Shown: piece by piece, positions 1-64,000 of the stretch
How positions within the stretch are numbered: the stretch's first letter is position 1
How the letters are laid out: each line of letters begins with the position of its first letter
Assembly: GCA_043825855.1 (NCBI GenBank)
Contig: JBDRRJ010000009.1
Coordinates: forward strand, 17,866 to 81,865
Direction of reading: 5' to 3'
From: Pseudomonadota bacterium
GTDB taxonomy: Bacteria; Desulfobacterota; UBA8473
DNA length: 64,000 bases
Translations under genes and position numbers: made by a program
Notes under the pieces: model-generated
Seen by the model: the letters and a program-made list of their open reading frames with translations, nothing else
Told to the model about the DNA's origin: nothing
Databases searched by the model: none

Positions 1-449
1 TCTCCAAACGTAAACCCGCGCCCCGCTGTAGTGCCCTTTTTAAATGACCCTTTCTTCTCTCCATTTACGTGTCTCTTACGGAGAAACGTCTCGCTCCGGG
101 CGCCTTGTGTGATCTGTCCGCCCAATTGATGAATCGCCCCATATTCCTTGTTTGTTCCGATTGCCACGGCGGACGTTCCCTGAAGCTGATAGCGAATACT
201 CCCTCGCAGATGGCCTGATTCCGTCAGTATTTTGCTGTGCTTCTTGCGTTTCAGTGTTGACGCCTTCAGCGGAGCCCAGGGCTTACCGTCAGGGGACGGC
301 CCCTGGCTGTTGAATCGCTCTTCCGTCGATCGCAGCATGTATTCCCCGATGATTTTCATGACCGGCGAGAGGTTTTTGACCTTTCCTGCCAGGGCACCCA
401 GTGCGCTCTGCACGGCTTTGTCTTCATTTTGGATTCGGATTTCAAACAT
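1..449 (-). CDS. Mu G-like virion morphogenesis protein. Only the N-terminal ~149 aa are in the window; the ORF continues past the window edge and is not in the ORF track.
   Basis: Manual translation from the ATG at 449: MFEIRIQNEDKAVQSALGALAGKVKNLSPVMKIIGEYML...GTNKEYGAIHQLGG, with no stop before position 1. It lies downstream of gpF as in Mu. Confidence 0.55.
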   Translation of the reverse strand, partial: MFEIRIQNEDKAVQSALGALAGKVKNLSPVMKIIGEYMLRSTEERFNSQGPSPDGKPWAPLKASTLKRKKHSKILTESGHLRGSIRYQLQGTSAVAIGTNKEYGAIHQLGGQITQGARSETFLRKRHVNGEKKGSFKKGTTAGRGFTFG

Positions 450-590
450 ATATTTTTCCTTGACAATTTTCTTTGTCTATGCTTTAATTATCCTCACTAA
501 GGATTTGTTGCCGCTGTTCGGTTATAGGCTGCCGACGCCTTCCGGGAAACCGGATGATGAGCGAAGCGGGAGTGTCGCCCCGTCTGCGGT

Positions 591-1706
591 TCAACGAATC
601 CTTTCATATTTTTCGATCACCTGTTTCATTGCCCTTTCCGTGGTAGTTTCAAATAAACTCAGCATGAAATTTGCTGATTTGTCCCGAGTTCTTTTTATTC
701 CTACCCGATATAGTTTTTCTTTTTCCTTCAGGAAAATAAGCCGTTCCTCCGACTGGCGATACGCCTCGCCGGCATCAATTATCTTCGGGATCATCCTAAA
801 ATCATCCAATCCGATATCCCGATGGCTTTTCTTATTTTTTTTTAGGCTCTCAGGTGAGAGCCAAACTGTTTGCGTCTCGCTTCCCAACACTTCCCTGTCT
901 GCCGGAGTCAAGACTGCTACGGGAAAATCCTCATTAATCATGCCTTCAAAAAACCGCTGGAATGTCGGGCCTTTTAAAAAATTGTCCATCCACTGCCGAC
1001 CAATATCTGGCGGCAATGATTCAAATTTATCAGCCAGTACCCCATAATCCTTCTCGGCCGCCGTCCCTACATTATAGCCCCAACCTTTGTCAATCCCGAC
1101 TTGCTCTCCGGTCTTCGGATCTATGGGAGACGGTGGAGCTGTCCCCAGTCCTTCCTGATCCGCCTGTGCATAGTCCTCTTTCGTGGCAGCGAAAACCCTG
1201 CATTTACAGCCCCAGCCGTTAGGCGGGTAATGAGTCTTCCACCAGGGATCGTCCATTGAAAGCACGAGTCCATTCCATGCAAGATGCTGAGGCCGCGGCA
1301 CACGGCTGTCTCCATGCCTGTATTCCAGATAACCGTAAAACTTTTTAACGTCCGGATCCTGGAGCTGTTCCCAACGGCCTGCGGAGTAAGCCGTCCGGAT
1401 ATTGGTCGAGTAAATAACCTCGCTCCTCCAGTTGCGCCCTCCTTTGTAAGACCAGCCGTGCCTGGCTACAATGTTGTCAAAATCCTTGCGAAAATCCGCC
1501 AACGTGATGCCCTGGCTGATGGCCTTATCAACTGCATCTCTAAAATCAGCCAGCAGGTCGGCCTTGTATGCCCCTGCGATCATGAACCCTTTTGCGTGCT
1601 GATCCTTCCAGAGGTCGTCCCACTTCTGCGTAGGGATGTTCAGCTTTTTTTTAAAGAACGTTTCCTGCTCTATAAAGGGCAGCTTAAAGATGGCTTCTAT
1701 GGTCAT
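591..1706 (-). CDS. Phage head morphogenesis / minor head protein, Mu gpF (SPP1 gp7) family
   Basis: 371 aa with a gpF-like core (…YSAGRWEQL…HLAWNGLVLSMDDPWW…GCKCRV…). Adjacent to the portal gene. Confidence 0.85.
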   Translation of the reverse strand: MTIEAIFKLPFIEQETFFKKKLNIPTQKWDDLWKDQHAKGFMIAGAYKADLLADFRDAVDKAISQGITLADFRKDFDNIVARHGWSYKGGRNWRSEVIYSTNIRTAYSAGRWEQLQDPDVKKFYGYLEYRHGDSRVPRPQHLAWNGLVLSMDDPWWKTHYPPNGWGCKCRVFAATKEDYAQADQEGLGTAPPSPIDPKTGEQVGIDKGWGYNVGTAAEKDYGVLADKFESLPPDIGRQWMDNFLKGPTFQRFFEGMINEDFPVAVLTPADREVLGSETQTVWLSPESLKKNKKSHRDIGLDDFRMIPKIIDAGEAYRQSEERLIFLKEKEKLYRVGIKRTRDKSANFMLSLFETTTERAMKQVIEKYERIR

Positions 1707-3346
1707 CAGATACCCGTTTCATCCTTTACGTCGGCCATGCCGGCCATTTGTGCCACGGCCATCGCCCGTGCCATTAGCGCACCGAGATCCGCTGGATCCA
1801 TTTCTCCCCACAGATCAATTATGCGATCGCGCAGGTCAGCGAGGTCCCGAACGGATGGATCATCGACCAGGCTTTTGATTCTGGACATGAACTCCTCGTC
1901 AGTTATAGACATAGCCTCTTGTGCCAGGCGCTCAGAAATAAGGTCAGCATCGTCAATTTCGCCCCACAGTGGATTATCTCCTGTCCTTGCCATGAGGATA
2001 ACCCTCATCCCATGCCGGTCGTTCAACCCATGCCTAATTTTGGCCGCCAGCGGGGCATTATTTCCGGATGGATCGGGTTGAATATCATCAAGCGGCGTCT
2101 CACCTTTCTGCGGCATAGGTACCTTAAAACGGTCGGAAACATGTTCGGCAGACATTGGCTGCCTCATCTTGCGCAGATTGAGATATACCGTGCTGAGCTT
2201 TGCCAGATCCTCAGCGGGCTCATACATGAGCTTGAACCACGGCAAAGGCTTGTCCCAACCAAAGTTGTAGCCAACTAGCGGCCGTACAATTTGAAACCGG
2301 ATAGTCTTGCTCAGTGCCTCGGCATCTGCCTCGGTTAGATCGTGGCGCACCTTATCCTGCGCACTTTCATTGCCAAGCTTACCTGGTGTTCCTTCTGTAG
2401 TCGCTGTTTGGCCGAGAATGGCCTTAGATATCTCCTTGTTGCAGAAATCGGCCAGCGTCTCATAGATGCTGCTGCTTCCGCCACCGGACTGCTTCATGGC
2501 CTCCACAAACTCGATCTCGGTATTCTTCGAGATGATCCCGGCGGCATCCGATCCCAATGAGCGGATGGCTGCAAACAGGGCGTCTTTGTCTTCCCTTGAC
2601 GCACCGGCATCGTACTTACCAATTCGGAGCGGCATACCGAAGACCTCGGCAAATGCAACCCAGTCCTTCACATCATAATTCTTAAAGAGATACATCCATG
2701 CGCAGACCCGCAGTATTCCAGCCCGTGTATCATACCCGGATCGAGCTTTATAGCGGTGGTAGACCAGCTTCCAGGGCGGCATCTGTTCGCCGTTTACAGG
2801 CTCAGTCTCGGTGATGATCCTGGGTGCTTCGTAACTCTTTTTCCATATATTTCCTGTCAGGTCATAGAAGACGGCCTTTTTTGCGTGGATCCACTGGAGG
2901 TCATTGATTATGGCTGAAGATCTGTCAATGCCCCACATGATTTCGAGCATGGAGTATCCCTTGCCTATGGAGTCCAGCAGATCGAGCAAGGCATCCTCGA
3001 AGCTCGAAACGTTAAAAAGACAATCGGAGACAAAATCACGAATCTTTTTGTCCTCGGCAGACTCAGACCATGCCGTGATGTCATAGTCGAGACCGAGGAC
3101 TGCGTTTTTGCGTGTCTGAAGCTCTGAGAAGAGATGCGTGTCCTTCTCTTCCATCTCTTCAAATAATTCGGCCTGCCGATAAACGCTGCCACCGTCTGCC
3201 TCCTTGAAAATCGAACTGAGTCTCTGCGGTGTGAGCCCCTCGCTCGGATAGCTTGACCAGCGATCGCGGATGGTAGTGACTGCGATCTCACGGGTCTCAG
3301 GCCTTTTTTTAATCTCTATCTCTCTTCCAAACTGATCCAGTATCAT
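1706..3346 (-). CDS. Portal protein, Mu gp29-like (DUF935)
   Basis: 546 aa sitting between TerL and gpF. Size and position match Mu gp29. Confidence 0.8.
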   Translation of the reverse strand: MILDQFGREIEIKKRPETREIAVTTIRDRWSSYPSEGLTPQRLSSIFKEADGGSVYRQAELFEEMEEKDTHLFSELQTRKNAVLGLDYDITAWSESAEDKKIRDFVSDCLFNVSSFEDALLDLLDSIGKGYSMLEIMWGIDRSSAIINDLQWIHAKKAVFYDLTGNIWKKSYEAPRIITETEPVNGEQMPPWKLVYHRYKARSGYDTRAGILRVCAWMYLFKNYDVKDWVAFAEVFGMPLRIGKYDAGASREDKDALFAAIRSLGSDAAGIISKNTEIEFVEAMKQSGGGSSSIYETLADFCNKEISKAILGQTATTEGTPGKLGNESAQDKVRHDLTEADAEALSKTIRFQIVRPLVGYNFGWDKPLPWFKLMYEPAEDLAKLSTVYLNLRKMRQPMSAEHVSDRFKVPMPQKGETPLDDIQPDPSGNNAPLAAKIRHGLNDRHGMRVILMARTGDNPLWGEIDDADLISERLAQEAMSITDEEFMSRIKSLVDDPSVRDLADLRDRIIDLWGEMDPADLGALMARAMAVAQMAGMADVKDETGI

Positions 3347-3354
3347 TCTATTCT

Positions 3355-3450
3355 CCGTTCACCGTTCACATTTGTCGTTCACCGTTTTCCGTTCACCGTC
3401 CGCCGACAAAACGGACAACGGATAACGGATAACATATAACGATCAATACG
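3355..3450. repeat. Iteron-like array of 7-mers: CGTTCAC repeats followed by AACGGA(T/C) repeats, immediately upstream of the portal gene start. An inverted copy of the same element lies at 10414..10467.
   Basis: Sequence read directly: ccgttcaccgttcacatttgtcgttcaccgttttccgttcaccgtccgccgacaaaacggacaacggataacggataacatataacgatc. Confidence 0.6.
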
Positions 3451-5020
3451 CCCCTCTCTGAATAAATGCGCCTGGTATTCTTATATTGTGATCGTCATCG
3501 TCGCCTGCGGCAAAACGCCGCCTGAGAACAGTTTCGTATTCAACTGGACCCGCTTCGCCTTCATTTGTAGCAAACCAGGCTAACGCGCCAGCAACGCCGG
3601 AATCGCCGTGGCGTTGTTTGTTGTCCTTGCCCTTCATTTTGGTTTCAGGGAGTTTGGCAACGCCGCGGATAACCTTGAATGCACGATGATCCTCTATAAT
3701 GTCGGCGTCTTTCGGTAGCAGGATGGACCGATCCTCAAAGGCCGATTTGTAACGGGGCATATTATCCCGATACCAGGGCTCAGTGAGCATGATCTGGGCA
3801 ATCCGTTCTGCCCCGTATTTCTGCATGGCCACTTCCGCCAGGTACTGACCGTTTCCGCGTGCGTCCAGTGCACCGTAACGGAATCTGGGGAGACGATCGA
3901 CGATGTAAAAGAGTATCTGTTCCTGCTGCTTGAAGGGAATGTTTCGGAGTTCCACAACAAAGGGTGCCCTGAAATTTGCACTCTGTAATTCGCAGAGGGG
4001 AATAATGACCGTTAGATCGCCCGTTCTTCCGAAATCCTCTCCAAAATATGATGCACGTTTCTCATCTAAACCTTTAAGTAGTTCCTTAAGGTTCTCCTCA
4101 CACCAATCCTTCACTTCAGCGTATCGGAGATGGTCTGCCACCTCCGCAAATGATTTTGGCTGCTCATATCGGAGTATCGGAATATCCTCAGAAAGGCATG
4201 TTTCGATCAGGGCACGAGTCAGATAGACGCCGGTTCCCTGTGATGGTATACAAAAGAGTTCCTCGTCGGCATCATCGCCATAGGAATCGATGACCTCCTG
4301 ACGCCAGGCAGTTTCGCCTTCCGCTGTCCATTCCCTTTTCAACACCTCGCATATCCGCTTATAGAGACCGTCTTGTAATGCCTCATCCAAGTCGACACGA
4401 TGGAGACTATATGGTTTCTTTCCCGCCCGGATATCCTGGACAAGACCATTAAAATCGTTGGCATCCCCGAAGTGTGTGGATATGATCCGCACCTGACCGC
4501 CCCAGATGAGCAGCGCCATTGCCGCTTTGAGTAATCCGGCCAGATCGTCATGGAAAGCCGCCTCATCGAGCACCACACGTCCCTGCTTGCCGCGAAGGTT
4601 AGTAGGCCGGGATGAAAGCGCCGTAATGCGCCAGCCGGAGGCAAACGTGATCTGATAGGCGAGTATCTTTTTTTCCTGCACGACACCTTCAAATTCTTCC
4701 TCATCCGGTATCTCGACCTCTTCCATTTCAGATGCGGTTAGATTATAGGCACGTGCCCAGTTGGCGCAGTCATTGATGAATTCGATGGCCATGTCTTTTG
4801 TATAACCGATGTACCAGACGTTACGCTTTTCTCCCTTTCCCTTTTCAGATGCATAGAGGGCATCGTCTGCTGCCTCGGCCCACGAAATACCGATACGCCG
4901 GGATTTTTCCATAACCTTCACCGGAGACTGGTCTGCCACCCAACGGGTTTGATACGGTAACAATACGCCCGTGGCAGAGCGCGCTTGGTCAAAATCATTT
5001 TGGATGGTCGCTTCGGTCAT
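3443..5020 (-). CDS. Terminase large subunit, Mu gp28-like
   Basis: 525 aa with N-terminal ATPase-like and C-terminal nuclease-like regions. Sits between the gp27-like gene and the portal gene. Confidence 0.8.
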   Translation of the reverse strand: MTEATIQNDFDQARSATGVLLPYQTRWVADQSPVKVMEKSRRIGISWAEAADDALYASEKGKGEKRNVWYIGYTKDMAIEFINDCANWARAYNLTASEMEEVEIPDEEEFEGVVQEKKILAYQITFASGWRITALSSRPTNLRGKQGRVVLDEAAFHDDLAGLLKAAMALLIWGGQVRIISTHFGDANDFNGLVQDIRAGKKPYSLHRVDLDEALQDGLYKRICEVLKREWTAEGETAWRQEVIDSYGDDADEELFCIPSQGTGVYLTRALIETCLSEDIPILRYEQPKSFAEVADHLRYAEVKDWCEENLKELLKGLDEKRASYFGEDFGRTGDLTVIIPLCELQSANFRAPFVVELRNIPFKQQEQILFYIVDRLPRFRYGALDARGNGQYLAEVAMQKYGAERIAQIMLTEPWYRDNMPRYKSAFEDRSILLPKDADIIEDHRAFKVIRGVAKLPETKMKGKDNKQRHGDSGVAGALAWFATNEGEAGPVEYETVLRRRFAAGDDDDHNIRIPGAFIQRGAY

Positions 5021-5547
5021 ACAATCCCCAATATTTTCTTCCGGATCTGCTCGGCTTTTTCTTCCGAGAGCCCGTCTTTTTTGACTGATTTAACAATGTC
5101 ATCTGCGGTTTTAGTAATCTTTTTGGATACCTCCGCCTTAACTCTCTCCCTCAAAGCTGTGGATGACTGCAGCTTTGCAAAGTCCGATATAATCCTCGGC
5201 GTTTTGCTTATATCTATTCCTTCCTCAAGCAATAGTTCCAACAGCGTAGCTGCCATCTTCTTGGCTACTGCCTCTTCTAGCACCATGCCGTCACCGCCTG
5301 CCTCGGAAACCAATATCTTGCTCTTGTCCTCGATGATCAGGAGTTTTCGATATTCATTGAGAAAATCCTTGCCATACCGCCCGATGCTGGACCGTGATAT
5401 GTCGTACCCCTTACTTTTCAGATAGTCTGATATGTCCTCGTATATCTCGCCTTCTATAAGCAGCCGGTTGACCTCCCTGCGTATCTCAGGGGACAGTTCG
5501 TCCTCGACTTTGCTGTGTCGTCTAACCTTGGTATGTGGCCTGCCCAT
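5017..5547 (-). CDS. Mu gp27-like protein (DUF3486), putative small terminase / DNA-binding subunit
   Basis: 176 aa, basic N-terminus, and a 4-nt overlap with TerL. Confidence 0.5.
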   Translation of the reverse strand: MGRPHTKVRRHSKVEDELSPEIRREVNRLLIEGEIYEDISDYLKSKGYDISRSSIGRYGKDFLNEYRKLLIIEDKSKILVSEAGGDGMVLEEAVAKKMAATLLELLLEEGIDISKTPRIISDFAKLQSSTALRERVKAEVSKKITKTADDIVKSVKKDGLSEEKAEQIRKKILGIV

Positions 5548-5796
5548 CTACTCCAGCTCCTTTTCAACCTGAGCGATCTTGCCGCAAACGTCCAGATATT
5601 CCCGCCGGAGATCTCGCGCCTCTGTCGCCAGTGCGGCAATTCCTTCAAGATCAATATCGGCAATCGGCGATACTGAAGACGCCGCTAACAGATTTTTAAT
5701 CGACTTTATCTGGGTGTTGATCTGCAGGGCTAAATCAATCCTTTTCTGCTTCAGATCAAGGTACCTTCCTTTCAGTATCAGCCGTTCTTCACTCAT
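5548..5796 (-). CDS. Hypothetical phage protein (coiled-coil)
   Basis: 82-aa ORF that overlaps its neighbours inside the phage operon. Confidence 0.35.
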   Translation of the reverse strand: MSEERLILKGRYLDLKQKRIDLALQINTQIKSIKNLLAASSVSPIADIDLEGIAALATEARDLRREYLDVCGKIAQVEKELE

Positions 5797-6152
5797 AATT
5801 GCACTCCTTCCGCTAACTTTTTTAGCCTGACTTGTGGACAGTACTGGTTATTATGGATACTATCCACCAACCGGGTCATTGCCGTAGTATTCATGATCAC
5901 GACATCCTTCAAATCGCCTGCCAGGCATTGGTCTTTTTCCAATAGCTTGACGTTGTTTTTATACATTTCTACTACGTCCTCGTGCATCTCAACTACAGCT
6001 TCGTGTCGTTTCTGATATGTCCATACGAGGAAGACCGCAAAGAGCCATGGGCCGATAATAATAAGTAAAAGAATGAGACCAAGTGGCCAGACCCCAACCC
6101 TCTCAAGTAAGCTTGCTAGCGCTCCTAATACCGCAATATGTTCGACAGACAT
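5793..6152 (-). CDS. Phage membrane protein, possibly a lysis component (holin- or spanin-like)
   Basis: One strong TM segment (WPLGLILLLIIIGPWLFAVFLVW). Located between the endolysin and gp27-like genes, as Mu gp23-26 are. Confidence 0.35.
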   Translation of the reverse strand: MSVEHIAVLGALASLLERVGVWPLGLILLLIIIGPWLFAVFLVWTYQKRHEAVVEMHEDVVEMYKNNVKLLEKDQCLAGDLKDVVIMNTTAMTRLVDSIHNNQYCPQVRLKKLAEGVQL

Positions 6153-6161
6153 AAGCTCTCC

Positions 6162-6407
6162 TTATTTATCCAGCAACGCGTCTTTGCCTTCGTCTTCCTC
6201 AATGGCATCAATACTGTGATTCGGGTCTATTGTATCCAGCCCATAATCTATTATTTTTGATAGTGGTCTATACCAGGGTATCTTTCCGCCATGCTTTTTT
6301 TTCATCTTGCCAAGCCTTGAAGATATGGTTTCATCCGGATCACCTCCAAATAAGGTGTTTCCAAACTGGTCAATGCTTAACAGAATATTAAATAGCCATT
6401 TGCCCAT
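6162..6407 (-). CDS. Hypothetical phage protein
   Basis: 81-aa ORF in the lysis region. Confidence 0.3.
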   Translation of the reverse strand: MGKWLFNILLSIDQFGNTLFGGDPDETISSRLGKMKKKHGGKIPWYRPLSKIIDYGLDTIDPNHSIDAIEEDEGKDALLDK

Positions 6408-6425
6408 AATCCCCCCTCTTTTTTT

Positions 6426-6899
6426 TTATGCGAACCATTCATGGTTCCCAATTTTCATGACAACATTCATTCCGGCTGCCAGCCATTTGTTCTTTGTCGT
6501 TGAGGCTAATAGCGGGTTGAGATACTGCATAGCAGTCGTGTTTCTTGGGATTGATCCCTCTATCATCCCTCTAGCGATCTCGACACATTCACGTAGTGAT
6601 TTTGCTTTATGACATGCAAACTCAAAATTTTTCGCAATCCAGAGGAGGGGTTTTCTATTTGGATCATCTGGCAGATAGCATGAGAACTGATACGGCCACA
6701 GACATACACTCTTAATTGTTTCCCCATCCCAGTCCCGGTGGTCAACACGCTCAAGGATGGTTGACCCAACTCCGATTCTGCCTTCTCTCGGTTCACCTCT
6801 GGCCTCGGCAAAGATTGTTAGACCCATGATCTGATCGTCTGTCAAATGACCGAAGTCCTTGATGTTTGCTTTATATATTTTTTGATATTTCGTTTTCAT
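6426..6899 (-). CDS. Endolysin, SleB-like cell wall hydrolase (Hydrolase_2 family)
   Basis: Contains GLTIFAEARGEPREGRIGVGSTILERV…YQFSC, the diagnostic SleB/Hydrolase_2 motifs. Confidence 0.8.
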   Translation of the reverse strand: MKTKYQKIYKANIKDFGHLTDDQIMGLTIFAEARGEPREGRIGVGSTILERVDHRDWDGETIKSVCLWPYQFSCYLPDDPNRKPLLWIAKNFEFACHKAKSLRECVEIARGMIEGSIPRNTTAMQYLNPLLASTTKNKWLAAGMNVVMKIGNHEWFA

Positions 6900-7165
6900 T
6901 CTTCACCTACTATTTGGAGACAATTCCCCAGCAAACCGGCATCTTCAATGGCGCCGTCAACCTCCGGTGTCAATGTATTATCGGGTCTCTCTATGACAAT
7001 AAAAGGGGTGGTCTGGATCTGATAAAAAGATGCCTCGGCAAGCCCATCTATCGTGCTGATGTCAAATGTCTCTACTTTGTGCTTTTGTTGTTTGATATCT
7101 TTAGCGAGTTTTTTTGCGGAAGTACATTTAGGACAATCTGGTGAGATGAATATTTTGATATACAT
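6896..7165 (-). CDS. Glutaredoxin/thioredoxin-fold protein (CPKC active site), co-operonic with the endolysin
   Basis: 89 aa, SPDCPKCTSAKKL near the N-terminus, TTPFIVIE motif, 4-nt overlap with the endolysin gene. Confidence 0.6.
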   Translation of the reverse strand: MYIKIFISPDCPKCTSAKKLAKDIKQQKHKVETFDISTIDGLAEASFYQIQTTPFIVIERPDNTLTPEVDGAIEDAGLLGNCLQIVGEE

Positions 7166-7301
7166 AAAAAAACCACCCCCAGAAATTGGGCGCGGTTTTT
7201 ATAGATCCTATTTTACGGTTAATTTACTATTTGTCAAGTATTTTTTCCATATCTTGTGATATAATACATTAAGAATACAAGATATAGTGGTAACGGGTTG
7301 T

Positions 7302-7757
7302 TTAAATTCCTTTTGTTTCATATTCAAACTTTTCTATTAGCTTTCTTTTCCCGCCGATCAAAAACAATCTCTCATCCGGCCACTTTTCCATTATTGCCCT
7401 GTCAACGCTCTTGGCTATTTTGATCGCCTCGACAAATCCATATTCTTCAATCTTTGCAACCGCATCCCTGGGCAGGCTCACTTTCCAATCCTTTGTAAAA
7501 AGCAGAATCCCATTCGCCAGGCTGATTTTTTCCCGGCCGTCGAAGAGCTGCCCCTTGTTCTCCTTCATTAAGGAAACGATCTCTTTGTCGAGTTCGACAA
7601 GTTGTTCTTTCAATAATCCTAGCTCAGGCTCGTATCTCTCCCTAATTACAGCCATCTCCGCCTCGGCCTGTTTTTCCAGTGCGCCGATCCTATCCACAGT
7701 ATATTTAATATTACGCAGCATAATGTCTGCACACTCTTCCAGATACCTATCCATCAC
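7302..7757 (-). CDS. Probable Mu Gam-like host-nuclease inhibitor family protein
   Basis: 151 aa with an N-terminal coiled coil plus a C-terminal domain, in the early/semi-essential region as Mu gam is. Confidence 0.4.
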   Translation of the reverse strand: MMDRYLEECADIMLRNIKYTVDRIGALEKQAEAEMAVIRERYEPELGLLKEQLVELDKEIVSLMKENKGQLFDGREKISLANGILLFTKDWKVSLPRDAVAKIEEYGFVEAIKIAKSVDRAIMEKWPDERLFLIGGKRKLIEKFEYETKGI

Positions 7758-7816
7758 CCATCACCTCTATTATCCATTTAGACGCCTAAATGGTAAGTAC
7801 GCTTTCCGAATTACGA

Positions 7817-8422
7817 CTAACGACTCCCCAGATTCATCTGCATTTGTCCCAGCAGCTCTGCCAGCCCTATTTTTCTGATCTTTGATTCCATCCAGAGAGC
7901 CTTCAGTGCCCGCCTTCTGATTCTGCTCAGGTAATCCTCCAGTTCCGACCCTGCGCCGGCAAGGTAGTATCCGCCTCCATTTTTCGAGGTTGTTGAACAG
8001 ATGGGTACCCCATCTTTCCGTAAGAGAGTTATTACACTCCTAAGCCCCCTGGTATCGGAGATTTTATTCGAATAATCCTTCCCGAATACCTGAGAATAAA
8101 GATCACCCATATCTATCGCTTTCTCCCTGCCGATATGGCTGGATAGTACTGACAATACCGCCACCTTATGGGTATTTATGATGTTCGTTTCTTCTATTTT
8201 TTTTGACATCATGTTCTCCCTCCCTTGTTCGCACTTTATACAGTCCGGATACAAATACCCGTATGTTCCTGGTGTTTTATTTTTTTTCTGCCTTTTGATG
8301 CACACCTCTTTCGAGACCCGGGCATGATTCCGCTCACAATCGAAATATCCCTGGCCGTTTAATATCTGATCAATATTATCCATATAATTACCCAAATACC
8401 TTATATGCCCAGAAGTAACCAA
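7817..8422 (-). CDS. Hypothetical phage protein with an N-terminal Cys/His cluster (zinc-finger-like)
   Basis: CERNHARVSKEVCIKRQ…YPDCIKCEQG. The rest of the protein is not recognised. Confidence 0.35.
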   Translation of the reverse strand: MVTSGHIRYLGNYMDNIDQILNGQGYFDCERNHARVSKEVCIKRQKKNKTPGTYGYLYPDCIKCEQGRENMMSKKIEETNIINTHKVAVLSVLSSHIGREKAIDMGDLYSQVFGKDYSNKISDTRGLRSVITLLRKDGVPICSTTSKNGGGYYLAGAGSELEDYLSRIRRRALKALWMESKIRKIGLAELLGQMQMNLGSR

Positions 8423-8527
8423 TCCCTATCCCGATTACTAAGAGAACAAAAGCTAAAAAGAATTGTTTGAGCATATCCTTCCCGTTACCCTCCTCTATAT
8501 CAGGAGGGATTAAATACTCACGACGTT

Positions 8528-8722
8528 TCATACTTTTGTCTCCTCTATCTCCCTGTTAACGGTTTCCCACGGAATTCCCGTTATGGCATGTATCCTGGTC
8601 GTTTCCCGGACTGACAATCCCTTGTTTTTGCCTTTTTGGGTCATCTCCCTTGCCAGCGAGAGATCAACCATTTGAAACTCATCACCTTTAATTCTTTTTT
8701 TGAACATTAATATTCTTTTCAT
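8528..8722 (-). CDS. Small phage protein, possible HTH (Mor/C-like?)
   Basis: 64 aa; the stretch LSVRETTRIHAITGIPWETV looks helix-turn-helix-like. ATGA overlap with the upstream gene. Confidence 0.25.
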   Translation of the reverse strand: MKRILMFKKRIKGDEFQMVDLSLAREMTQKGKNKGLSVRETTRIHAITGIPWETVNREIEETKV

Positions 8723-9168
8723 GCGCTCTTTCCCTCCTCTTCGGCCCTTATCTTTTCCATGATTACAAGCATTCTTTTAAGCTTTCCGATATCCCTGCAC
8801 CATTCAAGTCTGTCTGTTCTGCATATAGTTTTGCAGAGACCCTGTGCTCGCTTTGCACCGTTTTCCATCTGGGCGGCAACCTCCATGATCCTTTCACGCA
8901 ATGCCTCAATCTGGCTTTCTTTTTGCCCTATCTTTGGGCTTTCTTTCCAGCCCATCGATATAAAATGATTTACAAGCTTTTCCAGTTTCCAGACAGGAAG
9001 ATCGGCTGCCGAAGCCACACACCAGGGCTGCGACCTGAGTATGTCTCTGTAGGTTTTGTCATCGAGTCCAAGCTCTTTTGCTGCAATATGGATTTTTGCA
9101 AGGAGACCGTTTCTCTGTCGCTGTAACTTATTTTGCGACTTTTCCCCGCCGCCTTTGATTACCTGCAT
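8719..9168 (-). CDS. GemA-like protein (Mu gp16, DUF1018)
   Basis: 149 aa; GLLAKIHIAAKELGLDDKTYRDIL is typical of the DUF1018/GemA N-terminus. Confidence 0.6.
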   Translation of the reverse strand: MQVIKGGGEKSQNKLQRQRNGLLAKIHIAAKELGLDDKTYRDILRSQPWCVASAADLPVWKLEKLVNHFISMGWKESPKIGQKESQIEALRERIMEVAAQMENGAKRAQGLCKTICRTDRLEWCRDIGKLKRMLVIMEKIRAEEEGKSA

Positions 9169-9176
9169 TATTCCCC

Positions 9177-9740
9177 CTACATCAACTCGATCTTAAATTT
9201 ATCTCTATCTGGTATGTTGTATAGATTCAGCGCTCCTCTGCCGTGTATACAAGGGCGTCTTCCAACCCTGGACAGATATCCATCCTTTTTGAGATTCCTT
9301 ATGATTCTACTTACATAACCCATATCTTTGTCTTCTACTCCTGCAATCCGCTGTATATCCGCCGAGGTAAAGGCTGATGCAGATACATATATTGCCTTGA
9401 TAATCCTGGTTAGCTTATCGCCTCTCTGTTTCTTGCGCCAGTTGCGGTTATATAAATACGTTGTCTGTTGTCCCTGCCTGTGCGTGTTCGCACGCAGACA
9501 GGCGTTGCCCGTTTTCGGTAGAGTAACGGTGGACGGTGAACGGTCGACCCTTATTATTTCTCCCCGATCGATAAAGTCAGGGATGGCGTTCCTGATCTGC
9601 GCCCTTTCTTTCCCTGTCGCTCCAAGCCCATCGCAGATATGAGGAACTGTGAACGGCCTTTTTCTGCCGGACATCCATTCCCTCATTCTTTTTGCCAGAC
9701 CGGTTTTAGGTGTTTTTACAGATGTCGTTTGCGAGTTCAT
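9177..9740 (-). CDS. Hypothetical phage early protein with a possible C-terminal winged-helix
   Basis: 187-aa ORF overlapping the MuB start. It contains an internal iteron-like stretch (aacggtggacggtgaacgg at about 9520-9545), so part of it may be regulatory rather than coding. Confidence 0.3.
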   Translation of the reverse strand: MNSQTTSVKTPKTGLAKRMREWMSGRKRPFTVPHICDGLGATGKERAQIRNAIPDFIDRGEIIRVDRSPSTVTLPKTGNACLRANTHRQGQQTTYLYNRNWRKKQRGDKLTRIIKAIYVSASAFTSADIQRIAGVEDKDMGYVSRIIRNLKKDGYLSRVGRRPCIHGRGALNLYNIPDRDKFKIELM

Positions 9741-10395
9741 CGGTTATCTCCTTTAATCCGCTTGCCTTCATTGCTCTTTCGATACCTATTGCCACAGTTA
9801 GCACAGGTCTCCAGTCGCCATGAGACCGGTGGTGTATTATTGACATAACCCCTGCCGATATCTCGACTCCAAGCGATTTCTGAAAAAAAAGGGCTATGTC
9901 CGGCTGAATCACCGGTGTAAACTCCATCTTCTGCCTGATCCTGCTGGCTATTCGGCGATGCCTCGTCACTTTCGTTTTAAGTTCATCTTCTCCAATCAGC
10001 AGGATAGGGCAGGAGTATCTCTCATTCAGCCCCCGCAACATCTCCAGTACTGGCATTGCCAACAGATCAGCCTCGTCAATTATCACCAGCCGTCTCTCTC
10101 TGCCCAGTTCATCCCCGATCAGGTTGAGGCACGTTTCTGAATTTCTTGGTTTAATTTTGCATAATTCGAAAGTGATTTCCCGAAGCAGCATTGATGCTGA
10201 TCTTATATTCAGTGGAGGCAGATATATAGCAGACGACGAGGCTGCATAGTGTTTGGCAGCCTCCGACTTTCCTCGGCCTGCAGGTCCTGTCACCATTGCA
10301 AGAGACGGCCCGATCATGCTCTCAGGGTCTTCCAGCTCTCTGCAGATACTATCAAAGGCGTTTATGTTCTTAGTGTTCACAAAGACATTCTTCAT
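9706..10395 (-). CDS. MuB-like AAA+ DNA transposition ATPase
   Basis: Walker A GPAGRGKSEAAKHYAA and Walker B LVIIDEADLL, sited immediately downstream of the transposase. Confidence 0.8.
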   Translation of the reverse strand: MKNVFVNTKNINAFDSICRELEDPESMIGPSLAMVTGPAGRGKSEAAKHYAASSSAIYLPPLNIRSASMLLREITFELCKIKPRNSETCLNLIGDELGRERRLVIIDEADLLAMPVLEMLRGLNERYSCPILLIGEDELKTKVTRHRRIASRIRQKMEFTPVIQPDIALFFQKSLGVEISAGVMSIIHHRSHGDWRPVLTVAIGIERAMKASGLKEITDELANDICKNT

Positions 10396-10413
10396 GTTGC
10401 GCTCCTTTACTCT

Positions 10414-10467
10414 TTGTTATCCGTTATCCGATGTCCGTTTTTATCGGTGAACCGTGAACGGTGAACG
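10414..10467. repeat. Inverted copy of the CCGTT-heptamer iteron element seen at 3355..3450, in the MuA-MuB intergenic region
   Basis: gttatccgttatccgatgtccgtttttatcggtgaaccgtgaacggtgaacg, which is approximately the reverse complement of the 3355-3450 element. Confidence 0.6.
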
Positions 10468-10471
10468 TATA

Positions 10472-12736
10472 TTATGAATAAGTCCCATATTTCCTCACCA
10501 TCTCCCAATACTCTCTCTGCCCTTCAGTCATTCTATTTTCATAATCGAGTTTAAAAGCCTGGTCAGATTCGTTTAGCTCACCGCCTGCGATTTCGTAGTC
10601 CACACAGAATGTGTATCTGGTCAGATCGTTCAGGAAGTATGTTGGTCTAACAGGCAGGGGTTTTATTCTGATGTTGTTTTTGCTTTTTTCTGCCTGAGCC
10701 TCCAGCTCTGCCATCTCTGCCTTCAGCTCTTCATCGGTCCATTCTCTGTTCAGCTCATACTGTTCGTCTGCCCTTTTCTTTTTATCCCTGCCTATAAGTG
10801 CGGCTGCTTTTTCTACAGATGATATTTTGGAGTGCTGTATAAAGTCTGGAATATTTGATGTGAGCTGTCTGTATTCTGCGATGCATTCCTTCCGGCGGCG
10901 GGCTTTCTCTTCAATCTTTTTCTCTGCTATGCCCTTGTTTTTCATGCTTGAGTATTCCACTAACTCTGCCTGGCAGAGATATTCACCCTTCGTGAATACA
11001 AGCAGCCATTCGGGATCCATCGGGTCATACCTGATCTCAACCTTTTCGCCTTTTTCAAGGTTGATGGGTATTAGAGCATCGTGCTCATACAGCTCGTTCC
11101 TGAATGTTATCCTGCCCCTGTCCACGCTCCTGGCATCCCTGGCAAGGAATATGAGGTCGGTGGTATCATTGTTTAGATATGTCGGCTGCCAGCCGTCCTG
11201 ACAGCACATCTTCAGGCAGTCCATAGGGGTTATTTCTCTGGGTTTTGGTCTCCATACCCATTCTTTTCTCACTCCCCTGTGGGCTTTAGTTTTGTTGTAG
11301 AAGTCCATTGCTTTATAAAGAATTACCCTGAACTCGCTGAAGGTGAGAAGTTTTCCGGCTTTTGCAAGTTTTTCGATCTCCTTCTGATCGACTTCCTGTT
11401 CTTCCTGGGATGCCGTCAGACGTTTCACGTATCCGGGAACCATGAACGTATTTCTTAATAACTGTTCAAATATGCTGAACGTCCCCTCGATCATTTTGGC
11501 TTTAGCATTTCGGACGATAGCCTTTCTGTGCATTCCGGGGATAATCACGCATGGATTGATCTCTTCAGGGTCTATGTCAACAGAACAGGCAGGGATATCT
11601 ATAACATTCTCGGCACTCATATGCAGTGATCGGATGTCTTTCATTATGCTCTGGATGTATTTTGATTCTTCCGGTTTGCCGTGGTCTGTGTAGATGGATC
11701 CAAATGCCCCGAATATCTTTACCCCGATACGCAGTGCCAGACCCATTAGCTGGCTGTCATACTTTCTGTCGACTGCGCCGCCATAGAAACACCGTGTCCT
11801 GAGATCCTGCCAGAAATATCCCTCTGGTCTGAATACCTCTCCGGTGTCGTCATCCACCACCCAGAAATCAAACCTATGCTGATCCCCGACGAGGATCTCA
11901 AACGGAGCGAGGTCGGAATAATTTCTGAGAACAGGTGGCAGGGTGTTGTCCAGGGCCCTGACTCCACCTCTTTGCAGGGCAAGAAGCTGAGGGGTGACCC
12001 TCTTCTTGAGCCACCAGAGTGCGCTCTCGTATCCGCCTATATCCCAGCCCCTCTTAGTTGCCTCTTCCTGCAGGATGGCATAAAGTTTCTTTTTGCCGTC
12101 TTTGGCGAGTTTTCTGTGTTCCTTCTTTAAACATAGTCCAACCCACCAGTCTATAGCCTCCGGAGTCCACGTCTTTGCCTGCTTGGGCTTGCTGTGTTTC
12201 AGCCCGGCAAGTCCGCCTTTTTCGTATTTCTGTATTTTTCTATATATAGTAGATATAGTGGTGTCGTGTTTTAGAGCTACAGCCTCGATCCACTCTCTCT
12301 TTTTCCATCCTCTGGGTACGTTGAGTGCTTCCTGAACTATCCGGCTCGATTTCTGCACTCCTTCGTCATGCAGTATATTTATATTTATAGCTGTGTTGCC
12401 TGACCATGCATCTGATCCGCCTGTGGAGGCTGATGACATCGACATGTCAGGGAGATATTTATTTGCAACCTCAATGGCTGCCTCCGGGGCAAGGGATGAT
12501 ATGAGAAGAGGGGATACGTCGTGTTCGGTGACGTATCTTTTTTGTGCATCAGGGGAAAGACATGAGAGGGCTATTTTGGTGATTACACCATTTTTACCCC
12601 CTCCATTCGGTGCAGGTACCTGTGATACTTTTTTGTAATAACCAGAGTTAATCCTTCTCTGAATTGTCTTTTCTGAGCAATTTTCGATGTCCACCACCTG
12701 TTTTTGAGTTAAATAGATGTCATCCATACGCAACAC
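10472..12736 (-). CDS. MuA-like DDE transposase (N-terminal DNA-binding domains, rve core, Mu transposase C-terminal)
   Basis: 754 aa sitting between Ner and B. It has HTH-like N-terminal domains and a DDE integrase-like core (…VGDQHRFDFWVVDD…). Confidence 0.85.
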   Translation of the reverse strand: MLRMDDIYLTQKQVVDIENCSEKTIQRRINSGYYKKVSQVPAPNGGGKNGVITKIALSCLSPDAQKRYVTEHDVSPLLISSLAPEAAIEVANKYLPDMSMSSASTGGSDAWSGNTAININILHDEGVQKSSRIVQEALNVPRGWKKREWIEAVALKHDTTISTIYRKIQKYEKGGLAGLKHSKPKQAKTWTPEAIDWWVGLCLKKEHRKLAKDGKKKLYAILQEEATKRGWDIGGYESALWWLKKRVTPQLLALQRGGVRALDNTLPPVLRNYSDLAPFEILVGDQHRFDFWVVDDDTGEVFRPEGYFWQDLRTRCFYGGAVDRKYDSQLMGLALRIGVKIFGAFGSIYTDHGKPEESKYIQSIMKDIRSLHMSAENVIDIPACSVDIDPEEINPCVIIPGMHRKAIVRNAKAKMIEGTFSIFEQLLRNTFMVPGYVKRLTASQEEQEVDQKEIEKLAKAGKLLTFSEFRVILYKAMDFYNKTKAHRGVRKEWVWRPKPREITPMDCLKMCCQDGWQPTYLNNDTTDLIFLARDARSVDRGRITFRNELYEHDALIPINLEKGEKVEIRYDPMDPEWLLVFTKGEYLCQAELVEYSSMKNKGIAEKKIEEKARRRKECIAEYRQLTSNIPDFIQHSKISSVEKAAALIGRDKKKRADEQYELNREWTDEELKAEMAELEAQAEKSKNNIRIKPLPVRPTYFLNDLTRYTFCVDYEIAGGELNESDQAFKLDYENRMTEGQREYWEMVRKYGTYS

Positions 12737-12831
12737 CTTATTATTATTAAAGAAAATTAGAAAAAGTTGCTCTCAAAAATGGCTGATTTCGATGTCCACC
12801 ACCTGTCCACCACCTATGGGAGGTGGTGGAC
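12682..12831. repeat. A 19-bp direct repeat, TTTCGATGTCCACCACCTG (12682-12700 and 12787-12805), plus a perfect 11-bp-stem hairpin GTCCACCACCT-atggg-AGGTGGTGGAC (12805-12831), around and upstream of the MuA start codon
   Basis: Read directly from the sequence. Copy 1 lies inside MuA codons 12-18 (QVVDIEN). Copy 2 and the hairpin lie in the leader between the 160-aa ORF and MuA. Confidence 0.6.
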
Positions 12832-12835
12832 ATTT

Positions 12836-13318
12836 TCATACTTCCTTCAATCCATCGAGAAGGGCTCTTCTCTTTTTGATCCCCTTATTGATTTTATCCC
12901 TCTGTTCCAGGAGTTTCTGTATGTCTGCCCTCAACGCTTCTTTGCCGGGCAGCACAAATACACCAGCTTTCATGCCCAGAAAATCAAGGAGCCCGGAGCT
13001 CTCCACGGAAATACAGAATGCAGGAGCAAAAATAGCCGGAAAGCGGTGGAGCTCTTTGCTCTCCGCAGTCCAGCTATCCAACATACTCTTGGTGATCTCA
13101 GTACCTGTAAGCTCGCTCATCCGGCCTGCTACGTGATACCGAGAGTATGGACATTTTTTGAGTTCGGCTGAAATCAATTCCCTGAATTCGATGTCTATGT
13201 TAAGGGAGCCTGCTTTGGGTAAACTATCCTCTTCCTGAGCCTTTTTCAGTATGTCAAAGAGGCTGAGTTGCTTGTCGTTGTTTTTGTCTATTCTTTTTCG
13301 TAACTTAGACATTGACAT
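12836..13318 (-). CDS. Hypothetical early protein between ner and A
   Basis: 160-aa basic protein with no recognised domain. Confidence 0.35.
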   Translation of the reverse strand: MSMSKLRKRIDKNNDKQLSLFDILKKAQEEDSLPKAGSLNIDIEFRELISAELKKCPYSRYHVAGRMSELTGTEITKSMLDSWTAESKELHRFPAIFAPAFCISVESSGLLDFLGMKAGVFVLPGKEALRADIQKLLEQRDKINKGIKKRRALLDGLKEV

Positions 13319-13415
13319 TGCTCAAAAAAAATTATAGAGTGCCCCTAACAGCCAGGACAATGATCAACCGCGCCCAGTATGATCGTATTGTCCCTTTTTG
13401 GCTGTTAGGGGGTTT

Positions 13416-13616
13416 TTATGCTGCTTTCTTAGGTGAAAAGAGCTTATCAATAGGGACCCCAAGCTCTCTGGCAATAGCCTCCTGGGTTGGCCTGGGATGT
13501 TTGCGCCCATAATATGTCTGAGATGTCCATGTCCTAGACCTGCCTATACGGATGGAAAGTTCGGTTATCGTTATTTCCTTTTCGATTAAAAGATGCCGTT
13601 TATCCTTAATGTTCAT
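13416..13616 (-). CDS. Ner-like DNA-binding protein (Mu Ner / Cro analogue)
   Basis: 66 aa; …TELSIRIGRSRTWTSQTYYGRKHPRPTQEAIARELGVPIDKLF aligns with Mu Ner …LSRQFGYAPTTLANALERHWPKGEQIIANALETKPEVIW. It is divergent from the c repressor. Confidence 0.55.
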   Translation of the reverse strand: MNIKDKRHLLIEKEITITELSIRIGRSRTWTSQTYYGRKHPRPTQEAIARELGVPIDKLFSPKKAA

Positions 13617-13747
13617 TTGTTGTCCTCTTAATAATTAACGTTTGACAACCACCAAAACCAATATAATCGCATAGCAATCAAAATAATTTAACTACCATTG
13701 GAGATAGAATACAAAAAGTCAGAAATGACAATAAGTTATCTCAACGT
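13617..13747. promoter_or_regulatory. Divergent c/ner switch region. Candidate plus-strand promoter with TTGACA (13642-13647) and TATAAT (13662-13667), although the spacer is only 14 nt.
   Basis: 131-bp AT-rich interval between divergent repressor genes. The hexamers were read directly; the spacing is suboptimal. Confidence 0.35.
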
Positions 13748-14344
13748 ATGTTTGCGGAAAACATTGGTATATCTCAGAGCTATCTATCGGAGCTTGAACA
13801 GAACAAAAAACCACCATCGGAACCAATTCTACTGGCCATAGAATATCGCTATGCTATACCAAAAGACTGGCTTCTCACTGGTGAAGGGGAGAAGGAAAAA
13901 ATTTCTGGCCCGCCATCCATAGCTGAACCCAGGGCGCCTTATATCCCTCCCATACCTGGTGTGATCCCCTTAAGAATAATCCCTGTTCTCGGCAGGGTTC
14001 CTGCAGGCTTTCCGGATCAGATACCGGAACAGGAAATCATAGAATATATAAAATGCCCCGATGGTCAATCAGGCTCTTATGCGCTGATCGTAAAGGGCGA
14101 AAACATGTCGCCGACAATAAAGGACGGTGACTATGTATTATTTATAAATAACGGTGATATCAAAAACGGGGATGTGATAGTTGTGAATAATGAGTGGGGT
14201 GATTCGATGATAAAACGTTATAGAGAGAAAGAAGGGGATATCCTGCTAACCAGCGACAACCCGGAATATCCAAGTTATAAGCCAAATGAGCAATACAGAA
14301 TCATAGGGAAAGTTGTAGGAGCTTGGCGGAATATAAAGGTGTAA
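13697..14344 (+). CDS. c repressor, CI/LexA-type: XRE-family HTH followed by an S24 peptidase (autocleavage) domain. The likely start is the non-ATG codon ATT at 13697; the ORF-track start at ATG 13748 truncates HTH helix 1.
   Basis: In-frame upstream translation gives TIGDRIQKVRNDNKLSQRMFAENIGISQSYLSELEQNKK, a complete XRE HTH. The C-terminus, LIVKGENMSPTIKDGDYVLFINNGDIKNGDVIVV…MIKRY, is LexA/S24-like. The only in-frame candidate start between the stop at 13664 and the ATG at 13748 is ATT. Confidence 0.75.
   Translation: MGDRIQKVRNDNKLSQRMFAENIGISQSYLSELEQNKKPPSEPILLAIEYRYAIPKDWLLTGEGEKEKISGPPSIAEPRAPYIPPIPGVIPLRIIPVLGRVPAGFPDQIPEQEIIEYIKCPDGQSGSYALIVKGENMSPTIKDGDYVLFINNGDIKNGDVIVVNNEWGDSMIKRYREKEGDILLTSDNPEYPSYKPNEQYRIIGKVVGAWRNIKV
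14281..14342. repeat. Copy 1 of a ~62-bp imperfect direct repeat, formed by the 3-prime end of the c repressor gene. Copy 2 is at 17171..17233.
   Basis: gccaaatgagcaatacagaatcatagggaaagttgtaggagcttggcggaatataaaggtgta compared with gccaaacgagcattattattatcataggaaaagttgtaggggcttggcggaatataaaagtgta. The last 42 nt match at 39 of 42 positions, and the upstream similarity crosses a reading-frame shift. Confidence 0.7.
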
Positions 14345-14365
14345 AGATTAAAAGAGGGATCAAAA

Positions 14366-14797
14366 ATGAAATCACTAGTTATTCAGTGGCTCGTTGGACT
14401 TACAATCTCCCTGGGTATTGGTCAAATAGTCACTTGGGGTTTCTTGAAATGCTTGCGATCGTGCATCAAAATACCGGAGGGTATATTTTCAAGCGAAAGA
14501 TTTAAGGGCGTTCCTCCTTGGCTCATTGGAACAATTGAACGGATATTTTTTACATTTATCGTTGCGTTTGATATTTCTGGATTCGCAACAGCAATGATCT
14601 TATGGATTGCGACCAAAATGCTTTCAGGTTGGCACCGGGCAGTGCCAGGTATTAGAGTTCGACTGAATGATGAAGAATATGAACTGAATCACAGAGACAT
14701 TGTACCGGTTTCTTTTTCTTCTCTTCTTGGAAATTTGGTTTCTATGTTTTTTGCTTTGATAGGCGGATTAATCTGTCAGGGGAGGATATGGTGGTAA
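14366..14797 (+). CDS. Four-TM membrane protein encoded immediately downstream of the c repressor and probably co-transcribed with it (RexB-like position and topology)
   Basis: 143 aa with four hydrophobic segments. An RBS (aagaggga) lies 8 nt upstream, and the gene starts only 21 bp after the repressor stop. Confidence 0.5.
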   Translation: MKSLVIQWLVGLTISLGIGQIVTWGFLKCLRSCIKIPEGIFSSERFKGVPPWLIGTIERIFFTFIVAFDISGFATAMILWIATKMLSGWHRAVPGIRVRLNDEEYELNHRDIVPVSFSSLLGNLVSMFFALIGGLICQGRIWW

Positions 14798-14996
14798 AAA
14801 TACACAAGCATTTAATTGAGTGGTTAATATGCAAAAGTTGGTGTTAGTTGGTACTATATAATTGTTTGTTCGACTCGAAGAAGAGGAATATATTATGACT
14901 ATCAGCACAAAGTTTTCGAGGAAATTAATTGATTTACCTTCAGTTTATGGAATATAAGGAATGCTGTCAATGTGGATAACTGAAAGGAGGAAGGCT

Positions 14997-15344
14997 ATGG
15001 TTTTGAAAGAGATATTAGAAAAAATTAGGCTGGTCGATATTCAAACTACTGTAAAGGACGTATTCAAGAGCAAACAGTTTGGATTAGTAAATATAGAAAA
15101 AAATATTTACAACCTCGACATGTCTGACGAGAAGGCAAAAAATTTTATTGCCATAAAAGTAGATGAAGCTCTTGAAAGAAAAGTAAAAGAAGCGGCAATA
15201 AAGCGTTTAGAGCCGATCGGTGACGCTATAGATTTATTGTCGGCATCTACTGCCACTTCAATCGTTGCTTCAACTATGACGACCGCCACTTTAGACATAA
15301 TTGCTCCTTTACCTAAAATAACTATTAAGGGTCATGAAGAATAA
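14997..15344 (+). CDS. Hypothetical cargo protein. Start moved from the ORF-track position to the ATG at 14997, which has a strong RBS (aaaggaggaagg).
   Basis: 115 aa (MVLKEILEKIR…) with no recognised domain. Confidence 0.4.
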   Translation: MVLKEILEKIRLVDIQTTVKDVFKSKQFGLVNIEKNIYNLDMSDEKAKNFIAIKVDEALERKVKEAAIKRLEPIGDAIDLLSASTATSIVASTMTTATLDIIAPLPKITIKGHEE

Positions 15345-15438
15345 TAAATACCGGCTACGTTTCGGCTACGAAAAATAGTTAAAAGTGTCTTTTTTGTGTC
15401 GTTCAATTTAAATGTTATAGGTCATAAGGAGACTAATT

Positions 15439-15722
15439 ATGGGAAAGAAAAGCGGAAGTTTTGATGAAAAAGGTATTGAAGAATTAGCCAAAGATAAACC
15501 CGTCGTATACAAAATTGAAGACGACAAAGGCAATACCCTCTATGCAGGTGTTGCAAAAAGAGGGAGAGTTGAAGAACGCATCAAAGAACATTTGCCCGGG
15601 GTCCTGTACGTGGTGGGGTGAAAGTTCGAATTCAGCAAAAACCGAGTATTATGGACGCGGAAAAAGCCGAGGCTAGAATAATAAAGAAACAACAACCACC
15701 TCAGAATAAGAAAGGCAAGTGA
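15439..15722 (+). pseudogene. Small GIY-YIG-family nuclease gene interrupted by a frameshift in a G4 run (15615-15618). Either a pseudogene, a programmed frameshift or a sequencing error.
   Basis: Frame 1 gives …PVVYKIEDDKGNTLYAGVAKRGRVEERIKEHLPGVLYVVG* (GIY-YIG motifs VYKI…LYAGVA…R…EH). Frame 3, read from 15615, continues …GVKVRIQQKPSIMDAEKAEARIIKKQQPPQNKKGK*, which matches the GIY-YIG C-terminal helix and the E/N residues. Confidence 0.45.
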
Positions 15723-15913
15723 CTTATAACAAATCACTTCACCGCAACCCAACTGCACTTCGCTTCGGTGAGTGTAGCGATAGGCCTTCTTATCAAAACG
15801 CCTATTGCTCCACTATTCGAGAAGGTCCATATATAGACCAGTGAGAAAGAAACAAATTACAACTGGGAAAATACAAATAATCAAAATAGTTAATATTGAT
15901 TAATCCATAGTGA

Positions 15914-16414
15914 ATGTCTATGCGGGATAGAATTTGGAATAATTTATACAATATTAAGTTCAAGGCTTTATATACTTGTGAATGTTCTAAAATAGCCGAG
16001 AGGGTTGGACGTTTTTTCTCTTTATTTATAGCTCTTGCCTCTGCTGGCAGTATTGCAACATGGGCAGTTTGGAAAGAAATACCTTCTGTGTGGGCATCTA
16101 TTATTGCAGTTTCCCAGGTATTACATATCACAAAGCATTACATCCCCTTTATCAAAAATGACAAATCGCTTCTTGAGTTGTCGTACGAATTTGAATCACT
16201 CTATATTGAATTTGAAAAACTTTGGTACTCCCTCGAAAATGAAAAAATAACCACTGACGAAGCAGAACAAAAATTTTATGAACTGCGTAACCAAGCATTG
16301 AATATTGAAAAAAATCATAAAGAAATCCATTGCCCAGATTTTAAGAGTTGGAAAGAAAAAGTTAATGAGGCAACAGAGAGTGCTATCAAAATCCATTTTT
16401 CAAAAGGAGATTAA
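15914..16414 (+). CDS. Two-TM membrane protein with a C-terminal helical domain, SLATT-like effector architecture
   Basis: 166 aa with two TM helices (FFSLFIALASAGSIATWAVW and IPSVWASIIAVSQVLHI) followed by a helical, charged C-terminal region. The size and topology match SLATT-domain effectors. Confidence 0.4.
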   Translation: MSMRDRIWNNLYNIKFKALYTCECSKIAERVGRFFSLFIALASAGSIATWAVWKEIPSVWASIIAVSQVLHITKHYIPFIKNDKSLLELSYEFESLYIEFEKLWYSLENEKITTDEAEQKFYELRNQALNIEKNHKEIHCPDFKSWKEKVNEATESAIKIHFSKGD

Positions 16415-16416
16415 TC

Positions 16417-16548
16417 ATGGCAAAAGGAAAACCTTCTCCCCCACCACCTAGGCCAAAACCAAATCGAACTTCGCCGCCGCCTTTTACGCATAGTGTACCA
16501 GATGCTCCAAAAATTCCACCACCTCCCCCACCCAAAAAAGGAAAATAA
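16417..16548 (+). CDS. Proline-rich basic micropeptide of 43 aa, translationally coupled to the 2-TM gene. It is below the ORF-track length cutoff.
   Basis: MAKGKPSPPPPRPKPNRTSPPPFTHSVPDAPKIPPPPPPKKGK. The ATG sits 2 nt after the upstream stop, with an RBS (aaaaggaga) 7 nt upstream. The peptide contains PPPP, PPP and PPPPPP runs. Confidence 0.4.
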   Translation: MAKGKPSPPPPRPKPNRTSPPPFTHSVPDAPKIPPPPPPKKGK

Positions 16549-17170
16549 TGGCATAACAATTGGAGTAACTTGAGACCGGGAAGCCCGGGATTCTTGCGAT
16601 CATGTCAGTGGCGGCGCACATTACTTCGAACAAAGGTGGTATAAGAATATATTGTTCAAAAATGTAAAAAGTAGTACAAAAATGTTCATTAGTAACCTAT
16701 CCATATCAATTCTTCCCATCCCCAAACAATAGATTACACAAAAAAATTGATTTATTTTCTATGGCTTCGTAAAAAGTCTATCTGCGGCTTTGTGCCGAAT
16801 CCTCCGTCGTTGCGGCATATTCCTAAGTACGCGCCTCACTCCTCAGGATTTGTGCGCCTTGTATCCGGGGTTTTATGCTTATTCTAAGGAGACTTCGGCA
16901 TGTTTTATGCGGTATATTATATATTGTGTTAGTCCGCTCGTCTCACTCAATGGCCCCGGAGAATTCGGGGCACGGAAGTTATAGGACAGGTAACTCTCAT
17001 GCAATGGTCAGACAAATCAGCCGTCGCGTTAGGAAGGGGATGTCGTACGACCGATTCACGTCTGTCTCAACTATGCTCCGCTACTGTCAGCGGGATGGCC
17101 CTGCTGGCGCTGGCCAGCTGGCAGATGAATGCGCTGTTCTTGTCCGGACAGTGGGCTACCTATATTTTAA

Positions 17171-17233
17171 GCCAAACGAGCATTATTATTATCATAGGAA
17201 AAGTTGTAGGGGCTTGGCGGAATATAAAAGTGT
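17171..17233. repeat. Copy 2 of the ~62-bp direct repeat, a remnant of a repressor 3-prime end, at the far side of the cargo cassette
   Basis: See 14281..14342. Only the final 13 codons (IGKVVGAWRNIKV) of ORF 16999..17247 resemble the repressor. Confidence 0.7.
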
Positions 17234-17287
17234 ATGAAAAAAAGTAATATAATTTACTTCTCAGTTTGAAGCGAAAAGGGAAATAAT

Positions 17288-20200
17288 ATGGCAGAAAAGA
17301 CTAAAAAAATTTGGCTATATGTGCTCGCTTTAGTTGCAATATTGATACTCGCTTTAGTTGTAACGTTAATCATTACAGGGGGGGCGCGACGAATACTTGT
17401 ATCCAGGGACAAAGTCGCGGTAGATCAAAGTACAGTATCGAATAATAAGCGTGCGGATATCTCTAGTGGAATTATCCATGCAAGCGAGCTTGCTTTTGCC
17501 CGTCAACCTCACAAAGGTTCCAGCGACCGTGAGGTGCGTGTCGGATTATACCAGAACAAACCAAAGATTTTCACAAGTGAGACAGGTCAGCCCTCGGGTT
17601 TATTCATTGAAATCCTCGAAGAGATTGCCCGAAGAGAGAGATGGAAATTGATTTATGTACCGGGTGAATGGTCTGAGTGTTTACGCGCTCTAGAAGAGGG
17701 TAGGATTGATTTGATGCCGGATGTCGCCTTTTCGCCGGAACGAGACGAGAAATATGATTTCCACGAAGAGGAGGTTATCGAAAGCTGGTCACAACTATAT
17801 ACCAACAAAGATAAACCTGTGAAGAATTTTTCCGACCTGAACGGACTGCGGCTTGCCCTGCTCAAAGGTTCAATTCAACAAAAGATTTTAGAAGAGATGA
17901 TAAAAGGGTTCGGCTATAAGGTTTCTATTGTTGAGGTTCATTCCTTCGAAGAAGCCTTTACCCATGCAGCCAATGGCGCTGTCGATGTGGTTGTTTCAAA
18001 CCACCTTTTTGGAGACTATTTTTATCAGGAATACGGGCTGGTAAAGACAACAATTATTTTCAACCCGGTGCCATTATATTTTGCAACAGCCTCTGGCGCC
18101 AACCATGATCTACTTGAGGCTATTGACCATAATTTACGGATAATGAAATCTGAACCCGGCTCTGTTTTCTATAAGATTTTGGCGCATTGGATGGAAAGAC
18201 CACCAAAGGTGGTTGTGCCGCGGTATCTCGTTCGAATCATGGGCGGCATCGGCGGGTGCCTCGCCTTGGCTTTCGTGTTCATTTTACTGCTTCGCAGTCA
18301 GGTGAAGATAAAAACAAGACATCTGTCCCAGACTAATGAAACGTTGCGCAAAAGCGAAGAAAAATATCGCACCCACTTTGAAAACGTATCTGATGTTATC
18401 TTCTCATTCGATAGGGAGTTCAGAATTCTCAACATATCACCCTCCCTGGAACGAATTTTGGGATACAAGCCTGAAGAATTCATCGGCAAGTCTTTTGCAG
18501 AGCTAAATATTCTATCACCCGAATACCTTGAGAAGGCCTTCTCCGATGGAATGCGAGTATTTGCCGGCGAGAATGTAGATTTATTAAACTATGAATTTAT
18601 TGCCAGGGATGGAACGAAAAAATATGTGGAAATTAGCGGTGGCCCTTTAATCCGCGACGGTCAGGTTGTAGCAGTGATTTCCGTCGCAAGGGACGTCACT
18701 GAGCGCAAACGGGCGGATGAACGTTTGGACGTGGAGGCCAAACGAGCCAAAATCCTTTTGGAATTATACCTCAAGGCCCCAAGCTTATCCGACAAAGAAC
18801 TCTACGATTATGTTCTGGACAAAGCAGTCGATCTCACGGGAAGCGCAATCGGATTTTTCCATCTGGTGGATGAAGATCAGAAGACGATTATTCTCACCAC
18901 ATGGAACTCTGAAGCCTTCAAGGGCTGTACCGCTGCTTATGACACTCACTATTCCGTTGAAGAGGCAGGAAACTGGGTAGATTGTGTGCGCCAGGGGAAA
19001 CCGATTATATACAACGATTTTTCTGTTTCCCCAAATCAGAAGGGGCTTCCGGAAGGGCATACACCCTTAAAACGGTTCATGAGCATTCCCGTAATCGAAG
19101 GCGGTAAGATACACTATATTTTTGGTGTGGGTAATAAATCAGGGGTTTATGAGGAACATGATGTTGTTCAGATTCAATTAGTTGCCAATGAACTATCCAA
19201 GATCATAAGGCAACGTAAGGCAGATAGAGCATTAAAAGAGAGTGAGAAGAGATATCGGGGTCTCTTCGATAATGTCTTAGACATGATTCATATCGTGGAC
19301 AAGAATGGAATAATAATTGATGCTAACCCCATAGAACTGAAAACTATGGGGTATACCAGAGATGAATATATCGGGAAGCGTCTGCCAGAGATAGTCCATC
19401 CTGATTTCCAGGAAACAACCAAAGAAAGGTTTGAAAGGATATTAAAAGGGCAAAATATTAAATTATATGAGACCGTTTTGGTAACGAAAGGTAGTGAAAA
19501 AATTTATGTGGAAGTAAACGCTGTTCCTCTGGCAGAGGGTAATGAAATAGTTGGAGCGAGGGAGGTTGTGAGAGACGTCACTGAGCGCAAACAGTTGTTA
19601 GATCAAGTCAAACAGAGATTAGAGCGCTTGGAAGCCCTGCGAGCCATAGACATGGCTATTACCGCTAGCCTCGACATCCGCGTTACCCTTAGCGTATTCT
19701 TGGAACAGGTCATTAATACTTTAGGTGTAGATGCGGCAGATGTCCTCCTTCTTAATACACAAATCCATAATAGGCTTGCATTTGTTGCCGGGCGTGGCTT
19801 TCAGACAACTGCCCTTCGACACACAAATTTACCTATAGGCGCCGGTTATGCGGGCAGGGTTGCCCAGGAAAGGAAAACCTTCTGCATTTCTGACCTGCAA
19901 AAGGAATCGCAGGATTTTTTAAAGCAATCCCCTCAACTCAGTAATGAAGATTTTGTCTCCTACTACGCCACACCACTTATTGCGAAAGGGCAAGTTAGGG
20001 GCGTCCTGGAAGTATTCAACCGCACGCCTCTTAAACCTGAACAGGAATGGCTGGATTTTTTGGAAGCTCTGGCTACACAAGCAGCTATTGCTGTAGATAA
20101 CGCCGAGCTTTTCGATGACCTACAGAAGAGCAACATTGATCTGCTTCATGCCTATGACGACACGTTGGAAGGATGGTCTAAGGCTCTGGATCTGCGCGAT

Positions 20201-20713
20201 AAGGAAACGGAGGGACATAGTCAACGTGTCACAGAGATGACTTTGCGATTGGCTGACCAAATGGGCATAAGAAACCGCGAACTGGTGAATGTGCGAAGAG
20301 GCGCACTGCTTCACGACATCGGCAAGATGGGTATTCCTGACCCCATCCTTCTCAAACCGGGTGCCCTGAATAAAGAAGAATGGGAAATCATGCACAAACA
20401 TCCGGTCTATGCTTACGAACTCCTCACCCCAATTTCTTATCTGAGACCGGCACTGGACATTCCCTACTGTCACCATGAAAAATGGGACGGCACGGGCTAC
20501 CCGCGCGGACTAAAGGGGAAACATATTCCACTGGCAGCGAGGATCTTTGCAGTTGTCGACGTCTGGGATGCGCTGTGCTCAGAGCGCCCTTACCGTCCTG
20601 CATGGCCGGAAGAGAAAGTCCATGAACACATCAAGGAGCAGACCGGTAAACACTTTGATCCGAAGGTGGTGGAGGCGTTCCTGGAACTCTCGAATGAATT
20701 CAAACCTGAGTAA
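17288..20713 (+). CDS. Membrane sensor protein: periplasmic solute-binding (SBP_bac_3-like) domain, TM, then PAS-GAF-PAS-GAF, ending in an HD-GYP phosphodiesterase domain
   Basis: 1141 aa. TM segments flank an SBP-like region. PAS motifs include NVSDVIFSFDREFRILNISP. The HD-GYP signatures are HDIGKMGIPD and HHEKWDGTGYPRGLKG. Confidence 0.9.
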   Translation: MAEKTKKIWLYVLALVAILILALVVTLIITGGARRILVSRDKVAVDQSTVSNNKRADISSGIIHASELAFARQPHKGSSDREVRVGLYQNKPKIFTSETGQPSGLFIEILEEIARRERWKLIYVPGEWSECLRALEEGRIDLMPDVAFSPERDEKYDFHEEEVIESWSQLYTNKDKPVKNFSDLNGLRLALLKGSIQQKILEEMIKGFGYKVSIVEVHSFEEAFTHAANGAVDVVVSNHLFGDYFYQEYGLVKTTIIFNPVPLYFATASGANHDLLEAIDHNLRIMKSEPGSVFYKILAHWMERPPKVVVPRYLVRIMGGIGGCLALAFVFILLLRSQVKIKTRHLSQTNETLRKSEEKYRTHFENVSDVIFSFDREFRILNISPSLERILGYKPEEFIGKSFAELNILSPEYLEKAFSDGMRVFAGENVDLLNYEFIARDGTKKYVEISGGPLIRDGQVVAVISVARDVTERKRADERLDVEAKRAKILLELYLKAPSLSDKELYDYVLDKAVDLTGSAIGFFHLVDEDQKTIILTTWNSEAFKGCTAAYDTHYSVEEAGNWVDCVRQGKPIIYNDFSVSPNQKGLPEGHTPLKRFMSIPVIEGGKIHYIFGVGNKSGVYEEHDVVQIQLVANELSKIIRQRKADRALKESEKRYRGLFDNVLDMIHIVDKNGIIIDANPIELKTMGYTRDEYIGKRLPEIVHPDFQETTKERFERILKGQNIKLYETVLVTKGSEKIYVEVNAVPLAEGNEIVGAREVVRDVTERKQLLDQVKQRLERLEALRAIDMAITASLDIRVTLSVFLEQVINTLGVDAADVLLLNTQIHNRLAFVAGRGFQTTALRHTNLPIGAGYAGRVAQERKTFCISDLQKESQDFLKQSPQLSNEDFVSYYATPLIAKGQVRGVLEVFNRTPLKPEQEWLDFLEALATQAAIAVDNAELFDDLQKSNIDLLHAYDDTLEGWSKALDLRDKETEGHSQRVTEMTLRLADQMGIRNRELVNVRRGALLHDIGKMGIPDPILLKPGALNKEEWEIMHKHPVYAYELLTPISYLRPALDIPYCHHEKWDGTGYPRGLKGKHIPLAARIFAVVDVWDALCSERPYRPAWPEEKVHEHIKEQTGKHFDPKVVEAFLELSNEFKPE

Positions 20714-21245
20714 TCTGTCATTGTGAGAATATCACATATTGAGTGGTGGATTTATGGAACACTTCTTTACATTATTGCCCTTCCTCATGCGTGGGTCATC
20801 GGAACAAATATGAAAAAATATCCTTATTGTGTAGAATTTGTTAAAGCAAATGCTGTAGGATATAGGCACTGTGGCCGAGATTTTAAGTAGGAATAGTCTC
20901 AAAATGTCTCAAATCATAATTTAACGCTGCGGGGAAAAGTCGCAGAATAAGTTTCATTTTAGGGGGGATCCAATGAAACAGCGTTGCGACAAAAAATCGC
21001 TCAAAAAATCCATTAAACCCTTATCAATCCCGATGATTCCCGCTTTTTCCCAGCGATTCCCTTAGTCGCATAATATATTTCATCCCATACTGTTTTAATT
21101 CGCTTTCATTTACTATATAAATGACAATCAAACACTGTCCTTTTCTTGTGTCCAGAAATAGCCATTGCAACTCTTTTTGGAATGCCAGCCCTTACCATGT
21201 CTCTAACCGCTGTCCTTCTAAAGTCATTAAATAACCTTTTGCCAA

Positions 21246-22481
21246 TTAAAGCCTTTCTCCAACTACATGCCATACTTCCATTTCTCCCTTACCTTTTACG
21301 TTCACAATACCACGAGGCTCACAGAGAAAGTCATTCTTGATTAATTCATAGGTTGCCTCAGTAATCTGAATTTGTCCATCTATGCCTTGTGATTCCATCC
21401 TACTGGCTGTATTTACTGCATCCCCCCAAAGATCGTATATAAATTTCTTCCGTCCGATAACACCAGCCACCACTGGACCAGAGTTAATACCGATACGGAA
21501 ATTTAGTTTCCTACCCTGAAATTCATGACTGTTGGTATAGGCTTGTACTTTGAGTGCCAGGTGAGTCAAAACGTGGGCATGATCGGCGCGCGGGCGGGGC
21601 ACGCCAGCAGCGACCATGTAACAATCTCCAATGGTTTTTATTTTTTCGAGGTTGTATTCCTCAACGAGTGAATCGAAGTAACTGAAGACATCATTCAATA
21701 GATTGACTAGTTCCTCGGGCATCATTTGGGTCGAAATAGGAGTAAAGTTTACTACATCGGCAAAGAGAATGCTCGCACTATGGTAATGATCAGCAATTGT
21801 ACGATTCTCATTTTTTAAAATATCAGCGATATCCTTTGGCAGGATATTCAATAACAAGTTCTCAGACTTCTCCTGCTCGCTTTCAAGCAACATAAGTGTG
21901 GCGTTTTTCTGTCTAACAAAGTACTGCAGGAGTATAAAAGCTACTGCTGAGGTGCAACCTATATTCATTACGAAGAAGATAATTATTGCAACTGGTGGCA
22001 GATTATTGGTTGGGCGCATAAAAGGTTCAAGAAAGGAACCGATGGCAACCAAGGCGAGATATGCCAAAAACCAGCCAACTGCTTCACGACGTCCTGCAAA
22101 GAGTAAAGCACCTAGAGGAGAAGTCAATGACCACAAGACAACAGCACTTGAATTTATGAATCCACCTAGCGCAATCATAAGCAGAAAAGGTAATAACAGA
22201 GAAAACAGGAGTTGGCTGGTACGGAAAAACTTGTAGCGACGCGTCCGAGCAAAGAAAACGACACTAAGATATGATAGAATTGCATAAGATAGAGGAATTG
22301 AACCAGCGAGCCTTTCCTCGAAAACTAGATAGGTATAACCCCACACAATTCCAGCAGAAGCCATCATCAGGGATGAAAAAACTAGTAATGTCTTCTGTAA
22401 ACGCAGGTCTTCGCTGTCATTCGGAACAGCACCGATGCGGGCGATGAATGAGATAAATTTCCGAAGGAAATATTTGTCCAT
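21246..22481 (-). CDS. Class III adenylate/guanylate cyclase with an N-terminal multi-TM sensor domain
   Basis: [11 protein letters not shown]…[16 protein letters not shown]…[11 protein letters not shown]…[16 protein letters not shown], preceded by about six TM helices. Confidence 0.85.
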
Positions 22482-22675
22482 ATGCCTGACCTCGCAAATC
22501 TACTTGCTACTCACTTTGTAACCTCTTATTGATTCGGGAATTGTGCCTAATTCTGCAACCGCAAGTGAGCTTCCTTTATTTTAACACCGGCACCTTCCTC
22601 CAATCCGTAACCGGGGAAAGCTTCATTTATTTTGAATTAGCGTGGTATATCCTATTGTACTTCACACCTTCATGT

Positions 22676-23467
22676 TTAACCAGGAAAACATAACCCCCCA
22701 TTTACACTAAGAGTCTGGCCAGTAATCTGATCAGAAGCCTCTGATGCTAGGAATAGAGCGGCTTCTGCAACATCATTTGCACTTATGGGGAATGGCTGTT
22801 TTTCCATTGCCATTTGAAATATCTTTGCTCCGGGTCCACGGGAAAGTGCAGGTGCAATGCTTGGTGTGTCTTTTGTTACTGTGGTTGAAATGGTATTAAT
22901 CCTTATCCCCCACCTTGCAAATTCGCTAGCCAGAACTTTAGTAGTCAAAACCAGAGCTGCTGCTGCTCCGCCATGTAGAGATTCCCCTGGAGTAGGCCAA
23001 CGGCCTGCATCAGTTCCTAAAAGTACGATCTTTCCTTTTTTCATTTCAATCATATGTTTGAGAACAGCTTTGACACAGTACAACCGGCTGAAATATTGAC
23101 TGTTGATAAAATGTATATAGTTAACAGGCTCGGTCTCTCTAAAGAACATAGGTACCGTGACGACTTTTCCATCGCTGATAAGCCCTCCACTGGCAACCAA
23201 TATGTCTATCTTGGGCATCTTCTCCAATACACTATCTACCATATCTTTAACCTCATTATAGATAATTATATTGGCTTTTTCGAAGATTGCATGCCTTCCC
23301 ATATCCTTTATCTTATTTACTACCTCCATACCAGTGTCAGCGGAGTTACCATTAATGACAATATCGGCTCCATTCTCTGCGAATTTAAGAGCGATAGTCC
23401 TTCCTATACCCTTGGTGGAGCCTGTAATCAAAGCGACTTTGCCCTTTAAATTCGAAATTCTTTCCAT
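22676..23467 (-). CDS. SDR-family oxidoreductase
   Basis: GKVALITGSTKGIGRTIA Rossmann motif; 263 aa. Confidence 0.85.
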   Translation of the reverse strand: MERISNLKGKVALITGSTKGIGRTIALKFAENGADIVINGNSADTGMEVVNKIKDMGRHAIFEKANIIIYNEVKDMVDSVLEKMPKIDILVASGGLISDGKVVTVPMFFRETEPVNYIHFINSQYFSRLYCVKAVLKHMIEMKKGKIVLLGTDAGRWPTPGESLHGGAAAALVLTTKVLASEFARWGIRINTISTTVTKDTPSIAPALSRGPGAKIFQMAMEKQPFPISANDVAEAALFLASEASDQITGQTLSVNGGLCFPG

Positions 23468-23818
23468 GTTCTAACTTCCTTTCAATTAAAATCATTCTCT
23501 ATTTGATCCATTGATTTTATTATTTCGTATAGTTTATCTTCCATAAGATTATCAGATTTGGCTTCCAGATTGATGCGTAATAACAGTTTGGTGTTAGGAG
23601 GCATTAAGTTTTCTTAATAACCTGCAATATCCTTTGTTTATTTCTTGCCTCTCTGTTTATCTCCCCAGAGAAAGAGTACTTGTGAATAAGTTTGGTGACG
23701 TGCAGCCTTTTCTACGGCAATCACATCCCGCCCAAGAGTAGCTACGTCTTTTATAGTAACATTTGAATATCGGATAGACCATTGACATAATGAGGGAATA
23801 GATAACTACCCCTCATAT

Positions 23819-25669
23819 TTAATCCCATAAGTCTTGAATAACACCGTCCAAGCCTAGCTTACGAAGAGTCTCCTGTAGTGGTTTGCTCGTTTTTTCGTCC
23901 CAGCCCATTGAACGATAATACGTCTGCCGCGCCTGTTTATAGGCTGGGCCTAACGCAACCCCTTCAGCCAGACCATCCACAGGAGGTGATGAAAGACGCG
24001 GTGACACCTTATCGTCTTTATCCGGTTCCAATCCGTGGCGGAGATTGAAAGCTCTTTGGAGATTGGCGAGCCGGTAGCTGGCCTTAAAAAGCTCCTCAAT
24101 TGTAACATCCCAGCCTGTTGCCAGCTTAATCGCCTCTACGACAACTCCGTATTTTCCGGAAATCCAGAACCAGCACATACCCAGCATATCCTTTAATTCA
24201 TCTTTACTAATATACTTTGCCCCGGCTGTTGAAATTGCATCCCCATCCCATGACGGTATTAGACCCACGCCGACCTCTTCGTCCGGTAATGGACCGCCCA
24301 TAGTAGAGCCTGTATCGCCCCACATCTGCCCGAGAATTAGGGGCCAATGACCACGGGAGTCGTGAACGTGAGGAGCAACTCCTTTAACCCAAACGGCCAT
24401 GTTAGGCGCATCACCTCCAATTCTTTCAGCAGCTCGCTTCACTCCGTCTGCCAAAACCTCACCAAAACCACGTCGGTGAGCGATATCTTCGAGCAATTGT
24501 GCAATAGCTTCAGCATTGCCCCACTTCAGCTCCAGCCCTCCAGTCTCCTTTGGTCCGATAACCCCTTTCTCGTAACACTCAATAGCCATAGAAACGGCAA
24601 AACCGCATTCCTTAGCATCCATACCCAATGAATCATTTAAGGTACTCAATTTTATCCCTGTAGCTACGTCCTCGATACCCTGCAAACATGTCCAGGCGCT
24701 TAGAGACTCAAACTCAGGTTCATGTCCCACATAGCCCGCCAGAGGACCCTCGAGAACCTCGATATCGGCACAGTGACCCCATGTACAACGCCAGCATGAA
24801 TAGGGCTTGCGCTTGAATTTGGCACGAATGTTCTTGGGGTAACAATTTTCGATCGCAGGCCAGATAGTTGTGGTTAAATTCTTAATTCCAATGCAGCTTC
24901 TCCTATACGTACCAGGAAAATAACCATGGGTGCCCTGCATGCTGACCATGGTTCCCAGCAAGGATTTCTCAGCAGTCTCTGTGAAATCTCCCCGTGCTAG
25001 GGCTCCGAGCTTTTGTTTATCCGCTCCTTCCATGCTCGTTTTCTTGCCGAATACAGAAATAGCTTTTAGCTTTTTGGAACCCATAACGGCACCGGGCCCA
25101 TTGCTGGACGCAACGTGACCACGATCGCAAAAAATACCGGAGAATCGGACAAGATTCTCGCCTGATGGACCGATGCAGGCTACACTGGCTTTCTTTTGGC
25201 CCAGTTCTTTCTTAAGTCGTTTCTCTGTCTCAAACGTACCAAGACCCAACAAATGATCAGCAGACCGCAACTCTGCCTCGCCATCATGTATCCAGAGATA
25301 CTTCCATTCAAGTGATTTGCCTTGGATAATGATTATCTCGTAGCCGGCAAGCCGCATACGAGCTCCAAAGAACCCGTTGGCCTGAGAGCATGCCAGCATA
25401 TTGTTTACTGCGCCTTTGGTTACACTCGACACGGTACCGGAACCTGGAATGCTGGTGCCGCTAAGGGGCCCGGCAGACAATACCAAACGGTTCTCTGCAT
25501 CAAAAGGACCGACACCGGGCGGCACCTCGTCGTAAAGTATCTTGGTCCCAACCCCGCTGCCCCCAATGTATTGGCGGAGCAATTCCGGGGCAAACTGCTC
25601 CTTGCTTATCTTGCATGTGCTCAAATCGACACGCAAGATTCTTCCAGCGTAAGGAATTTCCTTCGTCAT
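23819..25669 (-). CDS. Aldehyde:ferredoxin oxidoreductase (AOR family, tungsten/molybdopterin enzyme)
   Basis: 616 aa. The N-terminus, MTKEIPYAGRILRVDLSTCKISKEQFAPELLRQYIGGSGVGTKILYDEV, is characteristic of AOR. Confidence 0.85.
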   Translation of the reverse strand: MTKEIPYAGRILRVDLSTCKISKEQFAPELLRQYIGGSGVGTKILYDEVPPGVGPFDAENRLVLSAGPLSGTSIPGSGTVSSVTKGAVNNMLACSQANGFFGARMRLAGYEIIIIQGKSLEWKYLWIHDGEAELRSADHLLGLGTFETEKRLKKELGQKKASVACIGPSGENLVRFSGIFCDRGHVASSNGPGAVMGSKKLKAISVFGKKTSMEGADKQKLGALARGDFTETAEKSLLGTMVSMQGTHGYFPGTYRRSCIGIKNLTTTIWPAIENCYPKNIRAKFKRKPYSCWRCTWGHCADIEVLEGPLAGYVGHEPEFESLSAWTCLQGIEDVATGIKLSTLNDSLGMDAKECGFAVSMAIECYEKGVIGPKETGGLELKWGNAEAIAQLLEDIAHRRGFGEVLADGVKRAAERIGGDAPNMAVWVKGVAPHVHDSRGHWPLILGQMWGDTGSTMGGPLPDEEVGVGLIPSWDGDAISTAGAKYISKDELKDMLGMCWFWISGKYGVVVEAIKLATGWDVTIEELFKASYRLANLQRAFNLRHGLEPDKDDKVSPRLSSPPVDGLAEGVALGPAYKQARQTYYRSMGWDEKTSKPLQETLRKLGLDGVIQDLWD

Positions 25670-25891
25670 TACAAACCTCCTCTCAGGTTATAATGGTCTG
25701 GTAGTTCTGGGATATAAAAAACTCCATGGGATACTCAAATCTACCTTTTATTTAAACCTTAAAGAATGTGAATTTCGTTTCAAATATAGAAATCAAAGTA
25801 TCTATGTTATACAACTAAATGTTTTCAAAAAAGATCATCTGTTTTAGTCAAGATCCTTATAGTATTTGATTATGGCATTACATTAGGTGTT

Positions 25892-26692
25892 TTATCCCAC
25901 CATGCTCCATCCCCCGCTTACACTCAGAATCTGACCAGTTATATGACCTGCAACTTCGTTTGAGGCGAGAAAAAGCACAGCGTTTGCTATATCCGTGGCC
26001 TTTCCAATCTTGCGAAGGGGGTATGCCATTGAAAGCTTTTGAATTTTTTCAGGGGTAAACATCGCATCGGAATTTTTCCACCCACTCATATCCCCAATCT
26101 CATCTTGTGATGGTATCGTTGCTCCAGGGCATACCACATTGGTTCTTATCCCAAAACGACCATTTTCCCTGGCTACTGATTTCATAAAGCCGTTAACGGC
26201 AGCCTTGACTCCTCCGTAGACAGCCGCTTTATACTCACCTTGACGACTAGCATCGGAACTGATGCTGACAATTGCCCCACCTTTCTTTGCTGCTATCATA
26301 TAATCAAGGGCAGTTTTGGTACAGTTTAGTACGCTTATATAATTGATTTTTACTTCTTTTTCCCAAACATCTGGCGTAGTTTCGGTAAAAAGCACCACAT
26401 TACCCCAGCCTACATTGTTTACTAGAACATCTATCTGTCCAAGCTCATCATTGGCCTTTTTAAACATAGCCTGCACATCATCCAGATTTGTTACGTCACA
26501 TTTAGTCGTAGTAGTTTTCCCTCCGCCTTTAAAGGCATTTGCTTCTTGGACAACCTTTTCAGCCTGTGCTGTATCTATGTCCCCGATCATTAAATTTGCG
26601 CCCTCTTTAGCAAAAGCCAAGGATATGCCTCTGCCAATATTAGAACCTCCTCCGGTAACTATCACGGTTTTCCCTTTGTAACCTAAATCCAT
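25892..26692 (-). CDS. SDR-family oxidoreductase
   Basis: GKTVIVTGGGSNIGRGISLAFAKEGA; 266 aa. Confidence 0.85.
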   Translation of the reverse strand: MDLGYKGKTVIVTGGGSNIGRGISLAFAKEGANLMIGDIDTAQAEKVVQEANAFKGGGKTTTTKCDVTNLDDVQAMFKKANDELGQIDVLVNNVGWGNVVLFTETTPDVWEKEVKINYISVLNCTKTALDYMIAAKKGGAIVSISSDASRQGEYKAAVYGGVKAAVNGFMKSVARENGRFGIRTNVVCPGATIPSQDEIGDMSGWKNSDAMFTPEKIQKLSMAYPLRKIGKATDIANAVLFLASNEVAGHITGQILSVSGGWSMVG

Positions 26693-28106
26693 CTTAATTC
26701 CTCCTTTATGTATGGTTGTTTTGACTAGTCTGCATTCAGTGTCACTATTAATCTAATATAGTCTTGATTAGAATAGAGAGTTCAAAAGTGGTATAAGTCT
26801 AGTTATGACAATGAAAAAAAATATGTAAAACGTTCAAGAATTTCTGAGGCAAAAAATAAATATCTGTCTTACCAAAATTCCTTTGTTTAAACTTGGCCCT
26901 CTTCAGATTTATCACCCGAGGGGTGGATTCGATAGCAACAAAATTGAGAACCTCCCTTGCTACCGGTTTTATATTGTAAAGTTTTAGCCTTTCGAGTACG
27001 GGCCCAAACTCTGCTTTCGGAAATCCTTGTGCCAGCTCTGATAGAAGTGATCAGACTTTAACGGCAATTTTGTGGTAATTAGGCAAAAACTTTACAAAGA
27101 TCAAACTTTCCTTCTGTCGTCTAAAACTCCCGCATCTTTAGGTATAGTCTCTTCTTTCACCAACTCTACATTGGCTTTAAGACGTATAACCTCTTTTAAT
27201 TTATGTGGGGTATTAGCTTACCCCATTGATATTCCAGAAGCTTATCCCTTGGCATTGTTTCTATTTCCACGTTCCAGAAGTCTTGATTATTTGCCATCTG
27301 TACCTCTTCTTATTCTTTTAGTTTTCGGTTAATGTCTCTCCCCGAAAGTTTTGGAATTATCTCATTTACCCATATTATCTTTACTGCCTGTCTTTACCTA
27401 AACTGTGGTTCCCAATTCTCAAAAAAAGCTAATCCTATTGAAAATGCAGTTTTTTGTGGTGGAGGTAATCATTTTTATATTTAATCGGGGGCTTCTCCAC
27501 TCAGTTATCGGATTAAACTCTTAGTTATCGAAAAGGATTATAGCATTGGGACTTACAGGAGCAAGTAAAGAGAAAACTATGAGGAGTAAAAGAAGGATAT
27601 TTTATTATTAAATACTCAGGAAGAAAGACTGAAAGCGGAATGAGGAAGGTTTTTCTAAATGTTTTATAGATTTCAGCCCAAACATCTTAGTAGCTCCCCT
27701 TATTCTAGCGATCAAAAAAATTTTGTATTAAGCACCTCCCTTTTTTGTTTATTCATTTTTATATAAAAGACGCAGCATTGTCAAACTTTTTATTGTTAAT
27801 AGGTTAAGGGGATATCGATATATATGATAGACACAACAAGTGTTGTATTATGTCGTAAATTGGGTTTTTGTTTAGGTCTCTTTTTTAGCATGCTACTATA
27901 AAATTCAGACTTTTTCAGAGTTTATAAACCCAAATAACAAAGCAAAAAACTGGTTGAGATTTTTATAATTTTAACTTATCATTACTTAAGTCATGAAATT
28001 TATTACCAAGATATCGCATTACCTTAATATTTAGTCAGTCTCTTAGCCTAAAACTTTTTAGTCTAAAGTTGAAAGGAAGATTAAAATTCACAAAAAAGAC
28101 GTTATT

Positions 28107-29393
28107 ATGAAAAACTTTGTGACTAAAATATACTCTGTTGTTTTGCTCTCTTTCATCATTCTAAATGGGTGTGCTCAGACAGTTCAGAAAGTGCCAAAGC
28201 CAAATATTCAATCTCCCTTGGAGGGCAAAGTTAGAATCGTGATAACCAGACAAGCTGACGACGATTTTTGTGGAGATTGGATCAGAGTTCTTGAGAATGG
28301 GAAGGTAATAGGCGATTTAGGATGTGGAGGGTCAATCATTTGGGATCGGCCTGTGGGGGAAACTACACTTACAGCACAGCATTATTCAGCCGGCATGTTA
28401 ACGTTCCGGTATTCGCCATATGTTTTGAATGCCACGAAGAGCGAAATTTATAAACTATACATTAGCGCTCTACATCGAGAAACCATCAAAACCTTTAGAA
28501 CTGAGGTGTCTGTCCCACCTTCAGAAAAAAGTAGCCCCCAGGAAATCATGGTTAAAAAAATGCCGGTGTCTGCGGACGTAAGTTCGAGTTCCCATATTGA
28601 AATACCACGTCAAATAGAGAAGTGGGCTTTGATCATTGGGATTTCAGATTACAAGGATACGAACATTCCTGGGCTTAGGTATTCGGCAGATGACGCAACG
28701 GCATTTTATAATTGGACTATTTCGCCCAATGGTGGCAAGTATGCCCCTTCAAGAGTGAAGCTTTTACTGAATCAAGATGCTACCGGAAAAAATATTAGAA
28801 ATGCTCTTTTTGTATGGTTAAGACAAGCACTTGAAGAAGATATGGTCACCATTTACTTTGCAGGTCATGGTTCTCCTGAATCACCAGATTCATCCTCTAA
28901 TCTCTTTCTTCTCCCATACGATGCTCAGTATAATGACGTTGCCACTACAGGTTTTCCCATGTGGGATATTGAGACAGCATTAAAAAGGTTCATCAAAGCC
29001 AAGAAAGTTGTCGTTGTTGCCGATGCCTGTCATTCGGGAGGTATAGGACACCCCTTTGAAGTTGCACGCAGGTCAAACAGGGCAATAAAGATTAACCCGA
29101 TTAGTTCAGGATTGCAGAATCTCTCTAAGATTGGCGATGGAGTATGTGTCATCAGTGCTTCTGACGAGAAGCAGCTGTCACAGGAAAGTCAGAATTGGGG
29201 TGGAGGGCATGGTGTCTTTACTTATTTCTTGATCGAAGCTCTGAAAGGAAAGGCTGATTACAACGATGATGGTCTTGTTACTCTTGGAGAATTGATACCG
29301 TACTTATCTGAGCAGGTTAGAAGGGCAACAAAAAATGCCCAGGCTCCAACAGTAGCGGGTAAGTTCGATCCTGCTTTAACAATTGGGAGATGA
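28107..29393 (+). CDS. Caspase-domain (peptidase C14) lipoprotein
   Basis: Signal peptide with a lipobox-like LNGCAQ. The caspase His-Gly dyad appears in YFAGHGSPE and the catalytic Cys in VVVADACHSGGIG. Confidence 0.75.
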   Translation: MKNFVTKIYSVVLLSFIILNGCAQTVQKVPKPNIQSPLEGKVRIVITRQADDDFCGDWIRVLENGKVIGDLGCGGSIIWDRPVGETTLTAQHYSAGMLTFRYSPYVLNATKSEIYKLYISALHRETIKTFRTEVSVPPSEKSSPQEIMVKKMPVSADVSSSSHIEIPRQIEKWALIIGISDYKDTNIPGLRYSADDATAFYNWTISPNGGKYAPSRVKLLLNQDATGKNIRNALFVWLRQALEEDMVTIYFAGHGSPESPDSSSNLFLLPYDAQYNDVATTGFPMWDIETALKRFIKAKKVVVVADACHSGGIGHPFEVARRSNRAIKINPISSGLQNLSKIGDGVCVISASDEKQLSQESQNWGGGHGVFTYFLIEALKGKADYNDDGLVTLGELIPYLSEQVRRATKNAQAPTVAGKFDPALTIGR

Positions 29394-29455
29394 CCAAACC
29401 CATAGAAGAATAAATATACACATGAAAAATAGTATCGAAACGCTCATCAAATAAT

Positions 29456-29478
29456 AAGGTTCTATAAAATAGAACCTT
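29456..29478 (-). terminator. Perfect 9-bp-stem hairpin between convergent genes (AAGGTTCTA-taaaa-TAGAACCTT). It is followed by a T-rich tract on the minus strand and an A-run on the plus strand.
   Basis: Read directly from the sequence. Confidence 0.35.
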
Positions 29479-29529
29479 AAAAAACTTAGAATCTGATGAG
29501 CATCTCCTTTATTCCCACCAGATTTCCAA

Positions 29530-30213
29530 TTAATAACCGCCTTTTCTCTGCATTAAGTCCTTTGGAAAACCTTTTGGCATCGCTGGCATCTTAAACTTTT
29601 GAGGTGTCTCAGTGATCAGGGTTTTTGCTCCGCTTCCATACCCGATAAGAACCATTTCGTGATCTTTTGATTTAGATTTGATCATGCCATAAGGAGAAAC
29701 GTTCTGATTAACCCATGTATCAACCAGAATATTTTCATCCTTATACTGAGTATGTTTTGTTGAAAATGTCCCGGCAGGTACTTTAATCTTTTCTTTTCCT
29801 TTGTCAATTATTTTGCCTGTCGGTTTCTGGGCTTTGGCTGTATAAGGTTGCTGCATCATCTGAACAGGCATCTCCATGGCCGGCTCATTTCCCCTTTTGA
29901 TAATCATTCTTTTAATATTGTTTTGGTCACTTGGATCTCCAGAAACGAGCGTCTTAGTGATGATTTGTCCTTCCCGTTTTCCTTCAATAATGGTTTCATA
30001 CCAATATGCATTTCCCTCTTTCCCAACGATGGCAACCTTCATCTTTGAAGGTGCATTACCACTTGTTGTAATCTGATACTCTGACCATTTACCCACTACG
30101 GGCTTAAAGTCTCCATAAAACATGTTCCCACTAGTATTTCCATACTGAGCATATGCAATATTGAGAGGGAGTAAGACCAATAGGGTTAAAACAACAATAA
30201 CTATTTTTTTCAT
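29530..30213 (-). CDS. Secreted hypothetical protein with an N-terminal signal peptide
   Basis: MKKIVIVVLTLLVLLPLNIAYAQ, followed by a hydrophilic domain. Confidence 0.5.
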   Translation of the reverse strand: MKKIVIVVLTLLVLLPLNIAYAQYGNTSGNMFYGDFKPVVGKWSEYQITTSGNAPSKMKVAIVGKEGNAYWYETIIEGKREGQIITKTLVSGDPSDQNNIKRMIIKRGNEPAMEMPVQMMQQPYTAKAQKPTGKIIDKGKEKIKVPAGTFSTKHTQYKDENILVDTWVNQNVSPYGMIKSKSKDHEMVLIGYGSGAKTLITETPQKFKMPAMPKGFPKDLMQRKGGY

Positions 30214-30341
30214 AAATTCCTCCTTTTAGTAAAAAAACTTTTATCTGTAATGCCAAAATATTATTGATAACGGCATATTAACTTATGCACTACGCCATAA
30301 TGTTATTATATAATTTATTTATATTTTCAAACTTTAAAACC

Positions 30342-30800
30342 CTATCTCCTCAAATAAAAGTAAAGGCAGAGATTTCCCTTTATTTCCATTATCCCCATAA
30401 TAACAGAATCATCAACTTTTCTGAAGTGGTCAATCATGGGTATATAGTTATAAATCATGGAAGTCGAAATCTTACCCCTATAATCTATCGTTTCTAAAAT
30501 AGAGGTGGCACCGGGAAAACCGAACTTTATTCCAAAAAGTGAAAAAACCCACGCCTGAACCTTATTTTTACTTAAAAATCTTTTCCCATATAGTTTAATG
30601 GGTAAATACCTTAAGAGTGTTTCGAATTTACTTCCTGTCCCTTCTGTAAAAAGATACCCTAACCGCCATTCTCCCATCATCTCATCTATAGTTATGGGTT
30701 CTAATTCTGCAAATAATTCATCTAATTCTTTACATGAAAGTACGCCTGATTTGTTAATGATTTTTTCAAATTTATTCATATCTATTTTAGAGCCAGCCAT
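30342..30800 (-). CDS. GXWXG-domain / DUF4334-like protein
   Basis: GEWRLGYLF motif with about 100 residues following it. Confidence 0.45.
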   Translation of the reverse strand: MAGSKIDMNKFEKIINKSGVLSCKELDELFAELEPITIDEMMGEWRLGYLFTEGTGSKFETLLRYLPIKLYGKRFLSKNKVQAWVFSLFGIKFGFPGATSILETIDYRGKISTSMIYNYIPMIDHFRKVDDSVIMGIMEIKGNLCLYFYLRR

Positions 30801-30985
30801 TTAAACTTACTTCTTTTCTATCCTTTAATTTGGATACAATAAGTTATTCTACTGTTCTTTATATCATTTCATTTTAAAGATCATATAGAAATCATAAAAT
30901 TATTTATACTGACTATTCCTTCTGCATTTCATGCAGAGTTTGAAGGATATTCACCGGTGGTATCTTTAAAATAGTTGTTATACTA

Positions 30986-33505
30986 TTAAATTGTTGCAGT
31001 AACAGGCGCCTTAAATCTCCCCAATCTCAAAGCATTTGAGACTACGGTAACAGATGAGAGCCCCATAGCAGCGGCAGCAAAGATTGGGTTTAAGAGTATT
31101 CCGAAAAAGGGGAAAAGAACACCAGCAGCAACGGGAATCAGAATAGTATTGTATGCAAATGCCCAGAAAAGGTTCTGTTTGACGTTCCTTATAGTAGCCT
31201 TGCTCAAGGCAATTGCTGTAACTACACCCTGTAAATCTCCACTGATAAGGGTGATATCCGCTGCTTCCATGGCAATATCTGTACCTGTACCAATAGCAAT
31301 ACCTATATCTGCCTGCGCCAAAGCAGGGGCGTCATTAATCCCGTCCCCAACCATGGCCACTTTTTTCCCTTCTTGCTGCAACTTTTTAACTTCACTGGCC
31401 TTACCTTCGGGAAGAACTTCTGCAAGAACCCTTTTTATACCTATCTGTTCAGCTATAGCACTGGCGGTTCTCTGGTTATCTCCTGTTATCATTATTACTT
31501 CAAGTCCCAGCTTATACAATCTGGCAACAGCCTTCTTTGAATTGTCCTTCAGGGTGTCTGCTACCGCAATAATACCTCCGGGGTTTCCATCAATAGCCAC
31601 ATACATAGGGGTCTTCCCCTGGTTGGAGATGTACTCTGCCTTTTCCACGAGATCTCCAATTTCGATTTTCCTGTCTTTCATAAGCTTTATATTACCCAGC
31701 AATACCTTTTTGCCGTTTATAGTAGCCTCAATGCCATAGCCTGGAATTGCATTAAAATCAGACGGTATCTCTGTAATTAGCTTTTGTTCCTTTGCTTTAG
31801 TAACGATTGCCTCACCGAGTGGATGTTCTGACCCTCTTTCAGCTGAGGCCGAAAGAGCTAGTATGTCCTCTGGTTTAAAACCTTTACTGGCTACAACATC
31901 GGTTACAGACGGCTCACCTTTTGTCAGAGTGCCTGTTTTATCAAGAACAATAGCGTTCAACTTGTGGGCGGTTTCCAGTGCTTCCCCGCTTCTGATAAGC
32001 ACACCATTCTCAGCCCCTTTACCAGTTCCTACCATTATAGAAGTGGGAGTTGCCAGACCAAGAGCGCAGGGACAGGCAATGATAAGAACTGCCACGAAGT
32101 TTAGCATGGCATATGTTAAGACGGGAGCGGGGCCGAAGAGATACCAAACAATAAAGGTCAGTATAGCAATCCCTATTACAACTGGTACAAAGTAGCTTGC
32201 AATTATATCTGCCATACGTGCAATGGGAGGTTTTGAGCCCTGAGCTTCTTCAACCATCTTTATTACCTGAGAGAGCATAGTATCTTTTCCTACCTTTTCA
32301 GCTTCAAACTGAAAAGTTCCGCTCTTATTTATAGTAGCGCCTATTACTTTGTCACCAGCCTCTTTCTCCACGGGGATGGACTCTCCTGTAATCATGGATT
32401 CGTCCAGGGAGGAGTAACCTTCTTTGATGATACCATCCACAGGGACCTTCTCTCCAGGTCTTACAACCAGAACATCACCCACTTCAACCTCTTCAATAGG
32501 AATATCAAGCTCTTCCCCATCCTTTATTACTCGTGCGGTTTTTGCCTGGAGTCCCATGAGTTTCTTTATTGCTTCTGAAGTCTGTCCCTTAGCTCTAGCT
32601 TCCAATAAGCGGCCGAGAAGGATAAGCACAATGATGGCACCAGCCGTATCGAAGTAGACCGTAGCTATCAATCCTTTTGCGCTAAACAATTCCGGGAAAA
32701 AGATGGCTATTACACTGTATGCATATGCTGAAGAGGTTCCCACAGCAATCAGGGTATTCATATCCGTGGTTCTATGCTTTGCAGTTTTCCAAGTACCTAC
32801 ATAAAACTGCCAGCCCACCCAGAACTGTATGGGGGTTTGAAAAAGAAGCTGGAGAATAAAGTTGGTCTGTCTGTCCCATGTCCACAATTTACTCAGACCA
32901 AGGGGGTCCCAATAGGCTAGAAGGAAGACGGGAATCACCAGAATCACGCCTACCAATAGTTTGTTTCTAAGTTTTTTAAATTCTGCTTCCCGGAGAGCCT
33001 TCTCCCTTTCGACAACATCCTTCTCTTCCACTTCCAGCACCTTGTAACCCGCATCAGTAACTGCCCTTTTCAGTTCTTTTACGGAAACTATTTCCGGGAA
33101 ATATTCAACGGTGGCTTTCTCCGTGGCTAAATTTACAGTGGCTTTAATAACCCCCTGCTCATTGTTCAACGCCTTTTCCACTCTGGATACACATGATGCG
33201 CAGGTCATTCCCTGAATGGGAAGGGTGATTTTTCCCAGGCCGACGTTGTAGCCCAAATCCTTAATAGTATTAGTTAAGCCCATAATGTTCACTTTAGACG
33301 GATTATACGTAACTGTCACCTTCTCAGTAGCAAAATTGACACGAGCATCTGATACCCCTTCCAATTCGCCAAGACTTTTTTCAATATTGGCCGCACAGCT
33401 GGCACAGCTCATATCTAAGATGCGTATATCAGACTTTATCAGAGATTCCTTTGTCATTCGTTCTTTCTTCTCCATCTTTCTTTCTTCCTCCGTTTCTTGA
33501 AGCAT
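30986..33505 (-). CDS. copA: Copper-translocating P1B-type ATPase with two N-terminal heavy-metal-associated domains
   Basis: Two CxxC metal-binding motifs ([14 protein letters not shown] and [14 protein letters not shown]), the transmembrane CPC motif, DKTGTLT and [10 protein letters not shown]. Confidence 0.95.
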
Positions 33506-33745
33506 TGTTTTAGAAATGCATGGAGCTTGCCCTCTGTAATAGTCAAACTTACCACACAGAAGAATTCATGGACGGTTAAAAAACCTCACCCTAAAAACCG
33601 GAAAATGAGATTTTTTGTTATCTTACCACATCTATAAAGAATAACAATAATACAGGTTGCAATTATTGATATTCTATCGACTATATAAAGATGACCAACG
33701 GGGCAGAAAAAGGAATTTGGACAACAGCCTGTTCATACGTGACTC

Positions 33746-34942
33746 TTATCGCTTTTTCATAGGTGGGGGAATAAATTGGTCATTGTTATCTTTTTGTGAT
33801 TTGAAAAGAAAATACTTCGGTACCCTTGGAATTAACCATTTAATGTAACTTTTATATGTTTTTTGAAGAGTAGGGACTTCAAGATATTTATCTATAACAT
33901 CAACATTACCAGTAAGCATCTTAAAAAAGATTCCAGGAAAACCATGCATTATTCTTGAAAGCATTAACGCATATTTTAAATTATCAGCAAATTCCCGTTT
34001 GCAAATTGATTCATAGTCTTTTAATGAACTTAGCCTATTATTTCTTAATAGAATGCCAGATATTACTTCTACTGCTATCTGTCCAGATCTTATTGCATAT
34101 GAAATGCCTTCCCCGTAAAATGGGTCTACAAATCCTCCGGCATCACCACTTAAAACAATTCTTGAACTTGTAATATCTCGCTTTATTCCTCCTAGAGGGA
34201 TTAAGTGACCTCTCAACTCATATTTACCCTCAAAGCCGTTAACTTGTAAAAAATCCATCATAGTATTTTTAGGGTGAGGTAAATCCTTTGCTAATCCACC
34301 TATACCCACAGAGTAGTATTTTTCATGCGGGAATATCCATCCATAACCCATATTAGCCACACCAAAGTGAATGTCTATAGCATGGTGTATATATTTATCA
34401 ATTGTTTCATTATCCTCTTCAATTTCTGTAACTATACATATACAATATTCATCCTTTTTGTCTCTTTTTCTTATTTTATTTTTTAATCTCCCCTGAGAAC
34501 CCTCCGCTATAATGACAAATTTCGATTTATACACGTTATCCTTGGTGAAAACCTCTACATAATCATTATTCTCTTTGTAATCAATGATTTTCTCCCCTAT
34601 TATTGTTTCGATACCAGTTTCTTTAGCTTTTTTGAGCAGGTAATCATCCAATATACTCCTGGTCACCAGAGTTGCCATTCGATTTTTTTTATGTCTTTCA
34701 ATAACCTGTCCTCTAAAATGCACCCTTGCTCCATATATCTCTCTTTCATGGATATGTTGAGGAAGATCAAAATCAAGGTATGACATTGCCTGTTCAGAAA
34801 AAGCACCCCCACAGGGCTTATACCTTGGAAATGTTTCTTTTTCTATTAAAAGAGTTTCCAGGCCTAACTTTCCTGCAAGTCTTCCTGCTGCTGATCCGGA
34901 AGGACCACCGCCTATAATGATCAAATCATACATTTTATTCAT
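33746..34942 (-). CDS. FAD-dependent geranylgeranyl reductase family oxidoreductase
   Basis: YDLIIIGGGPSGSAAGRLAGKLG…PCGG with a GGR-like C-terminal region. Confidence 0.7.
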   Translation of the reverse strand: MNKMYDLIIIGGGPSGSAAGRLAGKLGLETLLIEKETFPRYKPCGGAFSEQAMSYLDFDLPQHIHEREIYGARVHFRGQVIERHKKNRMATLVTRSILDDYLLKKAKETGIETIIGEKIIDYKENNDYVEVFTKDNVYKSKFVIIAEGSQGRLKNKIRKRDKKDEYCICIVTEIEEDNETIDKYIHHAIDIHFGVANMGYGWIFPHEKYYSVGIGGLAKDLPHPKNTMMDFLQVNGFEGKYELRGHLIPLGGIKRDITSSRIVLSGDAGGFVDPFYGEGISYAIRSGQIAVEVISGILLRNNRLSSLKDYESICKREFADNLKYALMLSRIMHGFPGIFFKMLTGNVDVIDKYLEVPTLQKTYKSYIKWLIPRVPKYFLFKSQKDNNDQFIPPPMKKR

Positions 34943-35189
34943 AATTAGTTAGTAGTAGTTGAATACTGTAAAATTCAATAGAAGAAACAAAAAACAGTAT
35001 AAAATTGAGATGCCTGCCTGAAGTCGAACTTAAAAGGGGTATTGTTGAAAGCTAAGTTATTTCATAGTACCGATACACGTTACTAATAAAAACTACAAGT
35101 TAAAGCTGTCATTTTGCAGAGATCGTATTTGTTAAATTGGGTATGGGTAAAATATAATATCATTACTGGAAAGCTGGAGAAGCTTGTGG

Positions 35190-35339
35190 TTAGGTTCCCT
35201 GAAGTTTTGCCAATGCCTCACTTATTTTTTCGATCTCCCTTTCCAGCGTTTTCTGCCTTTTGGATATGCTTAAGATATAAATAAAAATAATTAGCCATGT
35301 AATACCAAAGGCAGCAAAGAGATAAAAGGTGCCGGTCAT
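35190..35339 (-). CDS. ccmD: CcmD heme exporter small membrane protein (49 aa, below the ORF-track cutoff)
   Basis: Manual translation: MTGTFYLFAAFGITWLIIFIYILSISKRQKTLEREIEKISEALAKLQGT. It has one TM helix and lies 20 nt downstream of ccmC. Confidence 0.55.
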   Translation of the reverse strand: MTGTFYLFAAFGITWLIIFIYILSISKRQKTLEREIEKISEALAKLQGT

Positions 35340-35359
35340 TGAATCATCCTCTCTTTTAT

Positions 35360-36055
35360 TTAGTATTCGAAATGAGTTTGATCTTCCATGAGATCCCTCA
35401 TCTCCTCAACTTTGAATCTCATCTTCTCAAGCTTAATCCTGCTTATAAGGAGCAATAAGAAAAGAAGGAAAAAAGCGACAAATGAAATTAATAACGTATG
35501 TTGCATCGGTGTTGAGATATTTATGCCCTTTTTTGTAATAATTAATGGGTGTATAGTTCTCCATAGCCTGATAGCCAAAAAAGTAATAGGAACGTTAATA
35601 AACCCGAAAATTCCAAATATTGCGGAAAAGTTTGATCGCTGATTTTCTCCTGCCACCCTTCGAAGCATGAGGTATGCGACGTAAGTAAACCAAAGAATCA
35701 AGGTTGTCGTTAATCTTGGGTCCCACGTCCACCATACGTTCCAGATGGGTTTTGCCCATATGGGTCCGGTTAACAAAACAATAGTGCAGAATATGACCCC
35801 TATTTCTGCAGAAGAAGAGGCAATTATATCCCATTTATGATTTCTTCTGGACAGGTAAAGAATACTGGCTATAAAAGTTATGAAAAAGGCAAAAAAAGCT
35901 AAAAAAGCAGAAGGTAAATGGAAGTAGAAAATCTTCTGCACAATACCCATGGTTTTTTCGACAGGGGCATAAAGAAATATAGCATAAAGAGCCAGAAGCA
36001 TCATAAAAAAGGTAATGAACTGAAGTGTTTTAAGAAGAGCTCGGTTATCTGTCAA
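35360..36055 (-). CDS. ccmC: CcmC heme exporter protein
   Basis: Trp-rich WWD motif, WNVWWTWDPRLT; 231 aa multi-TM. Confidence 0.85.
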   Translation of the reverse strand: MTDNRALLKTLQFITFFMMLLALYAIFLYAPVEKTMGIVQKIFYFHLPSAFLAFFAFFITFIASILYLSRRNHKWDIIASSSAEIGVIFCTIVLLTGPIWAKPIWNVWWTWDPRLTTTLILWFTYVAYLMLRRVAGENQRSNFSAIFGIFGFINVPITFLAIRLWRTIHPLIITKKGINISTPMQHTLLISFVAFFLLFLLLLISRIKLEKMRFKVEEMRDLMEDQTHFEY

Positions 36056-36058
36056 TAT

Positions 36059-36736
36059 TTATTCCTCCATGATGAAACCAAAAGTTAAATAAGCGAGCAG
36101 GAGAAAGATCAGATCAAATGCAATCAAAATCTTTAGCCACGAATATATCTCCTGTATTGTTCCTCCCCAGAGAATTATGCCGGTTGACTTGACTAATGCA
36201 ATAATCATGGGAACGGAGATAGGAAACACTAGAATTGACAGCATTACATCCCTTGCTTTTGTAGCCGCAGACATGGCGGAAAAGATTGTGCCTATGGTAG
36301 CAAACCCCAATGTTCCCAAAAAAATGATCAATACGAGAGGTAACATAAATGCTATGATATTTATGTTATATAGAATTATAAATAAGGCTAGGGTAAATAT
36401 CTCCATAACGACCATAAAGATGAAGACCCCGATCATCTTTCCCAGATATATTCCCCATGGGCTTATCGGGCAGAGAAGCAGACCATGGAGAGTTCCCTTG
36501 TCCCGTTCCATACCGAAAGACCTGCCTAATCCTGTCAGGCCTGAAAATATAAATGCTACCCAGAGTATACCCGAGGCATTTTCCTTTAAATTTTTTGATC
36601 CCATATCGAAGGCAAAGTTAAAGATAACCAGGACCAGAAAGGAAAAGAGACACATCGAGAGGAACATCTCTTTGGTGCGGAGTTCAGATGTGATGTCTTT
36701 CGATACGATGGCCCACACTTTTTGAATAAAAGTCAT
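36059..36736 (-). CDS. ccmB: CcmB heme exporter permease
   Basis: 225-aa six-TM ABC-2-type permease between ccmA and ccmC. Confidence 0.8.
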   Translation of the reverse strand: MTFIQKVWAIVSKDITSELRTKEMFLSMCLFSFLVLVIFNFAFDMGSKNLKENASGILWVAFIFSGLTGLGRSFGMERDKGTLHGLLLCPISPWGIYLGKMIGVFIFMVVMEIFTLALFIILYNINIIAFMLPLVLIIFLGTLGFATIGTIFSAMSAATKARDVMLSILVFPISVPMIIALVKSTGIILWGGTIQEIYSWLKILIAFDLIFLLLAYLTFGFIMEE

Positions 36737-36775
36737 AAGGACAAGACCTGGTTTATTTTGAAAAGGGATACTTTT

Positions 36776-37531
36776 TCAAAACTCTATGTTCGGAGATGTT
36801 TGTTCTCCTGTATGTTTAAAATAGATATCTTTAAAGTCATTTTGAATTATTTTAGATATTTCTTCCTTATAAACAAGATTCCCTGATTTTAAGATTGCTG
36901 CCTGGGTGCACAATTCCAACCCTCTGTCCAAATCATGAGATGTCATGACGATGGTTCTCCCCTGATCCCGAAATTTTTTCAGGATTTGCTTGAAATCCTC
37001 GACACCATGTTGGTCCATGCCGGTAAAGGGTTCATCGAGAAATAGTATCAATGGGTCATGGATTATTGCCCTAGCTACAGAAAGGCGCTGCTGCATTCCA
37101 CGCGAAAAGGTCTGTACATGATCGTTAATGTATTCTTTCAACCCTACCAGTCCCGAAACCTCTTTAATCCTCTCTTCCAGATTCATTACATTATACATTT
37201 TCCCGTAGAATTTCAGGTTTTCGTAGGCAGATAAATTATTGTACAGAAATGTATTGTGTGAAATGACCCCGATTACTTTATGGAGAGCTTCTCTGTCGTA
37301 TCCGGCATCAAACCCTGCTACCCGAACATTGCCTGAGGTCGGTCGCATCAGAGAACACAGTATTTGAATTAATGTTGTTTTCCCTGCTCCATTGGGACCA
37401 AACAGTGCCAGAAAATCCCCCTTTTTTAAAGAGAGGTCAATATTGCGCAGGACTGTTTTAAAACCGAATTTTTTAACCAGCCCTTTTGCTTCAACTATAT
37501 AGTTATCTTCTTTTTGCAATTGAATCGACAC
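36776..37531 (-). CDS. ccmA: CcmA-type ABC transporter ATP-binding protein
   Basis: Walker A GPNGAGKTT, signature motif and Walker B; cluster context. Confidence 0.8.
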   Translation of the reverse strand: MSIQLQKEDNYIVEAKGLVKKFGFKTVLRNIDLSLKKGDFLALFGPNGAGKTTLIQILCSLMRPTSGNVRVAGFDAGYDREALHKVIGVISHNTFLYNNLSAYENLKFYGKMYNVMNLEERIKEVSGLVGLKEYINDHVQTFSRGMQQRLSVARAIIHDPLILFLDEPFTGMDQHGVEDFKQILKKFRDQGRTIVMTSHDLDRGLELCTQAAILKSGNLVYKEEISKIIQNDFKDIYFKHTGEQTSPNIEF

Positions 37532-37783
37532 CTTTAAAAAACTAATTCATTTTAAAAAAAGTATCCAGTTTACCAAAACCTTTATACAGCCCCCCAAGGG
37601 CTTTGAAGGAGTCTCCCTTTTCACTTCGGCATAATTTTTTTGACCCTACTAAGCTCGCTTCATTGAAAATTAACAAACTCGCCCTTCGGGCTTAGACATG
37701 TTAATTTTCTGTATTACGCTCGCTAAGGTAGGTTCCCCAAAAAACTTATAAATTCGTTCTAAGGAAACTTCTTCAAAACTCTA

Positions 37784-38182
37784 TTACTCATACTTCGATG
37801 CGCACTTCGGCATGATTGTAGTTGCTATGAACTGCCCATCGCTCTTATATGTCCCCTCTACGACAACTTCTCTTCCAGGTTTAAAAGAATCAGGCACAAC
37901 CCCCCTGTAATCAACGAGGAGGCTTGATTTATCATCCTCCATTTTAAAAAACAGCCTTAAATCCTTGGGGTCCCATTGTACAGAATCAATGGATACGTTT
38001 CCCCCGACACGGACAGTTTGATTCTGGATTTCTGATGATTTGGCCAATACCTCGCTTACCGTCAGATAGTAAGTCATGGTGTCTCTCAAACCGGTATAAA
38101 TGAGATACCCGATCACAGAAACGATAATAAATGAAATTATAATGGGTTTAAGTCTTCTTTTCTTTTCCACATTTTTTTCCAT
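37784..38182 (-). CDS. ccmE: CcmE heme chaperone, the variant that carries CxxxY (CASKY) in place of the canonical HxxxY heme-binding motif
   Basis: N-terminal TM plus an OB-fold region (VRVGGNVSIDSVQW) and C-terminal …IMPKCASKYE. Confidence 0.8.
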   Translation of the reverse strand: MEKNVEKKRRLKPIIISFIIVSVIGYLIYTGLRDTMTYYLTVSEVLAKSSEIQNQTVRVGGNVSIDSVQWDPKDLRLFFKMEDDKSSLLVDYRGVVPDSFKPGREVVVEGTYKSDGQFIATTIMPKCASKYE

Positions 38183-38259
38183 TTATTTTTTTTGAAAGTG
38201 CTTTTAGAACTTTGCAAACCTGTCAAGAGCTTTGGAAAATGTGTCATCTTTCAAAGCTG

Positions 38260-39471
38260 TCACTTCAACTGTCTTGTTATTTCCGTTGCCTTTTTTAGTA
38301 ATTCAGTCCGCTTTACCTGATACTCTTCAGAGTCAATTCCACCTGATTCTGAAAGGTCATCTAATTCAGCTATGGCCCGCAAAACTACCTGCTTTTGTTC
38401 ATGCAGGTCTGTTTTGTTTATTTCGAGAGTCGGTTCATCCTCTTTATGCTGATCTTTCCGCCTCCTTAAGAAAGGAATGGTAACCCCGACTCCTATCAAC
38501 AGTACCAATAGTCCTGCAATAACCCACTTGAAAATGTTTTGCGTACCGGGAAGGTTGCTGAATTTTATAACAACCTGAGACCCTTTAGCAAAGTTTTTCC
38601 CTGAGAGGCGGGAAAAACGCCCTGCTGAATCTCCCATGGTTCCTTTGAATTCCATCTGATCACTCTTAGCTCCAATCCCTTTGGCGGGAAAGAAGAAATC
38701 GATACTGTCCGTCTTAACAGGGATACCTTTTATAAATTGATAAGTAGCCCCACTGTAATTAACTGCATAAGAAAATATGATTTTCCTTATACCCGGTTTA
38801 AAATCCATGGTGTCAGAGAAGCCTTCTTCTGTCTTAACAACAAACCAGGACATTAAACCGTCTATATAACTGATATTGGTTGCCTCTTTTGGTAAAGAAA
38901 TTTGAAGTGTTTCCTTCTTTCCTGGTTCAAGTTCTTTATTACCAACATATACCATATTCCCCTGGTTTTCAACTATCATCAGTTCCTTTATCCAAAGCGA
39001 ATCCCCTTTAATTTCTGAAAATATATGATGCATTTTGACATATAAATCTGTGTCCTTATCTGTCGTCTCATAGACGGTCAGATTAATGGCGAGAGTTTTT
39101 TTGTCCTCAAAGACTAAGGGTTGGCTGAAGTACTCTACTCCCTTATAATTGGTTAAAAGGAAGTATACTATTTTTTTGTCTACATCTATATCCTTAAATG
39201 AAATGAAACCACCGGGTTTAGTTTTTGCACGACTGACTTCCGACTCTTTTTCGTCAACAAACTGGTAAAGTACTATTTCGAGGCCTTCCATGCCTTTCTT
39301 ACCCAATGTATCATTGGTGACCTGTCCTTTGATAATACCTGATGACAAATCTTCGGCCATCGTAACAACAGGGAGCGAAAGAAAGAGTAACAGCAAGACT
39401 GTTGTGTATATTGAGTTATATATTTGCTTCATTGGCGCTTCCTGAAAGATAAGCGATTTCCGGGCACTCAT
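38260..39471 (-). CDS. Hypothetical exported protein in the ccm cluster, with an N-terminal signal peptide, a C-terminal TM anchor and a cytoplasmic coiled-coil tail. The true start is possibly the Met at 39432.
   Basis: MKQIYNSIYTTVLLLLFLSLPVVTMA signal; …WVIAGLLVLLIGVGVTIPFLRRRK TM near the C-terminus. No CcmH CxxC motif. Confidence 0.4.
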   Translation of the reverse strand: MSARKSLIFQEAPMKQIYNSIYTTVLLLLFLSLPVVTMAEDLSSGIIKGQVTNDTLGKKGMEGLEIVLYQFVDEKESEVSRAKTKPGGFISFKDIDVDKKIVYFLLTNYKGVEYFSQPLVFEDKKTLAINLTVYETTDKDTDLYVKMHHIFSEIKGDSLWIKELMIVENQGNMVYVGNKELEPGKKETLQISLPKEATNISYIDGLMSWFVVKTEEGFSDTMDFKPGIRKIIFSYAVNYSGATYQFIKGIPVKTDSIDFFFPAKGIGAKSDQMEFKGTMGDSAGRFSRLSGKNFAKGSQVVIKFSNLPGTQNIFKWVIAGLLVLLIGVGVTIPFLRRRKDQHKEDEPTLEINKTDLHEQKQVVLRAIAELDDLSESGGIDSEEYQVKRTELLKKATEITRQLK

Positions 39472-39480
39472 CTGTCTCTA

Positions 39481-39699
39481 TTATTTTTTAGTCTGTCTTG
39501 TCCGTATCGCAGAAATTTCCTCTTCAATCTCTTTTTCAATATCTGCTTCAGACAGAACCGTTTCACCTCTTTTATTTGACGCGAGTTTATTAGTCTTTAC
39601 AGTAGGAGACCCTTTTAATCTATTTGGCTTTAACAGAGGATATATTATCCAGCAGCCTGCCGCTATGAGTAAACCTATAATCACAATATATTCCAGCAT
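39481..39699 (-). CDS. Small single-TM protein immediately downstream of ccmF (trimmed to the Met at 39699)
   Basis: MLEYIVIIGLLIAAGCWIIYPLL…, 72 aa. Confidence 0.3.
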   Translation of the reverse strand: MLEYIVIIGLLIAAGCWIIYPLLKPNRLKGSPTVKTNKLASNKRGETVLSEADIEKEIEEEISAIRTRQTKK

Positions 39700-39709
39700 A
39701 TAGAGTCTC

Positions 39710-41662
39710 CTACAGACCAGCCCCCTCAGTTTTTTTTCTGCGATCCGGTAAAGTTGCAATAGCAGCCCCCAAAGCCATTACTATTCCGCCGATCCAGAGC
39801 CAGAGCACAAGAGGATTTATCATAACTTTAAAAGCTGCCTCATCTTCGTCATATCCGGCCAAAATGACATAGAAGTCTTCCTTTAAGTTTGTATGAATTG
39901 CTACATCCGTGGTTAACTGATCCTGCCCTTTGTATAAGCTCTTTTCGGGCGCTAAAACCCCAACTTTATGATTCCCCTTAAAAAGTGTAAGTATTGCAGC
40001 AACTGTAAGCTTGTTTTCACTATTATAATTATTGAGCGTATCATACCTCAATGTGTATCCCTTTAGATCAAAAGATTCTCCCTTTTTTAATGTTATCTGT
40101 TTTTCCATATTAAAGGCACTGCCAGTGACAGCCACAAATATCAAAACAACCCCCAGGTGAACGAGATAACCGCCGTATCGTCTTTTATTCCTTGCTACCA
40201 GATTCCACAATGCCTTTGGGTATTTTTCGCCTGATGATGTGTGTCGTGTTCTGGTACCATTAAGTAACTTAAGAAAAAGGGTAACCAGGGCAAAAATTGA
40301 TAGGGAAAATGATGCCAGTACATAAAGAGAACCTATCCCCAAAAGATAGAGAACAATAGCCCCTGTCATGGAGAAAATAAAAGGTAAAAGCAACTTTTTC
40401 AGGAAGTTCTTGGCGGATGATTTGCTCCAGGTAATTAAGGGGCATACTCCTGCCAGCAGTAATAGTAGTAAAGCAACAGGGGGAACAACAGTATTAAAAA
40501 AAGGGGGACCTATTGTAATTTTTACACCACGAATTGCTTCGTATATAACAGGTAAAAGTGTTCCCCAGAGTATTGCAAAAGCCATCCCGACGAGAAGGAG
40601 ATTGTTATACAGGAAGGTGCTTTCTTTGGAGAGCGGGGATTCCATAAGGTTTTTGCTTTTTAGCTCAGGCAGTCGATAGATTAGGAAAATTAAAGATATT
40701 ACAGTTACTATGCCTAAAAATAACAGAAAGAGCCAACCAAGTGATGATTGTCCAAAGGCATGGACTGAAGAAAGAACCCCACTCCTGGTTATAAAGGTTC
40801 CAAAAATAGTTAGGAGAAAAGTGAATATGATCAAAAGAATATTCCATATCTTCAGCATACCACGTTTTTCCTGGATCATTACCGAATGCAGGTAGGCTGT
40901 TCCGATGAGCCAGGGTATTAACGAGGCATTTTCAACCGGGTCCCATCCCCAGTAGCCTCCCCATCCCAGCTCCACATAAGCCCACTGAGCGCCCAATACG
41001 TTTCCCACTGTCAAAAATAACCATGAAAAAATTGCCCATTTTCTGGTAGTTCTTATCCAGACGTTTCCCAGTTGCCCTGTAATTAATGCTGCTATAGCAA
41101 ATGCGAACGGGACAGAAAATCCGACATAGCCTAAAAATAGAGTAGGTGGGTGAAATATCATGCCGGGGTTTTGGAGCAAAGGGTTTAACCCTTGACCGTC
41201 AAACGGCACTGGGCTTATGGTCTTGAATGGATTGGACACAAAGACCATCAGGAGCGTGAAAAAAAAAGTAATTATCATCAATACTGAAAGAACATAGGGA
41301 AGAAGCTCGAGGTTTTTCTCCCTGTTCTGGAAAATCACTATTGCCGCATAAATAGAAAGAAGCCATGCCCAGAAAAGCAGGGAGCCTGCCTGCCCAGCAT
41401 AAAAGGCAGTTACTGTATAAATCATTGGAAGAGTGCTATTTGTGTATCTCGCTACGTATTCGACCTGAAAATCCCTTGTCACCAGGGAATATATCATAGC
41501 GATAGAGGCTAAAGTCAGAAACCCGAATACAGTGATAGCAGCATTTTTTGAACTGACAATCAACTCTTCTTTCCGGCCTCTAATCCCTATAATCGAGGTT
41601 AATGCCGAATAGCCGGCAAATAAGAATGCAATTAAAAGAGAATAAAATCCTATTTCAGTCAT
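39710..41662 (-). CDS. ccmF: CcmF cytochrome c-type biogenesis protein (heme lyase component)
   Basis: 650-aa polytopic protein with a WGGYWGWDPVENASLIPW WWD domain. Confidence 0.9.
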   Translation of the reverse strand: MTEIGFYSLLIAFLFAGYSALTSIIGIRGRKEELIVSSKNAAITVFGFLTLASIAMIYSLVTRDFQVEYVARYTNSTLPMIYTVTAFYAGQAGSLLFWAWLLSIYAAIVIFQNREKNLELLPYVLSVLMIITFFFTLLMVFVSNPFKTISPVPFDGQGLNPLLQNPGMIFHPPTLFLGYVGFSVPFAFAIAALITGQLGNVWIRTTRKWAIFSWLFLTVGNVLGAQWAYVELGWGGYWGWDPVENASLIPWLIGTAYLHSVMIQEKRGMLKIWNILLIIFTFLLTIFGTFITRSGVLSSVHAFGQSSLGWLFLLFLGIVTVISLIFLIYRLPELKSKNLMESPLSKESTFLYNNLLLVGMAFAILWGTLLPVIYEAIRGVKITIGPPFFNTVVPPVALLLLLLAGVCPLITWSKSSAKNFLKKLLLPFIFSMTGAIVLYLLGIGSLYVLASFSLSIFALVTLFLKLLNGTRTRHTSSGEKYPKALWNLVARNKRRYGGYLVHLGVVLIFVAVTGSAFNMEKQITLKKGESFDLKGYTLRYDTLNNYNSENKLTVAAILTLFKGNHKVGVLAPEKSLYKGQDQLTTDVAIHTNLKEDFYVILAGYDEDEAAFKVMINPLVLWLWIGGIVMALGAAIATLPDRRKKTEGAGL

Positions 41663-41800
41663 ATTTTCCTATTTAGTCTATTCTGAAAAATTCCTTTTTT
41701 CATTTTTTATGGCGAACTATTTAGTTTGTACCTTCTGGGAATTTTTATAGTTCCTTTTGCTTATCATATCAAGAAGTTATTTATGTGAAGAAGATGTCTA

Positions 41801-43036
41801 TCAGGTTTTTTTTCTGCCATCCTTAAGTACTATGCCAAGCCGGCCCATCTCTTCCCTTATCCTGTCTGCCGGTTTCCAAATCTCTTTTTCTCTCAATTCA
41901 TTTCTAACCGTCAGGAGCAATTCCATCAAAGAAGTCAGTAGATTTTTATCCTCTTTTGATGTCTCCAATGCCTTGCTTATAATCCTGATCTGCATATCAA
42001 CCAGTCTTTCGTAGGCGTTAATTAGCTTATCGAATGTTTCTCCACCCGCCTTTGCCTTATGAATTTTATTCAATAGCTCATTAGTGACCCCTGCGGCAGA
42101 AGCGATGTCTCCTCTTTCTTCCAGGGTTCTAAGAAACTTTTTTTCCATCTCTGAAATCTTTGTCAATAAAGATTCACCCGTCGACGCTGAGGAAAGCAAA
42201 ACGGCTGTCTGTTTAATTTTTTCTCCGGATGGGGCTAATTCGTCAAATCCAAAAATCGAATCATTTGAGAAAGTTTTGTCACACCCCTTTCTTCGTATAA
42301 TAACCTGTCCCACCCCGTTAACTGAACAGGTTCTCTGGTCCAGATCTATAATACAGGCTGTGTGTTCATCTAAACCCAGTATAGTCGTTGAATCGGGTAA
42401 CTGGTCTTCCAAAACATTTAACCTTGGCGCACCCATATAACAAAACCTGGTGTCATGATTCCCTCCTTCAGAGTTATTCCAGTGAGGGATGACAACAATA
42501 TCCAGTCCCAAATCTCCAAGTAAATCAAGACCGTCCATCCAAAAGGGGGCTTCACCCACCTTGTAAATTTCATATATGGGGATAGAATATCTGCCCACAC
42601 AGATCGATGCAGCGCTTGCAAAAACCAGATGGCTGCCCTTATAAAGACTCGTCTTGATGGCATCTCCCACAGCGTTTCCCAACCAGTTTTTAAGAGCATA
42701 GGTAGGGCTGCCGGGACCTGAAAATATAAAATGGGCATTCATTATCTTATGGGCTGCCTCTTTTAACTCCAGGGGGGTTGCTCTGGAAAAGTCCATAAAT
42801 AAAACAGGCTCCATCTTTACCCTAAAGTGTTTTTCAAAATACTCTCCTGCTTTCTGTGATAATACGTCTGAATTAAGCTGAAACCCTGCCGGGGTATCGA
42901 GAAAGAGTGCCCTTACAGGTTTTTCCTCGATCCTGTTCAGGATTTTCTTGTGCACCCTCACCATGGAACTGGTCATCTCTCCTGATCCCATGATGGTTAT
43001 TGTTCCTTTTTTATTGCTTTGATAATCCTTTGACAA
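41801..43036 (-). CDS. Peptidase S51-like (cyanophycinase / dipeptidase E fold) protein with a ~130-aa C-terminal coiled-coil extension
   Basis: AHFIFSGPGSPTYALKNWLGN…LYKGSHLVFASAASICVG parallels peptidase E IIIVGGGNTFQLL…ALYIGWSAGANLAC. Confidence 0.4.
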   Translation of the reverse strand: MSKDYQSNKKGTITIMGSGEMTSSMVRVHKKILNRIEEKPVRALFLDTPAGFQLNSDVLSQKAGEYFEKHFRVKMEPVLFMDFSRATPLELKEAAHKIMNAHFIFSGPGSPTYALKNWLGNAVGDAIKTSLYKGSHLVFASAASICVGRYSIPIYEIYKVGEAPFWMDGLDLLGDLGLDIVVIPHWNNSEGGNHDTRFCYMGAPRLNVLEDQLPDSTTILGLDEHTACIIDLDQRTCSVNGVGQVIIRRKGCDKTFSNDSIFGFDELAPSGEKIKQTAVLLSSASTGESLLTKISEMEKKFLRTLEERGDIASAAGVTNELLNKIHKAKAGGETFDKLINAYERLVDMQIRIISKALETSKEDKNLLTSLMELLLTVRNELREKEIWKPADRIREEMGRLGIVLKDGRKKT

Positions 43037-43261
43037 AGCTTTATCCTTTAAAAATTATGGCTATAAATCTCAATAAAGCCACTAAGCGGTTGGCATCGGG
43101 ATAGACCTGGATGTCCAGGTGTATGAAGGCGCATTATCTTACGATCTTGTGAGCTGATCATTAGCCTTGTGAAAAGTCAACCGGCGTTTGATCTTTTCTT
43201 TGAGGCAAGAAGCAGGATCATGACATTTGATCCATTTCCGTTCTGATAGATGTTGACAGAC

Positions 43262-43894
43262 TTATGGTGCAGCCCAGTCTTTACCCAGGTACAGGGGAAG
43301 CTCTCCGCAACATACAGGTCCTATATTTACCTTCCATCCTGTTAGCCGTTCTATTTCCTTTGTTAAAGGTTCGGCAAATCCAGGTATGATTATCTCCCTA
43401 TGGTTGAGTTTTTCACTCATGTTGTTATCCTCAATCATATTCTTAACACGTTCCGGAGTGAATGTCTTAAGAATTACTGCCATATCCATTGTATCTCCTT
43501 TTGTGTCCATAAACAAAACATAAAAAGGTTTGACCGTTGTGGAAAGTATGGCAGAAAGAGCTACTTGGGTAAGCTCAGAATTGCCAGAGATTAAAAGAGT
43601 AGAGTCTTTGTCCGGCATATTGAACTCAACCAGACCGACTTCTGCCGGGACGGGAAGCTGCATAAGCTCAATTTCCGGGATGATCTTTTCGGAATTCAAG
43701 GCAGTACTGAATGCATAAGCCATATTCCCGGAAATATAAGGACAAACCTCAGGTTTATACTCATATGTCCGTAACCTTTCCAGCAATTCTTTGCAGGTTT
43801 CAAAACCGCATTCTCCGCAGTCGATTTGAGGCAAGTATTTGTAATAGTCGATTTGGTTAAAATATAAGATGGCTTTTAACATGATTCTATTCAA
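43262..43894 (-). CDS. Fe-S cluster-binding domain protein with the CGECGFETC motif (similar to the N-terminal domain of the corrinoid/Fe-S protein)
   Basis: DCGECGFETCKELL…VCPY cysteine pattern. The remainder is not recognised. Confidence 0.4.
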   Translation of the reverse strand: MNRIMLKAILYFNQIDYYKYLPQIDCGECGFETCKELLERLRTYEYKPEVCPYISGNMAYAFSTALNSEKIIPEIELMQLPVPAEVGLVEFNMPDKDSTLLISGNSELTQVALSAILSTTVKPFYVLFMDTKGDTMDMAVILKTFTPERVKNMIEDNNMSEKLNHREIIIPGFAEPLTKEIERLTGWKVNIGPVCCGELPLYLGKDWAAP

Positions 43895-44410
43895 ATATTA
43901 CCTGATAATTCCAAAGTTTTTTCATGATTCTCACCCTTGTGCAATATATAAACAAATATAACAAAATCGTATATAATTCAATGAAAAACTGTCTGAAGAG
44001 TTTTGGTGAACAACTCTCATTTAGCCGTAGTCATTGTTTTAATAGGGTCTAATCTTAAACGTTCGGTTATCTTGAAAAGTATGGCGACGGTTTATACCCT
44101 TATGTACGTATTATAAGGAAAACATTAACGGTTATTCCAGGATAAAAGGACAAAAAACAGACTTTAATTAAGTATGACCAAGCTATTATTGAGCAATAAA
44201 AAAATGTATTTTGGATAAAAAATTATGTATAATAAACAAACTGTAAATTGAAAAACAATAACTTAGCAAAATATTTAAACTTTCTTTCTCTCGTGAGCGT
44301 TTTTCTAATTTTTTTCAGATGTAAAGTAACTCTTCTATTTCTTCAGATGTCTAAATAAACAAGTTATCAAAAATTGAAGTTTAAATATGATGGAGAAAGG
44401 AGATAACAAA

Positions 44411-45025
44411 ATGAAAAAGTTACTTTTAGGGACAATCCTTTTAACGTTGGTCATTGTTGCTCCTGCCCGTACAATGGCTGAGATAGATGTAAGAGTTGGG
44501 ATTTCTTTACCGCCTCTCATCTTATTTGGGTCAGCTCCGGATGTGGTAGTGCTGCCAGAGACGGACAATGTATATGTTGTGCCCAGCATAGGTGTAGACC
44601 TGTTTTTCTGGAGTGGCTGGTGGTGGCGTCCATGGGAAGGTCGCTGGTATCGCTCACGTTATTATGACAGGGGATGGGCTTATTATGACAGAGTACCGGT
44701 ATTCTATTTTGATGTAGAACCGGGTTGGAGAAATCACTACAGAGACCATAGTTGGTATAATCACCGCTGGGAACATAAACGGATTCCTAATCAAGAACTT
44801 CAACGGAACTGGAAAAACTGGCAAAAAAACCGTTATTGGGAAAGGCAGAGAACCTGGGACATCCAAAAGTATAGACCTCAACCGCAACAACGGAGACAGG
44901 AACTGAGAAATCAAAGGCAACAGCAATATCAGCAGAGATCTGAGGTTCGTCAGGAAAGACAGAGACGGGAACGAAGAGAACAAAGGCCTGATGTTCAGCG
45001 ACAATACCAGGATCGACAAAGATAA
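44411..45025 (+). CDS. Secreted Trp/Arg/Tyr-rich protein with a short Gln/Arg-rich tail; paralogue of 45893..47032. Start trimmed to MKKLLLG, which has an RBS (aaaggaga).
   Basis: Signal peptide, then a conserved core: …VYVVPSIGVDLFFWSGWWWRPWEGRWYRSRYYDRGWAYYDRVPVFYFDVEPGWRNHYRDHSWYNHRW…. Confidence 0.6.
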   Translation: MKKLLLGTILLTLVIVAPARTMAEIDVRVGISLPPLILFGSAPDVVVLPETDNVYVVPSIGVDLFFWSGWWWRPWEGRWYRSRYYDRGWAYYDRVPVFYFDVEPGWRNHYRDHSWYNHRWEHKRIPNQELQRNWKNWQKNRYWERQRTWDIQKYRPQPQQRRQELRNQRQQQYQQRSEVRQERQRRERREQRPDVQRQYQDRQR

Positions 45026-45154
45026 CTTTGGGCATAGGCAAGGAAATTACAAAATACGACATCGATGCTGACCATTTCAGTAATGCCTTTATTAATGAGG
45101 CTATGGACCGGTATTACTTTAACAATATTTTTCTGTGGGTGTGATTCAGGGTGA

Positions 45155-45778
45155 TTACTTGTTTTGGATGTTGGCTATCCGGTCATTCCATGATGGATGG
45201 CTATCCCAAAATCCGCCACCCTCGGCAGAGTCTTTTTGGAGAGTTTTAAGGATTTGAATTTGTCTCTCAATGGAAATACCAAAGTGAGTAACAAGGACAT
45301 CGGAAGCCAGCTGATCGGCTTCCCGCTCCTGGGGTTTGCTGTAATTACTGGTAACTGCAGGATTGACAGCGTAATTTAACAAACCTGCGCCGGGAACAAA
45401 AATATCAACGATCATCATAACTCCTGTGGTAGCTATACTTACAGCCTGTTTTTTCTGGACATGGTTCAGTTTTATATGAGCCATTTCATGAACAATGACG
45501 AAGGTTAGGGTATCGTCATCATACCTGAAAAGACCTTCAGAAAGATTCACGTTATTATTTGCGTCAACAAAAGCATTAGGAGCTTTACCACCGTAAAAAT
45601 ACAGTTTGCATTCCTCTGTGATTTCCATGTCGTGGAGTGCTTTATTAAATATCTCCACACTTGGACGATCTTTAATATATTGAGGGACTATGTAAGGTTG
45701 ACGCGGGGAAGCGCAACCGATGAAAAGGGTAATGATTATAAGTGTTAATCCTATTCGTTTCATGTTATTATTATACAC
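45155..45778 (-). CDS. M48-family zinc metallopeptidase lipoprotein
   Basis: Lipobox LFIGCASP and HEMAHIKLNH (HExxH…H). Confidence 0.7.
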   Translation of the reverse strand: MYNNNMKRIGLTLIIITLFIGCASPRQPYIVPQYIKDRPSVEIFNKALHDMEITEECKLYFYGGKAPNAFVDANNNVNLSEGLFRYDDDTLTFVIVHEMAHIKLNHVQKKQAVSIATTGVMMIVDIFVPGAGLLNYAVNPAVTSNYSKPQEREADQLASDVLVTHFGISIERQIQILKTLQKDSAEGGGFWDSHPSWNDRIANIQNK

Positions 45779-45892
45779 TCTATTCAGGTTTTACAAAAGT
45801 TTTTAGTTTAAAACCTCTTTTTCGCAAAAGCATTTTTCTGGGATTTTTTTATAAATAAAAGTTTAAAAGTTATGGAGAAAGGAAATAACAAA

Positions 45893-47032
45893 ATGAAAAG
45901 GTTATTTTTGGGGACAATCCTTTTATCATTGGTAATTATCGTTGCTGCCTGTGTAGTGCCTGGAGCGAGTTTAAGAGTTGCAGTTCCTTTGCCGCCGTAC
46001 ATTGCATTCAGGTCAGCTCCGGATGTTATAGTGTTGCCAGATACGGATGATGTGTACGTTGTGCCCGATATCGATATAGACCTGTTTTTCTGGGGTGGCT
46101 GGTGGTGGCGTCCATGGGACGGTCGCTGGTATCGCTCACTTTATTATGACCGGGGATGGGCTTACTATGCCAGAGTTCCGATCTTCTATTTTGACATCGA
46201 TCCGGGTTGGAGAAGTCATTACAGAAACCATAGTTGGTTTAATTACCGCTGGGACTATAAACGGATCCCTCAACGGGAACTTCAACAGAACTGGAAAACC
46301 TGGCAGAAAAATCGATATTGGGAAAAGCAGAGAACCTGGGACATACAAAAGTATGAACCCCGACCGCTACAACAAAGACAGGAACTGAGAAATCAAAGGC
46401 AACAGCAATATCAGCAGAGACCTGAGATTCAGCAAGAAAGACAGAGATTGGAACTAAGAGATCAAAAGCAGGAGCAATATCAACAAAGGCCTGAAGTTCA
46501 GCAAGAACAACAGAGGCAGGAGCTGAGAAATCAAAAGGAAGAAGAGCAACGCAGAATTGAGATTCAGCAAGAAAGACAGCGACAGGAGCTACGAGAGCGA
46601 AAGGAAGAAGATCAACGAAGACTAGAGATGCAGCAAGAACAACAGAGACCCGAGGTTGGGCAAGAACGACAAAGGGAGGAATTAAAAGATCAAAGGCAAG
46701 AACAGTATCAACAAAGACCTGATGTTCAACAGGAACGGCAGAGGCAGGAACTAAAAGATCAAAAGCAGAAGCAATATCAACAGAGGCCTGAGGTTCAGCA
46801 ACAAGAAAAGAAACAGGAGTTACTTAAACAAAGAGAAGAAGAAAAACGAAGAATTGAGATGCAGCAGGAACGACAGAAGCAGGAGCTACGTAAGCAAAGG
46901 GAAGAAGTTAAACAGAAACCTGAAGTTAGGCAAAAACTAGAGAAAGAGAAAGTAAAAGATAAAGATCAAGAGCAACAGGAAGAGGAAGATCTACAGAAGC
47001 CAGAGCTTAAGCGAAATTTGCGGCAGAGATAA
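45893..47032 (+). CDS. Secreted Trp/Arg/Tyr-rich protein with a long Gln/Arg/Glu-rich tandem-repeat tail; paralogue of 44411..45025
   Basis: Same signal peptide plus W-rich core (…DIDLFFWGGWWWRPWDGRWYRSLYYDRGWAYYARVPIFYFDIDPGW…), followed by about nine 25-26-aa repeats of the form QQRPEVQQE.QRQELRNQKEE. Confidence 0.6.
   Translation: MKRLFLGTILLSLVIIVAACVVPGASLRVAVPLPPYIAFRSAPDVIVLPDTDDVYVVPDIDIDLFFWGGWWWRPWDGRWYRSLYYDRGWAYYARVPIFYFDIDPGWRSHYRNHSWFNYRWDYKRIPQRELQQNWKTWQKNRYWEKQRTWDIQKYEPRPLQQRQELRNQRQQQYQQRPEIQQERQRLELRDQKQEQYQQRPEVQQEQQRQELRNQKEEEQRRIEIQQERQRQELRERKEEDQRRLEMQQEQQRPEVGQERQREELKDQRQEQYQQRPDVQQERQRQELKDQKQKQYQQRPEVQQQEKKQELLKQREEEKRRIEMQQERQKQELRKQREEVKQKPEVRQKLEKEKVKDKDQEQQEEEDLQKPELKRNLRQR
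46380..46960 (+). repeat. In-frame tandem repeats of about 75-78 bp that encode the Gln/Arg/Glu-rich tail
   Basis: Units such as caacagcaatatcagcagagacctgagattcagcaagaaagacagagattggaactaagagatcaaaag recur with variation. Confidence 0.5.
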
Positions 47033-47402
47033 AAGCAAAAGTACGAGCAGAGACAAAGAAAAACCTTACCTTTCCCTTTTATAGCCCCCTTCACAGGGGG
47101 CTACCTCCTTAAAACTAACCTCGATATCTTATATCTACTATTGTTTTAATGGAATTTAGTCGGTTTATCCCAGCTTGTGCAGGGAGCATATTATGTTCCA
47201 GCCAACCCCATTTTCTTATTGACATGCATAATCTTTGATTGTTATATATATGAAAAACCTTACAAACAAGATAGACAAAACCTTAAGTTAATTTCTTAAC
47301 AACTATTTAAGGTATTTTGATATAAAATCATACCAATAAACTAACCTAAATAATCTAACTGTAAGAATCTAGCATAAATTATTATTCAGCAATAACTTTC
47401 AA

Positions 47403-48305
47403 ATGAAAAATTCAGATAATAAAATAACAGTTTACGGTTCATCGCAAATACAAAAGAAAATATTCACAATACGTAACGAACAAGTTATCGTAGATCGTGA
47501 TCTAGCAGAATTGTATCAAGTCCCTACTAAACGTCTTAATGAGCAAGTGAAAAGAAATATAGAGAGATTCCCCGATACTTTTAGATTTCAGCTTGATGAT
47601 AACGAAAAAATTGAACTGGTCGCAAATTGCGACCGGTTCGAAAATCTTAAACATTCTTCCGTAAATCCATACGTTTTTACAGAGCAAGGCGTGGCTATGC
47701 TTTCAGCAGTATTGAAAAGCGAAATCGCAGTAGCAGTAAGCATACAAATTATAAATGCTTTTGTTGCTATGCGGAAATTCCTTGTTACAAACGCCGGGGT
47801 TTTTCAGCGGTTAGATAAATTAGAAATTAAGCAAATTGAAACAGATCAAAAATTTGAAAAAGTATTTAATGCGTTACAAAAAAAAGACTATGAACCTAAA
47901 CAAGGGATCTTTTTCGACGGACAAATTTTTGATGCTTACAAGTTTGTCTCATCTCTTATTCGCAAAGCTGAAAAAACCATTCTGTTAATTGATAACTATA
48001 TCGATGAAACTGTCCTGGATTTGTTTACCAAGAAGAAAAAGGATGTTTCTGTAACAATATTAACAGCTAATCTTAACAAATCTCTAACACTTGATGGAAA
48101 GAAATTCAACAAACAGTATCCGCGTATAACCATAAAAGAATTTAACAAAGCACACGATAGATTTTTGATTGTTGATGACAGCGTTGTTTACCACTTTGGC
48201 GCTTCATTGAAGGATTTGGGTAATAAGTGGTTTGCTTTTTCAAAGATGGATAAATCCGTACTTGAATTATTAGAAAACCTTAAAAAGGTTGATGCTGATG
48301 ATTGA
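47403..48305 (+). CDS. ORF6N (KilA-N superfamily) domain protein with an uncharacterised C-terminal domain
   Basis: …VYGSSQIQKKIFTIRNEQVIVDRDLAELYQVPTKRLNEQVKRNIERFPDTFRFQL…NPYVFTEQGVAMLSAVLKS. Confidence 0.6.
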   Translation: MKNSDNKITVYGSSQIQKKIFTIRNEQVIVDRDLAELYQVPTKRLNEQVKRNIERFPDTFRFQLDDNEKIELVANCDRFENLKHSSVNPYVFTEQGVAMLSAVLKSEIAVAVSIQIINAFVAMRKFLVTNAGVFQRLDKLEIKQIETDQKFEKVFNALQKKDYEPKQGIFFDGQIFDAYKFVSSLIRKAEKTILLIDNYIDETVLDLFTKKKKDVSVTILTANLNKSLTLDGKKFNKQYPRITIKEFNKAHDRFLIVDDSVVYHFGASLKDLGNKWFAFSKMDKSVLELLENLKKVDADD

Positions 48306-48337
48306 GTGGAAGGAAAATGAAGTCGGTAAAATTCCGT

Positions 48338-48465
48338 CTGACTGGGGTGGCCGACTAAAGCCATAGGTTTAATACTTTCAAAGAAAAAGAAAGAATAATA
48401 TAGGAGAGCAAAGGGGGAAGGGCGCTTTTTTAGTTTAAGACTGGTCGTATTGGGTTAAAGGATAC
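48338..48465. repeat. Repeat family R1, copy 1 (~125 bp). Other copies are at 50262..50300 (partial) and 50682..50803.
   Basis: ctgactggggtggccgactaaagccataggtttaatactttcaaagaaaaagaaagaataatataggagagcaaagggggaagggcgcttttttagtttaagactggtcgtattgggttaaagg, about 88% identical to copy 3. Confidence 0.65.
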
Positions 48466-48597
48466 AATGTAGAAATGGAAGATTGAATTATAAAATCCCT
48501 TTTGATAAACTCTGAAAAATTACCGAATTATTGAGCATATGTAATTGTCCAATTTTTCTGGATATCATTCCAAAAGTGATATTATCCAGCTAATTAT

Positions 48598-49083
48598 GTG
48601 GTAAAGTACAGAAAACTAGATACTAACTTGTTATACGGGATGAAGATGAAGAAGGCACAACCACAATGGCGATGGGAAGATGGCGTTGTGGATGATCGGA
48701 AAGAACACATTGAGCTTCGCCACGGGAACGCAATGGAAACCCCATATGAGGACTGGTTGCCCGTTGCTCGAATTGGAAAACCAAAGGAAAAGGTCTTCCC
48801 CGTGCAATGGTTGGTCAAACTGGACTCTCCGGAAGATCAGGTCATGTTGGCCGATGCACGCCGGGAACTGGACTTTTATTTGGTCGAGAAAGGTGAACCC
48901 GACCCCTGGGCCTATGCTTATTACCACTGTAATACGGGGGCGAACATGTACTCGCGCATACATTGGTCGTTTTTCCCCGACGGACGGGACGGTAAGCGGG
49001 TGTCAAGCCTTGTAATAGAACTCTCGGCCAAACAGGCGGAAGAACTGTTCGGAAAACCGCAGAAGACGAATGCAGGGAAGTGA
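48598..49083 (+). CDS. Hypothetical protein, relatively GC-rich compared with its neighbours
   Basis: 161-aa ORF with no recognised domain. Confidence 0.35.
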   Translation: MVKYRKLDTNLLYGMKMKKAQPQWRWEDGVVDDRKEHIELRHGNAMETPYEDWLPVARIGKPKEKVFPVQWLVKLDSPEDQVMLADARRELDFYLVEKGEPDPWAYAYYHCNTGANMYSRIHWSFFPDGRDGKRVSSLVIELSAKQAEELFGKPQKTNAGK

Positions 49084-49295
49084 GTTATGGACTATGGCAA
49101 CCGATGATGGGGCTACTACCGCATTCGATTGTAGCCTGAGGAGATCGAGAAGCACAAATAGATCCTATCTGAAGTGATTGCTGAGGCCTATGCGACAGGT
49201 GGTTAGAAATAAAAGCCGAACCAAACGTTGGAGACTATGCGGTAAACCGCGCTCCTCAACACTATCGTTATATGGTTCCTAAAACTAGATGAACT

Positions 49296-50006
49296 ATGAA
49301 CACTGAAAAACTATATGCGCGCCTTGTCCAGATTTGGGAGAGTACTTTCGAGGACGACTACGATACCCTGGTGCCTCTCGTTCCTGTGCCACCGAAGGCA
49401 CATTGTCTCCTTTTTGTTGGTTTGAATCCCTCCTTCAATCCCAGTGCTATTCGCAGATTGCTACCCGCGGAAAAGCGAATCGAACCTAGCACTTACTTCC
49501 ATTGGAGGAACAGACGAACATTCGACCCACAGGTTGACGTCTGCTTGCACGAACATGCTAAGAAAGAATATGTGTATTTCTCGCGCTTTCACAAGCTTTC
49601 GTCCATAGTCGGAGTCGACTGGGACCATATTGATATCTGCTTTTATCGTGAGACCTCTCAAGCCAAAACGCGAAGTAGAATAATCGAGAAGGAATCGACT
49701 CACAAACTAACGGACTTTGGAGAAAAGCAATTCAATCTGTCTATGCAGCTGATTGCGGAGGCAGAACCAAGATGCATCATCGTGGCCAACGCTCTTGCAA
49801 GTAACATCTACAGAATTAAGAACAGACTGAAGTTCTCGCCATCGCGCGGATGTTACCCACAGGTGATCTGCGGTAGGGAGTTGCCAGTTTTCCTTTCGTC
49901 CATGCTCACAGGCCAGAGAGCTTTGGACAACTACTCATTTGAGCGTCTCGCTTGGCACGTTTGTCGTGAGCTGGGCATACCAATGAATTATAGCGGAACC
50001 ACATAA
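49296..50006 (+). CDS. Possible UDG-superfamily (Mug/TDG-like) DNA glycosylase-fold protein
   Basis: CLLFVGLNPSFNPS resembles the Mug motif VVFCGINPGLSSA. Later segments (CIIVANALASNIY…, …VICGRELPVFLSS…) parallel the Mug β4/β5 region. Weak call. Confidence 0.3.
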   Translation: MNTEKLYARLVQIWESTFEDDYDTLVPLVPVPPKAHCLLFVGLNPSFNPSAIRRLLPAEKRIEPSTYFHWRNRRTFDPQVDVCLHEHAKKEYVYFSRFHKLSSIVGVDWDHIDICFYRETSQAKTRSRIIEKESTHKLTDFGEKQFNLSMQLIAEAEPRCIIVANALASNIYRIKNRLKFSPSRGCYPQVICGRELPVFLSSMLTGQRALDNYSFERLAWHVCRELGIPMNYSGTT

Positions 50007-50261
50007 CCATTCATTCCAGACCAACACTGGGGACTAGCGTTGATTGGATAGTCAAGGACACCCCAGCCCAGCACACTTTTTGAGAAATTTCGCCTCTTGG
50101 GTACAGCTTTACAAAAGGAGTTCAAAAAAGAAAAAACACTGGATTTTACCTGCTATTTGAGGTATAAGTAAGTGGATGGTTAATTAAACAGTGATGATTT
50201 TGTAAACCCTAAACACAGAGGGGTAATTATGAGGGCGTCTTTCTTTAGTTTCTGAGATTGC

Positions 50262-50300
50262 AGAGAGCAAAGAGGAAGGGCGCTTTTTTGTTTATGGCTG
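50262..50300. repeat. Repeat family R1, partial copy 2
   Basis: agagagcaaagaggaagggcgcttttttgtttatggctg. Confidence 0.5.
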
Positions 50301-50312
50301 GGCTATTCGTTT

Positions 50313-50552
50313 ATGAAGACCAAAACAAAATACACTGATGAACCTATTGGTGAGCTAAGAGTTGTTAAGGATTTTCTCCCCTCACCAGACCAGTTGGTAT
50401 TGAAAGAAGACAACGTCAAGGTTACAATCTCGCTTAAAAAATCGAGCATTGATTTTTTCAAAGAACAGGCAAAGGAACACAGAACATCCTATCAGAAAAT
50501 GATAAGGGAGGTTGTCGACTGGTACGCCTCAAATTATCGAAAGAACCCATAA
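50313..50552 (+). CDS. BrnA-like (COG3514/DUF4415) antitoxin-family protein, apparently orphan because no BrnT/DUF497 partner lies upstream
   Basis: …YTDEPIGELRVVKDFLPSPDQL…KVTISLKKSSIDFFKEQAKEHRTSYQKMIREVVDWYASNY. Confidence 0.5.
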   Translation: MKTKTKYTDEPIGELRVVKDFLPSPDQLVLKEDNVKVTISLKKSSIDFFKEQAKEHRTSYQKMIREVVDWYASNYRKNP

Positions 50553-50681
50553 CATCAGCTTGGATAAGAGTGCTCATTCCGTTGCACTCTATTCGTACCT
50601 GTCAAGCTCCGGAAGATTTTATGTACCAATTGACCAAAGACGAGTTCGAAAACTCGAAATCGCAAATTGCGATATCAAGCT

Positions 50682-50803
50682 CTGACTGGGATGGCAGACG
50701 AAAGCCATAGGTTTTATACTTGCAGAGAAAAAGAAATAATAATTTAGGGGAGCAAAGAGGGGGGCTTTTTTGGTTTAAGCCTGGTTTGTTCGGTTAAAGA
50801 ATA
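50682..50803. repeat. Repeat family R1, copy 3
   Basis: ctgactgggatggcagacgaaagccataggttttatacttgcagagaaaaagaaataataatttaggggagcaaagaggggggcttttttggtttaagcctggtttgttcggttaaag. Confidence 0.65.
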
Positions 50804-51146
50804 AAAATAGACATATCGCTGCATACTTTGATCTTGGTTAGGAAGAAATCAATGCCATAAACCAATTACTACAAGTAGAAAAGTAAGGAATTAACAAAAT
50901 AGATTCAAACATCACAGGCTTCAACCTTTGGATAAATTCAGGCGAAAGTTAAGGGCAGGGAGTTTTTCGCTGTCGCATTCATTTAATACCCGACAAATCA
51001 GCTGATGTTGATTAGCCAAGAGGTGGAGCGAGAAATTTATGTCCTGTAAAGTAAATTACTAATCAATCCAATAATTCGCTACATAGGACATTGGCGCTAT
51101 TTTGCCTCTTTATGTGAGGTTAACCTTTAGATGTTAAGGGAAAATA

Positions 51147-52352
51147 ATGAAAGCAGAACTAATCTTAAAATTGTTTGACGCTTTTAATATCCAAAGATGG
51201 AATGACCAGGTTAGACCCACAGATTTGGTTGAAATCGATAAGCATGGGCACAAAATGGCAATCGCTTATTGTCTTGCTATGTGTGAAAGTGAAATTAATG
51301 GGGCTAAAATTAGTTGGGAAGATATAATTAAAGGAGGTGTTTATGAATTACTTCGTCGTACAGCACTCTCAGATATAAAATCTCCGGTTTATAGACTTAT
51401 CAAGAACGAATTTCCTGATGCATACAGAGAAATGAACTCTTGGGCATGGAGTGAATTGGAATTATGCCTTGAAGATGGAGAAATGAAAACGGAAATTGAG
51501 TCATATTTGGTGAATGGTCACACTCTTGAAAATACTGCTTGCAGGATTTTAGATGCAGCACATGTTTTTGCAAGCTATTGGGAATGGCAAATCATTCGAA
51601 ACCTAAACCCAGCTTCTCCCTATATTGTTATATTGGATGAAAGGGTAAATAACGACCTCGAAGAGCATATGGATTTAGTGGGAATAAAGAAATTGGTATC
51701 TAGACAAAAGCTACTTCGCTTTATTGACATTGTTGGTAGATTACGATTTCAGGTTCGTTGGGGGCAAACATTAAGGCTTCCCAAGACTTCTGTGTTGGGG
51801 CACAGTATGTTTGTTGCATGTCTAACCTATTTTTTGACAAGGCAATTTAATGCATGTGAAGAACGAATAAAAAACAATTTTTTCGGGGGCCTATTTCATG
51901 ATCTCCCTGAGTCAGTAACAAGAGACATTATTTCGCCAGTAAGAAAAGGAGTAAAGGGATTGGAGGGTGTTATAAAAAAAATCGAAACCAGTTTAATGGA
52001 GAAAGAAGTCTTTCAATATTTAGATACCGCATGTAAAGACGAAATGTCTTATTATACAACTGACGAATATTGCTGCAAGATTAAAATTGACAGCGCAGTG
52101 TCCAAAAAATCTATTGATGAAATTAACAGAGAATACAACCAAAACAAATATCACCCTATAGATGGAGAACTTATTGAGGTTGCAGACAAGCTATCTGCTT
52201 ACGTAGAAGCTAGGCTTGCATTAAAAAATGGCTTCCAATCCGAACACCTTAAACATGGTGAAGAGTCCTTAAGTAGTCAATATAATGAATTTCGCATTGC
52301 CGGGATAGATGTTGGTGCCCTTTTTAAAAAAGTAAATGACCTAACAAAATAG
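51147..52352 (+). CDS. Tandem HD-domain protein: an N-terminal degenerate (pseudo) HD domain plus a C-terminal intact YfbR-like HD phosphohydrolase (5-prime-deoxynucleotidase-type) domain
   Basis: C-terminal half: RW…LGHSMFVA…GGLFHDLPESVTRDIISPV…ELIEVADKLSAYVEA (H, HD, E, D, D all present). The N-terminal half aligns to it (RW…HGHKMAIA…GGVYELLRRTALSDIKSPV), but HD has been replaced by YE. Confidence 0.65.
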   Translation: MKAELILKLFDAFNIQRWNDQVRPTDLVEIDKHGHKMAIAYCLAMCESEINGAKISWEDIIKGGVYELLRRTALSDIKSPVYRLIKNEFPDAYREMNSWAWSELELCLEDGEMKTEIESYLVNGHTLENTACRILDAAHVFASYWEWQIIRNLNPASPYIVILDERVNNDLEEHMDLVGIKKLVSRQKLLRFIDIVGRLRFQVRWGQTLRLPKTSVLGHSMFVACLTYFLTRQFNACEERIKNNFFGGLFHDLPESVTRDIISPVRKGVKGLEGVIKKIETSLMEKEVFQYLDTACKDEMSYYTTDEYCCKIKIDSAVSKKSIDEINREYNQNKYHPIDGELIEVADKLSAYVEARLALKNGFQSEHLKHGEESLSSQYNEFRIAGIDVGALFKKVNDLTK

Positions 52353-52488
52353 CACCTTTAATCAAGAAAGAGTCAAGTAAAGATTTTAATGATACTAGAA
52401 TACTTCATTGCATAGAGTCATAAAGTAATCCATCGTTTTGTGAATTTTAGATGTCATCAGAATTATAGACAAAAAGAATAGAGCTAAT

Positions 52489-53616
52489 ATGAAAAACATA
52501 TTCTTCCTTTATATTCCTCCAAACAATAACGAAGCAATAATCCACTACCAAGACACAATTATAAACAAAGTCCCACAAGAGCAAATATTTAGATTAGTTG
52601 ACCAAAATTTAAAAAACTACTTGAGACATGTCTTTCAAGACAAACGAATTGCTGTTTGGGGATCACGAAATACTCCCTCCAACAAATCGAAGTTTGAAAA
52701 AATGGAAGCAGGTGACAATATCCTTATTGTCGAAGGTGAAACAGTAAAACTGTTAGGTTATATCGCTGCAACAACGATCAATCAGGATCTGTCAAGAGAG
52801 CTGTGGAAAAATATAGACGGTAGATATTCAGAAGGATGGGATCTGATTTACTTTATTTCAAACCCCTTAGAGATTGATCTCCCTTTCGCAGAAATAAATA
52901 AACTCTTAGAGTATGAACCAACGTATCGGCTACATGGATTTACAATCGTTGGTAAAGAAAAGCTCAAAGAGTTTTACAAGCAGTATGATGATTTATACTC
53001 AATTCTGCAGCGCATCAAATCGGGTGATCGGGTTATTCGCCGGGATCAGGAAATATTAACCGAAGTTCCTCATGAGGTGCACGAAGACCTAAAATCTTAT
53101 GGTGAATCAGAAATATCACAGCATTTAGAGATGCAGTGGAAATTGATTAATTTGGGGAAAAAGACCGGATCAAAGGTCTGGGTTCCAAAGAATGATCAGA
53201 AAAAAATTGTCGATACATATGGTTATACCGATTTTGAGCAGGAATTTTCTTCTGGGATAGACTTACAAGCAAAGTATGTCGAAAATATCGATGTGATTTG
53301 GAAAGAGGAATTCAGGATAGATGCTGCCTTTGAAATAGAGCACTCAACGGGTATTTATTCAGGGCTACTCAGATTTTCTGATTTAAAGATTGTGGCACCC
53401 AATAGCCAGTATCCATTGTTCATTGTTGCCCCAATTTCACAGCGAAACAGATTAAAAGAGCAGATTAATCGACCAACCTTTAAAAAGATGGATTTTATAC
53501 ATAATGTCAAATATTTGTCATATGAGATTGTTAGTGAGATTGACAAATTTTTTGAAAAATCTAACAGTGGTTTAACTGTAGAACTTCTAATTGGCAAATC
53601 TGAAATCATAACATAA
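52489..53616 (+). CDS. Two-domain protein: N-terminal EVE/PUA-like domain and a C-terminal nuclease-like (candidate PD-(D/E)xK) domain. Putative modification-dependent nuclease.
   Basis: N-terminus: …RIAVWGSRNTPSNKSKFEKMEAGDNILIVEGETVKLLGYIAAT, matching the EVE pattern W-G-v-R-N…M…GD.vl…iG. C-terminus: …IDVIWKEEFRIDAAFEIEHSTG…LFIVAP, with D…ExE on alternating β/α elements. Confidence 0.4.
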   Translation: MKNIFFLYIPPNNNEAIIHYQDTIINKVPQEQIFRLVDQNLKNYLRHVFQDKRIAVWGSRNTPSNKSKFEKMEAGDNILIVEGETVKLLGYIAATTINQDLSRELWKNIDGRYSEGWDLIYFISNPLEIDLPFAEINKLLEYEPTYRLHGFTIVGKEKLKEFYKQYDDLYSILQRIKSGDRVIRRDQEILTEVPHEVHEDLKSYGESEISQHLEMQWKLINLGKKTGSKVWVPKNDQKKIVDTYGYTDFEQEFSSGIDLQAKYVENIDVIWKEEFRIDAAFEIEHSTGIYSGLLRFSDLKIVAPNSQYPLFIVAPISQRNRLKEQINRPTFKKMDFIHNVKYLSYEIVSEIDKFFEKSNSGLTVELLIGKSEIIT

Positions 53617-53734
53617 TTCTCTAATGTTGACCCTTTACAAGATTTGGAGAACAGATATTACACAAACTGCTATGCAGTTTGATAGTAGATATGAATATAA
53701 ATTAAGAGGGTCTAAGAAATAGCGACAGCGCCTA

Positions 53735-53778
53735 TTTAATTTGACACACAAAAAAGATGGGATTTTCTCTATTGTAAA
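53735..53778. repeat. Repeat family R2, copy a: TTTAATTTGACACACAAAAAAGATGGGATTTTCTCTATTGTAAA. It contains TTGACA and sits upstream of the zinc-ribbon ORF.
   Basis: Read directly. The other copies are at 54129..54171 and 60108..60146. Confidence 0.6.
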
Positions 53779-53836
53779 TAATGAAATTGAAAATTAAAAG
53801 ATTGGAAGCTACCAATTACAGAAAAAGGGGGATAAA

Positions 53837-54058
53837 ATGGCGAATCTCTCAGGGCCACAACCAGAAATAAAATACTGTCCAATTTGTAAGTCCAATCTAA
53901 GAAATGTACCAAGAAATGAAATGAAATCCAAAGGCCATGTTAGAAAAGACGGCACGGTGTCCAAGCACACACATACATATGACTGTAGTAGTTGTAGAAA
54001 TCGATTTGTAATAAACCAAAACAGACTAAAAATACAACAAAGTCTATTACTGTTTTGA
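53837..54058 (+). CDS. Small zinc-ribbon protein (CPIC…CSSC)
   Basis: 73 aa with an RBS (aaaaaggggga). KYCPICKSNL…YDCSSCRNRF. Confidence 0.4.
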   Translation: MANLSGPQPEIKYCPICKSNLRNVPRNEMKSKGHVRKDGTVSKHTHTYDCSSCRNRFVINQNRLKIQQSLLLF

Positions 54059-54128
54059 ACCATTTTTCGATAGAAATGACCCACGTAAAAGAAGGGAGAG
54101 ACACTAGAAATTGTAGGTACAGCAAACA

Positions 54129-54171
54129 TTTAATTTGATACACAAAAAGAAGGGATTTTCTCTATTGTAAA
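54129..54171. repeat. Repeat family R2, copy b
   Basis: tttaatttgatacacaaaaagaagggattttctctattgtaaa. Confidence 0.6.
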
Positions 54172-54410
54172 GACAGGAGTTCGGTAAGCTTTTTGGCCAG
54201 ATCCCTCTCTCTTCAAACTCTAACCAATTAGAAAGGAAACCCCTCCGACTATTTTTCAGCCCATTTCAAAATAGTCTTGACTATTTTTCAACTTGTCGAG
54301 AGAAGCGAAGTCTACCGTACGGTGCCAAATGGAGACCAGTATATACTCATCGCTCCGGCATATCAGTGGCTTTCAAGTTTACCTTAGTTTGACTGGGGAG
54401 AGTTTTTCTT

Positions 54411-54650
54411 TTGATTAAACATTCTTGTAGAGTAACCGCATATTCCGGCTATAAAGCAAATGAAAGACCGCTGTCTTTTACCGTTGATAATCAAAGGCTT
54501 GGAGTCCGGGATATTGTATGCAGGTGGTCGGAGCCGGAGAAGGATTTCTTTAAAGTAATTGCTGATGATGGTAAAGAATACACCCTTAGCTGGAATCGGA
54601 AATCGGATATGTGGCTTATTGAAGAGATTTCTGAAAAACAGTGCGAATAA
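54411..54650 (+). CDS. Small conserved hypothetical protein (79 aa), paralogue of 60156..60362. The track start is a TTG.
   Basis: The shared core VTAYSGYKANERPLSFTVDNQRLGVRDIVCRWSEPEKDFFKVIADD is about 88% identical at the DNA level to the 60-kb copy. Confidence 0.4.
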   Translation: MIKHSCRVTAYSGYKANERPLSFTVDNQRLGVRDIVCRWSEPEKDFFKVIADDGKEYTLSWNRKSDMWLIEEISEKQCE

Positions 54651-54894
54651 TTTACCGGGTTCTGCAAAAAATACTATGTCTTGTTTTTACATTTAAACCT
54701 ATTTATGTAAAGTTAGTGCCCTTTTATTTACATTGAATCCCTATAATGTAAACAAGATGCTTAACCCTTTGAATGGGACATGGAAAAATAGTTTTCTTGG
54801 TTAAATATACAGGAACAACTAAAAAATTTAACCCGTAAGTCAAATTATCACAAATAACTTGACTTGAACTCCAAATTATCATATAAGAGAACCT

Positions 54895-56049
54895 ATGGGC
54901 AAGACACTCATAATAGAAAGAATTCAAGACATTAAACTGCCTTCCGATAGATCGGCTTTCCTCTGGGGTCCCAGAAAGACAGGCAAGACTACCCTTTTAA
55001 AACAGAAATTTCCTGATGCCTGTTGGATAGATCTTCTGGATCATGATATTTATTTAGCCCTCAGCCGGAAACCCACCAGCCTGAAACAGATTCTGGAAGC
55101 GCAATCTTCCAGACTTGTTGTCATTGATGAGGTGCAAAAGATCCCAAGTCTCATGGATGAAATCCACTGGCTTATGGAAAACAGAGACTACCAGTTTATA
55201 CTTTCAGGCTCAAGCGCAAGGAAACTGATAAGGTCAACAGTGAATCTCCTTGGCGGCAGGGCATGGCGTTTTGAGCTTTATCCCCTTGTCACTCATGAAC
55301 TCAAGGAAAAATTTCATCTGGAAAAAGCCCTTCTTCACGGACTCCTGCCTTCCCATTACCTATCAACCAACAGTGAAATGGATTTAAAGTCCTATGTCTT
55401 TGATTATCTGAAAGAGGAGATACAGGCAGAGGCCCTTACCCGTAATATACCCGCCTTTTCCAGATTTCTGGATTCTGCCGCAGCTACGAATGGTATGCTG
55501 CTTAACTATTCAAATGCTGCCAGAGAAGCGGGTGTCTCGGTTAAGACCATAAGGGAATATTACCAGATACTCGAAGATACGCTTATAGGATGTCAATTAC
55601 CCTCATGGAAGAAATCAAAAAAGAGGAGATTGATTGAGACATCCAAGTTTTATTTTTTTGATACAGGGATTGTCTCCGCAATTTTACAATACAGGACGCT
55701 TCATCCAGCTACTGATAATTTCGGACGAGCCTTTGAGCATTTCATCTTCCAAGAATGCAGGGCATACAGGCATTACAGCCGTTTGGATTTTCCGATTCAT
55801 TTTTGGAGGACCGCCGGAGGATCGGAAGTAGATCTTATCCTTGGTGATGCTGAAATTGCGATAGAAATTAAATCATCTGAAAATGCGGGTGATAGGACAA
55901 AGGGTATTCATCTGTTCAAAGAGGAATTCAAATGCAAAAATGCCTTCATTGTCTCAAGAGACCCTGTTCCAAGGAAAATAACCTCAGATATAACAGTGTT
56001 GCCATGGAAGACCTTCTGTGAAATGCTCTGGAATGGTGATATTATTTGA
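54895..56049 (+). CDS. AAA+ ATPase of the COG1373 type (ATPase domain plus DUF4143)
   Basis: Walker A GPRKTGKTT, Walker B VVIDEVQ, and a C-terminal DUF4143-like region (…FYFFDTGI…). Confidence 0.75.
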   Translation: MGKTLIIERIQDIKLPSDRSAFLWGPRKTGKTTLLKQKFPDACWIDLLDHDIYLALSRKPTSLKQILEAQSSRLVVIDEVQKIPSLMDEIHWLMENRDYQFILSGSSARKLIRSTVNLLGGRAWRFELYPLVTHELKEKFHLEKALLHGLLPSHYLSTNSEMDLKSYVFDYLKEEIQAEALTRNIPAFSRFLDSAAATNGMLLNYSNAAREAGVSVKTIREYYQILEDTLIGCQLPSWKKSKKRRLIETSKFYFFDTGIVSAILQYRTLHPATDNFGRAFEHFIFQECRAYRHYSRLDFPIHFWRTAGGSEVDLILGDAEIAIEIKSSENAGDRTKGIHLFKEEFKCKNAFIVSRDPVPRKITSDITVLPWKTFCEMLWNGDII

Positions 56050-56081
56050 CTCGACTCCTTGCAGGCTTCATTTGCGCTCCT

Positions 56082-57422
56082 TTACTTCCTTAGCTCCGCT
56101 AAAATGGTTAATCTTTCAACTGGAATACGTTTCTTAATGTCCTCCACAACCATCCTGGCGCTCTGAACCGCGCCGCTCACACCGGGGTACTCTGCTGGCT
56201 CAACACCATCCCCTACATTGTAGAGATTTTCCACTAAAGTCGTTTGTGGCATACGATAATCGGGCCAGCTCCTGATTACGGGCCACTCCCCGCTGAAACA
56301 GGACACGTGCAGGATCTCTGCATGGGCATCGAATCCGGGGATGTTGTCCTTCAGGTCCATAATGAGCAGGTCGATTTCTTTCTTGAAGTCCACAGGCCCC
56401 AGGCAATTCTCCGGCGCAGAGAAACCATGTATATAGTATCTGCCCGGTGGCGAATGTTCGGGGCAGGTTTGATTGGAATTGAATATGATATTGAGTCTGC
56501 GAGCCTCTGTGATCAAAAGGGTTCCGGGACAATCTATAAGAGGCCTGTCGCTGGATAGGGCAACCCCTGTTACCGGAATGGGCCGCAGGAAATTAGCCAT
56601 CTGCATCAGGTATCCACGGTCGAAGTTTTCTTCGCCGGTCAACTGTACCGTCTTCTTTGGCCCGGCATTGCTGATTACCACACCGGCTTCTATCTCGGCC
56701 TGCTCTCCATTCTTCTCAACCACCACTCCCCGGACCTTCCCTTCCGTCACTGTGATCCGCTTGACAGAACACTGCGTCCACACCTCACCGCCCTTCGCCC
56801 GAATGGCCTGGGCCAGCGAATTCATAAGACTCTCGGCGCCGTCAGGGGGATAACCGAACTGGGTTGGATTACTTGTCTTTAAAAAACGAAAAAATTTCCC
56901 GGCTGAAATCTCATGGCTGTTTACGGTATGCCAGGCTGTAATCAATGCCCGAAATATGCCCAGGATCCTGGGATTCTGAGTATACTGCATCAGCCAGTCC
57001 CGAAAAGATATCATGGTCGAAGGCTCATGCCACGAGATGGCCTTCTGAATGGCATCAAGCACTCTTTTTGCCTCTGTCTCATCCTCGGCAGCAGCAGAAA
57101 TCAGATATTTCAATCTTCCCCGCACGGGTATTTCATAATCCTTTCCCCCGACCCTGTAATGGGATTGGGGATCAGGGCAACGAAGCTTGTACTCCGCACC
57201 TATCTCCCGGAAAATCTCCGGTACGACCCCCTCGGCCGGCAACCAGAGCGCCCCTGTAGGTAACATATAGCCCTTGTAATCCATACTGGAGAATCGACCA
57301 CCCAGTCGAGGCAGCTTCTCAACCAGCAGGGTTTTATAACCGGCACAAGTTAAAAGGGCTGTCGCCGATAATCCACCTATGCCTGACCCTATAACAATCG
57401 CGTCATACGTCTTGTTAGCCAT
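56082..57422 (-). CDS. FAD/NAD(P)-binding oxidoreductase (phytoene-desaturase-like fold). Start trimmed to MANKTYD.
   Basis: YDAIVIGSGIGGLSATALLTCAGYKTLLVEK…GGR dinucleotide-binding motif. Confidence 0.7.
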   Translation of the reverse strand: MANKTYDAIVIGSGIGGLSATALLTCAGYKTLLVEKLPRLGGRFSSMDYKGYMLPTGALWLPAEGVVPEIFREIGAEYKLRCPDPQSHYRVGGKDYEIPVRGRLKYLISAAAEDETEAKRVLDAIQKAISWHEPSTMISFRDWLMQYTQNPRILGIFRALITAWHTVNSHEISAGKFFRFLKTSNPTQFGYPPDGAESLMNSLAQAIRAKGGEVWTQCSVKRITVTEGKVRGVVVEKNGEQAEIEAGVVISNAGPKKTVQLTGEENFDRGYLMQMANFLRPIPVTGVALSSDRPLIDCPGTLLITEARRLNIIFNSNQTCPEHSPPGRYYIHGFSAPENCLGPVDFKKEIDLLIMDLKDNIPGFDAHAEILHVSCFSGEWPVIRSWPDYRMPQTTLVENLYNVGDGVEPAEYPGVSGAVQSARMVVEDIKKRIPVERLTILAELRK

Positions 57423-57585
57423 CAGACACCTCCAGAGCATCTACCGGACAATAATCTATGCAAACCAAACATTCGGTGCAGTCATCATTTACCTCCGCTT
57501 TGCCCCATGCCCAAAGTGCTTCCACAGGGCAATAGGGCATACAACTGCCACACCCCACACATTTCGCTTCATTGACATTAACCAT
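57415..57585 (-). CDS. 2x[4Fe-4S] ferredoxin (56 aa, below the ORF-track cutoff), with its stop overlapping the start of the oxidoreductase gene
   Basis: Manual translation: MVNVNEAKCVGCGSCMPYCPVEALWAWGKAEVNDDCTECLVCIDYCPVDALEVSDG. It has two CxxCxxCxxxCP motifs. Confidence 0.65.
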   Translation of the reverse strand: MVNVNEAKCVGCGSCMPYCPVEALWAWGKAEVNDDCTECLVCIDYCPVDALEVSDG

Positions 57586-57721
57586 ATCGCCTTATATCCT
57601 TTCAAAAGATTAAATGGAGAGGTTCTTGCATCTTGCCAAAATCTCTTAGACTTGTTTGTCGGAACAATAAAGCCTTAAGAATCACTTTCAAAGGCTATTT
57701 CTAATTCACGATCATGAGAAA

Positions 57722-58135
57722 TCAGGGGAGCGCAATTCGTTCCTTTATAAAATCGACGATTTCATATCCCTGAGTCCCTGGTCCAAATACCCCTGAAACG
57801 CCTTTATCCATAAGAAGCTGTGCATCTTTGCCAAAGATCCTGCCGCCGCCAATGACCAAGACCCTCTGCATGTCCTTTCTCTTTAACTGATCAACAATTT
57901 CAGGCAAAAAAAGGAGATGCGTATCACCTGACGATGCGCTCAGACCGATCACATCAACATCTTCCTGTAAAGCAACTTCCACGACTTCTTCAGTCTTTTG
58001 GAAGACGTGCATAATAACTTCCATGCCCGCACGCTGCAGCAGCGTTGCCACCAGGAAATACCCCTTGTCATGGCTTTCCAAGTCGAATTTGGTCATGAGC
58101 ACACGGATCTTCCTTTGTTTTTGATTTTGTTCCAT
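57722..58135 (-). CDS. Cobalamin (B12)-binding domain protein, small subunit of a split acyl-CoA mutase. Start trimmed to MEQNQ.
   Basis: DxHxxG motif (DLESHDKG) and GG…G Rossmann motifs. 1-nt overlap with the large-subunit stop. Confidence 0.8.
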   Translation of the reverse strand: MEQNQKQRKIRVLMTKFDLESHDKGYFLVATLLQRAGMEVIMHVFQKTEEVVEVALQEDVDVIGLSASSGDTHLLFLPEIVDQLKRKDMQRVLVIGGGRIFGKDAQLLMDKGVSGVFGPGTQGYEIVDFIKERIALP

Positions 58136-59766
58136 TACCAAACCTCCCACCCGAATACTTCTTTCAAAACCCCGCATATCTCACCCATTGTAGCCCCGCA
58201 TTTCGCTGCATCAATCATCCGTGGCGTCATATCTGCTTCCTCATCCAGGGCTGCGTCCTTGAGCCTGGAGAGACCATCATCCACCAATGTCTGATTCCGT
58301 TCCTTCTTGAACTTCTTCACTCTATCGATGATGATCTGTTCATCTTCATGATACTCATGCCCCATCGCGATCTCATCGTCCGGTTCCTCTTCTTTAAACT
58401 TGTTTACACCAACAACAATACGCTTTCCTGTCCAGACGTCATTAGAATACTCATAGGCATTCTGGGCAACCTCCGACTTTATCATGCCACTTCTGACAGC
58501 CTTACACCAACCGCCGTGATCTTCAACCCGTTTTATGCAATCCCACGTCTTTTCTTCGATCTCATTGGTCAGGGACTCAACAAAATATGAGCCCGCCAGG
58601 GGATCCACCACATTGGTGACATTGCTTTCATAACGCAAAATTTGATGAATCCTGAGAGATTGTTTAGCCGCCCTTTCACTGGGTATGGAAGCCGCCTCAT
58701 CATAGCAATCCAGAGAAAGTGCGTTTACGCCTCCCAGAACAGCGGCCAGACCCTGGATGGTAACCCTGGCAATATTGTTTAACGGTTGTTGGAGGGTCAG
58801 TGATGATCCGGAGGTCTGTACAAATATCTTTGCCCTCTGAGATTTAGGGTTTTTGGATCCAAATCGATCCCCTATGATTTTGCTCCACATCCTTCGCATT
58901 GCCCGTAGTTTACAGATCTCTTCAAAAAAATCGTTTTCGCCATTCACGTGGAAGCTGACCACAGAGGCAACTTCATCGACTGTGACACCTCTTTTGATGC
59001 ATTCCTCAATAGAGGCTATGGCGCGAGACAGGCCGAACCCCAACTCCTGTATGGCGTTGGCGCCCGCTTCCCGTATTTGGGATGTGTCCAGATTAAAATT
59101 GATGTGGGGTGTGTTTCTAACAGAATACTTGATCATGTCCGCACGAATTCGAAGGGCCCCTTCAGGTGAATACTCACGTCGGTTTTGGAGGAACCCCTCA
59201 TCCACGCAGGCCACGATATCACCGCGCATCCGTTCGATCGGGAATCCCTGATCCATTGCCTGAGCCATCCATAAGGCATACATACCGGGGGCCGAAGAAT
59301 GAGCGATGAGACTCAGATGGAGTTTTTCGAGGGGAAGCCCGTCAAGAAGTTTCCTGAAATCTTCCCTGGTGGATAGGGAGACACCACAACGGCCAACCAA
59401 GCCCCTCGCCAAAGGATCATCGGCGTCAATGGCCGCAGAGCAGCCCGGGACATCTGGGATCATATTGAAGGCAGTAATATCGAAGGCATCATATCCGCTG
59501 GAGCCTTCCTTGAACAGCATTTCCATCCTTTCTCTCGTCGCCTCAATGGTCTCAAAGCCAAACAACTGCAAAACCATCCAGGGTTGCGTGCGGTACATCT
59601 CGGGATATATGCCACGGACAAACGGGCTCTTGCCAGGATCACCAATATCCCGCTCATAATCAAAATGCTTCAAATCCTCTGGCGTATAAACAGATTTTAC
59701 CCTTATTTTTGATCTGGTGTAAAAAGAAGTGTCTTCCTTCTCTTTTGATATGTCTTTTATCTCCAT
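58135..59766 (-). CDS. Methylmalonyl-CoA mutase family protein, catalytic (substrate-binding TIM-barrel) subunit
   Basis: 543 aa with a typical MCM alpha N-terminal domain (…KSPFVRGIYPEMYRTQPWMV…). Confidence 0.8.
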   Translation of the reverse strand: MEIKDISKEKEDTSFYTRSKIRVKSVYTPEDLKHFDYERDIGDPGKSPFVRGIYPEMYRTQPWMVLQLFGFETIEATRERMEMLFKEGSSGYDAFDITAFNMIPDVPGCSAAIDADDPLARGLVGRCGVSLSTREDFRKLLDGLPLEKLHLSLIAHSSAPGMYALWMAQAMDQGFPIERMRGDIVACVDEGFLQNRREYSPEGALRIRADMIKYSVRNTPHINFNLDTSQIREAGANAIQELGFGLSRAIASIEECIKRGVTVDEVASVVSFHVNGENDFFEEICKLRAMRRMWSKIIGDRFGSKNPKSQRAKIFVQTSGSSLTLQQPLNNIARVTIQGLAAVLGGVNALSLDCYDEAASIPSERAAKQSLRIHQILRYESNVTNVVDPLAGSYFVESLTNEIEEKTWDCIKRVEDHGGWCKAVRSGMIKSEVAQNAYEYSNDVWTGKRIVVGVNKFKEEEPDDEIAMGHEYHEDEQIIIDRVKKFKKERNQTLVDDGLSRLKDAALDEEADMTPRMIDAAKCGATMGEICGVLKEVFGWEVW

Positions 59767-60107
59767 TTCTTTTTCTCCTAATTATCCGAAAAACCATCGA
59801 GCTCTAAAAACATCCAAAACCGCTAAAAATATCATGGCATCAACTAAAATTAAGTGTGTCCTGACGGCTTTTTTAAACAGCACTGAAAACCTCTGCTATT
59901 AAATTATATTTAATCTAAACTGTCAAGGGGGAATAACTGAGGCTTGAAAAATAGGATATCGTGAAAAAGAAGAGACTTGAACCTGGGAATTTCCGTAAAG
60001 AGATTCAAAGACTTCAACATTGTTTAACAAACAACATGATGGCCTTGGCTGGGGAAACTGATGCTATCTAAATTAAATAGGGTCAATTATATAGGGTCTG
60101 CGAATAT

Positions 60108-60146
60108 TTGAATTGATACTTAAAAAGATGGGATTTTCTCTATTGT
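60108..60146. repeat. Repeat family R2, copy c, immediately upstream of the small paralogous ORF
   Basis: ttgaattgatacttaaaaagatgggattttctctattgt. Confidence 0.55.
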
Positions 60147-60155
60147 GTCGACAAA

Positions 60156-60362
60156 ATGACTGGATATTATACCAATGTAACTGCATACTCTGGCTATAAA
60201 GCGAATGAAAGACCATTGTCTTTTACTATTGATGATCAAAGGCTTGAAGTTCGGGATATTGTATGCAGGTGGGCAGAGCCGGAGAAGGATTTCTTTAAGG
60301 TAATTGCTGATGATCATATAATAAAGAATCATAATGCCAAGATAAAAGACCTGACCCCTTGA
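60156..60362 (+). CDS. Small conserved hypothetical protein (68 aa), paralogue of 54411..54650 with a divergent and probably truncated C-terminus
   Basis: MTGYYTNVTAYSGYKANERPLSFTIDDQRLEVRDIVCRWAEPEKDFFKVIADD…. Confidence 0.35.
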   Translation: MTGYYTNVTAYSGYKANERPLSFTIDDQRLEVRDIVCRWAEPEKDFFKVIADDHIIKNHNAKIKDLTP

Positions 60363-60436
60363 CACATGATATCTCTCCCATTTCTTAAACGTTCACTTTA
60401 CCATGGAAGAAGATTTTCCCGAATTCAAAGCATCCA

Positions 60437-60952
60437 TTAAACAAACTCCCACCGGCACCAAAAATCATCAGCCCGTGGATCCGGCGGGCAGACAAGACAT
60501 TTGATCTTTACGTCCGGATCAATGGCTTCGGCAAAATTATTACGTTCCGTTAACCCGACCTTCTTACAAGGAAATATCTGTTGGCCATGTTTTAGCCTTA
60601 CCTCCTGGTTAGGGCAGTGGATACAGGTTTGAATGACCTTACCCGGAGAGATTTCCTCAATTTTAAACTCAAAGGCGGGATTAAAATAAGCGGTGAGAAA
60701 AAGGTTTGCGCGTGCTACGGCAAGAGGACCTTTCTCGGTAATATTCAGGGTTTTCTTTATCCTCCTGGCCTCTGCCAGTGACTGTTTTCCCCATACCAAT
60801 TCATCAAATCTGGTAGCAGTTTCCAGACCAAAATTCTTCTCGACAATTTGAAACCATAACCCATCTACCGTTAACCAATTCTTACCCAGCATCTTAATGA
60901 TATCAATCAAGGCATCTTTCGGCAGATTCTCTATTTCATCAAGAGCGTTCAT
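60437..60952 (-). CDS. Hypothetical cytosolic protein (start trimmed to MNALDEIENL, which has an aggaggg RBS)
   Basis: 171 aa with a Cys cluster near the C-terminus (CIHCPNQ…CLVCPPD). Family not recognised. Confidence 0.35.
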   Translation of the reverse strand: MNALDEIENLPKDALIDIIKMLGKNWLTVDGLWFQIVEKNFGLETATRFDELVWGKQSLAEARRIKKTLNITEKGPLAVARANLFLTAYFNPAFEFKIEEISPGKVIQTCIHCPNQEVRLKHGQQIFPCKKVGLTERNNFAEAIDPDVKIKCLVCPPDPRADDFWCRWEFV

Positions 60953-61333
60953 ATGAGCCCTCCTTCTGTTTGGATATACCCGTCGCCAACCCCCCCAGAC
61001 TTCTTCCCCGCCAATAGAACCAGCCCTTTCACATTGCCCCTGTTTATCTGGATCGGCTTTAGCGATCAATGATCTTGGTTTGCGTAGGCGGAATCCAAAC
61101 TGATGAAACATCCGTTCGTATTGGCGTCGGCAGAGTTTGGTTTGGCAGCGCTTATGCAGAGAATAGCAGAGAAGCTTTCTAACCCAGAGACCTTGGAAAA
61201 AACCACGTCAACTATCACCCCTAATTCTAACCCCTGAGGAACTGAGAACGCTGGGGCTCTTCTTGGATCCTGTTTTCCTTTGATTTCGGTTAAATGGACA
61301 TTGTATTTAACTGGCCAGGGAGATCATATAACG

Positions 61334-62974
61334 CTATTTTTCGGTCTTTCCGATCCTCCTGCGTTCATCATCTCTCACCTCGCGTCTTAAAAGCTTCCCA
61401 ACTTTGGATTTGGGGAGCATATCCCTGAACTCTATGTAATGCGGGATCTTATAAGGAGCCAACCTTTCCCGGCACCACTTGATCATTTCAGTGCCGCTCA
61501 CCCCTCTTACATCCTCTTTAGGAACAATAATTGCCTTAATACGTTCCCCGGTTCTGACATCGGGAACCCCCACGACGCACGCCTCTACTACTGCCTCATG
61601 GTCCTGAAGCACGGCTTCAATCTCGGAGGCAGAAACCCTGTAATCTTTGTATTTGATCAGGTCGGATTTCCTGTCCACATAATAAAGCTCACCGTTATCA
61701 ATTCTTAGGAAGTCGCCCGTTCTGTACCACTTTTCCCCGTTTTTCTGAATAAATGATTGAGCCGTTTCTTCTTGATTCATCCAATAATCCATCATAAAAG
61801 GTGATTTTGACAGAAGTTCACCCGTTTCCCCCTGCAAAACAGGCTCCAGACTTTCCGTATCAACAATCATTAATCCCTTGGAAGGTATGGGGCCGCCAAG
61901 ACATTTGGCCGAAGGTTCCTTATCCAGGGGGCTACAGGCAAGGAGCCCTGCCTCTGTAGAGCCATATATCTGGTAGATGGGGAGGTTGGTTAGTGTCCTG
62001 AAACTGTCAAAGGTTTCCTCCGGGAGCACGTCCCCGCCGCTCCAGCAAAATCTCAGGGACGACAGATCATAAGATTGGAGCCGGTCATTTTCCATAATCA
62101 TCCGGTAAAGTGTTGGGGTACCAAGAAATAATGTGACTTTGTGTTTCTGGATTGCCTCCAGAATGGCATCTATAACCGGCTGGGGCATGACAATGGTAGG
62201 GATGCCCAGTAATAAGTACATTAAAAACTTAGCTTGTCCCAAAAGATGAAACAGAGGAAGGACGACGATGAACACATCATTTCTCTCCAAAATATGAGAT
62301 CTTACTACTCCGTACATGTCTGTCAACAAACACATCAGTGTATCATGGGTGCTCGGCACACCCTTGGGCCGTGCGGTAGTTCCCCCGGTATACAGAATAG
62401 TGGCGAGATGTTCCTTTGGATTGATCTCTAATTTTGGAGGATTGGGCGGATATTTTCTCAACAGATCCCTGAAAAAATAGATCCCTTTTCCCTTTGAAAT
62501 CGTACCGTAAGGAACGATTTTAAAAAGCTTTCCGGCCCAGCGTTTGTACATTGGGACCAGATCTGCCAGATTTGTAATGATGATATTTCTCAGACAGGTA
62601 TTTTGGGACACCGCGAAAACATAGCCATAGTTGGTATCCTGGCAGATAATCGTTTCCGCCCCTGAATTATTAATTTGATAAGAAATCTCATAGGGCGTGT
62701 AGATGGGGGACGTAGGGACCACAACACCACCGATTTTCAATATTGCAAGGTATGCAATGATCCACTGGGGGCAATTGGGAAGGTAAAGCATCACCCTATC
62801 GTTGTCCTTTACCCCCAATTCGGTCAAAGCCCTGGCAAACCTATTGACCATCTTATTTAATCGGGCATAAGAAAATTCTTCTCCCAGATAGGTTAAAGAA
62901 GGCATATCCGAGTAGTTTTCAAATGTTTTCTCCAACCCAGGGAGCAGACCCTCGGACATTGACATATCTCTCAT
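61334..62974 (-). CDS. AMP-dependent synthetase/ligase (acyl-CoA ligase)
   Basis: AMP-binding motif YTGGTTARPKG plus the C-terminal conserved Lys region; 546 aa. Confidence 0.85.
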   Translation of the reverse strand: MRDMSMSEGLLPGLEKTFENYSDMPSLTYLGEEFSYARLNKMVNRFARALTELGVKDNDRVMLYLPNCPQWIIAYLAILKIGGVVVPTSPIYTPYEISYQINNSGAETIICQDTNYGYVFAVSQNTCLRNIIITNLADLVPMYKRWAGKLFKIVPYGTISKGKGIYFFRDLLRKYPPNPPKLEINPKEHLATILYTGGTTARPKGVPSTHDTLMCLLTDMYGVVRSHILERNDVFIVVLPLFHLLGQAKFLMYLLLGIPTIVMPQPVIDAILEAIQKHKVTLFLGTPTLYRMIMENDRLQSYDLSSLRFCWSGGDVLPEETFDSFRTLTNLPIYQIYGSTEAGLLACSPLDKEPSAKCLGGPIPSKGLMIVDTESLEPVLQGETGELLSKSPFMMDYWMNQEETAQSFIQKNGEKWYRTGDFLRIDNGELYYVDRKSDLIKYKDYRVSASEIEAVLQDHEAVVEACVVGVPDVRTGERIKAIIVPKEDVRGVSGTEMIKWCRERLAPYKIPHYIEFRDMLPKSKVGKLLRREVRDDERRRIGKTEK

Positions 62975-63047
62975 ATATGTACCTCTACCAGTTTTTCGTT
63001 TTCACGGCCAACCGTGTTGCCATCACTATTCATGGTATGTCTATTAA

Positions 63048-63815
63048 TCACATCCCTCCAAAATAGGCATCGAGCGCATCCGGGGTGTTTAAAAAGTCCT
63101 CTTGGCTTCCTTCAAAAACCATCCCCCCGCTTTCCAGGACATAACAGTAATCAATGATTGGCAAAACCGGCCTCGCATATTGTTCAAAGAGCAAAACGGT
63201 GAGCCCCAGTTCCTTATTAATCTCCTTTATCGCATTGGAGAGCCTTTCCTCCACAGCCGGAGCCAAACCCAGCAAAGGTTCATCTAGCATTAACAGCTTC
63301 GGCTGAGCCATGAGGGCCCTACCAATTGCAAGCATTTGCTGCTCCCCGCCACTTAAAAACCCTCCGCTTCGTTTCCTGAGTTTGAAGAGTTCCGGGAACA
63401 GGTCAAATACATAAGCCAGGGTCCTTTTCGCCTCTTCTTTGCGTGCCAGGAATCCGCCTATTTTCAGGTTCTGCAATGCACTGCTCTCAGGGAAGATACG
63501 TCGCCTTTCCGGACAGAGGATCAGACCTTTTTTTGCCCTTGCGCTGGGTTTTAAATTTAAAACAGATTCCCCGTTGAACTTAATTTCACCATACCAGCTG
63601 ATTCGCTCTCCTCCTCTCATCGCTTCTTTCTTTCTCATGTGCACAATCAAGCCTGAAGCAGAGCGAGCCAGAGTTGTTTTACCTGCGCTGTTGGCCCCAA
63701 AGACCCCGGTAATATTACCTGTCAGGCAACTCAAGCTGATGTTATTAACAGCAAGGGCGTTCTCATAAAAAACCATCAGATTTTCAATTTCCAATAAGGC
63801 CTTCTGTTTGGTCAT
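63048..63815 (-). CDS. Branched-chain amino acid ABC transporter ATP-binding protein (LivF-like)
   Basis: Walker A GANSAGKTT, signature LSGGEQQMLAIGRAL and Walker B LLMLDEP. Confidence 0.85.
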   Translation of the reverse strand: MTKQKALLEIENLMVFYENALAVNNISLSCLTGNITGVFGANSAGKTTLARSASGLIVHMRKKEAMRGGERISWYGEIKFNGESVLNLKPSARAKKGLILCPERRRIFPESSALQNLKIGGFLARKEEAKRTLAYVFDLFPELFKLRKRSGGFLSGGEQQMLAIGRALMAQPKLLMLDEPLLGLAPAVEERLSNAIKEINKELGLTVLLFEQYARPVLPIIDYCYVLESGGMVFEGSQEDFLNTPDALDAYFGGM

Positions 63816-64000
63816 GAAGATTTCTTTTCCTTTCCCAGATAGGCCGTTCGAACCGAGTCAAGGTTCATTACATCTTTCGGCAGACCATCAGCGAGTTTCT
63901 TGCCGAAGTTCATTACCAGTACTCTGTCCGCGACCTGGAAGAGTTCCCGGATACGATGCTCAATCATAACCAGGGTAATGCCCTTCATCCTGAGTCTTTC
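63812..64000 (-). CDS. ABC transporter ATP-binding protein (LivG-like), C-terminal fragment only. The N-terminus lies beyond the window end.
   Basis: Manual translation: …MKGITLVMIEHRIRELFQVADRVLVMNFGKKLADGLPKDVMNLDSVRTAYLGKEKKSS*. ATGA overlap with the LivF-like start. Confidence 0.55.
   Translation of the reverse strand, partial: ERLRMKGITLVMIEHRIRELFQVADRVLVMNFGKKLADGLPKDVMNLDSVRTAYLGKEKKSS

Follow-up and report, generated by a model that had tools for sequence, protein, structure and literature searches.

In phage lambda the genes cI, rexA and rexB follow one another in this order, RexB being a 144-aa protein with multiple transmembrane (TM) segments. In the transposable Pseudomonas phage Fc02, the exclusion genes olg1 and gene 10 are co-transcribed with the repressor in the lysogen (PMC9936078). 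Prophages and satellites are known to harbour defence hotspots, as in P2 and P4 (PMC9122126), and SLATT effectors have been described in DRT10/UG17, DRT3, AbiA, CBASS and RADAR (Burroughs 2015; PMC9226505; bioRxiv 10.64898/2026.04.29.721553).

Here, I analyse the DNA lying behind the repressor gene of a Mu-like prophage within a 64,000-nt stretch (the window) of contig JBDRRJ010000009.1, from an uncultured MAG. The initial annotation had regarded this DNA as one candidate Rex-like cassette, inserted between direct repeats. The reading preferred here, on which I would place a probability of about 0.55, is a joint one: a mosaic accessory arm, an abortive-infection or exclusion module made of a SLATT-like protein and a peptide, and a second repeat copy that would be the scar of an older repressor allele.

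A variable slot behind the repressor

Table 1. Features of the prophage region and of the adjoining host gene (positions in the window)
Feature	Position	Strand	Basis or remark
MuA-like Mu-type transposase	10472..12736	-	phrog_310 transposase 2.4e-67; marks leftward early operon
Early regulators, both	12836..13616	-	divergent from repressor
160-aa phrog_2345 regulator	12836-13318	-	phrog_2345 3.2e-30
66-aa Ner/Cro-like HTH	13416-13616	-	weak HTH PHROG matches
Prophage repressor, HTH + S24 peptidase, LexA/CI type	13709..14344	+	Peptidase_S24 2.5e-21, HTH_3, phrog_4 1.3e-34
Repeat copy 1	14275..14343	+	true 3' end of repressor gene
143-aa membrane protein, 3-4 TM (4TM)	14366..14797	+	homologues; no family match
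115-aa orphan protein, no TM segment	14997..15344	+	no database match
Small stand-alone GIY-YIG nuclease gene, frameshifted	15439..15722	+	1-nt loss in G-run, 15598-15601 or 15615-15618
166-aa SLATT-superfamily-like membrane protein	15914..16414	+	PADLOC RTasSLATT; fold matches
43-aa polyproline peptide	16417..16548	+	partner conserved across related loci; specificity control 16/16
Gene-free stretch, ~600 nt	16549..17146	.	neither gene nor RNA recognisable
Repeat copy 2	17147..17234	+	decayed 3' fragment of repressor allele; frameshift, stop lost
Host periplasmic-binding/PAS/GAF/HD-GYP sensor gene	17288..20713	+	NCBIfam PAS 1.8e-51; HD-GYP type c-di-GMP phosphodiesterase 1.1e-44

To the left of the window, the same contig carries a Mu-like structural set (Portal_Mu, Phage_Mu_F, Mu-like_gpT, Gp36/37). 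The first ATG of the repressor gene is at 13748, yet helix 1 of its HTH lies upstream, in a stretch devoid of ATG, GTG and TTG; the NCBI call (P0043, 211 aa) starts from ATA at 13709. The cargo behind it is poorer in GC (37.4%) than both the phage (47.5%) and the host (41.4%). The gene-free stretch, whose right part (16791-17146) reaches 52.5% GC, matched nothing in an Rfam search or in a search for similar DNA, and its RNA fold z-scores are -0.8 and -1.2.

The five cargo proteins are absent from all 55 related Mu-like viral contigs. In relatives, the contig either ends 450-1200 bp past the repressor stop or continues there with other cargo. One relative (L077), whose repressor is 72% identical to that of the window, holds PD-Lambda-5_A (6.1e-88; a system reportedly described by Vassallo and colleagues in 2022) and MethyltransfD12 (D12 methylase) at this position, followed by host ComEC; a second (L057) holds an N6_N4 methylase fused to Mrr_cat, and a third (L029) a D12 methylase, a SacI-like enzyme and AbiV (3.6e-20). 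The AT-rich segment directly 3' of the repressor is accessory cargo of a Mu-like prophage, as first annotated, and the region between repressor and phage end appears, from these comparisons, to be a variable slot of this Mu-like lineage, with defence genes in relatives. In the preferred reading, 14345-17234 would be a variable accessory ('moron') arm reaching from the repressor gene to the phage left end, a mosaic in which three or more units are independent of one another.

The middle unit would consist of the orphan gene and the adjoining GIY-YIG gene. The 115-aa ORF is preceded by GGAGGAAGG, and its product has no match in Pfam, PADLOC, PHROGs, NCBIfam, PDB, phages or viral contigs. The two GIY-YIG fragments (15439-15621 and 15618-15722; E 0.006, Pfam) are joined by adding one G at either G-run; the version mended at 15598-15601, the one that was scanned, encodes 94 aa and covers 2-74 of the 78 positions of Pfam GIY-YIG at E 4.8e-4, its 20.8 bits falling just below the cut-off of 22.6. 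The disruption at a G-run, already noticed by the initial annotation, recurs in an independent Logan contig (SRR26275510), which matches 14879-16690 at 100% identity and spans neither repeat junction.

The SLATT-like protein and its polyproline partner

The 166-aa protein (164 aa from the NCBI start at 15920) comprises an N-terminal helix, a helical hairpin (34-52/57-76) and a C-terminal helical domain; hydropathy indicates one clear TM helix and a second, weaker one. It matches PADLOC RTasSLATT at 1.2e-5 over 12-150 and no Pfam SLATT model at E<=1. Its AF2 model (pLDDT 84) has named SLATT proteins as best matches in a BFVD fold search (probability 1.0, E 0.015-0.1). The family counts 1219 representatives at E<=1e-3; among 125 members scanned, three match Pfam SLATT_4 (best 1.9e-5), three RTasSLATT, and five and four, respectively, two PADLOC CBASS 2TM effector models. 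The SLATT-like label originally given to this protein is upheld by these profile and fold matches, and it is a divergent member of the superfamily by remote homology, through links of little strength (1e-5; fold E 0.015). Its gene is not accompanied by an enzyme that produces a signal (CD-NTase, SLOG, reverse transcriptase).

Two nucleotides separate this ORF from that of the peptide, whose Shine-Dalgarno lies inside the end of the SLATT-like gene and whose sequence is 42% Pro, with a PPPPPP run and K-rich ends. Peptides of this kind (~40 aa) have a conserved (N)VP(N/D)IP motif and 6-10 prolines in a row, and all four Pro codons are in use. In all the related loci that were examined, drawn from several phyla, from phage contigs and from two plasmids of bacteria in culture, the peptide gene stands downstream of the SLATT-like gene; in the window and in L002, L003 (two copies), L004-8, L012-16 and L018, the ORF and its Shine-Dalgarno are found -8 to +12 nt from the SLATT-like stop. 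K/P-rich ORFs also follow distant homologues (L009-11) and those on Chondrinema and Methylobacterium plasmids. As a specificity control, 1.36 Mb of fetched DNA yielded 16 such polyproline ORFs, every one of them behind a SLATT-like gene. The conserved partnership, the Shine-Dalgarno and this control confirm the peptide as a real, translationally coupled gene, although it could be a cis-acting translational element instead of a functional product.

No description of this pairing was found in the literature. The two genes form a self-contained pair, being found elsewhere without the other cargo genes, and are the best-conserved part of the block. Neighbours of the module include Abi_alpha and PDC-S31 (L012), HEPN (L015), PDC-M43B (L013), E1/E2/JAB and patatin (L002), a ParE toxin-antitoxin (L004) and AbiEii (L130). 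It is this neighbourhood association, seen in about seven of 12 contexts, that suggests a role in defence, the remaining contexts being neutral (recA, ribonucleotide reductase, glycogen genes). As a self-contained abortive-infection or exclusion module, the pair would comprise a membrane-permeabilising effector, the SLATT-like protein, and a co-made regulator, the peptide, acting as an antitoxin-like inhibitor or as a trigger. Because long proline runs require EF-P, how much of the peptide is made should depend to an unusual degree on the state of translation.

The alternative that survives best, at long odds nonetheless, is that the pair, instead of defending against other phages, serves the phage life cycle or host physiology, for example by timing lysis, by a holin-like function or by a membrane response linked to stress or SOS. 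A small membrane protein carried by a phage would suit such a role, and several contexts lie outside defence islands (L003, L015 upstream, L017); moreover, recA precedes the module by 47 nt in five Blastocatellia-type contigs, and in this prophage a LexA-type repressor precedes it, a hint at expression linked to DNA damage. Yet its strand is the lysogeny-side one, and the lysis and structural genes stand at the opposite end; it is mostly found on chromosomes and plasmids adjoining Abi, HEPN or toxin-antitoxin genes, and its absence from the 55 related phages argues against a core function.

The 4TM protein, the repeats and the remaining alternatives

The first cargo gene starts 21 nt past the repressor stop and is preceded by AGAGGGA, in agreement with the gap and the separate RBS first noted. 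The hydrophobic helices of its product span 4-27, 53-86 (a stretch that the model splits into two helices) and 119-142. Six homologues were found. A paralog (P0038, 67% identity) has an accession consecutive with that of a second repressor (P0044) of the same MAG. The 4TM gene travels with the repressor, a second prophage in this MAG carrying the same pair, and as the first unit of the mosaic it would belong with the repressor, probably on the same transcript.

Such linkage would also suit a Rex-like two-component exclusion system, in which the 4TM protein, as a RexB analogue co-transcribed with the repressor, would depolarise the membrane in response to infection, as sensed by another component of the cassette. 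Position, size (143 aa vs 144 aa), the predicted 3-4 TM helices, the recurrence of the pair in a second prophage and the short gap, with no terminator-like site in it, are all consistent with this proposal, which is nevertheless improbable. The 4TM protein has no match in Pfam, PHROGs, PADLOC or NCBIfam, to RexA or RexB or otherwise, tblastn with E<=1 returned nothing from 50,697 phage genomes, and neither a RexB model nor lambda DNA was matched; no RexA-like partner is present. Its structure model is poor (pLDDT 53), folds being not comparable from it, and the neighbours of the family in 50 metagenome loci are varied and unrelated (amidohydrolase, ADH, NACHT, AbiU2), none of them being constant. 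Of the single Rex-like cassette first proposed, the position stands, while a likeness to RexB and the unity of the system are not supported. A block acting as one system was rejected, the 4TM gene being paired with the repressor elsewhere and the SLATT-like/peptide pair occurring without the other genes.

The direct repeats and their 1-nt indel were recovered by alignment and by BLAST. Two segments are similar, 14300-14343 to 17191-17234 (44 nt, 93%) and 14275-14295 to 17165-17185 (86%, 1-nt offset), and BLAST merges them in one 70-nt alignment with a single gap (85.7% identity; E 7.7e-19, search space 3 kb); a three-way alignment suggests a weak extension back to ~17147, for a total of ~70-88 nt, and no repressor similarity was found upstream of that point. 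Peptidase_S24 and PHROG matches identify copy 1 as the true repressor end. Copy 2 is the non-coding remnant that had been described: it retains 14-15 in-frame codons (IIIGKVVGAWRNIKV), then loses the frame, and its stop is mutated from TAA to TAT. It aligns with the repressor 3' ends of relatives (78% to L077), and its peptide equals the C-terminus of P0044 (15/15 residues), a repressor of 80% identical sequence on a 12-kb contig of the same MAG. P0043 and P0044 have the S24 half in common and unrelated HTH halves, which points to an earlier recombination inside the repressor gene.

Copy 2 is best read, on this alignment evidence, as the scar of a displaced repressor allele rather than as an attachment site, although it may be a local duplication. 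The immunity region would have been swapped, by recombination with another phage, for the present block of repressor and cargo; the right-hand joint of the swap would have fallen inside the old repressor gene, leaving copy 2 behind. Should copy 2 be phage DNA, prophage and host would meet between 17235 and 17287. None of the end motifs of relatives, sought in order to place the phage left end, occurs here, and the cargo is therefore put inside the transposable unit from the position of copy 2.

The repeats had instead been taken as the bounds of an inserted cassette. Such a cassette could be a discrete mobile element integrated site-specifically at the repressor 3' end, carrying its own copy of that end, with the repeats as attL/attR. 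Direct repeats on both sides, a copy 1 that leaves the gene intact, as do elements targeting gene 3' ends, and a GIY-YIG remnant inside would fit, but this reading is quite unlikely. The copies differ by 14% and an indel, and therefore lack an identical core longer than 19 nt; 14345-17234 contains no integrase, recombinase or transposase, its borders no terminal inverted repeats, and its composition is heterogeneous (37% vs 52.5% GC). Its first gene is linked to the repressor in another phage, and none of ten cargo-bearing relatives has such a repeat. The 94-aa GIY-YIG protein lacks the DNA-binding domains of homing endonucleases, a further point against it.

Least credible of all is an assembly artefact, a mis-join of two related prophages of the MAG at their common repressor 3' end: the second repressor on its own contig and the breaks of the Logan assembly at 14879 and 16690 would allow it, but the copies are diverged with unique flanks each, where collapse or mis-joining at a shared k-mer would give one copy and not two, copy 2 is a pseudogene fragment and the intact end of neither repressor, and it is the 4TM paralog, not the host sensor gene, that lies behind the repressor in the second prophage.

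Comparison with described systems

Like SLATT effectors, the 166-aa protein has a length of ~160 aa and a 2-TM hairpin between an N-terminal helix and a helical tail, with remote profile similarity and a fold match, and sits in defence islands and prophages. Unlike them, it adjoins no reverse transcriptase, ncRNA, CD-NTase, SLOG or adenosine deaminase, and falls below every Pfam SLATT threshold; a signal-producing enzyme accompanies most characterised SLATT systems, whereas the constant partner here is a polyproline micropeptide.

As in type I/II toxin-antitoxin systems and peptide-regulated membrane toxins, the operon consists of two tightly coupled genes, one for a small membrane protein and one for a tiny partner, and is scattered on mobile elements beside other toxin-antitoxin and Abi genes; unlike in toxin-antitoxin systems, the peptide is encoded downstream, not upstream. 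No antitoxin family is known to be polyproline.

With lambda cI-rexA-rexB the locus shares accessory genes for membrane proteins that directly follow the repressor on the strand of lysogeny and begin with one for a multi-TM protein of ~143 aa; it differs in having no relationship to RexA or RexB, no RexA-like sensor and several unrelated units, and in being carried by a transposable rather than a lambdoid phage. The claim that no characterised Mu-like phage carries such a module was overstated: Fc02, also a Mu-type transposable phage with small accessory genes in its immunity region, has exclusion genes co-transcribed with the repressor, albeit upstream of it, mutually overlapping and encoding proteins unrelated to the cargo here (PMC9936078).

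Finally, the slot differs from the P2/P4 hotspots (PMC9122126) in its position, with the repressor of a Mu-like phage on one side and the transposition end on the other, and in holding, here, a cargo that is no listed system; it resembles them in being a fixed position of the phage genome where unrelated defence cargos are swapped, L077 holding PD-Lambda-5 there.

Prophage setting and the arm downstream of the repressor

The source MAG is labelled 'Pseudomonadota bacterium', and the window belongs to an 87-kb contig of it (locus tags ABIJ37_032xx). Up to ~17.2 kb the window is the left part of a Mu-like prophage, recognised by a MuA-type transposase, by head genes of the Mu type and by an early operon from which the repressor diverges (see table of features); in Mu, likewise, the repressor points away from the early genes and toward the phage end. 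The right end of the prophage falls outside the window. As for the left end, five related Mu-like viral contigs (L043, L044, L056, L057 and L058) have TGAA(A/G)GGA directly after divergent flanks and, in their first ~200 nt, repeated ACGGTGACAAA-type sites, which are probably transposase-binding sites. This end motif (TGAARGGA..., ACGGTGACAAA) was not found in 14345-17300, and the left end was not located. An apparent inverted copy of 17256-17279 at 32293-32317, considered as a prophage end, lies inside a P-type ATPase gene and is thus attributed to chance, and a look-up with the host sensor protein found no empty integration site.

A peculiar feature of the repressor gene is its beginning. 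The frame is open over 13667-13747 but lacks a canonical start codon: no ATG, GTG or TTG stands far enough upstream to take in helix 1 of the HTH domain (window 13664-13750). The 211-aa repressor protein at NCBI would begin with ATA at 13709; either the repressor uses a non-canonical start or its N-terminus has been damaged.

All the cargo genes listed in the initial annotation are present in the window. Their GC content is 37.4%, that of the phage 47.5% and that of the host 41.4%, and none of the five cargo proteins is encoded in 55 Mu-like viral contigs whose transposases are 26-61% identical; the segment downstream of the repressor is real cargo. Among relatives that have an S24 repressor, either its stop is 450-1200 bp away from the contig end or other genes come in between. 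In three of these (see table) the intervening genes include PD-Lambda-5, methylases, Mrr and AbiV, and this Mu-like lineage therefore has a defence-cargo hotspot in the arm that leads from the repressor to the left end, for which the hotspots of P2 and P4 provide an analogue (PMC9122126). The cassette had been proposed as a candidate Rex-like exclusion system; the proposal is supported in part, its general idea by the defence cargo of relatives and the analogy with P2/P4, but the block itself is a mosaic, neither one system nor a Rex analogue. Further systems are worth looking for in the arm running from the repressor to the transposition end.

Table. Coordinates of the prophage, cargo and comparison features
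Feature	Sequence	Position	Strand	Content or match
Head genes	same contig	left of window		Portal_Mu, Phage_Mu_F, Mu-like_gpT, Gp36/37
MuA-type transposase	window	10472-12736	-	phrog_310, 2.4e-67
Regulator, then Ner-like HTH	window		-	phrog_2345; same strand as transposase
Repressor (P0043)	window	13709/13748-14344	+	HTH + Peptidase_S24
Repeat copy 1	window	14275-14343		
4TM protein, 143 aa	window	14366-14797	+	
SLATT-like protein, 166 aa	window	15914-16414	+	
Polyproline peptide, 43 aa	window	16417-16548	+	
Repeat copy 2	window	17147-17234		
Host sensor gene	window	from 17288		PAS/GAF/HD-GYP
Repressor-to-host arm	L077, Desulfobacterales prophage (repressor 72% identical)	2275-4500		PD-Lambda-5_A (6.1e-88), D12 methylase, then host ComEC
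Repressor-to-end arm	L057, Mu-like viral contig			methylase fused to Mrr-type nuclease
Repressor-to-end arm	L029, related locus			methylase, SacI-like enzyme, AbiV
Genes after repressor	L026, Mu-like contig	265-1231		76-aa TM protein, 176-aa protein
Module neighbourhood	L002, related locus	2031-6741		374-aa protein beside module
Tandem peptide genes	L003, related locus	4417-4700		
Module after recA	L004, Blastocatellia-type contig	3120-3836		
Module	L130, Chondrinema litorale plasmid NZ_CP111068.1	4001-4616 (402-1017 of the plasmid record)		AbiEii toxin gene upstream
Module	L131, Methylobacterium oryzae pMOC4	3791-4610		

The remaining cargo genes and the repeated repressor end

The first cargo gene may be co-transcribed with the repressor in the lysogen: it follows the repressor after a gap of 21 nt, with no terminator-like site between the two, and its four-TM (4TM) product is alike in size and TM count to RexB (4-TM, about 144 aa). 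The likeness goes no further: the protein matches nothing in Pfam, PHROGs, PADLOC or NCBIfam, so that no RexB homologue was recognised by sequence, and a tblastn search of 50,697 phage genomes (E<=1) is likewise empty. 'Rex-like' is for this reason a positional analogy only, and neither the 115-aa protein nor any other cargo protein has a RexA/PADLOC match that would make it a RexA-like cytoplasmic sensor. The structure model of the 4TM protein (pLDDT 53) is unusable. Outside phages, the family occurs in 50 metagenome loci with unrelated neighbours; an upstream HTH gene, suggested as a constant partner by two loci (L020 and L021), was not upheld there.

A 4TM paralog, 67% identical (P0038, MFH2012571.1), is encoded on a 12-kb contig of the same MAG, adjacent, as consecutive accessions suggest, to a second repressor (P0044, MFH2012572.1). 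The S24 halves of the two repressors are ~90% identical and their HTH halves unrelated, hence P0044 belongs to a heteroimmune sibling phage, and the pairing of P0044 with P0038 suggests that repressor and 4TM gene move as a unit. The bin thus holds either two sibling Mu-like prophages or two strains.

The 115-aa protein is a complete orphan, unmatched in Pfam, PADLOC, PHROGs, NCBIfam, PDB, phages and the viral contigs. In the GIY-YIG gene one G is missing from a G-run, and the resulting frameshift breaks the ORF in two, identically in an independent Logan assembly. Even when reconstructed, the 94-aa product stays below the Pfam threshold for the catalytic domain, scoring 20.8 bits against the required 22.6, though it spans 2-74 of the 78 positions of the model.

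The direct repeat bracketing the cargo is real. Two stretches make it up, one of 44 nt (93% identity) and one of 21 nt (86%), offset by one base; BLAST joins them into 70 nt (85.7%, E 7.7e-19), and a weak similarity may reach back to 17147. As initially annotated, the functional repressor gene ends in copy 1, and copy 2 is frameshifted; copy 2 has also lost the stop codon. Copy 2 aligns with the repressor 3' ends of relatives (78% to that of the Desulfobacterales prophage), and its in-frame residues are identical to the C-terminus of the second repressor P0044; upstream of it there is no resemblance to a repressor. The 356 nt just before copy 2 (16791-17146) have a GC content of 52.5%, unlike cargo and host, and hold no gene, RNA family, fold signal or similar sequence anywhere searched. 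A retron, a DRT ncRNA or an ORF-less intron in 16549-17146 was rejected: no Rfam family passes the gathering threshold and none is credible even at E<=5, the fold z-scores are -0.8 and -1.2, and no similar DNA was found.

The simplest reading is that copy 2 is a recombination scar. An incoming block of immunity gene plus cargo would have replaced the resident one, its right-hand illegitimate joint falling within the old repressor gene, ~88 nt short of the 3' end; the scar would then record the joint of an immunity-region exchange between transposable phages. An assembly artefact, which would account for the repeat or for the whole arrangement, is unlikely. A site-specific integrative cassette with att duplication is unlikely too, for no recombinase is present, the two copies share 86% identity, with an indel and no identical core, and there is no terminal inverted repeat; a comparable repeat is carried by none of 10 relatives with cargo.

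The SLATT-like protein and its polyproline partner

By sequence, the 166-aa cargo protein matches no Pfam family, nor the Pfam SLATT models at E<=1; it matches, nearly full length, RTasSLATT of PADLOC, the reverse-transcriptase-associated SLATT (1.2e-5, 23 bits). A profile built from 32 homologues retrieves 1219 cluster representatives at E<=1e-3, and among 125 scanned family representatives three match Pfam SLATT_4 (best 1.9e-5), five and four the two PADLOC CBASS '2TM effector' models, and three RTasSLATT. The AlphaFold (AF2) model is an all-helical hairpin (helices 3-43, 47-53, 57-76 and 83-161; pLDDT 84), and hydropathy gives a clear TM segment at 34-52 and a weaker second helix at 57-76, consistent with the SLATT architecture of a two-TM hairpin flanked by cytoplasmic helices. 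No PDB structure matches the model; the best matches among viral structures (BFVD) are named SLATT proteins (probability 1.0, TM 0.5-0.6, E 0.015-0.1). On the strength of the profile matches, the model and the BFVD matches, the protein is concluded to represent, most probably, a divergent clade of the SLATT superfamily, whose members are predicted to act in defence systems as effectors that form pores (PMC9226505; DRT10 preprint, bioRxiv 10.64898/2026.04.29.721553). Behind the repressor of another Mu-like contig (L026) lies a 176-aa protein of helical-hairpin look, preceded by a 76-aa TM protein; its candidacy as a SLATT-like relative was not significant (hhalign probability 3%).

Here, I find that the SLATT-like gene does not stand alone. 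In every related locus with enough DNA, an ORF of 38-66 aa starts -8 to +12 nt from the SLATT-like stop, preceded by a good Shine-Dalgarno sequence; Acidobacteriota, Planctomycetota, Sedimentisphaerales and Smithella all contribute such loci. Proline makes up 23-48% of the ORF, with all four proline codons in use, and there is usually a (G)NVP(N/D)IP motif, together with 6-10 prolines in a row and a tail of charged residues. A K/P-rich ORF is kept in place even behind homologues of only 27-34% identity, whether these are encoded on phage contigs or on the plasmids of Chondrinema litorale and Methylobacterium oryzae: in the former PGAP has annotated the 43-aa peptide (WP_284689915.1), and in the latter an overlap (ATGA) joins the stop codon to a P/S-rich ORF of 66 aa, in which an NVPMP motif is preserved. 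As a control, both strands of the 1.36 Mb of compared DNA were scanned for ATG-initiated ORFs 30-80 aa long that have five or more prolines in a row and a proline content of 23% or more; 16 were found, and all 16 lie directly behind a SLATT-like gene. One related locus (L003) has two tandem polyproline peptide genes behind a single SLATT-like gene. In the literature library searched, no paper was found that combines SLATT with proline-rich peptides, and none that brings polyproline and EF-P into phage defence. Membrane protein and micropeptide form a conserved, apparently undescribed two-gene module.

The neighbours of the module include Abi_alpha, PDC-S31, Csm6-type HEPN and PDC-M43B, as well as E1/E2/JAB with patatin, ParE toxin-antitoxin and AbiEii. 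In five Blastocatellia-type contigs (L004-L008) a gap of 47 nt separates recA from the start of the module, and a ParE/antitoxin pair comes next behind it, a placement which may mean DNA-damage-linked expression; in the window the module is positioned after a LexA-type repressor. Beside the module in L002, a 374-aa protein with PADLOC matches to RTasMBL and LmuA-like models is accompanied by an E2/E1/JAB fusion and a patatin phospholipase, the three being a putative system.

A possible switch reading translation

Long proline runs need EF-P for their translation. In view of this need and of the translational coupling of the two genes, I prefer a logic like that of toxin-antitoxin pairs or of abortive infection: how much peptide is supplied would report the state of translation. 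The SLATT-like membrane protein would be the effector, by homology, and the polyproline peptide its obligate partner. In the most specific form of this reading, to which I give a probability of roughly 15%, the module is a new kind of abortive-infection switch with translation itself as the sensor, carried to exclude competitors. The peptide, with its 6-10 consecutive prolines, would be made only under normal EF-P-assisted elongation; when a phage upsets translation, either the short-lived peptide would no longer be replenished or it would stall the ribosomes; the membrane effector coupled to it would thereby be set free and would permeabilise the cell.

Two other readings bear on the same features. 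The polyproline ORF may be purely cis-regulatory. A service of the module to the physiology of the phage itself, or of its host, is rather improbable; as noted, the module follows recA in several contigs and a LexA-type repressor here. The module is accessible to tests in culture, for two cultured bacteria, Chondrinema litorale WSW3-B12 and Methylobacterium oryzae CBMB20, have it on plasmids.

One known system for comparison is DRT10, which consists of a UG17 reverse transcriptase, an ncRNA and a SLATT protein. The window cassette differs from it in having neither the UG17 enzyme nor a structured ncRNA: there is no reverse-transcriptase ORF or fragment in the cassette, and no Rfam or fold signal in 16549-17146. 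Along the same line, no signal generator (SMODS/CD-NTase, SLOG or reverse transcriptase) is encoded in the cassette, nor directly adjacent to the module in the related loci L002-L018 and in the Chondrinema plasmid. If the SLATT-like protein and the peptide do cooperate, they would constitute a minimal SLATT system needing no nucleotide or DNA signal generator, and the peptide would be a type of partner unseen in any defence or toxin-antitoxin family.

Follow-up and report, generated by a model that had tools for sequence, protein, structure and literature searches.

The stretch of DNA analysed here (64,000 nt, referred to as the window) carries on its minus strand a Mu-like transposable prophage, recognized by PHROG matches to a minor head protein, a portal protein, both terminase subunits, an endolysin, a MuB-like protein and a transposase (the latter at 10472-12736). 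The last ~70 nt of a LexA/S24-type repressor gene (14275-14343) are directly repeated at 17165-17234, with a 44-nt core that is 93% identical. These repeats flank a 2.9-kb accessory block that contains the gene for a two-TM membrane protein followed by an ORF for a proline-rich micropeptide (Table 1). The two further cargo genes of the block, encoding proteins of 143 and 127 aa, matched no family and were not found beside the two-gene module in other loci, while the split GIY-YIG nuclease-like gene is probably a pseudogene. Since the repeats bracket the block and a host-type sensor gene follows it, the module can be considered cargo at the repressor end of the prophage; the repeats look like a scar left when a cassette was inserted or exchanged at that end. 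No convincing gene was found in the ~700 nt 3′ of the micropeptide in the window. A promoter and terminator scan of positions 15700-16800 gave nothing above shuffled expectation, and an Rfam scan of 13000-18000 returned just two matches, both at chance level.

Table 1. Features at and around the micropeptide gene in the window, with corresponding features in related loci (L numbers)
Feature	Position	Strand	Remarks
LexA/S24-type repressor gene	13748-14344	+	
Cargo gene, 143-aa multi-TM membrane protein	14366-14797		accessory block
Cargo gene, 127-aa protein	14961-15344		accessory block
GIY-YIG nuclease-like gene, frameshifted into ORFs of 60 and 34 aa	15439-15722		accessory block
Two-TM membrane protein gene, distantly SLATT-like (164 aa from MRDRIW)	15920..16414	+	ORF listing, homologue starts, AlphaFold2
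Shine-Dalgarno AGGAG of the micropeptide	16405..16409	+	read from the sequence; 7 nt 5′ of the ATG, within the end of the two-TM CDS
Micropeptide gene (43 aa, basic, polyproline)	16417..16548 (stop included)	+	ORF listing, in-frame conservation, pN/pS
Core motif V27-P28-D-A-P-K-I-P34-PPPPP39 of the micropeptide	16495..16533	+	alignment A4
14-nt element AATGGCATAACAAT	16547..16560	+	overlaps the peptide stop; conserved 3′ edge of the module
PAS/GAF/HD-GYP sensor gene, host-type	from 17288		after the accessory block
Tandem peptide copies in relatives	L004 4417-4700; L006 3705-3950; L105 3414-3838		
AATGGCATAACAAT element in relatives	L021 2881-2975; L003 2691-2760; L001 1436		

The micropeptide ORF starts with an ATG at 16417 and ends with a TAA at 16546-16548; its product is MAKGKPSPPPPRPKPNRTSPPPFTHSVPDAPKIPPPPPPKKGK. 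The stop codon of the two-TM gene (TAA, 16412-16414) is separated from this ATG by the dinucleotide TC. Proline makes up 42% of the micropeptide, the runner-up among the 600 ORFs of at least 30 aa in the window reaching 23%. The prolines form runs of four (residues 8-11), three (20-22) and six (34-39), and the only run of at least five prolines in any frame of the window lies in this ORF. Runs of three or more consecutive prolines stall ribosomes in the absence of EF-P, and the window peptide has proline codons in such runs. The DNA of the ORF is 36% C and 13% G, the G+C content of the window being 43%. The outlier status of the ORF in the window, together with the presence of an equivalent ORF in ~95 homologous loci (see below), indicates that it did not arise by chance. 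The micropeptide had no match in the Pfam, NCBIfam, PHROGs or PADLOC family libraries, and was itself missing from the protein collection searched. A first-pass annotation, made from the sequence alone, had given the position, the 43-aa sequence and the 2-nt gap exactly; the good ribosome binding site that it reported corresponds to the AGGAG 7 nt before the ATG, and the three proline runs are those that it listed. Its view of the ORF as a real, translationally coupled gene for a basic polyproline peptide, attached to a SLATT-like two-TM gene, is supported by the results below.

The start of the two-TM protein was assigned to MRDRIW, a start of the form MRxRIW being found in 36 of 36 close homologues; an alternative ATG at 15914 would lengthen the protein by two residues. 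The family is large, with 1223 cluster representatives (50% identity) at E ≤ 1e-3 and 609 at 1e-10. In the AlphaFold2 model of the window protein (mean pLDDT 84), a long N-terminal helix is predicted to run into TM1, followed by TM2 and three cytosolic helices. The helices span residues 2-41/45-53, 55-74, 81-106, 112-132 and 142-159, and the models obtained (mean pLDDT 84 and 90) present the SLATT-type architecture of two adjacent TM helices plus a cytosolic helical region. Three tryptophans at the TM hairpin (W48, W51 and W58) are invariant, as are the aromatic residues W6, F14, Y18, Y95 and W102. The PADLOC model RTasSLATT matched the window protein with a sub-threshold E-value of 1.2e-5, the match covering residues 12-150 of the 158-position profile. 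With the NCBIfam model SLATT_4 (cut-off 55), the window protein reached 9.4 bits and a gut relative 26.6 bits (E = 4.6e-6). None of the curated SLATT models (Pfam SLATT_1-6, NCBIfam SLATT_1/4) was matched above its cut-off, and the window protein, like all 32 relatives examined, had no Pfam match. A search of the PDB found no relative by sequence or fold, and neither the window protein nor the gut protein had a match in the phage collection. From this sub-threshold similarity, ‘distantly SLATT-like’ appears a fair label, which falls short of membership in a curated SLATT family.

Two-TM effectors of conflict systems containing a SLATT domain were reportedly described by Burroughs et al. in 2015. 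The protein studied here shares with SLATT effectors the small two-TM hairpin with a cytosolic helical region, the location in defence islands and mobile elements, and the weak HMM similarity mentioned above. It differs from SLATT systems in that no curated model is matched above cut-off, in that a nucleotide-generating enzyme or reverse transcriptase does not accompany it, and in that the coupled gene encodes a ~44-aa polyproline peptide. Inspection of ~100 loci revealed no SMODS, SLOG, reverse transcriptase or other nucleotide-signal enzyme conserved beside the two-TM gene, whose sole constant partner is the micropeptide. SLATT-5 is the partner of the DRT10/UG17 reverse transcriptase (bioRxiv 10.64898/2026.04.29.721553). 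The SLATT-RT arrangement in that preprint resembles the present one in its close coupling of the stop codon to the start codon of the gene immediately downstream; the preprint, which deals with SLATT effectors, makes no mention of proline.

The loci examined comprised four first contigs, 7 genome loci, 80 metagenome loci, three viral loci and further contigs. In the first four contigs, in which the two-TM protein is 56-79% identical to that of the window, a small Pro-rich ORF began no more than 5 nt from the two-TM stop in all four cases. The scan was then counted over the 95 loci having at least 120 nt 3′ of the two-TM gene, and a small ORF (23-70 aa) on the same strand was present directly after the two-TM gene in 94 of them. 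Of these, 88 contained a strict Pro run and six a degenerate version of the motif, such as NEAYIPDFEFTPPTPDTDTNNC or SYTPDFKFTPDPPVIDGE; in the odd locus, L073, the two-TM gene is interrupted by an insertion. The pairing persists where the two-TM protein is as little as 27% identical, and it spans Acidobacteriota, Planctomycetota, Smithella, Lentisphaerae, Pseudomonadota and Bacteroidota, the pair being present in ~100 unrelated genomes that range from sediment bacteria to human-gut Bacteroidota. The first-pass annotation had proposed to look for conserved small ORFs after SLATT-like genes, and had made its reading depend on conservation of the ORF in frame in homologous cassettes; both points were borne out by these loci. 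Human-gut contigs carry the pair with a Bacteroidota-type peptide such as MSKISNTEKPSRIGSTLRNGSSIPDYKYTPPPPPPPLENKE. Plasmid carriers were found in Chondrinema litorale WSW3-B12 (NZ_CP111068), where the peptide is the RefSeq ‘hypothetical protein’ WP_284689915.1, and in Methylobacterium oryzae (pMOC4); since these are cultured carriers, the module is directly testable. The pairing also held in the reverse direction: starting from matches to the peptide profile, the gene directly upstream encoded a 162-167-aa member of the two-TM family, and the one such gene checked by hhalign (in L106) gave a probability of 99.8%. The peptide-profile search itself returned 14 small proteins among the matches listed, and no fusions to other domains were seen among them.

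Several lines of evidence identify the 43-residue Pro-rich ORF as a genuine small-protein gene. The pN/pS ratio in the sense frame was 0.36, 0.20 and 0.49 in three clades, in each case the lowest of the six frames; the second-lowest value corresponded, as expected, to the antisense frame that shares its wobble positions. The sense frame stays open through indels in all 64 of the divergent peptides. The frame of the peptide relative to that of the two-TM gene is 0, +1 or -1 depending on the locus, which makes the peptide an independent ORF. This variation, plus the fact that each peptide has its own ATG, excludes that the two-TM protein is simply extended by frameshifting or read-through. It could be argued that the region is a C-rich non-coding element, or that the real gene is a glycine-rich ORF on the minus strand (16386-16559), given that the antisense frame is fully open in 47 of the 64 sequences and that, in L003, the gene caller picked a 58-aa minus-strand gene in place of the peptide. 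However, the other 17 sequences have no open antisense frame, which together with the pN/pS values rules out the antisense ORF as the real gene, while the sense ORF usually has a Shine-Dalgarno sequence and occupies a fixed position after the two-TM stop. The chance that the micropeptide ORF is not a gene is considered next to negligible. Gene callers do often overlook the peptide gene or, as in L003, place it on the wrong strand.

Peptide statistics were obtained for 64 unique homologous peptides, with a median length of 44 aa (range 23-70), a median Pro content of 35% and a median net charge of +5. Their genes start with ATG in 63 cases, and the start lies at -11 to +17 nt relative to the two-TM stop in 57. 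A Shine-Dalgarno sequence of at least 4 nt, spaced 4-10 nt from the start, precedes 45 of the 64. The 19 peptide genes lacking this sequence all occur at 46% identity or less to the two-TM protein of the window (17 of the 19 at 38% or less); as Bacteroidota generally lack Shine-Dalgarno sequences, these genes probably belong to that group. The longest Pro run comprises at least five residues in 56 of the 64 peptides, with a maximum of 13, and in 47 it sits 2-7 residues from the stop. In an alignment of 48 peptides (A4), M1, P28 and P34 were invariant and P35-P37 were at least 90% conserved. The common core can be written as [V/I/L]-P-[D/N/S/T]-x4-PPPP(P...), followed by a short, mostly charged tail, and the N-terminal half is variable in both length and sequence. 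The peptides come in two flavours, ‘VPNIPKPPPPPP’ and ‘IPDFxFTPPPPPP’. PRP or PxP repeats are confined to the former; PRP repeats are present, for example, in L029 and absent from L084-L099 and L077-L080. A few peptides have PP or TPPTP in place of the long Pro run, yet keep a hydrophobic-P-D-F-x-F motif, which suggests that what is conserved in essence is a linear motif of the peptide, as opposed to stalling itself. The sequence ‘VPSAP’ found in one subclass resembles viral PSAP late domains, the likeness extending over four residues.

A natural fusion of the two genes was found in L060 (308-907) and in P0187, a cluster of eight sequences. In both, the peptide is the in-frame C-terminal tail (...FNFPPEDPGRKADKLFPPTASVTRLPAVPNIPNPPPPPPRKR) of a 199-aa two-TM protein; the two fusions come from independent sources and are 99% identical. 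The C-terminal extensions of 15 long, distant two-TM representatives were inspected as well and none was Pro-rich, and in the 190-aa two-TM homologues the extension is N-terminal, not C-terminal. AlphaFold2 modelling of the fusion gave a pLDDT of 90 for the final PPPPPPRKR block and of 60-66 for the preceding 20-residue linker, values that suggest a defined position for the Pro run, bearing in mind that a rigid polyproline stretch may score a high pLDDT without docking. Tandem double peptide genes follow a single two-TM gene in L004, L006-L010, L048, L057, L067 and L105; the start of the second copy has been lost in L007 and L049. In L014 (4001-4645; an Acidobacteriota MAG), the two-TM ORF lacks its usual stop and continues for ~50 extra codons, in another frame, across the whole peptide gene. 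The two-TM gene is broken in two loci: in L020 (4001-4500) by a stop at W6 and a frameshift, the peptide ORF remaining intact, and in L073 (725-1045) by an insertion encoding a transposase-like sequence. In contrast, no locus had a broken peptide gene beside an intact two-TM gene. This asymmetry provides a weak hint as to whether the peptide is an inhibitor or an activator, because it involves two loci and because the two-TM gene is a roughly four times larger mutational target.

No third gene was conserved with the pair, the downstream genes differing from lineage to lineage or being convergent. Across the loci, the neighbours included the Mu-like prophage, ThsB-TIR with a caspase-like peptidase, transposases, Shedu SduA_C, AbiEii, DUF4238, a Prok-E2/JAB-domain protein with a patatin gene, recA with a ParE toxin-antitoxin pair, dnaN, and conjugative elements with Bacteroidota-type integrases. 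The lack of a conserved third gene and the variety of these neighbours indicate that the pair is a self-contained mobile unit, often placed in defence islands; it travels with prophages, integron-like cassettes, plasmids and conjugative elements, and beside known defence genes. The module follows recA in L006-L010 and dnaN in L013. In the gut clade, which is of the Bacteroidota type (human-gut contigs L097 and L107-L110), it always comes after genes for a 352-aa protein and a 307-aa DnaB_C/RecA-fold ATPase, with a 12-nt gap between the ATPase and two-TM genes; the element also encodes an integrase, a T4SS coupling protein and Thoeris-like TIR genes.

The 14-nt element that marks the 3′ edge of the module does not vary among the window, L001, L002, L003 and L021, the sequence beyond it being divergent. 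In L021 and L003, DNA folding showed it to be the 5′ arm of an imperfect, attC-like hairpin (ATAAC...GTTAT; z = -3.5 and -5.5, respectively), an attC site being taken as an imperfect hairpin that follows the last gene and has ends resembling RYYYAAC and GTTRRRY. In the window the 5′ arm alone survives, and no hairpin is formed (z = -0.6). From the position of the attC-like site after the pair, the module in L003 and L021 appears to be a one-unit integron-type cassette. In L001, the 9-mer that follows the peptide stop as part of this element is also found after a Peptidase_C14 gene.

Taken together, the absence of a third gene, the attC-like site, the fusion and its pLDDT profile, the tandem copies and the members with few prolines favour a partner acting at the protein level. 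We propose, at a rough probability of 0.5, that the peptide is an obligate small partner subunit that binds, gates and probably restrains the distantly SLATT-like membrane effector, the two genes probably making up a module of a membrane toxin or defence effector and its small regulator. The first-pass annotation had listed a partner of the membrane effector as one of three options, and it is this one that fits best with the universal co-occurrence, the in-frame fusion and the tandem duplications. The two genes would be translated in a coupled fashion from one mRNA, and the peptide, having no signal sequence, would remain in the cytoplasm. Its C-terminal hydrophobic-P-[D/N]-x4-polyPro motif, presumably forming a polyproline-II helix, might then dock on the cytosolic helical bundle of the effector that bears W6, F14, Y18, Y95 and W102. 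The docked peptide would gate the effector and most likely keep it closed, as an antitoxin does; if the supply of peptide failed, or the peptide were displaced, the effector could permeabilize the membrane, as in abortive infection or addiction. That the two-TM protein is toxic is assumed from its sub-threshold similarity to SLATT proteins. The restraint of a membrane-permeabilizing effector is suggested by analogy with SLATT effectors and with pairs of the SpoIISA/SpoIISB type. In Bacillus subtilis, SpoIISA is a membrane toxin with a cytosolic domain, neutralized by SpoIISB, a small disordered antitoxin encoded just downstream. The module would share with this pair the gene order (membrane protein first, small unstructured partner second) and, if our proposal holds, the toxin-binding logic. 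It differs in that no sequence relationship was found, or is expected, and in that SpoIISB is not Pro-rich. As in toxin-antitoxin pairs, the module consists of two adjacent, presumably co-transcribed genes that are mobile as a unit and have no further conserved component.

As a point against the partner proposal, the extreme and recurrent polyproline runs exceed the needs of a simple binding motif and may indicate a role at the level of translation. With a run of 5-13 prolines, the peptide would rely to an unusual degree on EF-P, and on the general translation capacity of the cell, for its synthesis. A more speculative extension of the partner proposal, to which we give a low probability, is that the peptide acts as a sensor of the translation state for a membrane pore: the peptide could be made only by ribosomes with functional EF-P and unimpaired elongation, and a drop in this capacity, brought about by phage or stress, would stop the supply of peptide and open the SLATT-like channel.

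Four other explanations were considered; in decreasing order of probability, these are a cis-acting stall, a bait or mimic, an inhibitor of the type of the proline-rich antimicrobial peptides (PrAMPs), and the non-coding or antisense reading dealt with above. If the ORF acted mainly in cis, a polyproline stall relieved by EF-P would set the expression of the two-TM gene according to translation status, either by ribosome queuing back to the coupled start or by cleavage or stabilization of the mRNA, and the peptide itself would be functionless. The length of the Pro runs and their proximity to the stop are as expected for such an element, and the conserved residues sit just upstream of the Pro run, as in arrest peptides; the short ORF, its variable N-terminus and the conserved Pro-containing C-terminal motif near the stop are further likenesses to arrest peptides and EF-P-dependent motifs. 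Arrest peptides such as SecM and MifM, or those with the RAPP motif (ApdA, ApdP), lie, however, upstream of the gene they regulate, and many of them (SecM, MifM, VemP) contain a secretion or TM segment. The micropeptide ORF is the last of its module, contains neither type of segment and has no conserved gene downstream that could be regulated. In addition, start codon and Pro run are separated by highly variable distances, some members retain the motif with only PP or TPPTP, and the in-frame fusion and tandem copies better suit a protein product. The regulatory stalling element put forward in the first-pass annotation is weakened by these observations, and we regard this explanation as unlikely, although it is the leading alternative to a partner subunit.

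The peptide might instead be a bait for, or a mimic of, a host or phage protein, its capture or modification by a phage then firing the membrane effector. In line with this idea, conservation is centred on a short linear motif within a peptide that is basic and disordered, the modules are located in defence islands and mobile elements, and the I-P-[D/T]-F of the Bacteroidota-type members is reminiscent of the core I-P-x-F in the C-terminal peptide of FtsZ. This last likeness, however, covers four residues and is missing from the VPNIPKPPPP class, and a peptide that is naturally fused to the two-TM protein is more likely to act close to the effector itself; a bait is accordingly given a small probability, slightly below that of the cis-acting stall. 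A ribosome inhibitor resembling PrAMPs, acting as a toxin or as a self-directed translation blocker, is less probable still. The PrAMPs (oncocin, Bac7, apidaecin) are short, cationic and very Pro-rich, as are the micropeptides; in the sediment clade, PRP or PxP repeats occur in many peptides, together with an N-terminus such as MSDKP or MSNEKP that resembles the VDKP start of oncocin, and the net charge is ~+5. Nevertheless, PrAMPs are secreted by eukaryotes, act on other cells and are defined by PRP or YLPRP-type motifs. Such repeats are not family-wide and do not form the core of the micropeptides, in which the invariant P28 and P34, with the highly conserved P35-P37, belong to a different C-terminal motif (hydrophobic-P-[D/N]-x4-PPPP). 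Moreover, long PPPPPP runs are untypical of PrAMPs, the micropeptides have no signal peptide or export partner, and the genetic tie to a membrane protein would be left unexplained. The resemblance to Bac7, oncocin and apidaecin noted in the first-pass annotation is thus one of composition only, as Bacteroidota-type members such as MSKISNTEKPSRIGSTLRNGSSIPDYKYTPPPPPPPLENKE show by their lack of PRP repeats.

A full-text search of the literature found no paper linking SLATT proteins to Pro-rich or polyproline peptides, or describing the pair, and the remark in the first-pass annotation, that it knew of no described bacterial or phage-encoded peptide of this type, agrees with the literature searched. 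We view the module as a SLATT-like membrane effector with a new type of partner, the pair being undescribed in the literature searched, and see a modest chance of a new sensing principle. Should the peptide gate the effector, the module would be among the smallest toxin-regulator or defence modules known, and would provide a rare case of a positively conserved long polyproline tract in bacteria, as well as a natural handle on EF-P-dependent control. Were the peptide a translation-state sensor, two genes would suffice for immunity or addiction, the ribosome being read directly by means of a polyproline tract; such a system would be minimal yet widespread, present among other places in conjugative elements of human-gut Bacteroidota. 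The work defines a large protein pair whose members have so far been unannotated or annotated just as ‘hypothetical protein’; one gut variant of the peptide alone was found on 899 contigs.

Follow-up and report, generated by a model that had tools for sequence, protein, structure and literature searches.

The M48 lipoproteins LoiP, YcaL, and BepA of E. coli are peptidases which act on envelope proteins. A further group of described proteins, PF12779 (WXXGXW or ‘YXWGXW’), presumably comprises small secreted proteins with a Pro-rich N-terminal stretch and Trp/Gly/Tyr motifs. What PF12779 has in common with the Trp-rich core described below, which we take to be the signal peptide, a PPxxVxxPP-type stretch and W/Y/G-rich beta-hairpin-like motifs, is regarded as a lead.

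The window analyzed here, a stretch of DNA of 64,000 nucleotides, carries a gene for an M48 lipoprotein located between two genes, A and B, coding for Trp-rich proteins. Judged from their sequences, A and B are diverged paralogues belonging to a large unannotated family of exported envelope proteins. It is considered likely that this family is unclassified and has a new predicted fold, and that the M48 gene is its incidental neighbor. The novelty lies in the protein family and the predicted fold, not in a new kind of biological mechanism.

Genes A and B and Their Upstream Regions

The following features were assigned:

44366-44410, forward strand: leader and ribosome-binding region of A, the sole upstream stretch common to A and B
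44411-45025, forward strand: gene A, intact ORF, 204 aa
44480-44881, forward strand: core domain of A, residues 24-157, the unit modeled by AlphaFold2
45155-45778, reverse strand: gene for an M48 zinc-metallopeptidase lipoprotein, 207 aa, LoiP/YcaL-like, with PF01435, HEMAH and a lipobox
45848-45892, forward strand: leader and ribosome-binding region of B, located in the 114-bp intergenic region between B and the divergent M48 gene
45893-47032, forward strand: gene B, intact ORF, 379 aa
45962-46363, forward strand: core domain of B, residues ~25-158, 75% identical to the core of A and included in the family alignments A3 and A4
46369-46943, forward strand: repeat region of the B tail, about nine 22-23-aa units in two copies of a 297-bp (99-aa) super-unit

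Protein A is identical to P0001, a hypothetical protein from a metagenome-assembled genome at NCBI. Its Sec signal peptide precedes a domain rich in Trp/Tyr/Arg/Pro (residues ~24-157), to which the conserved helix motif QELRNQRQQQYQQRSEV and a short tail of the Arg/Gln type are joined. Protein B is composed of a signal peptide with a lipobox, the core domain and a Gln/Glu/Arg/Lys tail of 221 aa, which is 4.7-fold longer than the tail of A with 47 aa in total. The two proteins share 70% identity over 203 aa (BLASTP, E 3e-100). Their cores are mutual best matches among 260 family sequences, with a narrow margin to the next-best family core (70-71%), and both are of unusual composition (W 10%, Y 8-10%, R 11-12%, pI 9.3). 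A preliminary description of the locus had reported a common signal peptide and an oddly composed core followed by tails of roughly fourfold different length, all of which agrees with these results. The core itself had been estimated at ~110 aa; it is present, but comprises ~135 aa (residues 24-157). A recent duplication, as proposed there, finds no support, since A and B are only 70-75% identical with a dS of 0.42 (dN/dS 0.38), and the two halves of the B tail have diverged even further (see below).

Export was assessed by a basic n-region, a hydrophobic h-region and either an AxA-type site for signal peptidase I or a lipobox of the form [LVI][ASTVI][GAS]C for signal peptidase II. The predicted signal peptide of A, MKKLLLGTILLTLVIVAPARTMA, is built of MKK, LLLGTILLTLVIVAP and TMA, with a putative cleavage site of the signal-peptidase-I type before E. 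In B, the corresponding parts are MKR, LFLGTILLSLVIIV and AAC, including the lipobox IVAAC with Cys20. This lipobox fits the PROSITE-style pattern, as do those of about five further family members, and makes it probable that B is lipid-anchored. Read from the sequences, Sec-dependent export with processing by signal peptidase I is predicted for A, and processing as a lipoprotein by signal peptidase II for B.

The alignment of the regions upstream of A and B is conserved over only about the last 45 nt. A ribosome-binding region of the type AAGGAG(G)-N7-ATGAAA, a strong Shine-Dalgarno sequence, also precedes the family genes of other genomes and is therefore no marker of a recent duplication of A and B. 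The near-identical 5′-UTRs and ribosome-binding sites noted earlier are thus truly similar, but the similarity is limited to ~45 nt and is a property of the whole family. A scan for promoters and terminators gave the same counts as shuffled sequence, and by eye no consistent sigma-54 or ECF promoter motif was found across the loci upstream of family genes. Rfam yielded no credible RNA element, either in the whole window or in a permissive scan of 43.8-47.5 kb. Ordinary sigma-70-like boxes, TTGAC(T/A)-N17-TATGCT, were observed at several Nitrospirota family loci.

The Trp-Rich Core Domain

The core is a predicted compact alpha+beta domain of ~125-135 aa with the motif FFWxGWWWRPWxGRWYRS. It is followed by a conserved charged helix motif, RQELRxQRQxQYQQRPEV, which extends to about residue 180. 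A homology search revealed a widespread family of >1130 clusters at 90% identity, all annotated as “hypothetical” and without Pfam domains. At 50% identity, 851 representatives were obtained (E<=1e-3), some of which contain two to three tandem copies of the domain. The family occurs in at least 333 species genomes. Its carriers are anaerobic Thermodesulfobacteriota (Syntrophales, Smithella, Syntrophorhabdus, relatives of Geobacter) and Nitrospirota (Thermodesulfovibrionales) from sediment and soil. Additionally, a second subfamily was found, which is also unnamed. Considered with regard to horizontal transfer, the GC content of the core tracks that of its flanks weakly, with a slope of 0.27, about as expected if only third codon positions vary.

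No described domain family was matched. Using hmmscan against Pfam-A with E up to 0.1, 1, and 10, no match was obtained for A, B, the isolated cores or 12 distant relatives, and the precomputed Pfam entry is ‘-’ for all of the roughly 360 listed relatives. PF12779 in particular was not matched, as neither the cores of A and B nor two distant relatives gave a Pfam match at E up to 10. The sole NCBIfam match connects the B tail with PspC; it is compositional and reaches 7 bits, compared with a cut-off of 500. The core was without match in PHROGs and in a sequence profile search of the PDB, and a literature search by keyword and core motif strings returned nothing relevant.

A first AlphaFold2 run, based on 43 close relatives (60-70% identical), gave a pLDDT of only 42, because the alignment was shallow and not because the domain is disordered. 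With a 116-sequence alignment including relatives of 35-50% identity, the core was modeled confidently (pLDDT 90.6, pTM 0.85), and this model has no fold match in the PDB or BFVD. The earlier view that the core can be assigned to no family and may represent a new domain is upheld by the outcome of these searches, the wide distribution of the family and the confident model. If the prediction holds, hundreds of species of environmentally important anaerobes possess a well-folded and very Trp-rich domain. As none of the searched family and structure libraries contains this domain, it recommends itself for a new Pfam entry and for structure determination.

Residues which hardly vary across the wider family are Trp, Tyr, Phe, Pro, and Gly as well as two Arg and one Ser, corresponding to Arg73, Arg107 and Ser82 of A. 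His, Cys, Asp and Glu, from which a catalytic or metal site could be built, are not conserved in the core. The high content of Trp (10%) and Arg (11-12%) together with the basic pI could point to a protein interacting with membranes or LPS, in which the WWWRPW-type motif inserts at the interface and either stabilizes the cell's own outer membrane or attacks competitors. This motif presumably resembles those of tritrpticin and indolicidin, two Trp/Arg-rich antimicrobial peptides. In addition, some family members are lipoproteins, and genes for OmpA-like and BON (phospholipid-binding) proteins are found among the neighbors. However, the AlphaFold2 model places the Trp-rich strands in a confident beta-sheet core instead of an exposed peptide, the loci contain no immunity, export or toxin-system genes, and the protein starts with a common Sec signal instead of a bacteriocin leader. 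Insertion of this kind is therefore regarded as unlikely.

C-Terminal Tails

The tails are hydrophilic and of low complexity, and their length and repeat structure evolve rapidly across the family. Those of the relatives range from 31 to 168 aa with a median of 85 aa. They are rich in glutamine (Q 37%, R 15%, P 11%, His 4.4%, Gly 4.5%) and have a median net charge of +11. Tandem repeats of their own, with various periods, were detected in 18 of 151 long family tails, so that the repeat-expanding tail postulated for A and B holds as a trait of the family. The tail of B is atypical in composition: it consists of 50% charged residues and 30% Gln, with 20% E and 3% P, and is nearly neutral. It may do something other than the usual Gln/Pro/Arg tails.

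The unit consensus of the B tail is QQERQRQELRxQKxExxQRxxEV. According to Tandem Repeats Finder (TRF), the period is 66 or 69 bp (75-77% matches), and the autocorrelation of the protein peaks at 23 and 22 aa. These values replace the repeats of 75-78 bp or 26 aa given before. On a larger scale, positions 46369-46646 and 46666-46943 form a 278-nt direct repeat with a spacing of 297 and an identity of 76%. The two halves differ by a dS of 1.45 with a dN/dS of 0.12, hence the duplication is old and under purifying selection. The tail has arisen by amplification of the family-conserved helix motif to about nine units, after which a 99-aa block of units was duplicated.

The sequence comes from a metagenome-assembled genome, and exact B is absent from a collection of 5.8 billion proteins in which A, encoded on the same contig, is present. 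In this collection no protein covers >68% of B, and no orthologue of the B tail was found. The long repeat tail might consequently be an assembly artefact and B no real gene. This is extremely unlikely: units with only 75-77% identity are easily assembled and have little tendency to collapse or expand, 379 codons stay open behind a ribosome-binding site typical for the family, and most differences between the two copies of the super-repeat are synonymous, which indicates that the tail is real coding sequence under selection.

Alternatively, the proteins could act as a periplasmic metal or ion buffer, with Gln/His/Glu-rich tails binding divalent cations and the domain anchoring the protein. Several relatives have His-rich tails (e.g., P0011, P0088, P0228, P0264, and P0270), in line with the His content of the family tails stated above. 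Genes for a Zip transporter and cation P-type ATPases are located near some family loci, and a heavy-metal P-type ATPase is encoded 11 kb upstream in the window. Against this stand the domain, which is devoid of the conserved residues needed, the tails of A and B, which contain no His, and the transporter neighbors, which are sporadic and not among the recurrent neighbor families. Metal buffering is considered quite unlikely.

The M48 Peptidase Gene

The product of the middle gene matches PF01435 with 58.5 bits (cut-off 20.3, E 1e-15). The zinc-binding motif HEMAH (HExxH) and the lipobox FIGC place it among the M48 lipoproteins. LoiP (NF052399) is its best NCBIfam match (E 6e-12), but an orthologue of LoiP is ruled out, as 45.4 bits are far below the cut-off of 365 bits. 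From its sequence, the protein is classified as a generic small M48 lipoprotein.

The preliminary description had A and B bracket a divergently encoded M48 lipoprotein and suggested a substrate and sensor pair. The M48 gene does lie between them, but it is divergent with respect to B only and convergent with A. A module for envelope proteolysis, in which A and B are substrates, or substrate and sensor, of the peptidase, could be assumed from the physical adjacency of the three genes, the intergenic region which B shares with the M48 gene, and the predicted extracytoplasmic location of all three products. Long disordered tails are good protease substrates, and the activity of the E. coli M48 lipoproteins on envelope proteins would be compatible with such a module. 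Nevertheless, not one of the 84 loci with a family gene in other genomes has an M48 relative at a distance of up to 8 kb, and none of 17 loci holding relatives of the middle M48 gene contains a family gene. Furthermore, the M48 gene is on the opposite strand, and the family usually occurs as a single gene in varied contexts. A common module is thus very unlikely. By this comparison of loci, the position of the M48 gene between A and B is judged incidental to this genome, a chance neighbor and not a partner. A metagenome search starting from the M48 protein found, apart from distant relatives, a single moderately close one with 54% identity on a 2.4-kb contig; none of these was accompanied by a family gene.

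Genomic Context and Proposed Function

The surroundings of about 80 family loci were surveyed for stress-island markers, namely BON, CsbD-like, DUF5670, OmpA, DUF1207, THIVI_2564, ABM, and a coiled-coil protein. All BLAST queries of this census were taken from one island, and the internal distance distribution served as its sole control. At least one marker was found at 27 loci and at least two at 16, leaving about two thirds without any. Of the marker matches, 64% are within 2 kb of the family gene, compared with 25% expected for an even spread over +/-8 kb. Among the +/-2 neighboring genes, BON alone recurs as a Pfam family (8/243). Examples of stress islands labeled by Pfam are the loci L103, L105, and L106. 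The window itself harbors none of these markers; A and B are flanked on one side by genes for cytochrome c maturation and on the opposite side by a mobile-looking stretch. MsrA/MsrB was tried as a general partner and dismissed, being present in one locus without recurrence in the other 83.

From context and composition only, a function as a non-enzymatic periplasmic stress or structural protein is tentatively proposed. Such a protein would be abundant and act together with envelope and general-stress proteins (BON/OsmY-like, CsbD-like, DUF5670, OmpA-like, DUF1207, and PerM). Its aromatic/Arg domain might attach to a component of the envelope, the most plausible targets being anionic, for instance the head groups of phospholipid or LPS, or peptidoglycan, and the polar, mostly cationic tail would serve as a hydrated spacer or polyelectrolyte. 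On this basis, it is conceivable, at a similarly low level of confidence, that the core is a new fold which defines an undescribed domain family and marks an extracytoplasmic general-stress arm of anaerobic sulfate-reducing, syntrophic, and Nitrospirota bacteria. In these organisms, the fast-evolving tail, with its nine units in the lipid-anchored paralogue, might set periplasmic spacing or hydration. For the description of the family and this function taken together, the balance is slightly favorable. The linkage to islands of BON, CsbD, DUF5670, and OmpA offers a testable handle on the envelope stress response of anaerobes which are hard to culture.

Comparison With Known Systems

Compared with the M48 outer-membrane lipoprotein peptidases LoiP, YcaL, and BepA, the middle gene has the HExxH site, PF01435 and a lipobox in common. 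It differs from LoiP by its length of 207 aa and a score far below the NCBIfam cut-off, and has no conserved link to the Trp-rich family. In contrast to the short repeat of PF12779, the motif FFWxGWWWRPWxGRWYRS is embedded here in a domain of ~130 aa which includes helices.

The tails resemble hydrophilins and LEA-like proteins in their high hydrophilicity alone. Hydrophilins are defined by >6% Gly together with high hydrophilicity, a Gly content which the family tails do not reach, and the twelve commonest residues of the B tail do not include Gly. The 11-mer repeats of LEA group 3 have no counterpart in the B tail, which is without an 11-residue periodicity above background. ER/K-type single alpha-helices and trichohyalin-like Glu/Arg/Gln repeats resemble the B tail, which is charged and Gln-rich with a regular period of 22-23 aa, and low-confidence helices were predicted for the equivalent part of A. 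However, the B tail contains more Gln and less charge than typical ER/K helices and has Pro in about half of its units, and the likeness is one of composition, not of homology.

Finally, the OsmY-type BON proteins and the CsbD/DUF5670 set share the exported compartment and the lack of catalytic residues with the family described here. Their genes are located in the same islands as the family gene in about a third of the loci, and the BON, CsbD and DUF5670 genes and the family genes are probably subject to common regulation.

Two Paralogous Genes Enclose an M48 Peptidase Gene

The locus consists of three intact genes:

44411-45025, plus strand: gene A, exported Trp-rich protein, 204 aa
45155-45778, minus strand: M48 peptidase gene, 207 aa
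45893-47032, plus strand: gene B, exported Trp-rich protein, 379 aa

At the sequence level, the paralogy of A and B is clear (70% identity over 203 aa, E 3e-100). Their cores, the Trp/Tyr/Arg-rich domains behind the signal peptide (residues ~24-157), are 75% identical; Trp accounts for 10% of their residues, Tyr for 8-10% and Arg for 11-12%, and their pI is 9.3. Each is the closest relative of the other, if narrowly (75% versus 70-71% for the next best), with a dS of 0.42 and a dN/dS of 0.38. Protein A carries an ordinary signal peptide, which was read as ending in TMA before a glutamate. The signal peptide of B ends in a lipobox (IVAAC), so that B is probably a lipoprotein; lipoboxes also occur in a handful of its relatives.

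A is identical to a protein of the NCBI MAG (P0001). The sequence of B is absent from a collection of 5.8 billion proteins, although A of the same MAG contig is present; the deposited annotation probably missed or discarded B.

The middle gene exceeds the cut-off of PF01435 and encodes a HEMAH motif and a lipobox (FIGC), and its score for the LoiP model lies far under the cut-off. It had been described as divergently encoded between A and B, which is true with respect to B, whereas it is convergent with A. A substrate and sensor pairing of the duplicated proteins with the peptidase had been proposed as a possibility. This model fails on co-occurrence in both directions: relatives of M48 were found within 8 kb in none of 84 family loci, and family genes in none of 17 loci holding relatives of the window M48. 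The peptidase is no conserved partner of the family.

To one side of the three genes lie genes for cytochrome c maturation and other housekeeping functions, to the other an ORF6N anti-repressor-like gene and unannotated ORFs. Upstream, a minus-strand region (30986-41662) comprises the cytochrome c maturation cluster (CcmF, CcmE, ABC ATPase) as well as a heavy-metal P-type ATPase with two HMA domains. Two further minus-strand genes encode an odd 411-aa protein whose matches to an S51 peptidase (cyanophycinase-like) domain and to the CysS C-terminal domain are weak and below threshold (41801-43036), and a 210-aa protein with a putative Fe-S cluster domain and the C-terminal part of the acetyl-CoA synthase delta subunit CdhD (43262-43894). 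Directly downstream of B, the ORF6N/anti-repressor-like protein (47403-48305) has a weak PLD-like C-terminal half, and the two following ORFs (48598-49083 and 49296-50006) match neither Pfam nor PHROGs. The stretch 47403-50006, which adjoins the paralogue pair, has the look of a short mobile or phage-derived segment.

A Large Unclassified Family With a New Predicted Fold

A and B belong to a large family of exported proteins that has so far gone unclassified. Its fold is predicted with confidence and, as modeled, matches no solved structure. The core, which could be assigned to no family, had been suspected to be a new domain. This holds for the libraries searched, as there was no match in Pfam, NCBIfam, PHROGs or the PDB sequences; the core does, however, have a large family, all of it unnamed. 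With the core of A as query, over 1130 clusters (90% identity) were retrieved, every one "hypothetical" or unnamed and none with a precomputed Pfam domain. Relatives are encoded in at least 333 species (species-representative genomes), the best 80 of which are MAGs of Thermodesulfobacteriota (Syntrophales, Smithella, Syntrophorhabdus, Syntrophobacter, Geobacterales) and Nitrospirota (Thermodesulfovibrionales), and several genomes hold two or more copies. An exhaustive profile search of 1.84 billion representatives yielded 851 clusters (50% identity) at E<=1e-3, of which 297 also pass the stricter E<=1e-10. Distant members share the pattern PPP-x-vF-x-aPP-x-vVviPgT-x-VYfvPDvdvDvFFY-x-GYWYRPy-x-G-x-WYRS…NW..We.eRyWe, and a profile of these members revealed a second subfamily, likewise all unnamed.

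AlphaFold2 with 43 close relatives reached a pLDDT of 42. With a 116-sequence alignment down to ~35% identity, the 140-residue core reached a pLDDT of 90.6 and a pTM of 0.85, and all five models scored at least 89. The model has a Pro-rich extended segment at the N-terminus, predicted with high confidence, followed by a four-to-five-stranded beta-meander from the FFWxGWWWRPWxGRWYRS region and finally by several helices, one of them long and covering NxELQRNWKNWQK. Foldseek found no similar fold (best E 3.5 against PDB and 1.0 against BFVD).

The near-invariant residues across the wider family comprise Pro, Tyr, Phe, Gly and Trp together with Arg73, Ser82 and Arg107 (A numbering). Since the domain has no conserved His, Cys, Asp or Glu there, it looks like a scaffold or binding module rather than an enzyme or metal site. 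Rival roles are metal buffering, against which the lack of these residues speaks, and an interaction of the Trp/Arg motif with the membrane or LPS. Some relatives (P0121, P0254, P0266, P0329, P0332) carry two or three tandem Trp-rich domains, and their tails differ widely in composition (Lys/Ser-rich, Asp/Arg-rich, Thr/Arg repeats). Accordingly, the domain behaves like a self-contained module, with the charged low-complexity tail as the constant companion.

Between different MAG lineages, the core shows low synonymous divergence (dS 0.5-0.9, nucleotide identity 72-80%; window 44411-44905 and 45893-46390 against the loci L004, L005, L007, L009 and L010). Either the synonymous sites are constrained, or the genes moved fairly recently between anaerobes by horizontal transfer. 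Transposase genes lie near some family loci, e.g., L001 and L004.

The Tail Is Variable, but Under Selection in B

Tails of 172 close relatives are 31-168 aa long (median 85) and contain 37% Gln, 15% Arg and 11% Pro, with a median net charge of +11. The tail of B exceeds all of them (221 aa) and is atypical in composition (Glu 20%, Lys 10%, Pro 3%, near-neutral charge). Coverage of B by proteins of the 5.8-billion collection stays at or below 68%, so its tail has no known orthologue.

The in-frame tandem repeats noticed in this tail were confirmed, but with a period of 66-69 bp (22-23 aa) instead of 75-78 bp (26 aa). The units are just 75-77% alike and are enclosed in a super-repeat of 297 bp (99 aa; 46369-46646 versus 46666-46943, 76% identity). 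Between its two copies, dS is 1.45 and dN/dS is 0.12, from which it follows that the internal duplication is old and that the tail sequence is under purifying selection. These values speak against a recently expanding array and also against the repeat tail being an assembly artefact. The dS between the halves of the tail contrasts with the 0.5-0.9 seen for the core between lineages.

The repeat unit is an amplified form of a helix motif (RQELRxQRQxQYQQRPEV) that almost every family member carries behind the core. Own tandem repeats with a period of 10-32 aa were found in 18 of 151 long tails. The family tail is a fast-evolving low-complexity region, yet under selection in B.

About 40% of the close members (P0003-P0120 and P0271-P0328 were examined) end, after the variable Gln/Pro tail, in a motif resembling QGKPEGGxxEHRK ([SQ]QPQGKPEGG[ED]xEH[RK]K), which is missing from A and B. 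Being conserved behind a spacer that varies, it may serve in docking or recognition.

Upstream Regions and Genomic Context

The near-identical 5′-UTRs of the preliminary description are confined to ~45 nt and do not mark a recent duplication, as the ribosome-binding region AAGGAG(G)-N7-ATGAAA is kept in family genes of many other genomes. This family trait hints at high expression. A conserved leader resembling CCGTTTCCGGAYGAAAACYAAATAAYGAGGCAACAAAATG occurs about 25-50 nt before the start codon in L004, L005, L014, L018, L043 and L080 and is missing from both window copies; it could be a promoter/operator or an RNA element.

Family genes are mostly single and their surroundings varied, BON being the sole recurrent Pfam family within two neighboring genes on either side (8/243). 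For a marker census of about 80 loci, the genes of a single well-annotated island, L103, served as probes (PAS kinases, response regulators, GGDEF, family gene, ABM, OmpA, BON, THIVI_2564, DUF5670, DUF1207, AI-2E transporter). At least one non-signaling marker was present in 27 loci, at least two in 16 and at least three in 10, and 64% of the matches lay less than 2 kb from the family gene, versus 25% expected under an even spread over the flanks. By Pfam labels, L105 shows ABM, three BON genes and DUF4398-OmpA before the family gene, and in L106 the family gene is followed by DUF5670. BON/OsmY, CsbD and lmo0937/DUF5670 proteins are classic members of general-stress regulons in model bacteria. 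None of the island markers was found in the window.

In Thermodesulfovibrionales (L024, L027, L054, L057, L064), a gene for a 73-aa DUF3185-like two-helix small membrane protein always lies directly upstream and is probably co-transcribed with the family gene. In L104 (5007-6747), the family gene overlaps the msrB stop codon by 4 nt in an apparent operon with the methionine sulfoxide reductase genes msrA and msrB, a linkage not repeated in the other 83 loci.

Possible Role and Novelty

Taken as a whole, the description of an unclassified exported family with a new predicted fold, next to which the M48 gene is incidental, is likely correct. A functional reading is tentative and rather doubtful: A and B would be non-enzymatic, probably abundant, periplasmic or lipid-anchored envelope proteins acting alongside envelope and general-stress genes, in which the aromatic/Arg domain may be responsible for docking and the polar tail may act as a polyelectrolyte or spacer.

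By the defining tests applied, the Trp-rich family belongs to no known family, and we know of no earlier description of it. It is new at the level of the domain and of the predicted fold; the novelty stops there, and no new kind of mechanism is demonstrated. Within bacterial "dark matter", the family is a single piece that is well conserved and unusually rich in Trp, and its genomic context offers a usable lead.

Follow-up and report, generated by a model that had tools for sequence, protein, structure and literature searches.

The locus described here raises the question of what kind of sequence lies repeatedly between the gene blocks of a small defence islet. A preliminary description of the window, i.e. 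the whole 64-kb stretch of DNA analysed, had proposed a repeat family R1 that brackets gene cassettes and might be a MITE-like element, a cassette junction left by serial insertions, or a shared terminator/promoter module. According to our analysis, R1 is not a self-acting element. R1 is composite, and we hold it to be somewhat probable that it is a seam which arose by recombination within a portable terminator module.

Composition of the R1 copies

Similarity searches with blastn confirmed three copies of R1, all of them plus-strand features. Copy A (48337–48467) and copy B (50681–50806) are 88% identical without gaps over their first 81 nt, the value given previously for the whole copies, and 82.4% identical over 131 nt with gaps (E 1.4e-32). 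The partial copy C, reported before at 50262–50300, is slightly longer (50263–50313) and shares 83% identity with A over 54 nt (E 1.3e-7). Neither blastn nor nhmmer revealed a fourth copy in the 64-kb window. The likeness of A and B does not extend 5′ of 48337 and 50681, where 282 of 1000 shuffles scored equally well. As described before, both full copies start inside small ORFs, which end with SDWGGRLKP and SDWDGRRKP, respectively, followed by a stop codon, and the copies delimit the 145/161-aa ORF, the 236-aa ORF and the brnA-like ORF. The block GAGCAAAG...CTTTTTT, previously noted as conserved, is present in all three copies, with GCGC missing from B.

Judged by homology of its parts, R1 is a patchwork of an ORF6N relic, an AT-rich spacer and the distal part of a non-coding module. 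This module consists of the parts Left, core and Right and has relatives at three loci in other genomes, designated L016, L012 and L004. The features of the region are as follows.

47403..48305, + strand: intact ORF6N/PLD-like gene (PDC-S05, a PADLOC candidate defence family), leftover of a type I R-M operon
48298..48336, + strand: hsdS 5′ stub (MIEWKEN..., assigned up to 48315), overlapping with its start the stop codon of the ORF6N/PLD gene (ATGATTGA) and continuing in frame into R1-A
48337..48366, + strand: R1-A part 1, putative relic of ORF6N coding sequence (SDWGGRLKP and stop codon), homologous to the stretch with which the fragment at copy B ends
48367..48403, + strand: R1-A part 2, AT-rich spacer X (about 37 nt), common to copy B only
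48404..48456, + strand: R1-A part 3, module core with hairpin 3′ arm, T-tract and GTTTAAGACTGG; 5′ arm absent (nhmmer E 2e-13)
48457..48561, + strand: module Right, contiguous with the core, common to L016 and L012 (nhmmer E 3.7e-35; blastn)
48554..48589, + strand: operator-like palindrome (TGGATATCATT...TGATATTATCCAG), also in L004
48646..49083, + strand: 145-aa ORF (161 aa when read from a GTG), opening a GC-rich block as its first gene, 52% GC, without a match to any family
49296..50006, + strand: 236-aa gene, next in the GC-rich block as its second gene, 48% GC, with a predicted UDG-superfamily fold
50127..50262, + strand: module Left with hairpin 5′ arm, common to L004, L012 and L016 (nhmmer E 5e-40)
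50229..50255, + strand: mini-ORF MRASFFSF plus stop (8 codons) with GAGGGG upstream, overlapping the hairpin 5′ arm, as read from the sequence
50231..50289, + strand: intact intrinsic-terminator-like hairpin with U6, a 16-bp outer stem and an inner stem, on the + strand only
50263..50313, + strand: copy C, i.e. the module core, reaching the start codon of the brnA-like ORF
50313..50552, + strand: orphan brnA-like/RHH antitoxin ORF with weak Pfam matches (BrnA_antitoxin E 0.0065, also DUF6364)
50609..50710, + strand: piece from the interior of a second ORF6N gene (PEDFMYQLTKDEFENSKSQIAISSSDWDGRRKP plus stop), its last 30 nt being the start of R1-B
50681..50813, + strand: R1-B, composed of ORF6N relic, spacer X, the core, whose stem arm has lost 4 nt, and ~45 nt from the start of Right

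Spacer X was also considered as a diverged form of Left, to which it shows about 56% identity by eye; this assignment was rejected, as X gave no significant match to the Left HMM.

Restriction-modification remnants and gene cargo

The product of the intact gene upstream of copy A matches Pfam ORF6N (E 5.6e-31), weakly PLDc_2, and the PADLOC family PDC-S05 (E 1e-121). Its closest homologue (locus L042, 79% identity) is embedded in a type I R-M operon between hsdM and hsdS. There, hsdS starts with MSEWREC and overlaps the upstream stop in the same way as the window ORF MIEWKEN, whose ATGATTGA overlap was found at 48298–48305 as previously described. The DNA identity between the window and L042 runs on to 48315, and the sequence GCTGATGA(T/G)TGAGTGGA(A/G)GGAA is common to both but absent from four solitary homologues. 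This synteny identifies MIEWKEN as the 5′ stub of an hsdS gene left from a type I R-M operon. Unlike L042, the window contains no hsdM and no hsdS body detectable by tblastn with the L042 HsdM and HsdS proteins, and hsdS is cut by R1 after ~6–13 codons. The earlier impression that a KIPSDW ending resembles the N-terminus of restriction specificity proteins was therefore right about the hsdS link, which lies in MIEWKEN, but not about SDWGGRLKP, which appears to be an ORF6N relic. We had also considered the ORF upstream of A (IEWKENEVGKIP) as ORF6N-derived; the similarity was not significant, and synteny assigns its first codons to the hsdS stub.

The ORF6N origin of the relic is best seen in the fragment preceding copy B, which matches positions 40–69 of the 86-position Pfam ORF6N profile (E 1.8e-5). 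Its 25.4 bits lie below the cut-off of 27.8, as expected for a fragment covering 30 of 86 positions. A tblastn comparison with an ORF6N consensus gave E 3e-9. The relic in copy A comprises only 9 codons and was assigned through its homology to B. The downstream remainder of the second ORF6N gene was not found by tblastn.

The three module pieces divide four gene blocks. The first comprises the ORF6N/PLD defence gene and the hsdS stub of the decayed type I R-M operon, the second is GC-rich and carries the 145-aa gene and the UDG-fold gene, the third contains the orphan brnA-like gene, for which no upstream brnT was found, and the ORF6N fragment, and the fourth HD, NmeDI-like and PDC-S01 genes. 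The GC content of the cargo in the second block is 48–52%, compared with 33–39% in its neighbours. The 236-aa protein, called UDG-like before, deserves this name at the level of the fold: the AF2 model has a pLDDT of 93, and the best Foldseek matches are family-4 UDG, UdgX, TDG and SMUG1 (E 1.5e-4). The closest homologue of its gene (71%) is located on a plasmid-like contig without the module, so that cargo and module appear to travel separately; none of the homologues checked is flanked by modules. Exact-protein look-ups for strain variants, an empty site or a circular form returned the same genome only.

A conserved module with a terminator-like hairpin

Among 26 pattern matches, three were real relatives of the module, namely L016, L012 and L004. 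Left (window 50131–50262), core and Right (48457–48561) together form a unit of ~290 nt that is contiguous in L016 and L012; the two MAGs with this intact unit bear the labels Thermodesulfovibrionia and Omnitrophota, while only Left-core is present in a MAG of the Desulfobacterales. The pairwise comparisons gave 86% identity between 48404–48538 and L016, and 82% over 174 nt (blastn) between the Left region and L004. Module identity amounts to 76–87% across these MAGs; there are four genomic contexts in all, the phylum labels are those of MAG bins and two of them lie on contigs shorter than 6 kb, so that mis-binning is possible. The neighbouring genes differ at each locus, and the non-coding module is all that the four genomes have in common. 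The comparison of these sequences indicates that the module spread horizontally. The palindrome at 48554–48589 is likely a further shuffled piece, as 28 of 35 positions are identical in L004 (a score reached by none of 1000 shuffles), where it directly follows the core.

Further searches did not extend the family. Rfam gave no match at gathering score and nothing credible at E up to 10 for the isolated module, plasmid and phage collections contained no match (blastn, distant mode), a metagenome scan returned only the already known L012 contig, and three viral scans yielded chance or coding matches only. Concatenated six-frame translations of the module, which would recognise spurious ORF calls on other copies, matched nothing in a protein database. 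Profiles of Left, core, Right and X (nhmmer) detected no diverged extra copies in the window or in the fetched loci, and each relative locus has one module rather than an array.

These relatives bear on the origin of the local copies. The preliminary description named as its own refutation the case that no further copies exist and that a simple local duplication of a gene end explains the similarity; here this would be the ORF6N 3′ fragment with its downstream sequence, duplicated and then diverged. The ORF6N relic and spacer X do agree with a duplication, being ~87–88% identical between A and B and found nowhere else. The core and start of Right of copy A, however, are 85% identical to L016 and 84% to L012 but only 76% to B and 75% to C, so the local copies did not arise by recent duplication. 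Moreover, Left is carried by C and absent from A and B. With related copies present in three further genomes, the refuting case does not apply, and we regard a duplication as very unlikely.

A small, non-coding, AT-rich sequence found in several genomes could also be a MITE-like non-autonomous transposon, as had been suggested. Such an origin is contradicted by the lack of terminal inverted repeats, both on R1 and on the module, by ends that differ in every copy, by boundaries in which no target duplications were seen on reading, and by the occurrence of three partial copies in the window and one copy per relative locus; no cognate transposase turned up among the scanned ORFs. We thus consider a MITE scarcely credible. 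The only transposase among the ORFs scanned across the window is of Mu-type and belongs to a prophage (10472–12736) 35 kb away.

The structure of the module became apparent from RNA folding, which the preliminary description had recommended. Copies A and B fold weakly (z −0.4 and −0.7), in line with the claim that R1 lacks strong hairpins. This claim does not hold for copy C, which together with its left flank is predicted to form a hairpin of −34.9 kcal/mol (z −2.5) on the plus strand compared with −15.1 kcal/mol on the minus strand. Hairpins of −32 to −36 kcal/mol (z −2.5 to −4.3) were predicted in three of four copies (C, L016 and L004), with −32.3 kcal/mol on the top and −22.3 kcal/mol on the bottom strand in L016, while L012 is weaker (−29.5 kcal/mol, z −1.7); minus-strand folding is much weaker than plus-strand folding. 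Across the four sequences 92% of cells are paired, compared with 61–75% in slid registers, and with so few sequences (n = 4) no covariation support was obtained. A stem-loop followed by a sense-strand U-tract is found in C, L016 and L004 and in weaker form in L012, and is not formed by A and B because the 5′ arm is missing from both. The conserved block thus represents the 3′ arm and U-tract of an intrinsic-terminator hairpin, which itself is well supported, plus ~45 nt downstream.

The suggestion of a shared terminator/promoter module was hence correct in its first half, as the block corresponds to the distal part of a terminator hairpin that is intact only in C and the relatives. The promoter half fared less well. 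A TTGATA-N18-AATTAT match was flagged in Right (48457..48561) and in L016, but sigma-70 scans showed no excess of promoter-like matches over chance. We downgraded the promoter claims on account of these chance-level scans and of their inconsistency across the relatives; promoter and attenuator roles of the module may be assumed at most.

Rho-independent terminators and leader-peptide attenuators, such as the pyrBI- or erm-type leaders, offer a comparison. Like these, C and its relatives have a long stem-loop followed by U6–7 on the coding strand, and a short ORF preceded by an SD-like GGGG lies over the 5′ arm, where translation could in principle block the hairpin. This mini-ORF reads MKASFFSS plus stop in L016 and L004, and its ATG is missing in L012; its function as an attenuator leader is speculative. 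Unlike the known attenuators, the module is conserved (76–87%) across distant lineages beside unrelated genes, A and B keep the 3′ arm only, the mini-ORF start is missing in one of four sequences, and there is no known regulatory signal.

It can be asked whether the module is a cis-regulatory or small-RNA unit, made up of a promoter, a ~100-nt leader with the mini-ORF and an attenuator, which selection maintains in front of mobile defence genes; the three copies of the window would then be decayed regulatory regions without a role in recombination. The strand specificity of hairpin and U-tract, the SD-like GGGG and 8-codon ORF over the 5′ arm in three of four sequences, an extended −10-like TGGTTAAAT preceded at 17 nt by TTGAGG, likewise in three of four, and the constant position of the module upstream of accessory genes agree with such a unit. 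We nevertheless consider it quite improbable: copies A and B without the 5′ arm cannot act as attenuators, L012 lacks the ATG, promoter scans remain at chance level, no Rfam family matches, and the permuted order of the pieces as well as the ORF6N and hsdS fragments are left unexplained.

Integron cassettes also invite comparison, as accessory genes of one orientation and varied composition, an antitoxin gene among them, are separated by repeats of ~60–130 nt, and the permuted order resembles that after insertion of a circle. In attC sites the folded bottom strand is the recombination substrate. The small or TA/defence-type ORFs with repeats in between would suit a chromosomal cassette array with R1 copies as attC sites; this is nonetheless hardly conceivable. 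We agree with the preliminary description that attC core sites (R′′/R′) are absent: the motif TATAAAC...GTTTAAG breaks the consensus RYYYAAC...GTTRRRY at both sites, and the spacing of the candidate core sites to the hairpin is asymmetric (23 nt versus 0 nt). The hairpin requires G.U pairs and is stable on the top, i.e. the wrong, strand only, A and B cannot fold, and the breakpoints are not fixed. Neither IntI nor attI was found, and the scanned ORFs of the island and its flanks gave no Phage_integrase match.

Probable recombination seams in a defence islet

The order X-core-Right, cargo, Left-core-Y in the window is a circular permutation of the intact module. Among the possibilities raised at the outset, cassette junctions from serial insertions fit best, given the contrast in GC content and origin between the blocks, the permuted order and local copies that resemble foreign ones at least as closely as one another. 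In the seam model, a module copy on incoming DNA would have recombined with a resident chromosomal copy and thereby produced the permuted order. This may have happened by one crossover inside the ~50–75-nt core or by unequal exchange between module copies, most simply driven by homology without a dedicated enzyme, in line with the absence of integrase and transposase domains from the scanned ORFs of the island and its flanks. The module would provide incoming genes with termination and perhaps expression signals, its AT-rich region facing whichever gene follows.

Several points weigh against this model, among them the small number of genomic contexts, the look-ups that gave no empty site, circular form or strain variant, and the chance-level promoter matches. 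The homology breakpoints are scattered: they lie in the hairpin loop in A and B, at the −10-like box beside tRNA-Pro in L016, and 12–45 nt past the U-tract in L004, B and C. They define no single crossover point. Between the A and C cores, no more than 16 nt in a row are identical, and RecA-dependent exchange would be expected to need more. Nor does a passive scar alone explain why a discrete ~290-nt non-coding piece is conserved across lineages while its flanks differ everywhere, and this conservation hints at active mobility or selection.

One may consider that the core serves an undescribed cassette system as its dedicated site for site-specific recombination. In this case a circle with Left-core-Right (attP-like) would have brought in the 1.9-kb block (48.4–50.3 kb) and become integrated at X-core-Y (attB-like, as copy B), with a recombinase encoded elsewhere acting in trans. 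The attL/attR-type permutation fits this exactly, the cargo differs in composition from its neighbours, and the module is the sole thing conserved among the four genomes; a linked recombinase would not be needed if a host enzyme were used. In the alignment, the T-run of A is followed by one additional base, as in B, but to its right A has a donor-type GTTTAAGACTGGTCGTAT; C shows the reverse. Several observations disagree, however. Apart from the distant Mu-type transposase, no integrase or transposase domain was detected in the scanned ORFs of the island and its flanks across the window, dif-like sites do not exceed chance, breakpoints vary between loci, the derived AAGGGCGC arm is common to A and C on the side for which such a model expects two different parents, and no arrays occur in the relatives, which have one module each. 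Taken together, a dedicated site appears unlikely to us.

Sites for dif/Xer recombination were examined on account of GGTTAAAT-like motifs near several breakpoints, and none of them surpassed shuffled controls. With three reference dif sequences, the best match reached 16 of 22 arm positions, equal to shuffled sequence, and none was located at a boundary. In Acinetobacter pdif modules and other Xer-dependent elements, small accessory or TA modules move without a linked recombinase gene, and in this respect the locus resembles them. In contrast to pdif modules, the boundaries show no 28-bp XerC/XerD-type site above chance, and the R1 repeats are direct and much longer.

The Correia elements and minimal mobile elements of Neisseria, which are exchanged through flanking homology, come close to the composite seam favoured here. 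Both involve short intergenic repeats with transcription signals and the replacement of cassettes via conserved flanks rather than by a dedicated enzyme. R1 differs from them by its lack of terminal inverted repeats and its low copy number, and by the fact that the homology patch is no core gene but a non-coding module that has itself spread horizontally.

A more far-reaching interpretation, which we find improbable, would see in the module a new portable junction element, i.e. an inter-phylum non-coding cassette boundary that combines an insulator or attenuator with a recombination site, at which a host or trans-acting recombinase inserts small circular defence/TA cassettes without a linked integrase.

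Defence islands turn over fast, and the entry and exit of single genes without a nearby integrase or transposase is mostly unexplained. Here, within one genome, a module is cut and permuted exactly at the borders of compositionally different blocks. If it is only a scar, the locus still serves as a clear worked example, in which a type I R-M operon has broken down into a mosaic of orphan genes of defence and antitoxin type. If it is more than a passive scar, it would be a portable unit which combines a homology or recombination patch with termination signals for incoming genes, and cassette exchange in defence islets would become directly testable.

The R1 repeats and their relatives in other genomes

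The ~125-bp repeat R1 could be confirmed by significant alignment of its two full copies, A and B, and is joined by a partial copy, C. Ungapped, A and B share 88% identity in their first 81 nt; in a gapped alignment of 131 nt they share 82% (E 1.4e-32). C is 83% identical to A. The preliminary description holds for the small ORFs, for the ATGATTGA overlap and for the conserved GAGCAAAG...CTTTTTT block. Similarity between A and B upstream of the start described there was not significant (282 of 1000 shuffles reached an equal score), and neither blastn nor nhmmer profiles found a further R1 copy in the 64-kb window.

Features of the islet
47403-48305, intact gene with ORF6N and PLD-like parts, upstream of copy A
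48337-48467, R1 copy A
49296-50006, gene of a 236-aa protein
50263-50313, partial R1 copy C
50313-50552, brnA-like antitoxin ORF
50681-50806, R1 copy B

To look for relatives, a single genome of each species was scanned for the pattern; the 26 loci obtained are close to chance expectation in number. Extended similarity was found in three of these, namely L016 (Thermodesulfovibrionia MAG), L012 (Omnitrophota MAG, recovered by a metagenome scan too) and L004 (Desulfobacterales MAG), the taxon labels resting on MAG bins and two of the relatives lying on short contigs. This similarity exceeds R1 on both sides. The stretch left of C (50131-50262), the common core and the stretch right of A (48457-48561) are continuous in L016 and L012, and therefore a ~290-nt non-coding module exists, which consists of Left, core and Right. 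The conserved block of R1 is its core, comprising the 3′ arm of a long hairpin with a U-tract, after which come GTTTAAGACTGG and the first ~45 nt of Right. The module is known from four contexts (the window, L016, L012 and L004); viral, plasmid and phage collections and a six-frame-translation protein search yielded no more copies, and no strain variant or empty site of the islet is on record.

A 25-nt stretch at 27918-27942, GAGTTTATAAACCCAAATAACAAAG, which contains the palindrome GTTTATAAAC, is 92-95% identical to the best-conserved part of Left. A caspase-like (Peptidase_C14) gene lies ~165 nt downstream of it. The stretch may have been left behind as a lone relic, or it may serve as a binding motif.

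Remains of a type I restriction-modification operon

The 46-codon ORF entering copy B, which ends in ...PEDFMYQLTKDEFENSKSQIAISSSDWDGRRKP before its stop codon, matches positions 40-69 of the Pfam ORF6N profile (E 1.8e-5; tblastn E 3e-9). By this match, the first 30 nt of R1, encoding SDWDGRRKP in B and SDWGGRLKP in A, are most probably the last stretch of an internal piece of a defunct ORF6N gene. What should follow it (YAFTEQG...) is absent throughout the window.

The intact ORF6N/PLD gene belongs to the PADLOC candidate family PDC-S05, one member of which was reported to be protective in E. coli against T7, T5 and T4 (bioRxiv 10.1101/2024.09.26.614923). The closest homologue of its product (79%, locus L042) is encoded between hsdM and hsdS with an identical stop/start overlap, an arrangement missing from four solitary ORF6N/PLD homologues. 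The hsdS of L042 starts MSEWREC..., and DNA identity with the window reaches 48315. Synteny, overlap and this extent of identity together identify the tiny ORF MIEWKENEVGKIPSDWGGRLKP as a 5′ stub of hsdS, joined where R1 begins to the relic of ORF6N. Neither hsdM nor the body of hsdS is left in the window.

The terminator-like hairpin and the surrounding genes

On the + strand, the hairpin formed with Left reaches -32 to -36 kcal/mol (z -2.5 to -4.3) in three of four copies and is weaker in L012 (-29.5 kcal/mol, z -1.7); since G.U pairs are numerous, the complement is far less stable when folded. Pairing is maintained in 92% of cells over the four sequences, a number too small for covariation, versus 61-75% in slid registers. 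The hairpin is an intrinsic-terminator-like structure. It is whole in copy C and the relatives. Copies A and B have, in place of the 5′ arm, the ORF6N relic followed by spacer X, a ~37-nt AT-rich piece between relic and core, and no significant fold was found in either. In all but one of the four sequences, an 8-codon ORF (MKASFFSS or MRASFFSF) with a Shine-Dalgarno-like GGGG overlies the 5′ arm, and one can speculate that it fits an attenuator. Promoter-like matches are present in the module, yet at chance level and inconsistent among relatives, and Rfam gave no match.

Module pieces in the window set apart four gene blocks.

Gene blocks of the islet
Block 1, ORF6N/PLD gene and hsdS stub, GC 33%
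Block 2, 145-aa ORF and 236-aa gene, GC 52% and 48%
Block 3, orphan brnA-like ORF and ORF6N fragment
Block 4, HD/YfbR-like gene, NmeDI-like REase, two small ORFs and AAA_14/DUF4143 (PDC-S01) gene

For the 236-aa protein a UDG-superfamily fold was predicted (pLDDT 93), with family-4 UDG, UdgX and TDG as top structural matches, and its gene may be a defence gene of the DNA-glycosylase type. The family is rare, with 70 database hits and no Pfam match; its invariant residues are G42/N44/P45 (GLNPS motif), D113 and N165. A 71% homologue is encoded on a plasmid-like ParAB/RPA contig and has no module near it. The brnA-like ORF has no brnT partner; module Left-core occupies the expected brnT place, and module similarity reaches the brnA start codon.

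A second intergenic repeat pair, 46 nt long (53720-53765 and 54114-54159; 74% identity, including TTTAATTTGACACACAAAAA), precedes two small ORFs that are unrelated to each other (73 and 79 aa) and may represent a further upstream module shared within the same islet. The palindrome TTTACAT-N14-ATGTAAA occurs twice, 41 nt apart (54686-54713 and 54727-54754), just upstream of the PDC-S01 gene, and looks like a pair of operators. At 44387-47032, two paralogous genes encode secreted W/R/Q-rich proteins of 212 and 386 aa (~80-86% identity at a 1482-nt offset), the second with 69-nt internal tandem repeats; the space separating the two holds an M48 peptidase gene on the opposite strand.

Origin of the seams

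No integrase or transposase domain was detected in the island or the flanking ORFs scanned. The sole transposase in the window is of Mu type, in a prophage 35 kb off. The end of this Mu-like transposable prophage (1-14344, minus strand) carries Mu F-like, Mu portal, terminase, gp27, AAA_22 MuB-like ATPase and Mu transposase (10472-12736) genes and an S24/HTH repressor-like gene (13748-14344). The MITE-like element considered in the preliminary description was rejected, as R1 lacks terminal inverted repeats and boundary reading showed neither common ends nor target duplications. Its observation that attC core sites are lacking was upheld, and an integron origin was dismissed since IntI is also missing from the ORFs scanned and the structure lies on the wrong strand. 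A Xer/dif module was discarded because no site, in comparison with three reference dif sequences, beats shuffled controls.

The four loci have no neighbouring gene in common; the module alone is shared. In L016 it starts ~5 nt after tRNA-Pro(CGG), upstream of a Dcm-type methyltransferase, a restriction-enzyme-like gene and a Vsr gene (1807-4929), and no tRNA 3′-end repeat was found within the 6-kb contig. In L012 it is located upstream of small ORFs beside IS copies and a HicAB pair; two 99.8%-identical IS transposase gene copies, one cut by the contig end, flank a 163-aa ORF and HicB/HicA ~1 kb from the module (110-4335). L004 has Left-core upstream of a BRO-N-type gene. A 35-nt operator-like palindrome (TGGATAWCATT...AATGATATCCA) follows Right in the window (48554-48589) and directly follows the core in L004 (1033-1068), a likeness matched by 0 of 1000 shuffles; these positions show that other non-coding pieces shuffle along with the module.

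Relative to the intact module, the order in the window is circularly permuted: X-core-Right, GC-rich cargo, Left-core-brnA. This order would result if a module on incoming DNA recombined with a chromosomal copy or, alternatively, from unequal exchange between module copies. The local cores of A, B and C are mutually 74-76% identical, no closer than to copies in other lineages. The A core is nearer to foreign copies (85% to L016, 84% to L012) than to B, yet its ORF6N relic and spacer are ~87% identical to those of B; A is therefore a mosaic. A simple local duplication of one gene end, which the preliminary description had weighed against R1 should further copies be lacking, is excluded by the same values. 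The window holds no other copy, and relatives occur in three other genomes.

Conservation of the module alone, with every flank different, argues against a bystander role and would suit a dedicated site-specific recombination system, a less probable alternative; however, homology breakpoints are scattered rather than confined to one defined site, lying at the hairpin loop (A and B), beside the tRNA (L016) or 12-45 nt past the U-tract (L004, B and C). Homology-driven exchange is the simplest mechanism. We conclude that the R1 copies probably mark recombination seams in a defence islet built up on what is left of a type I restriction-modification operon, with the shared terminator module as the joint.
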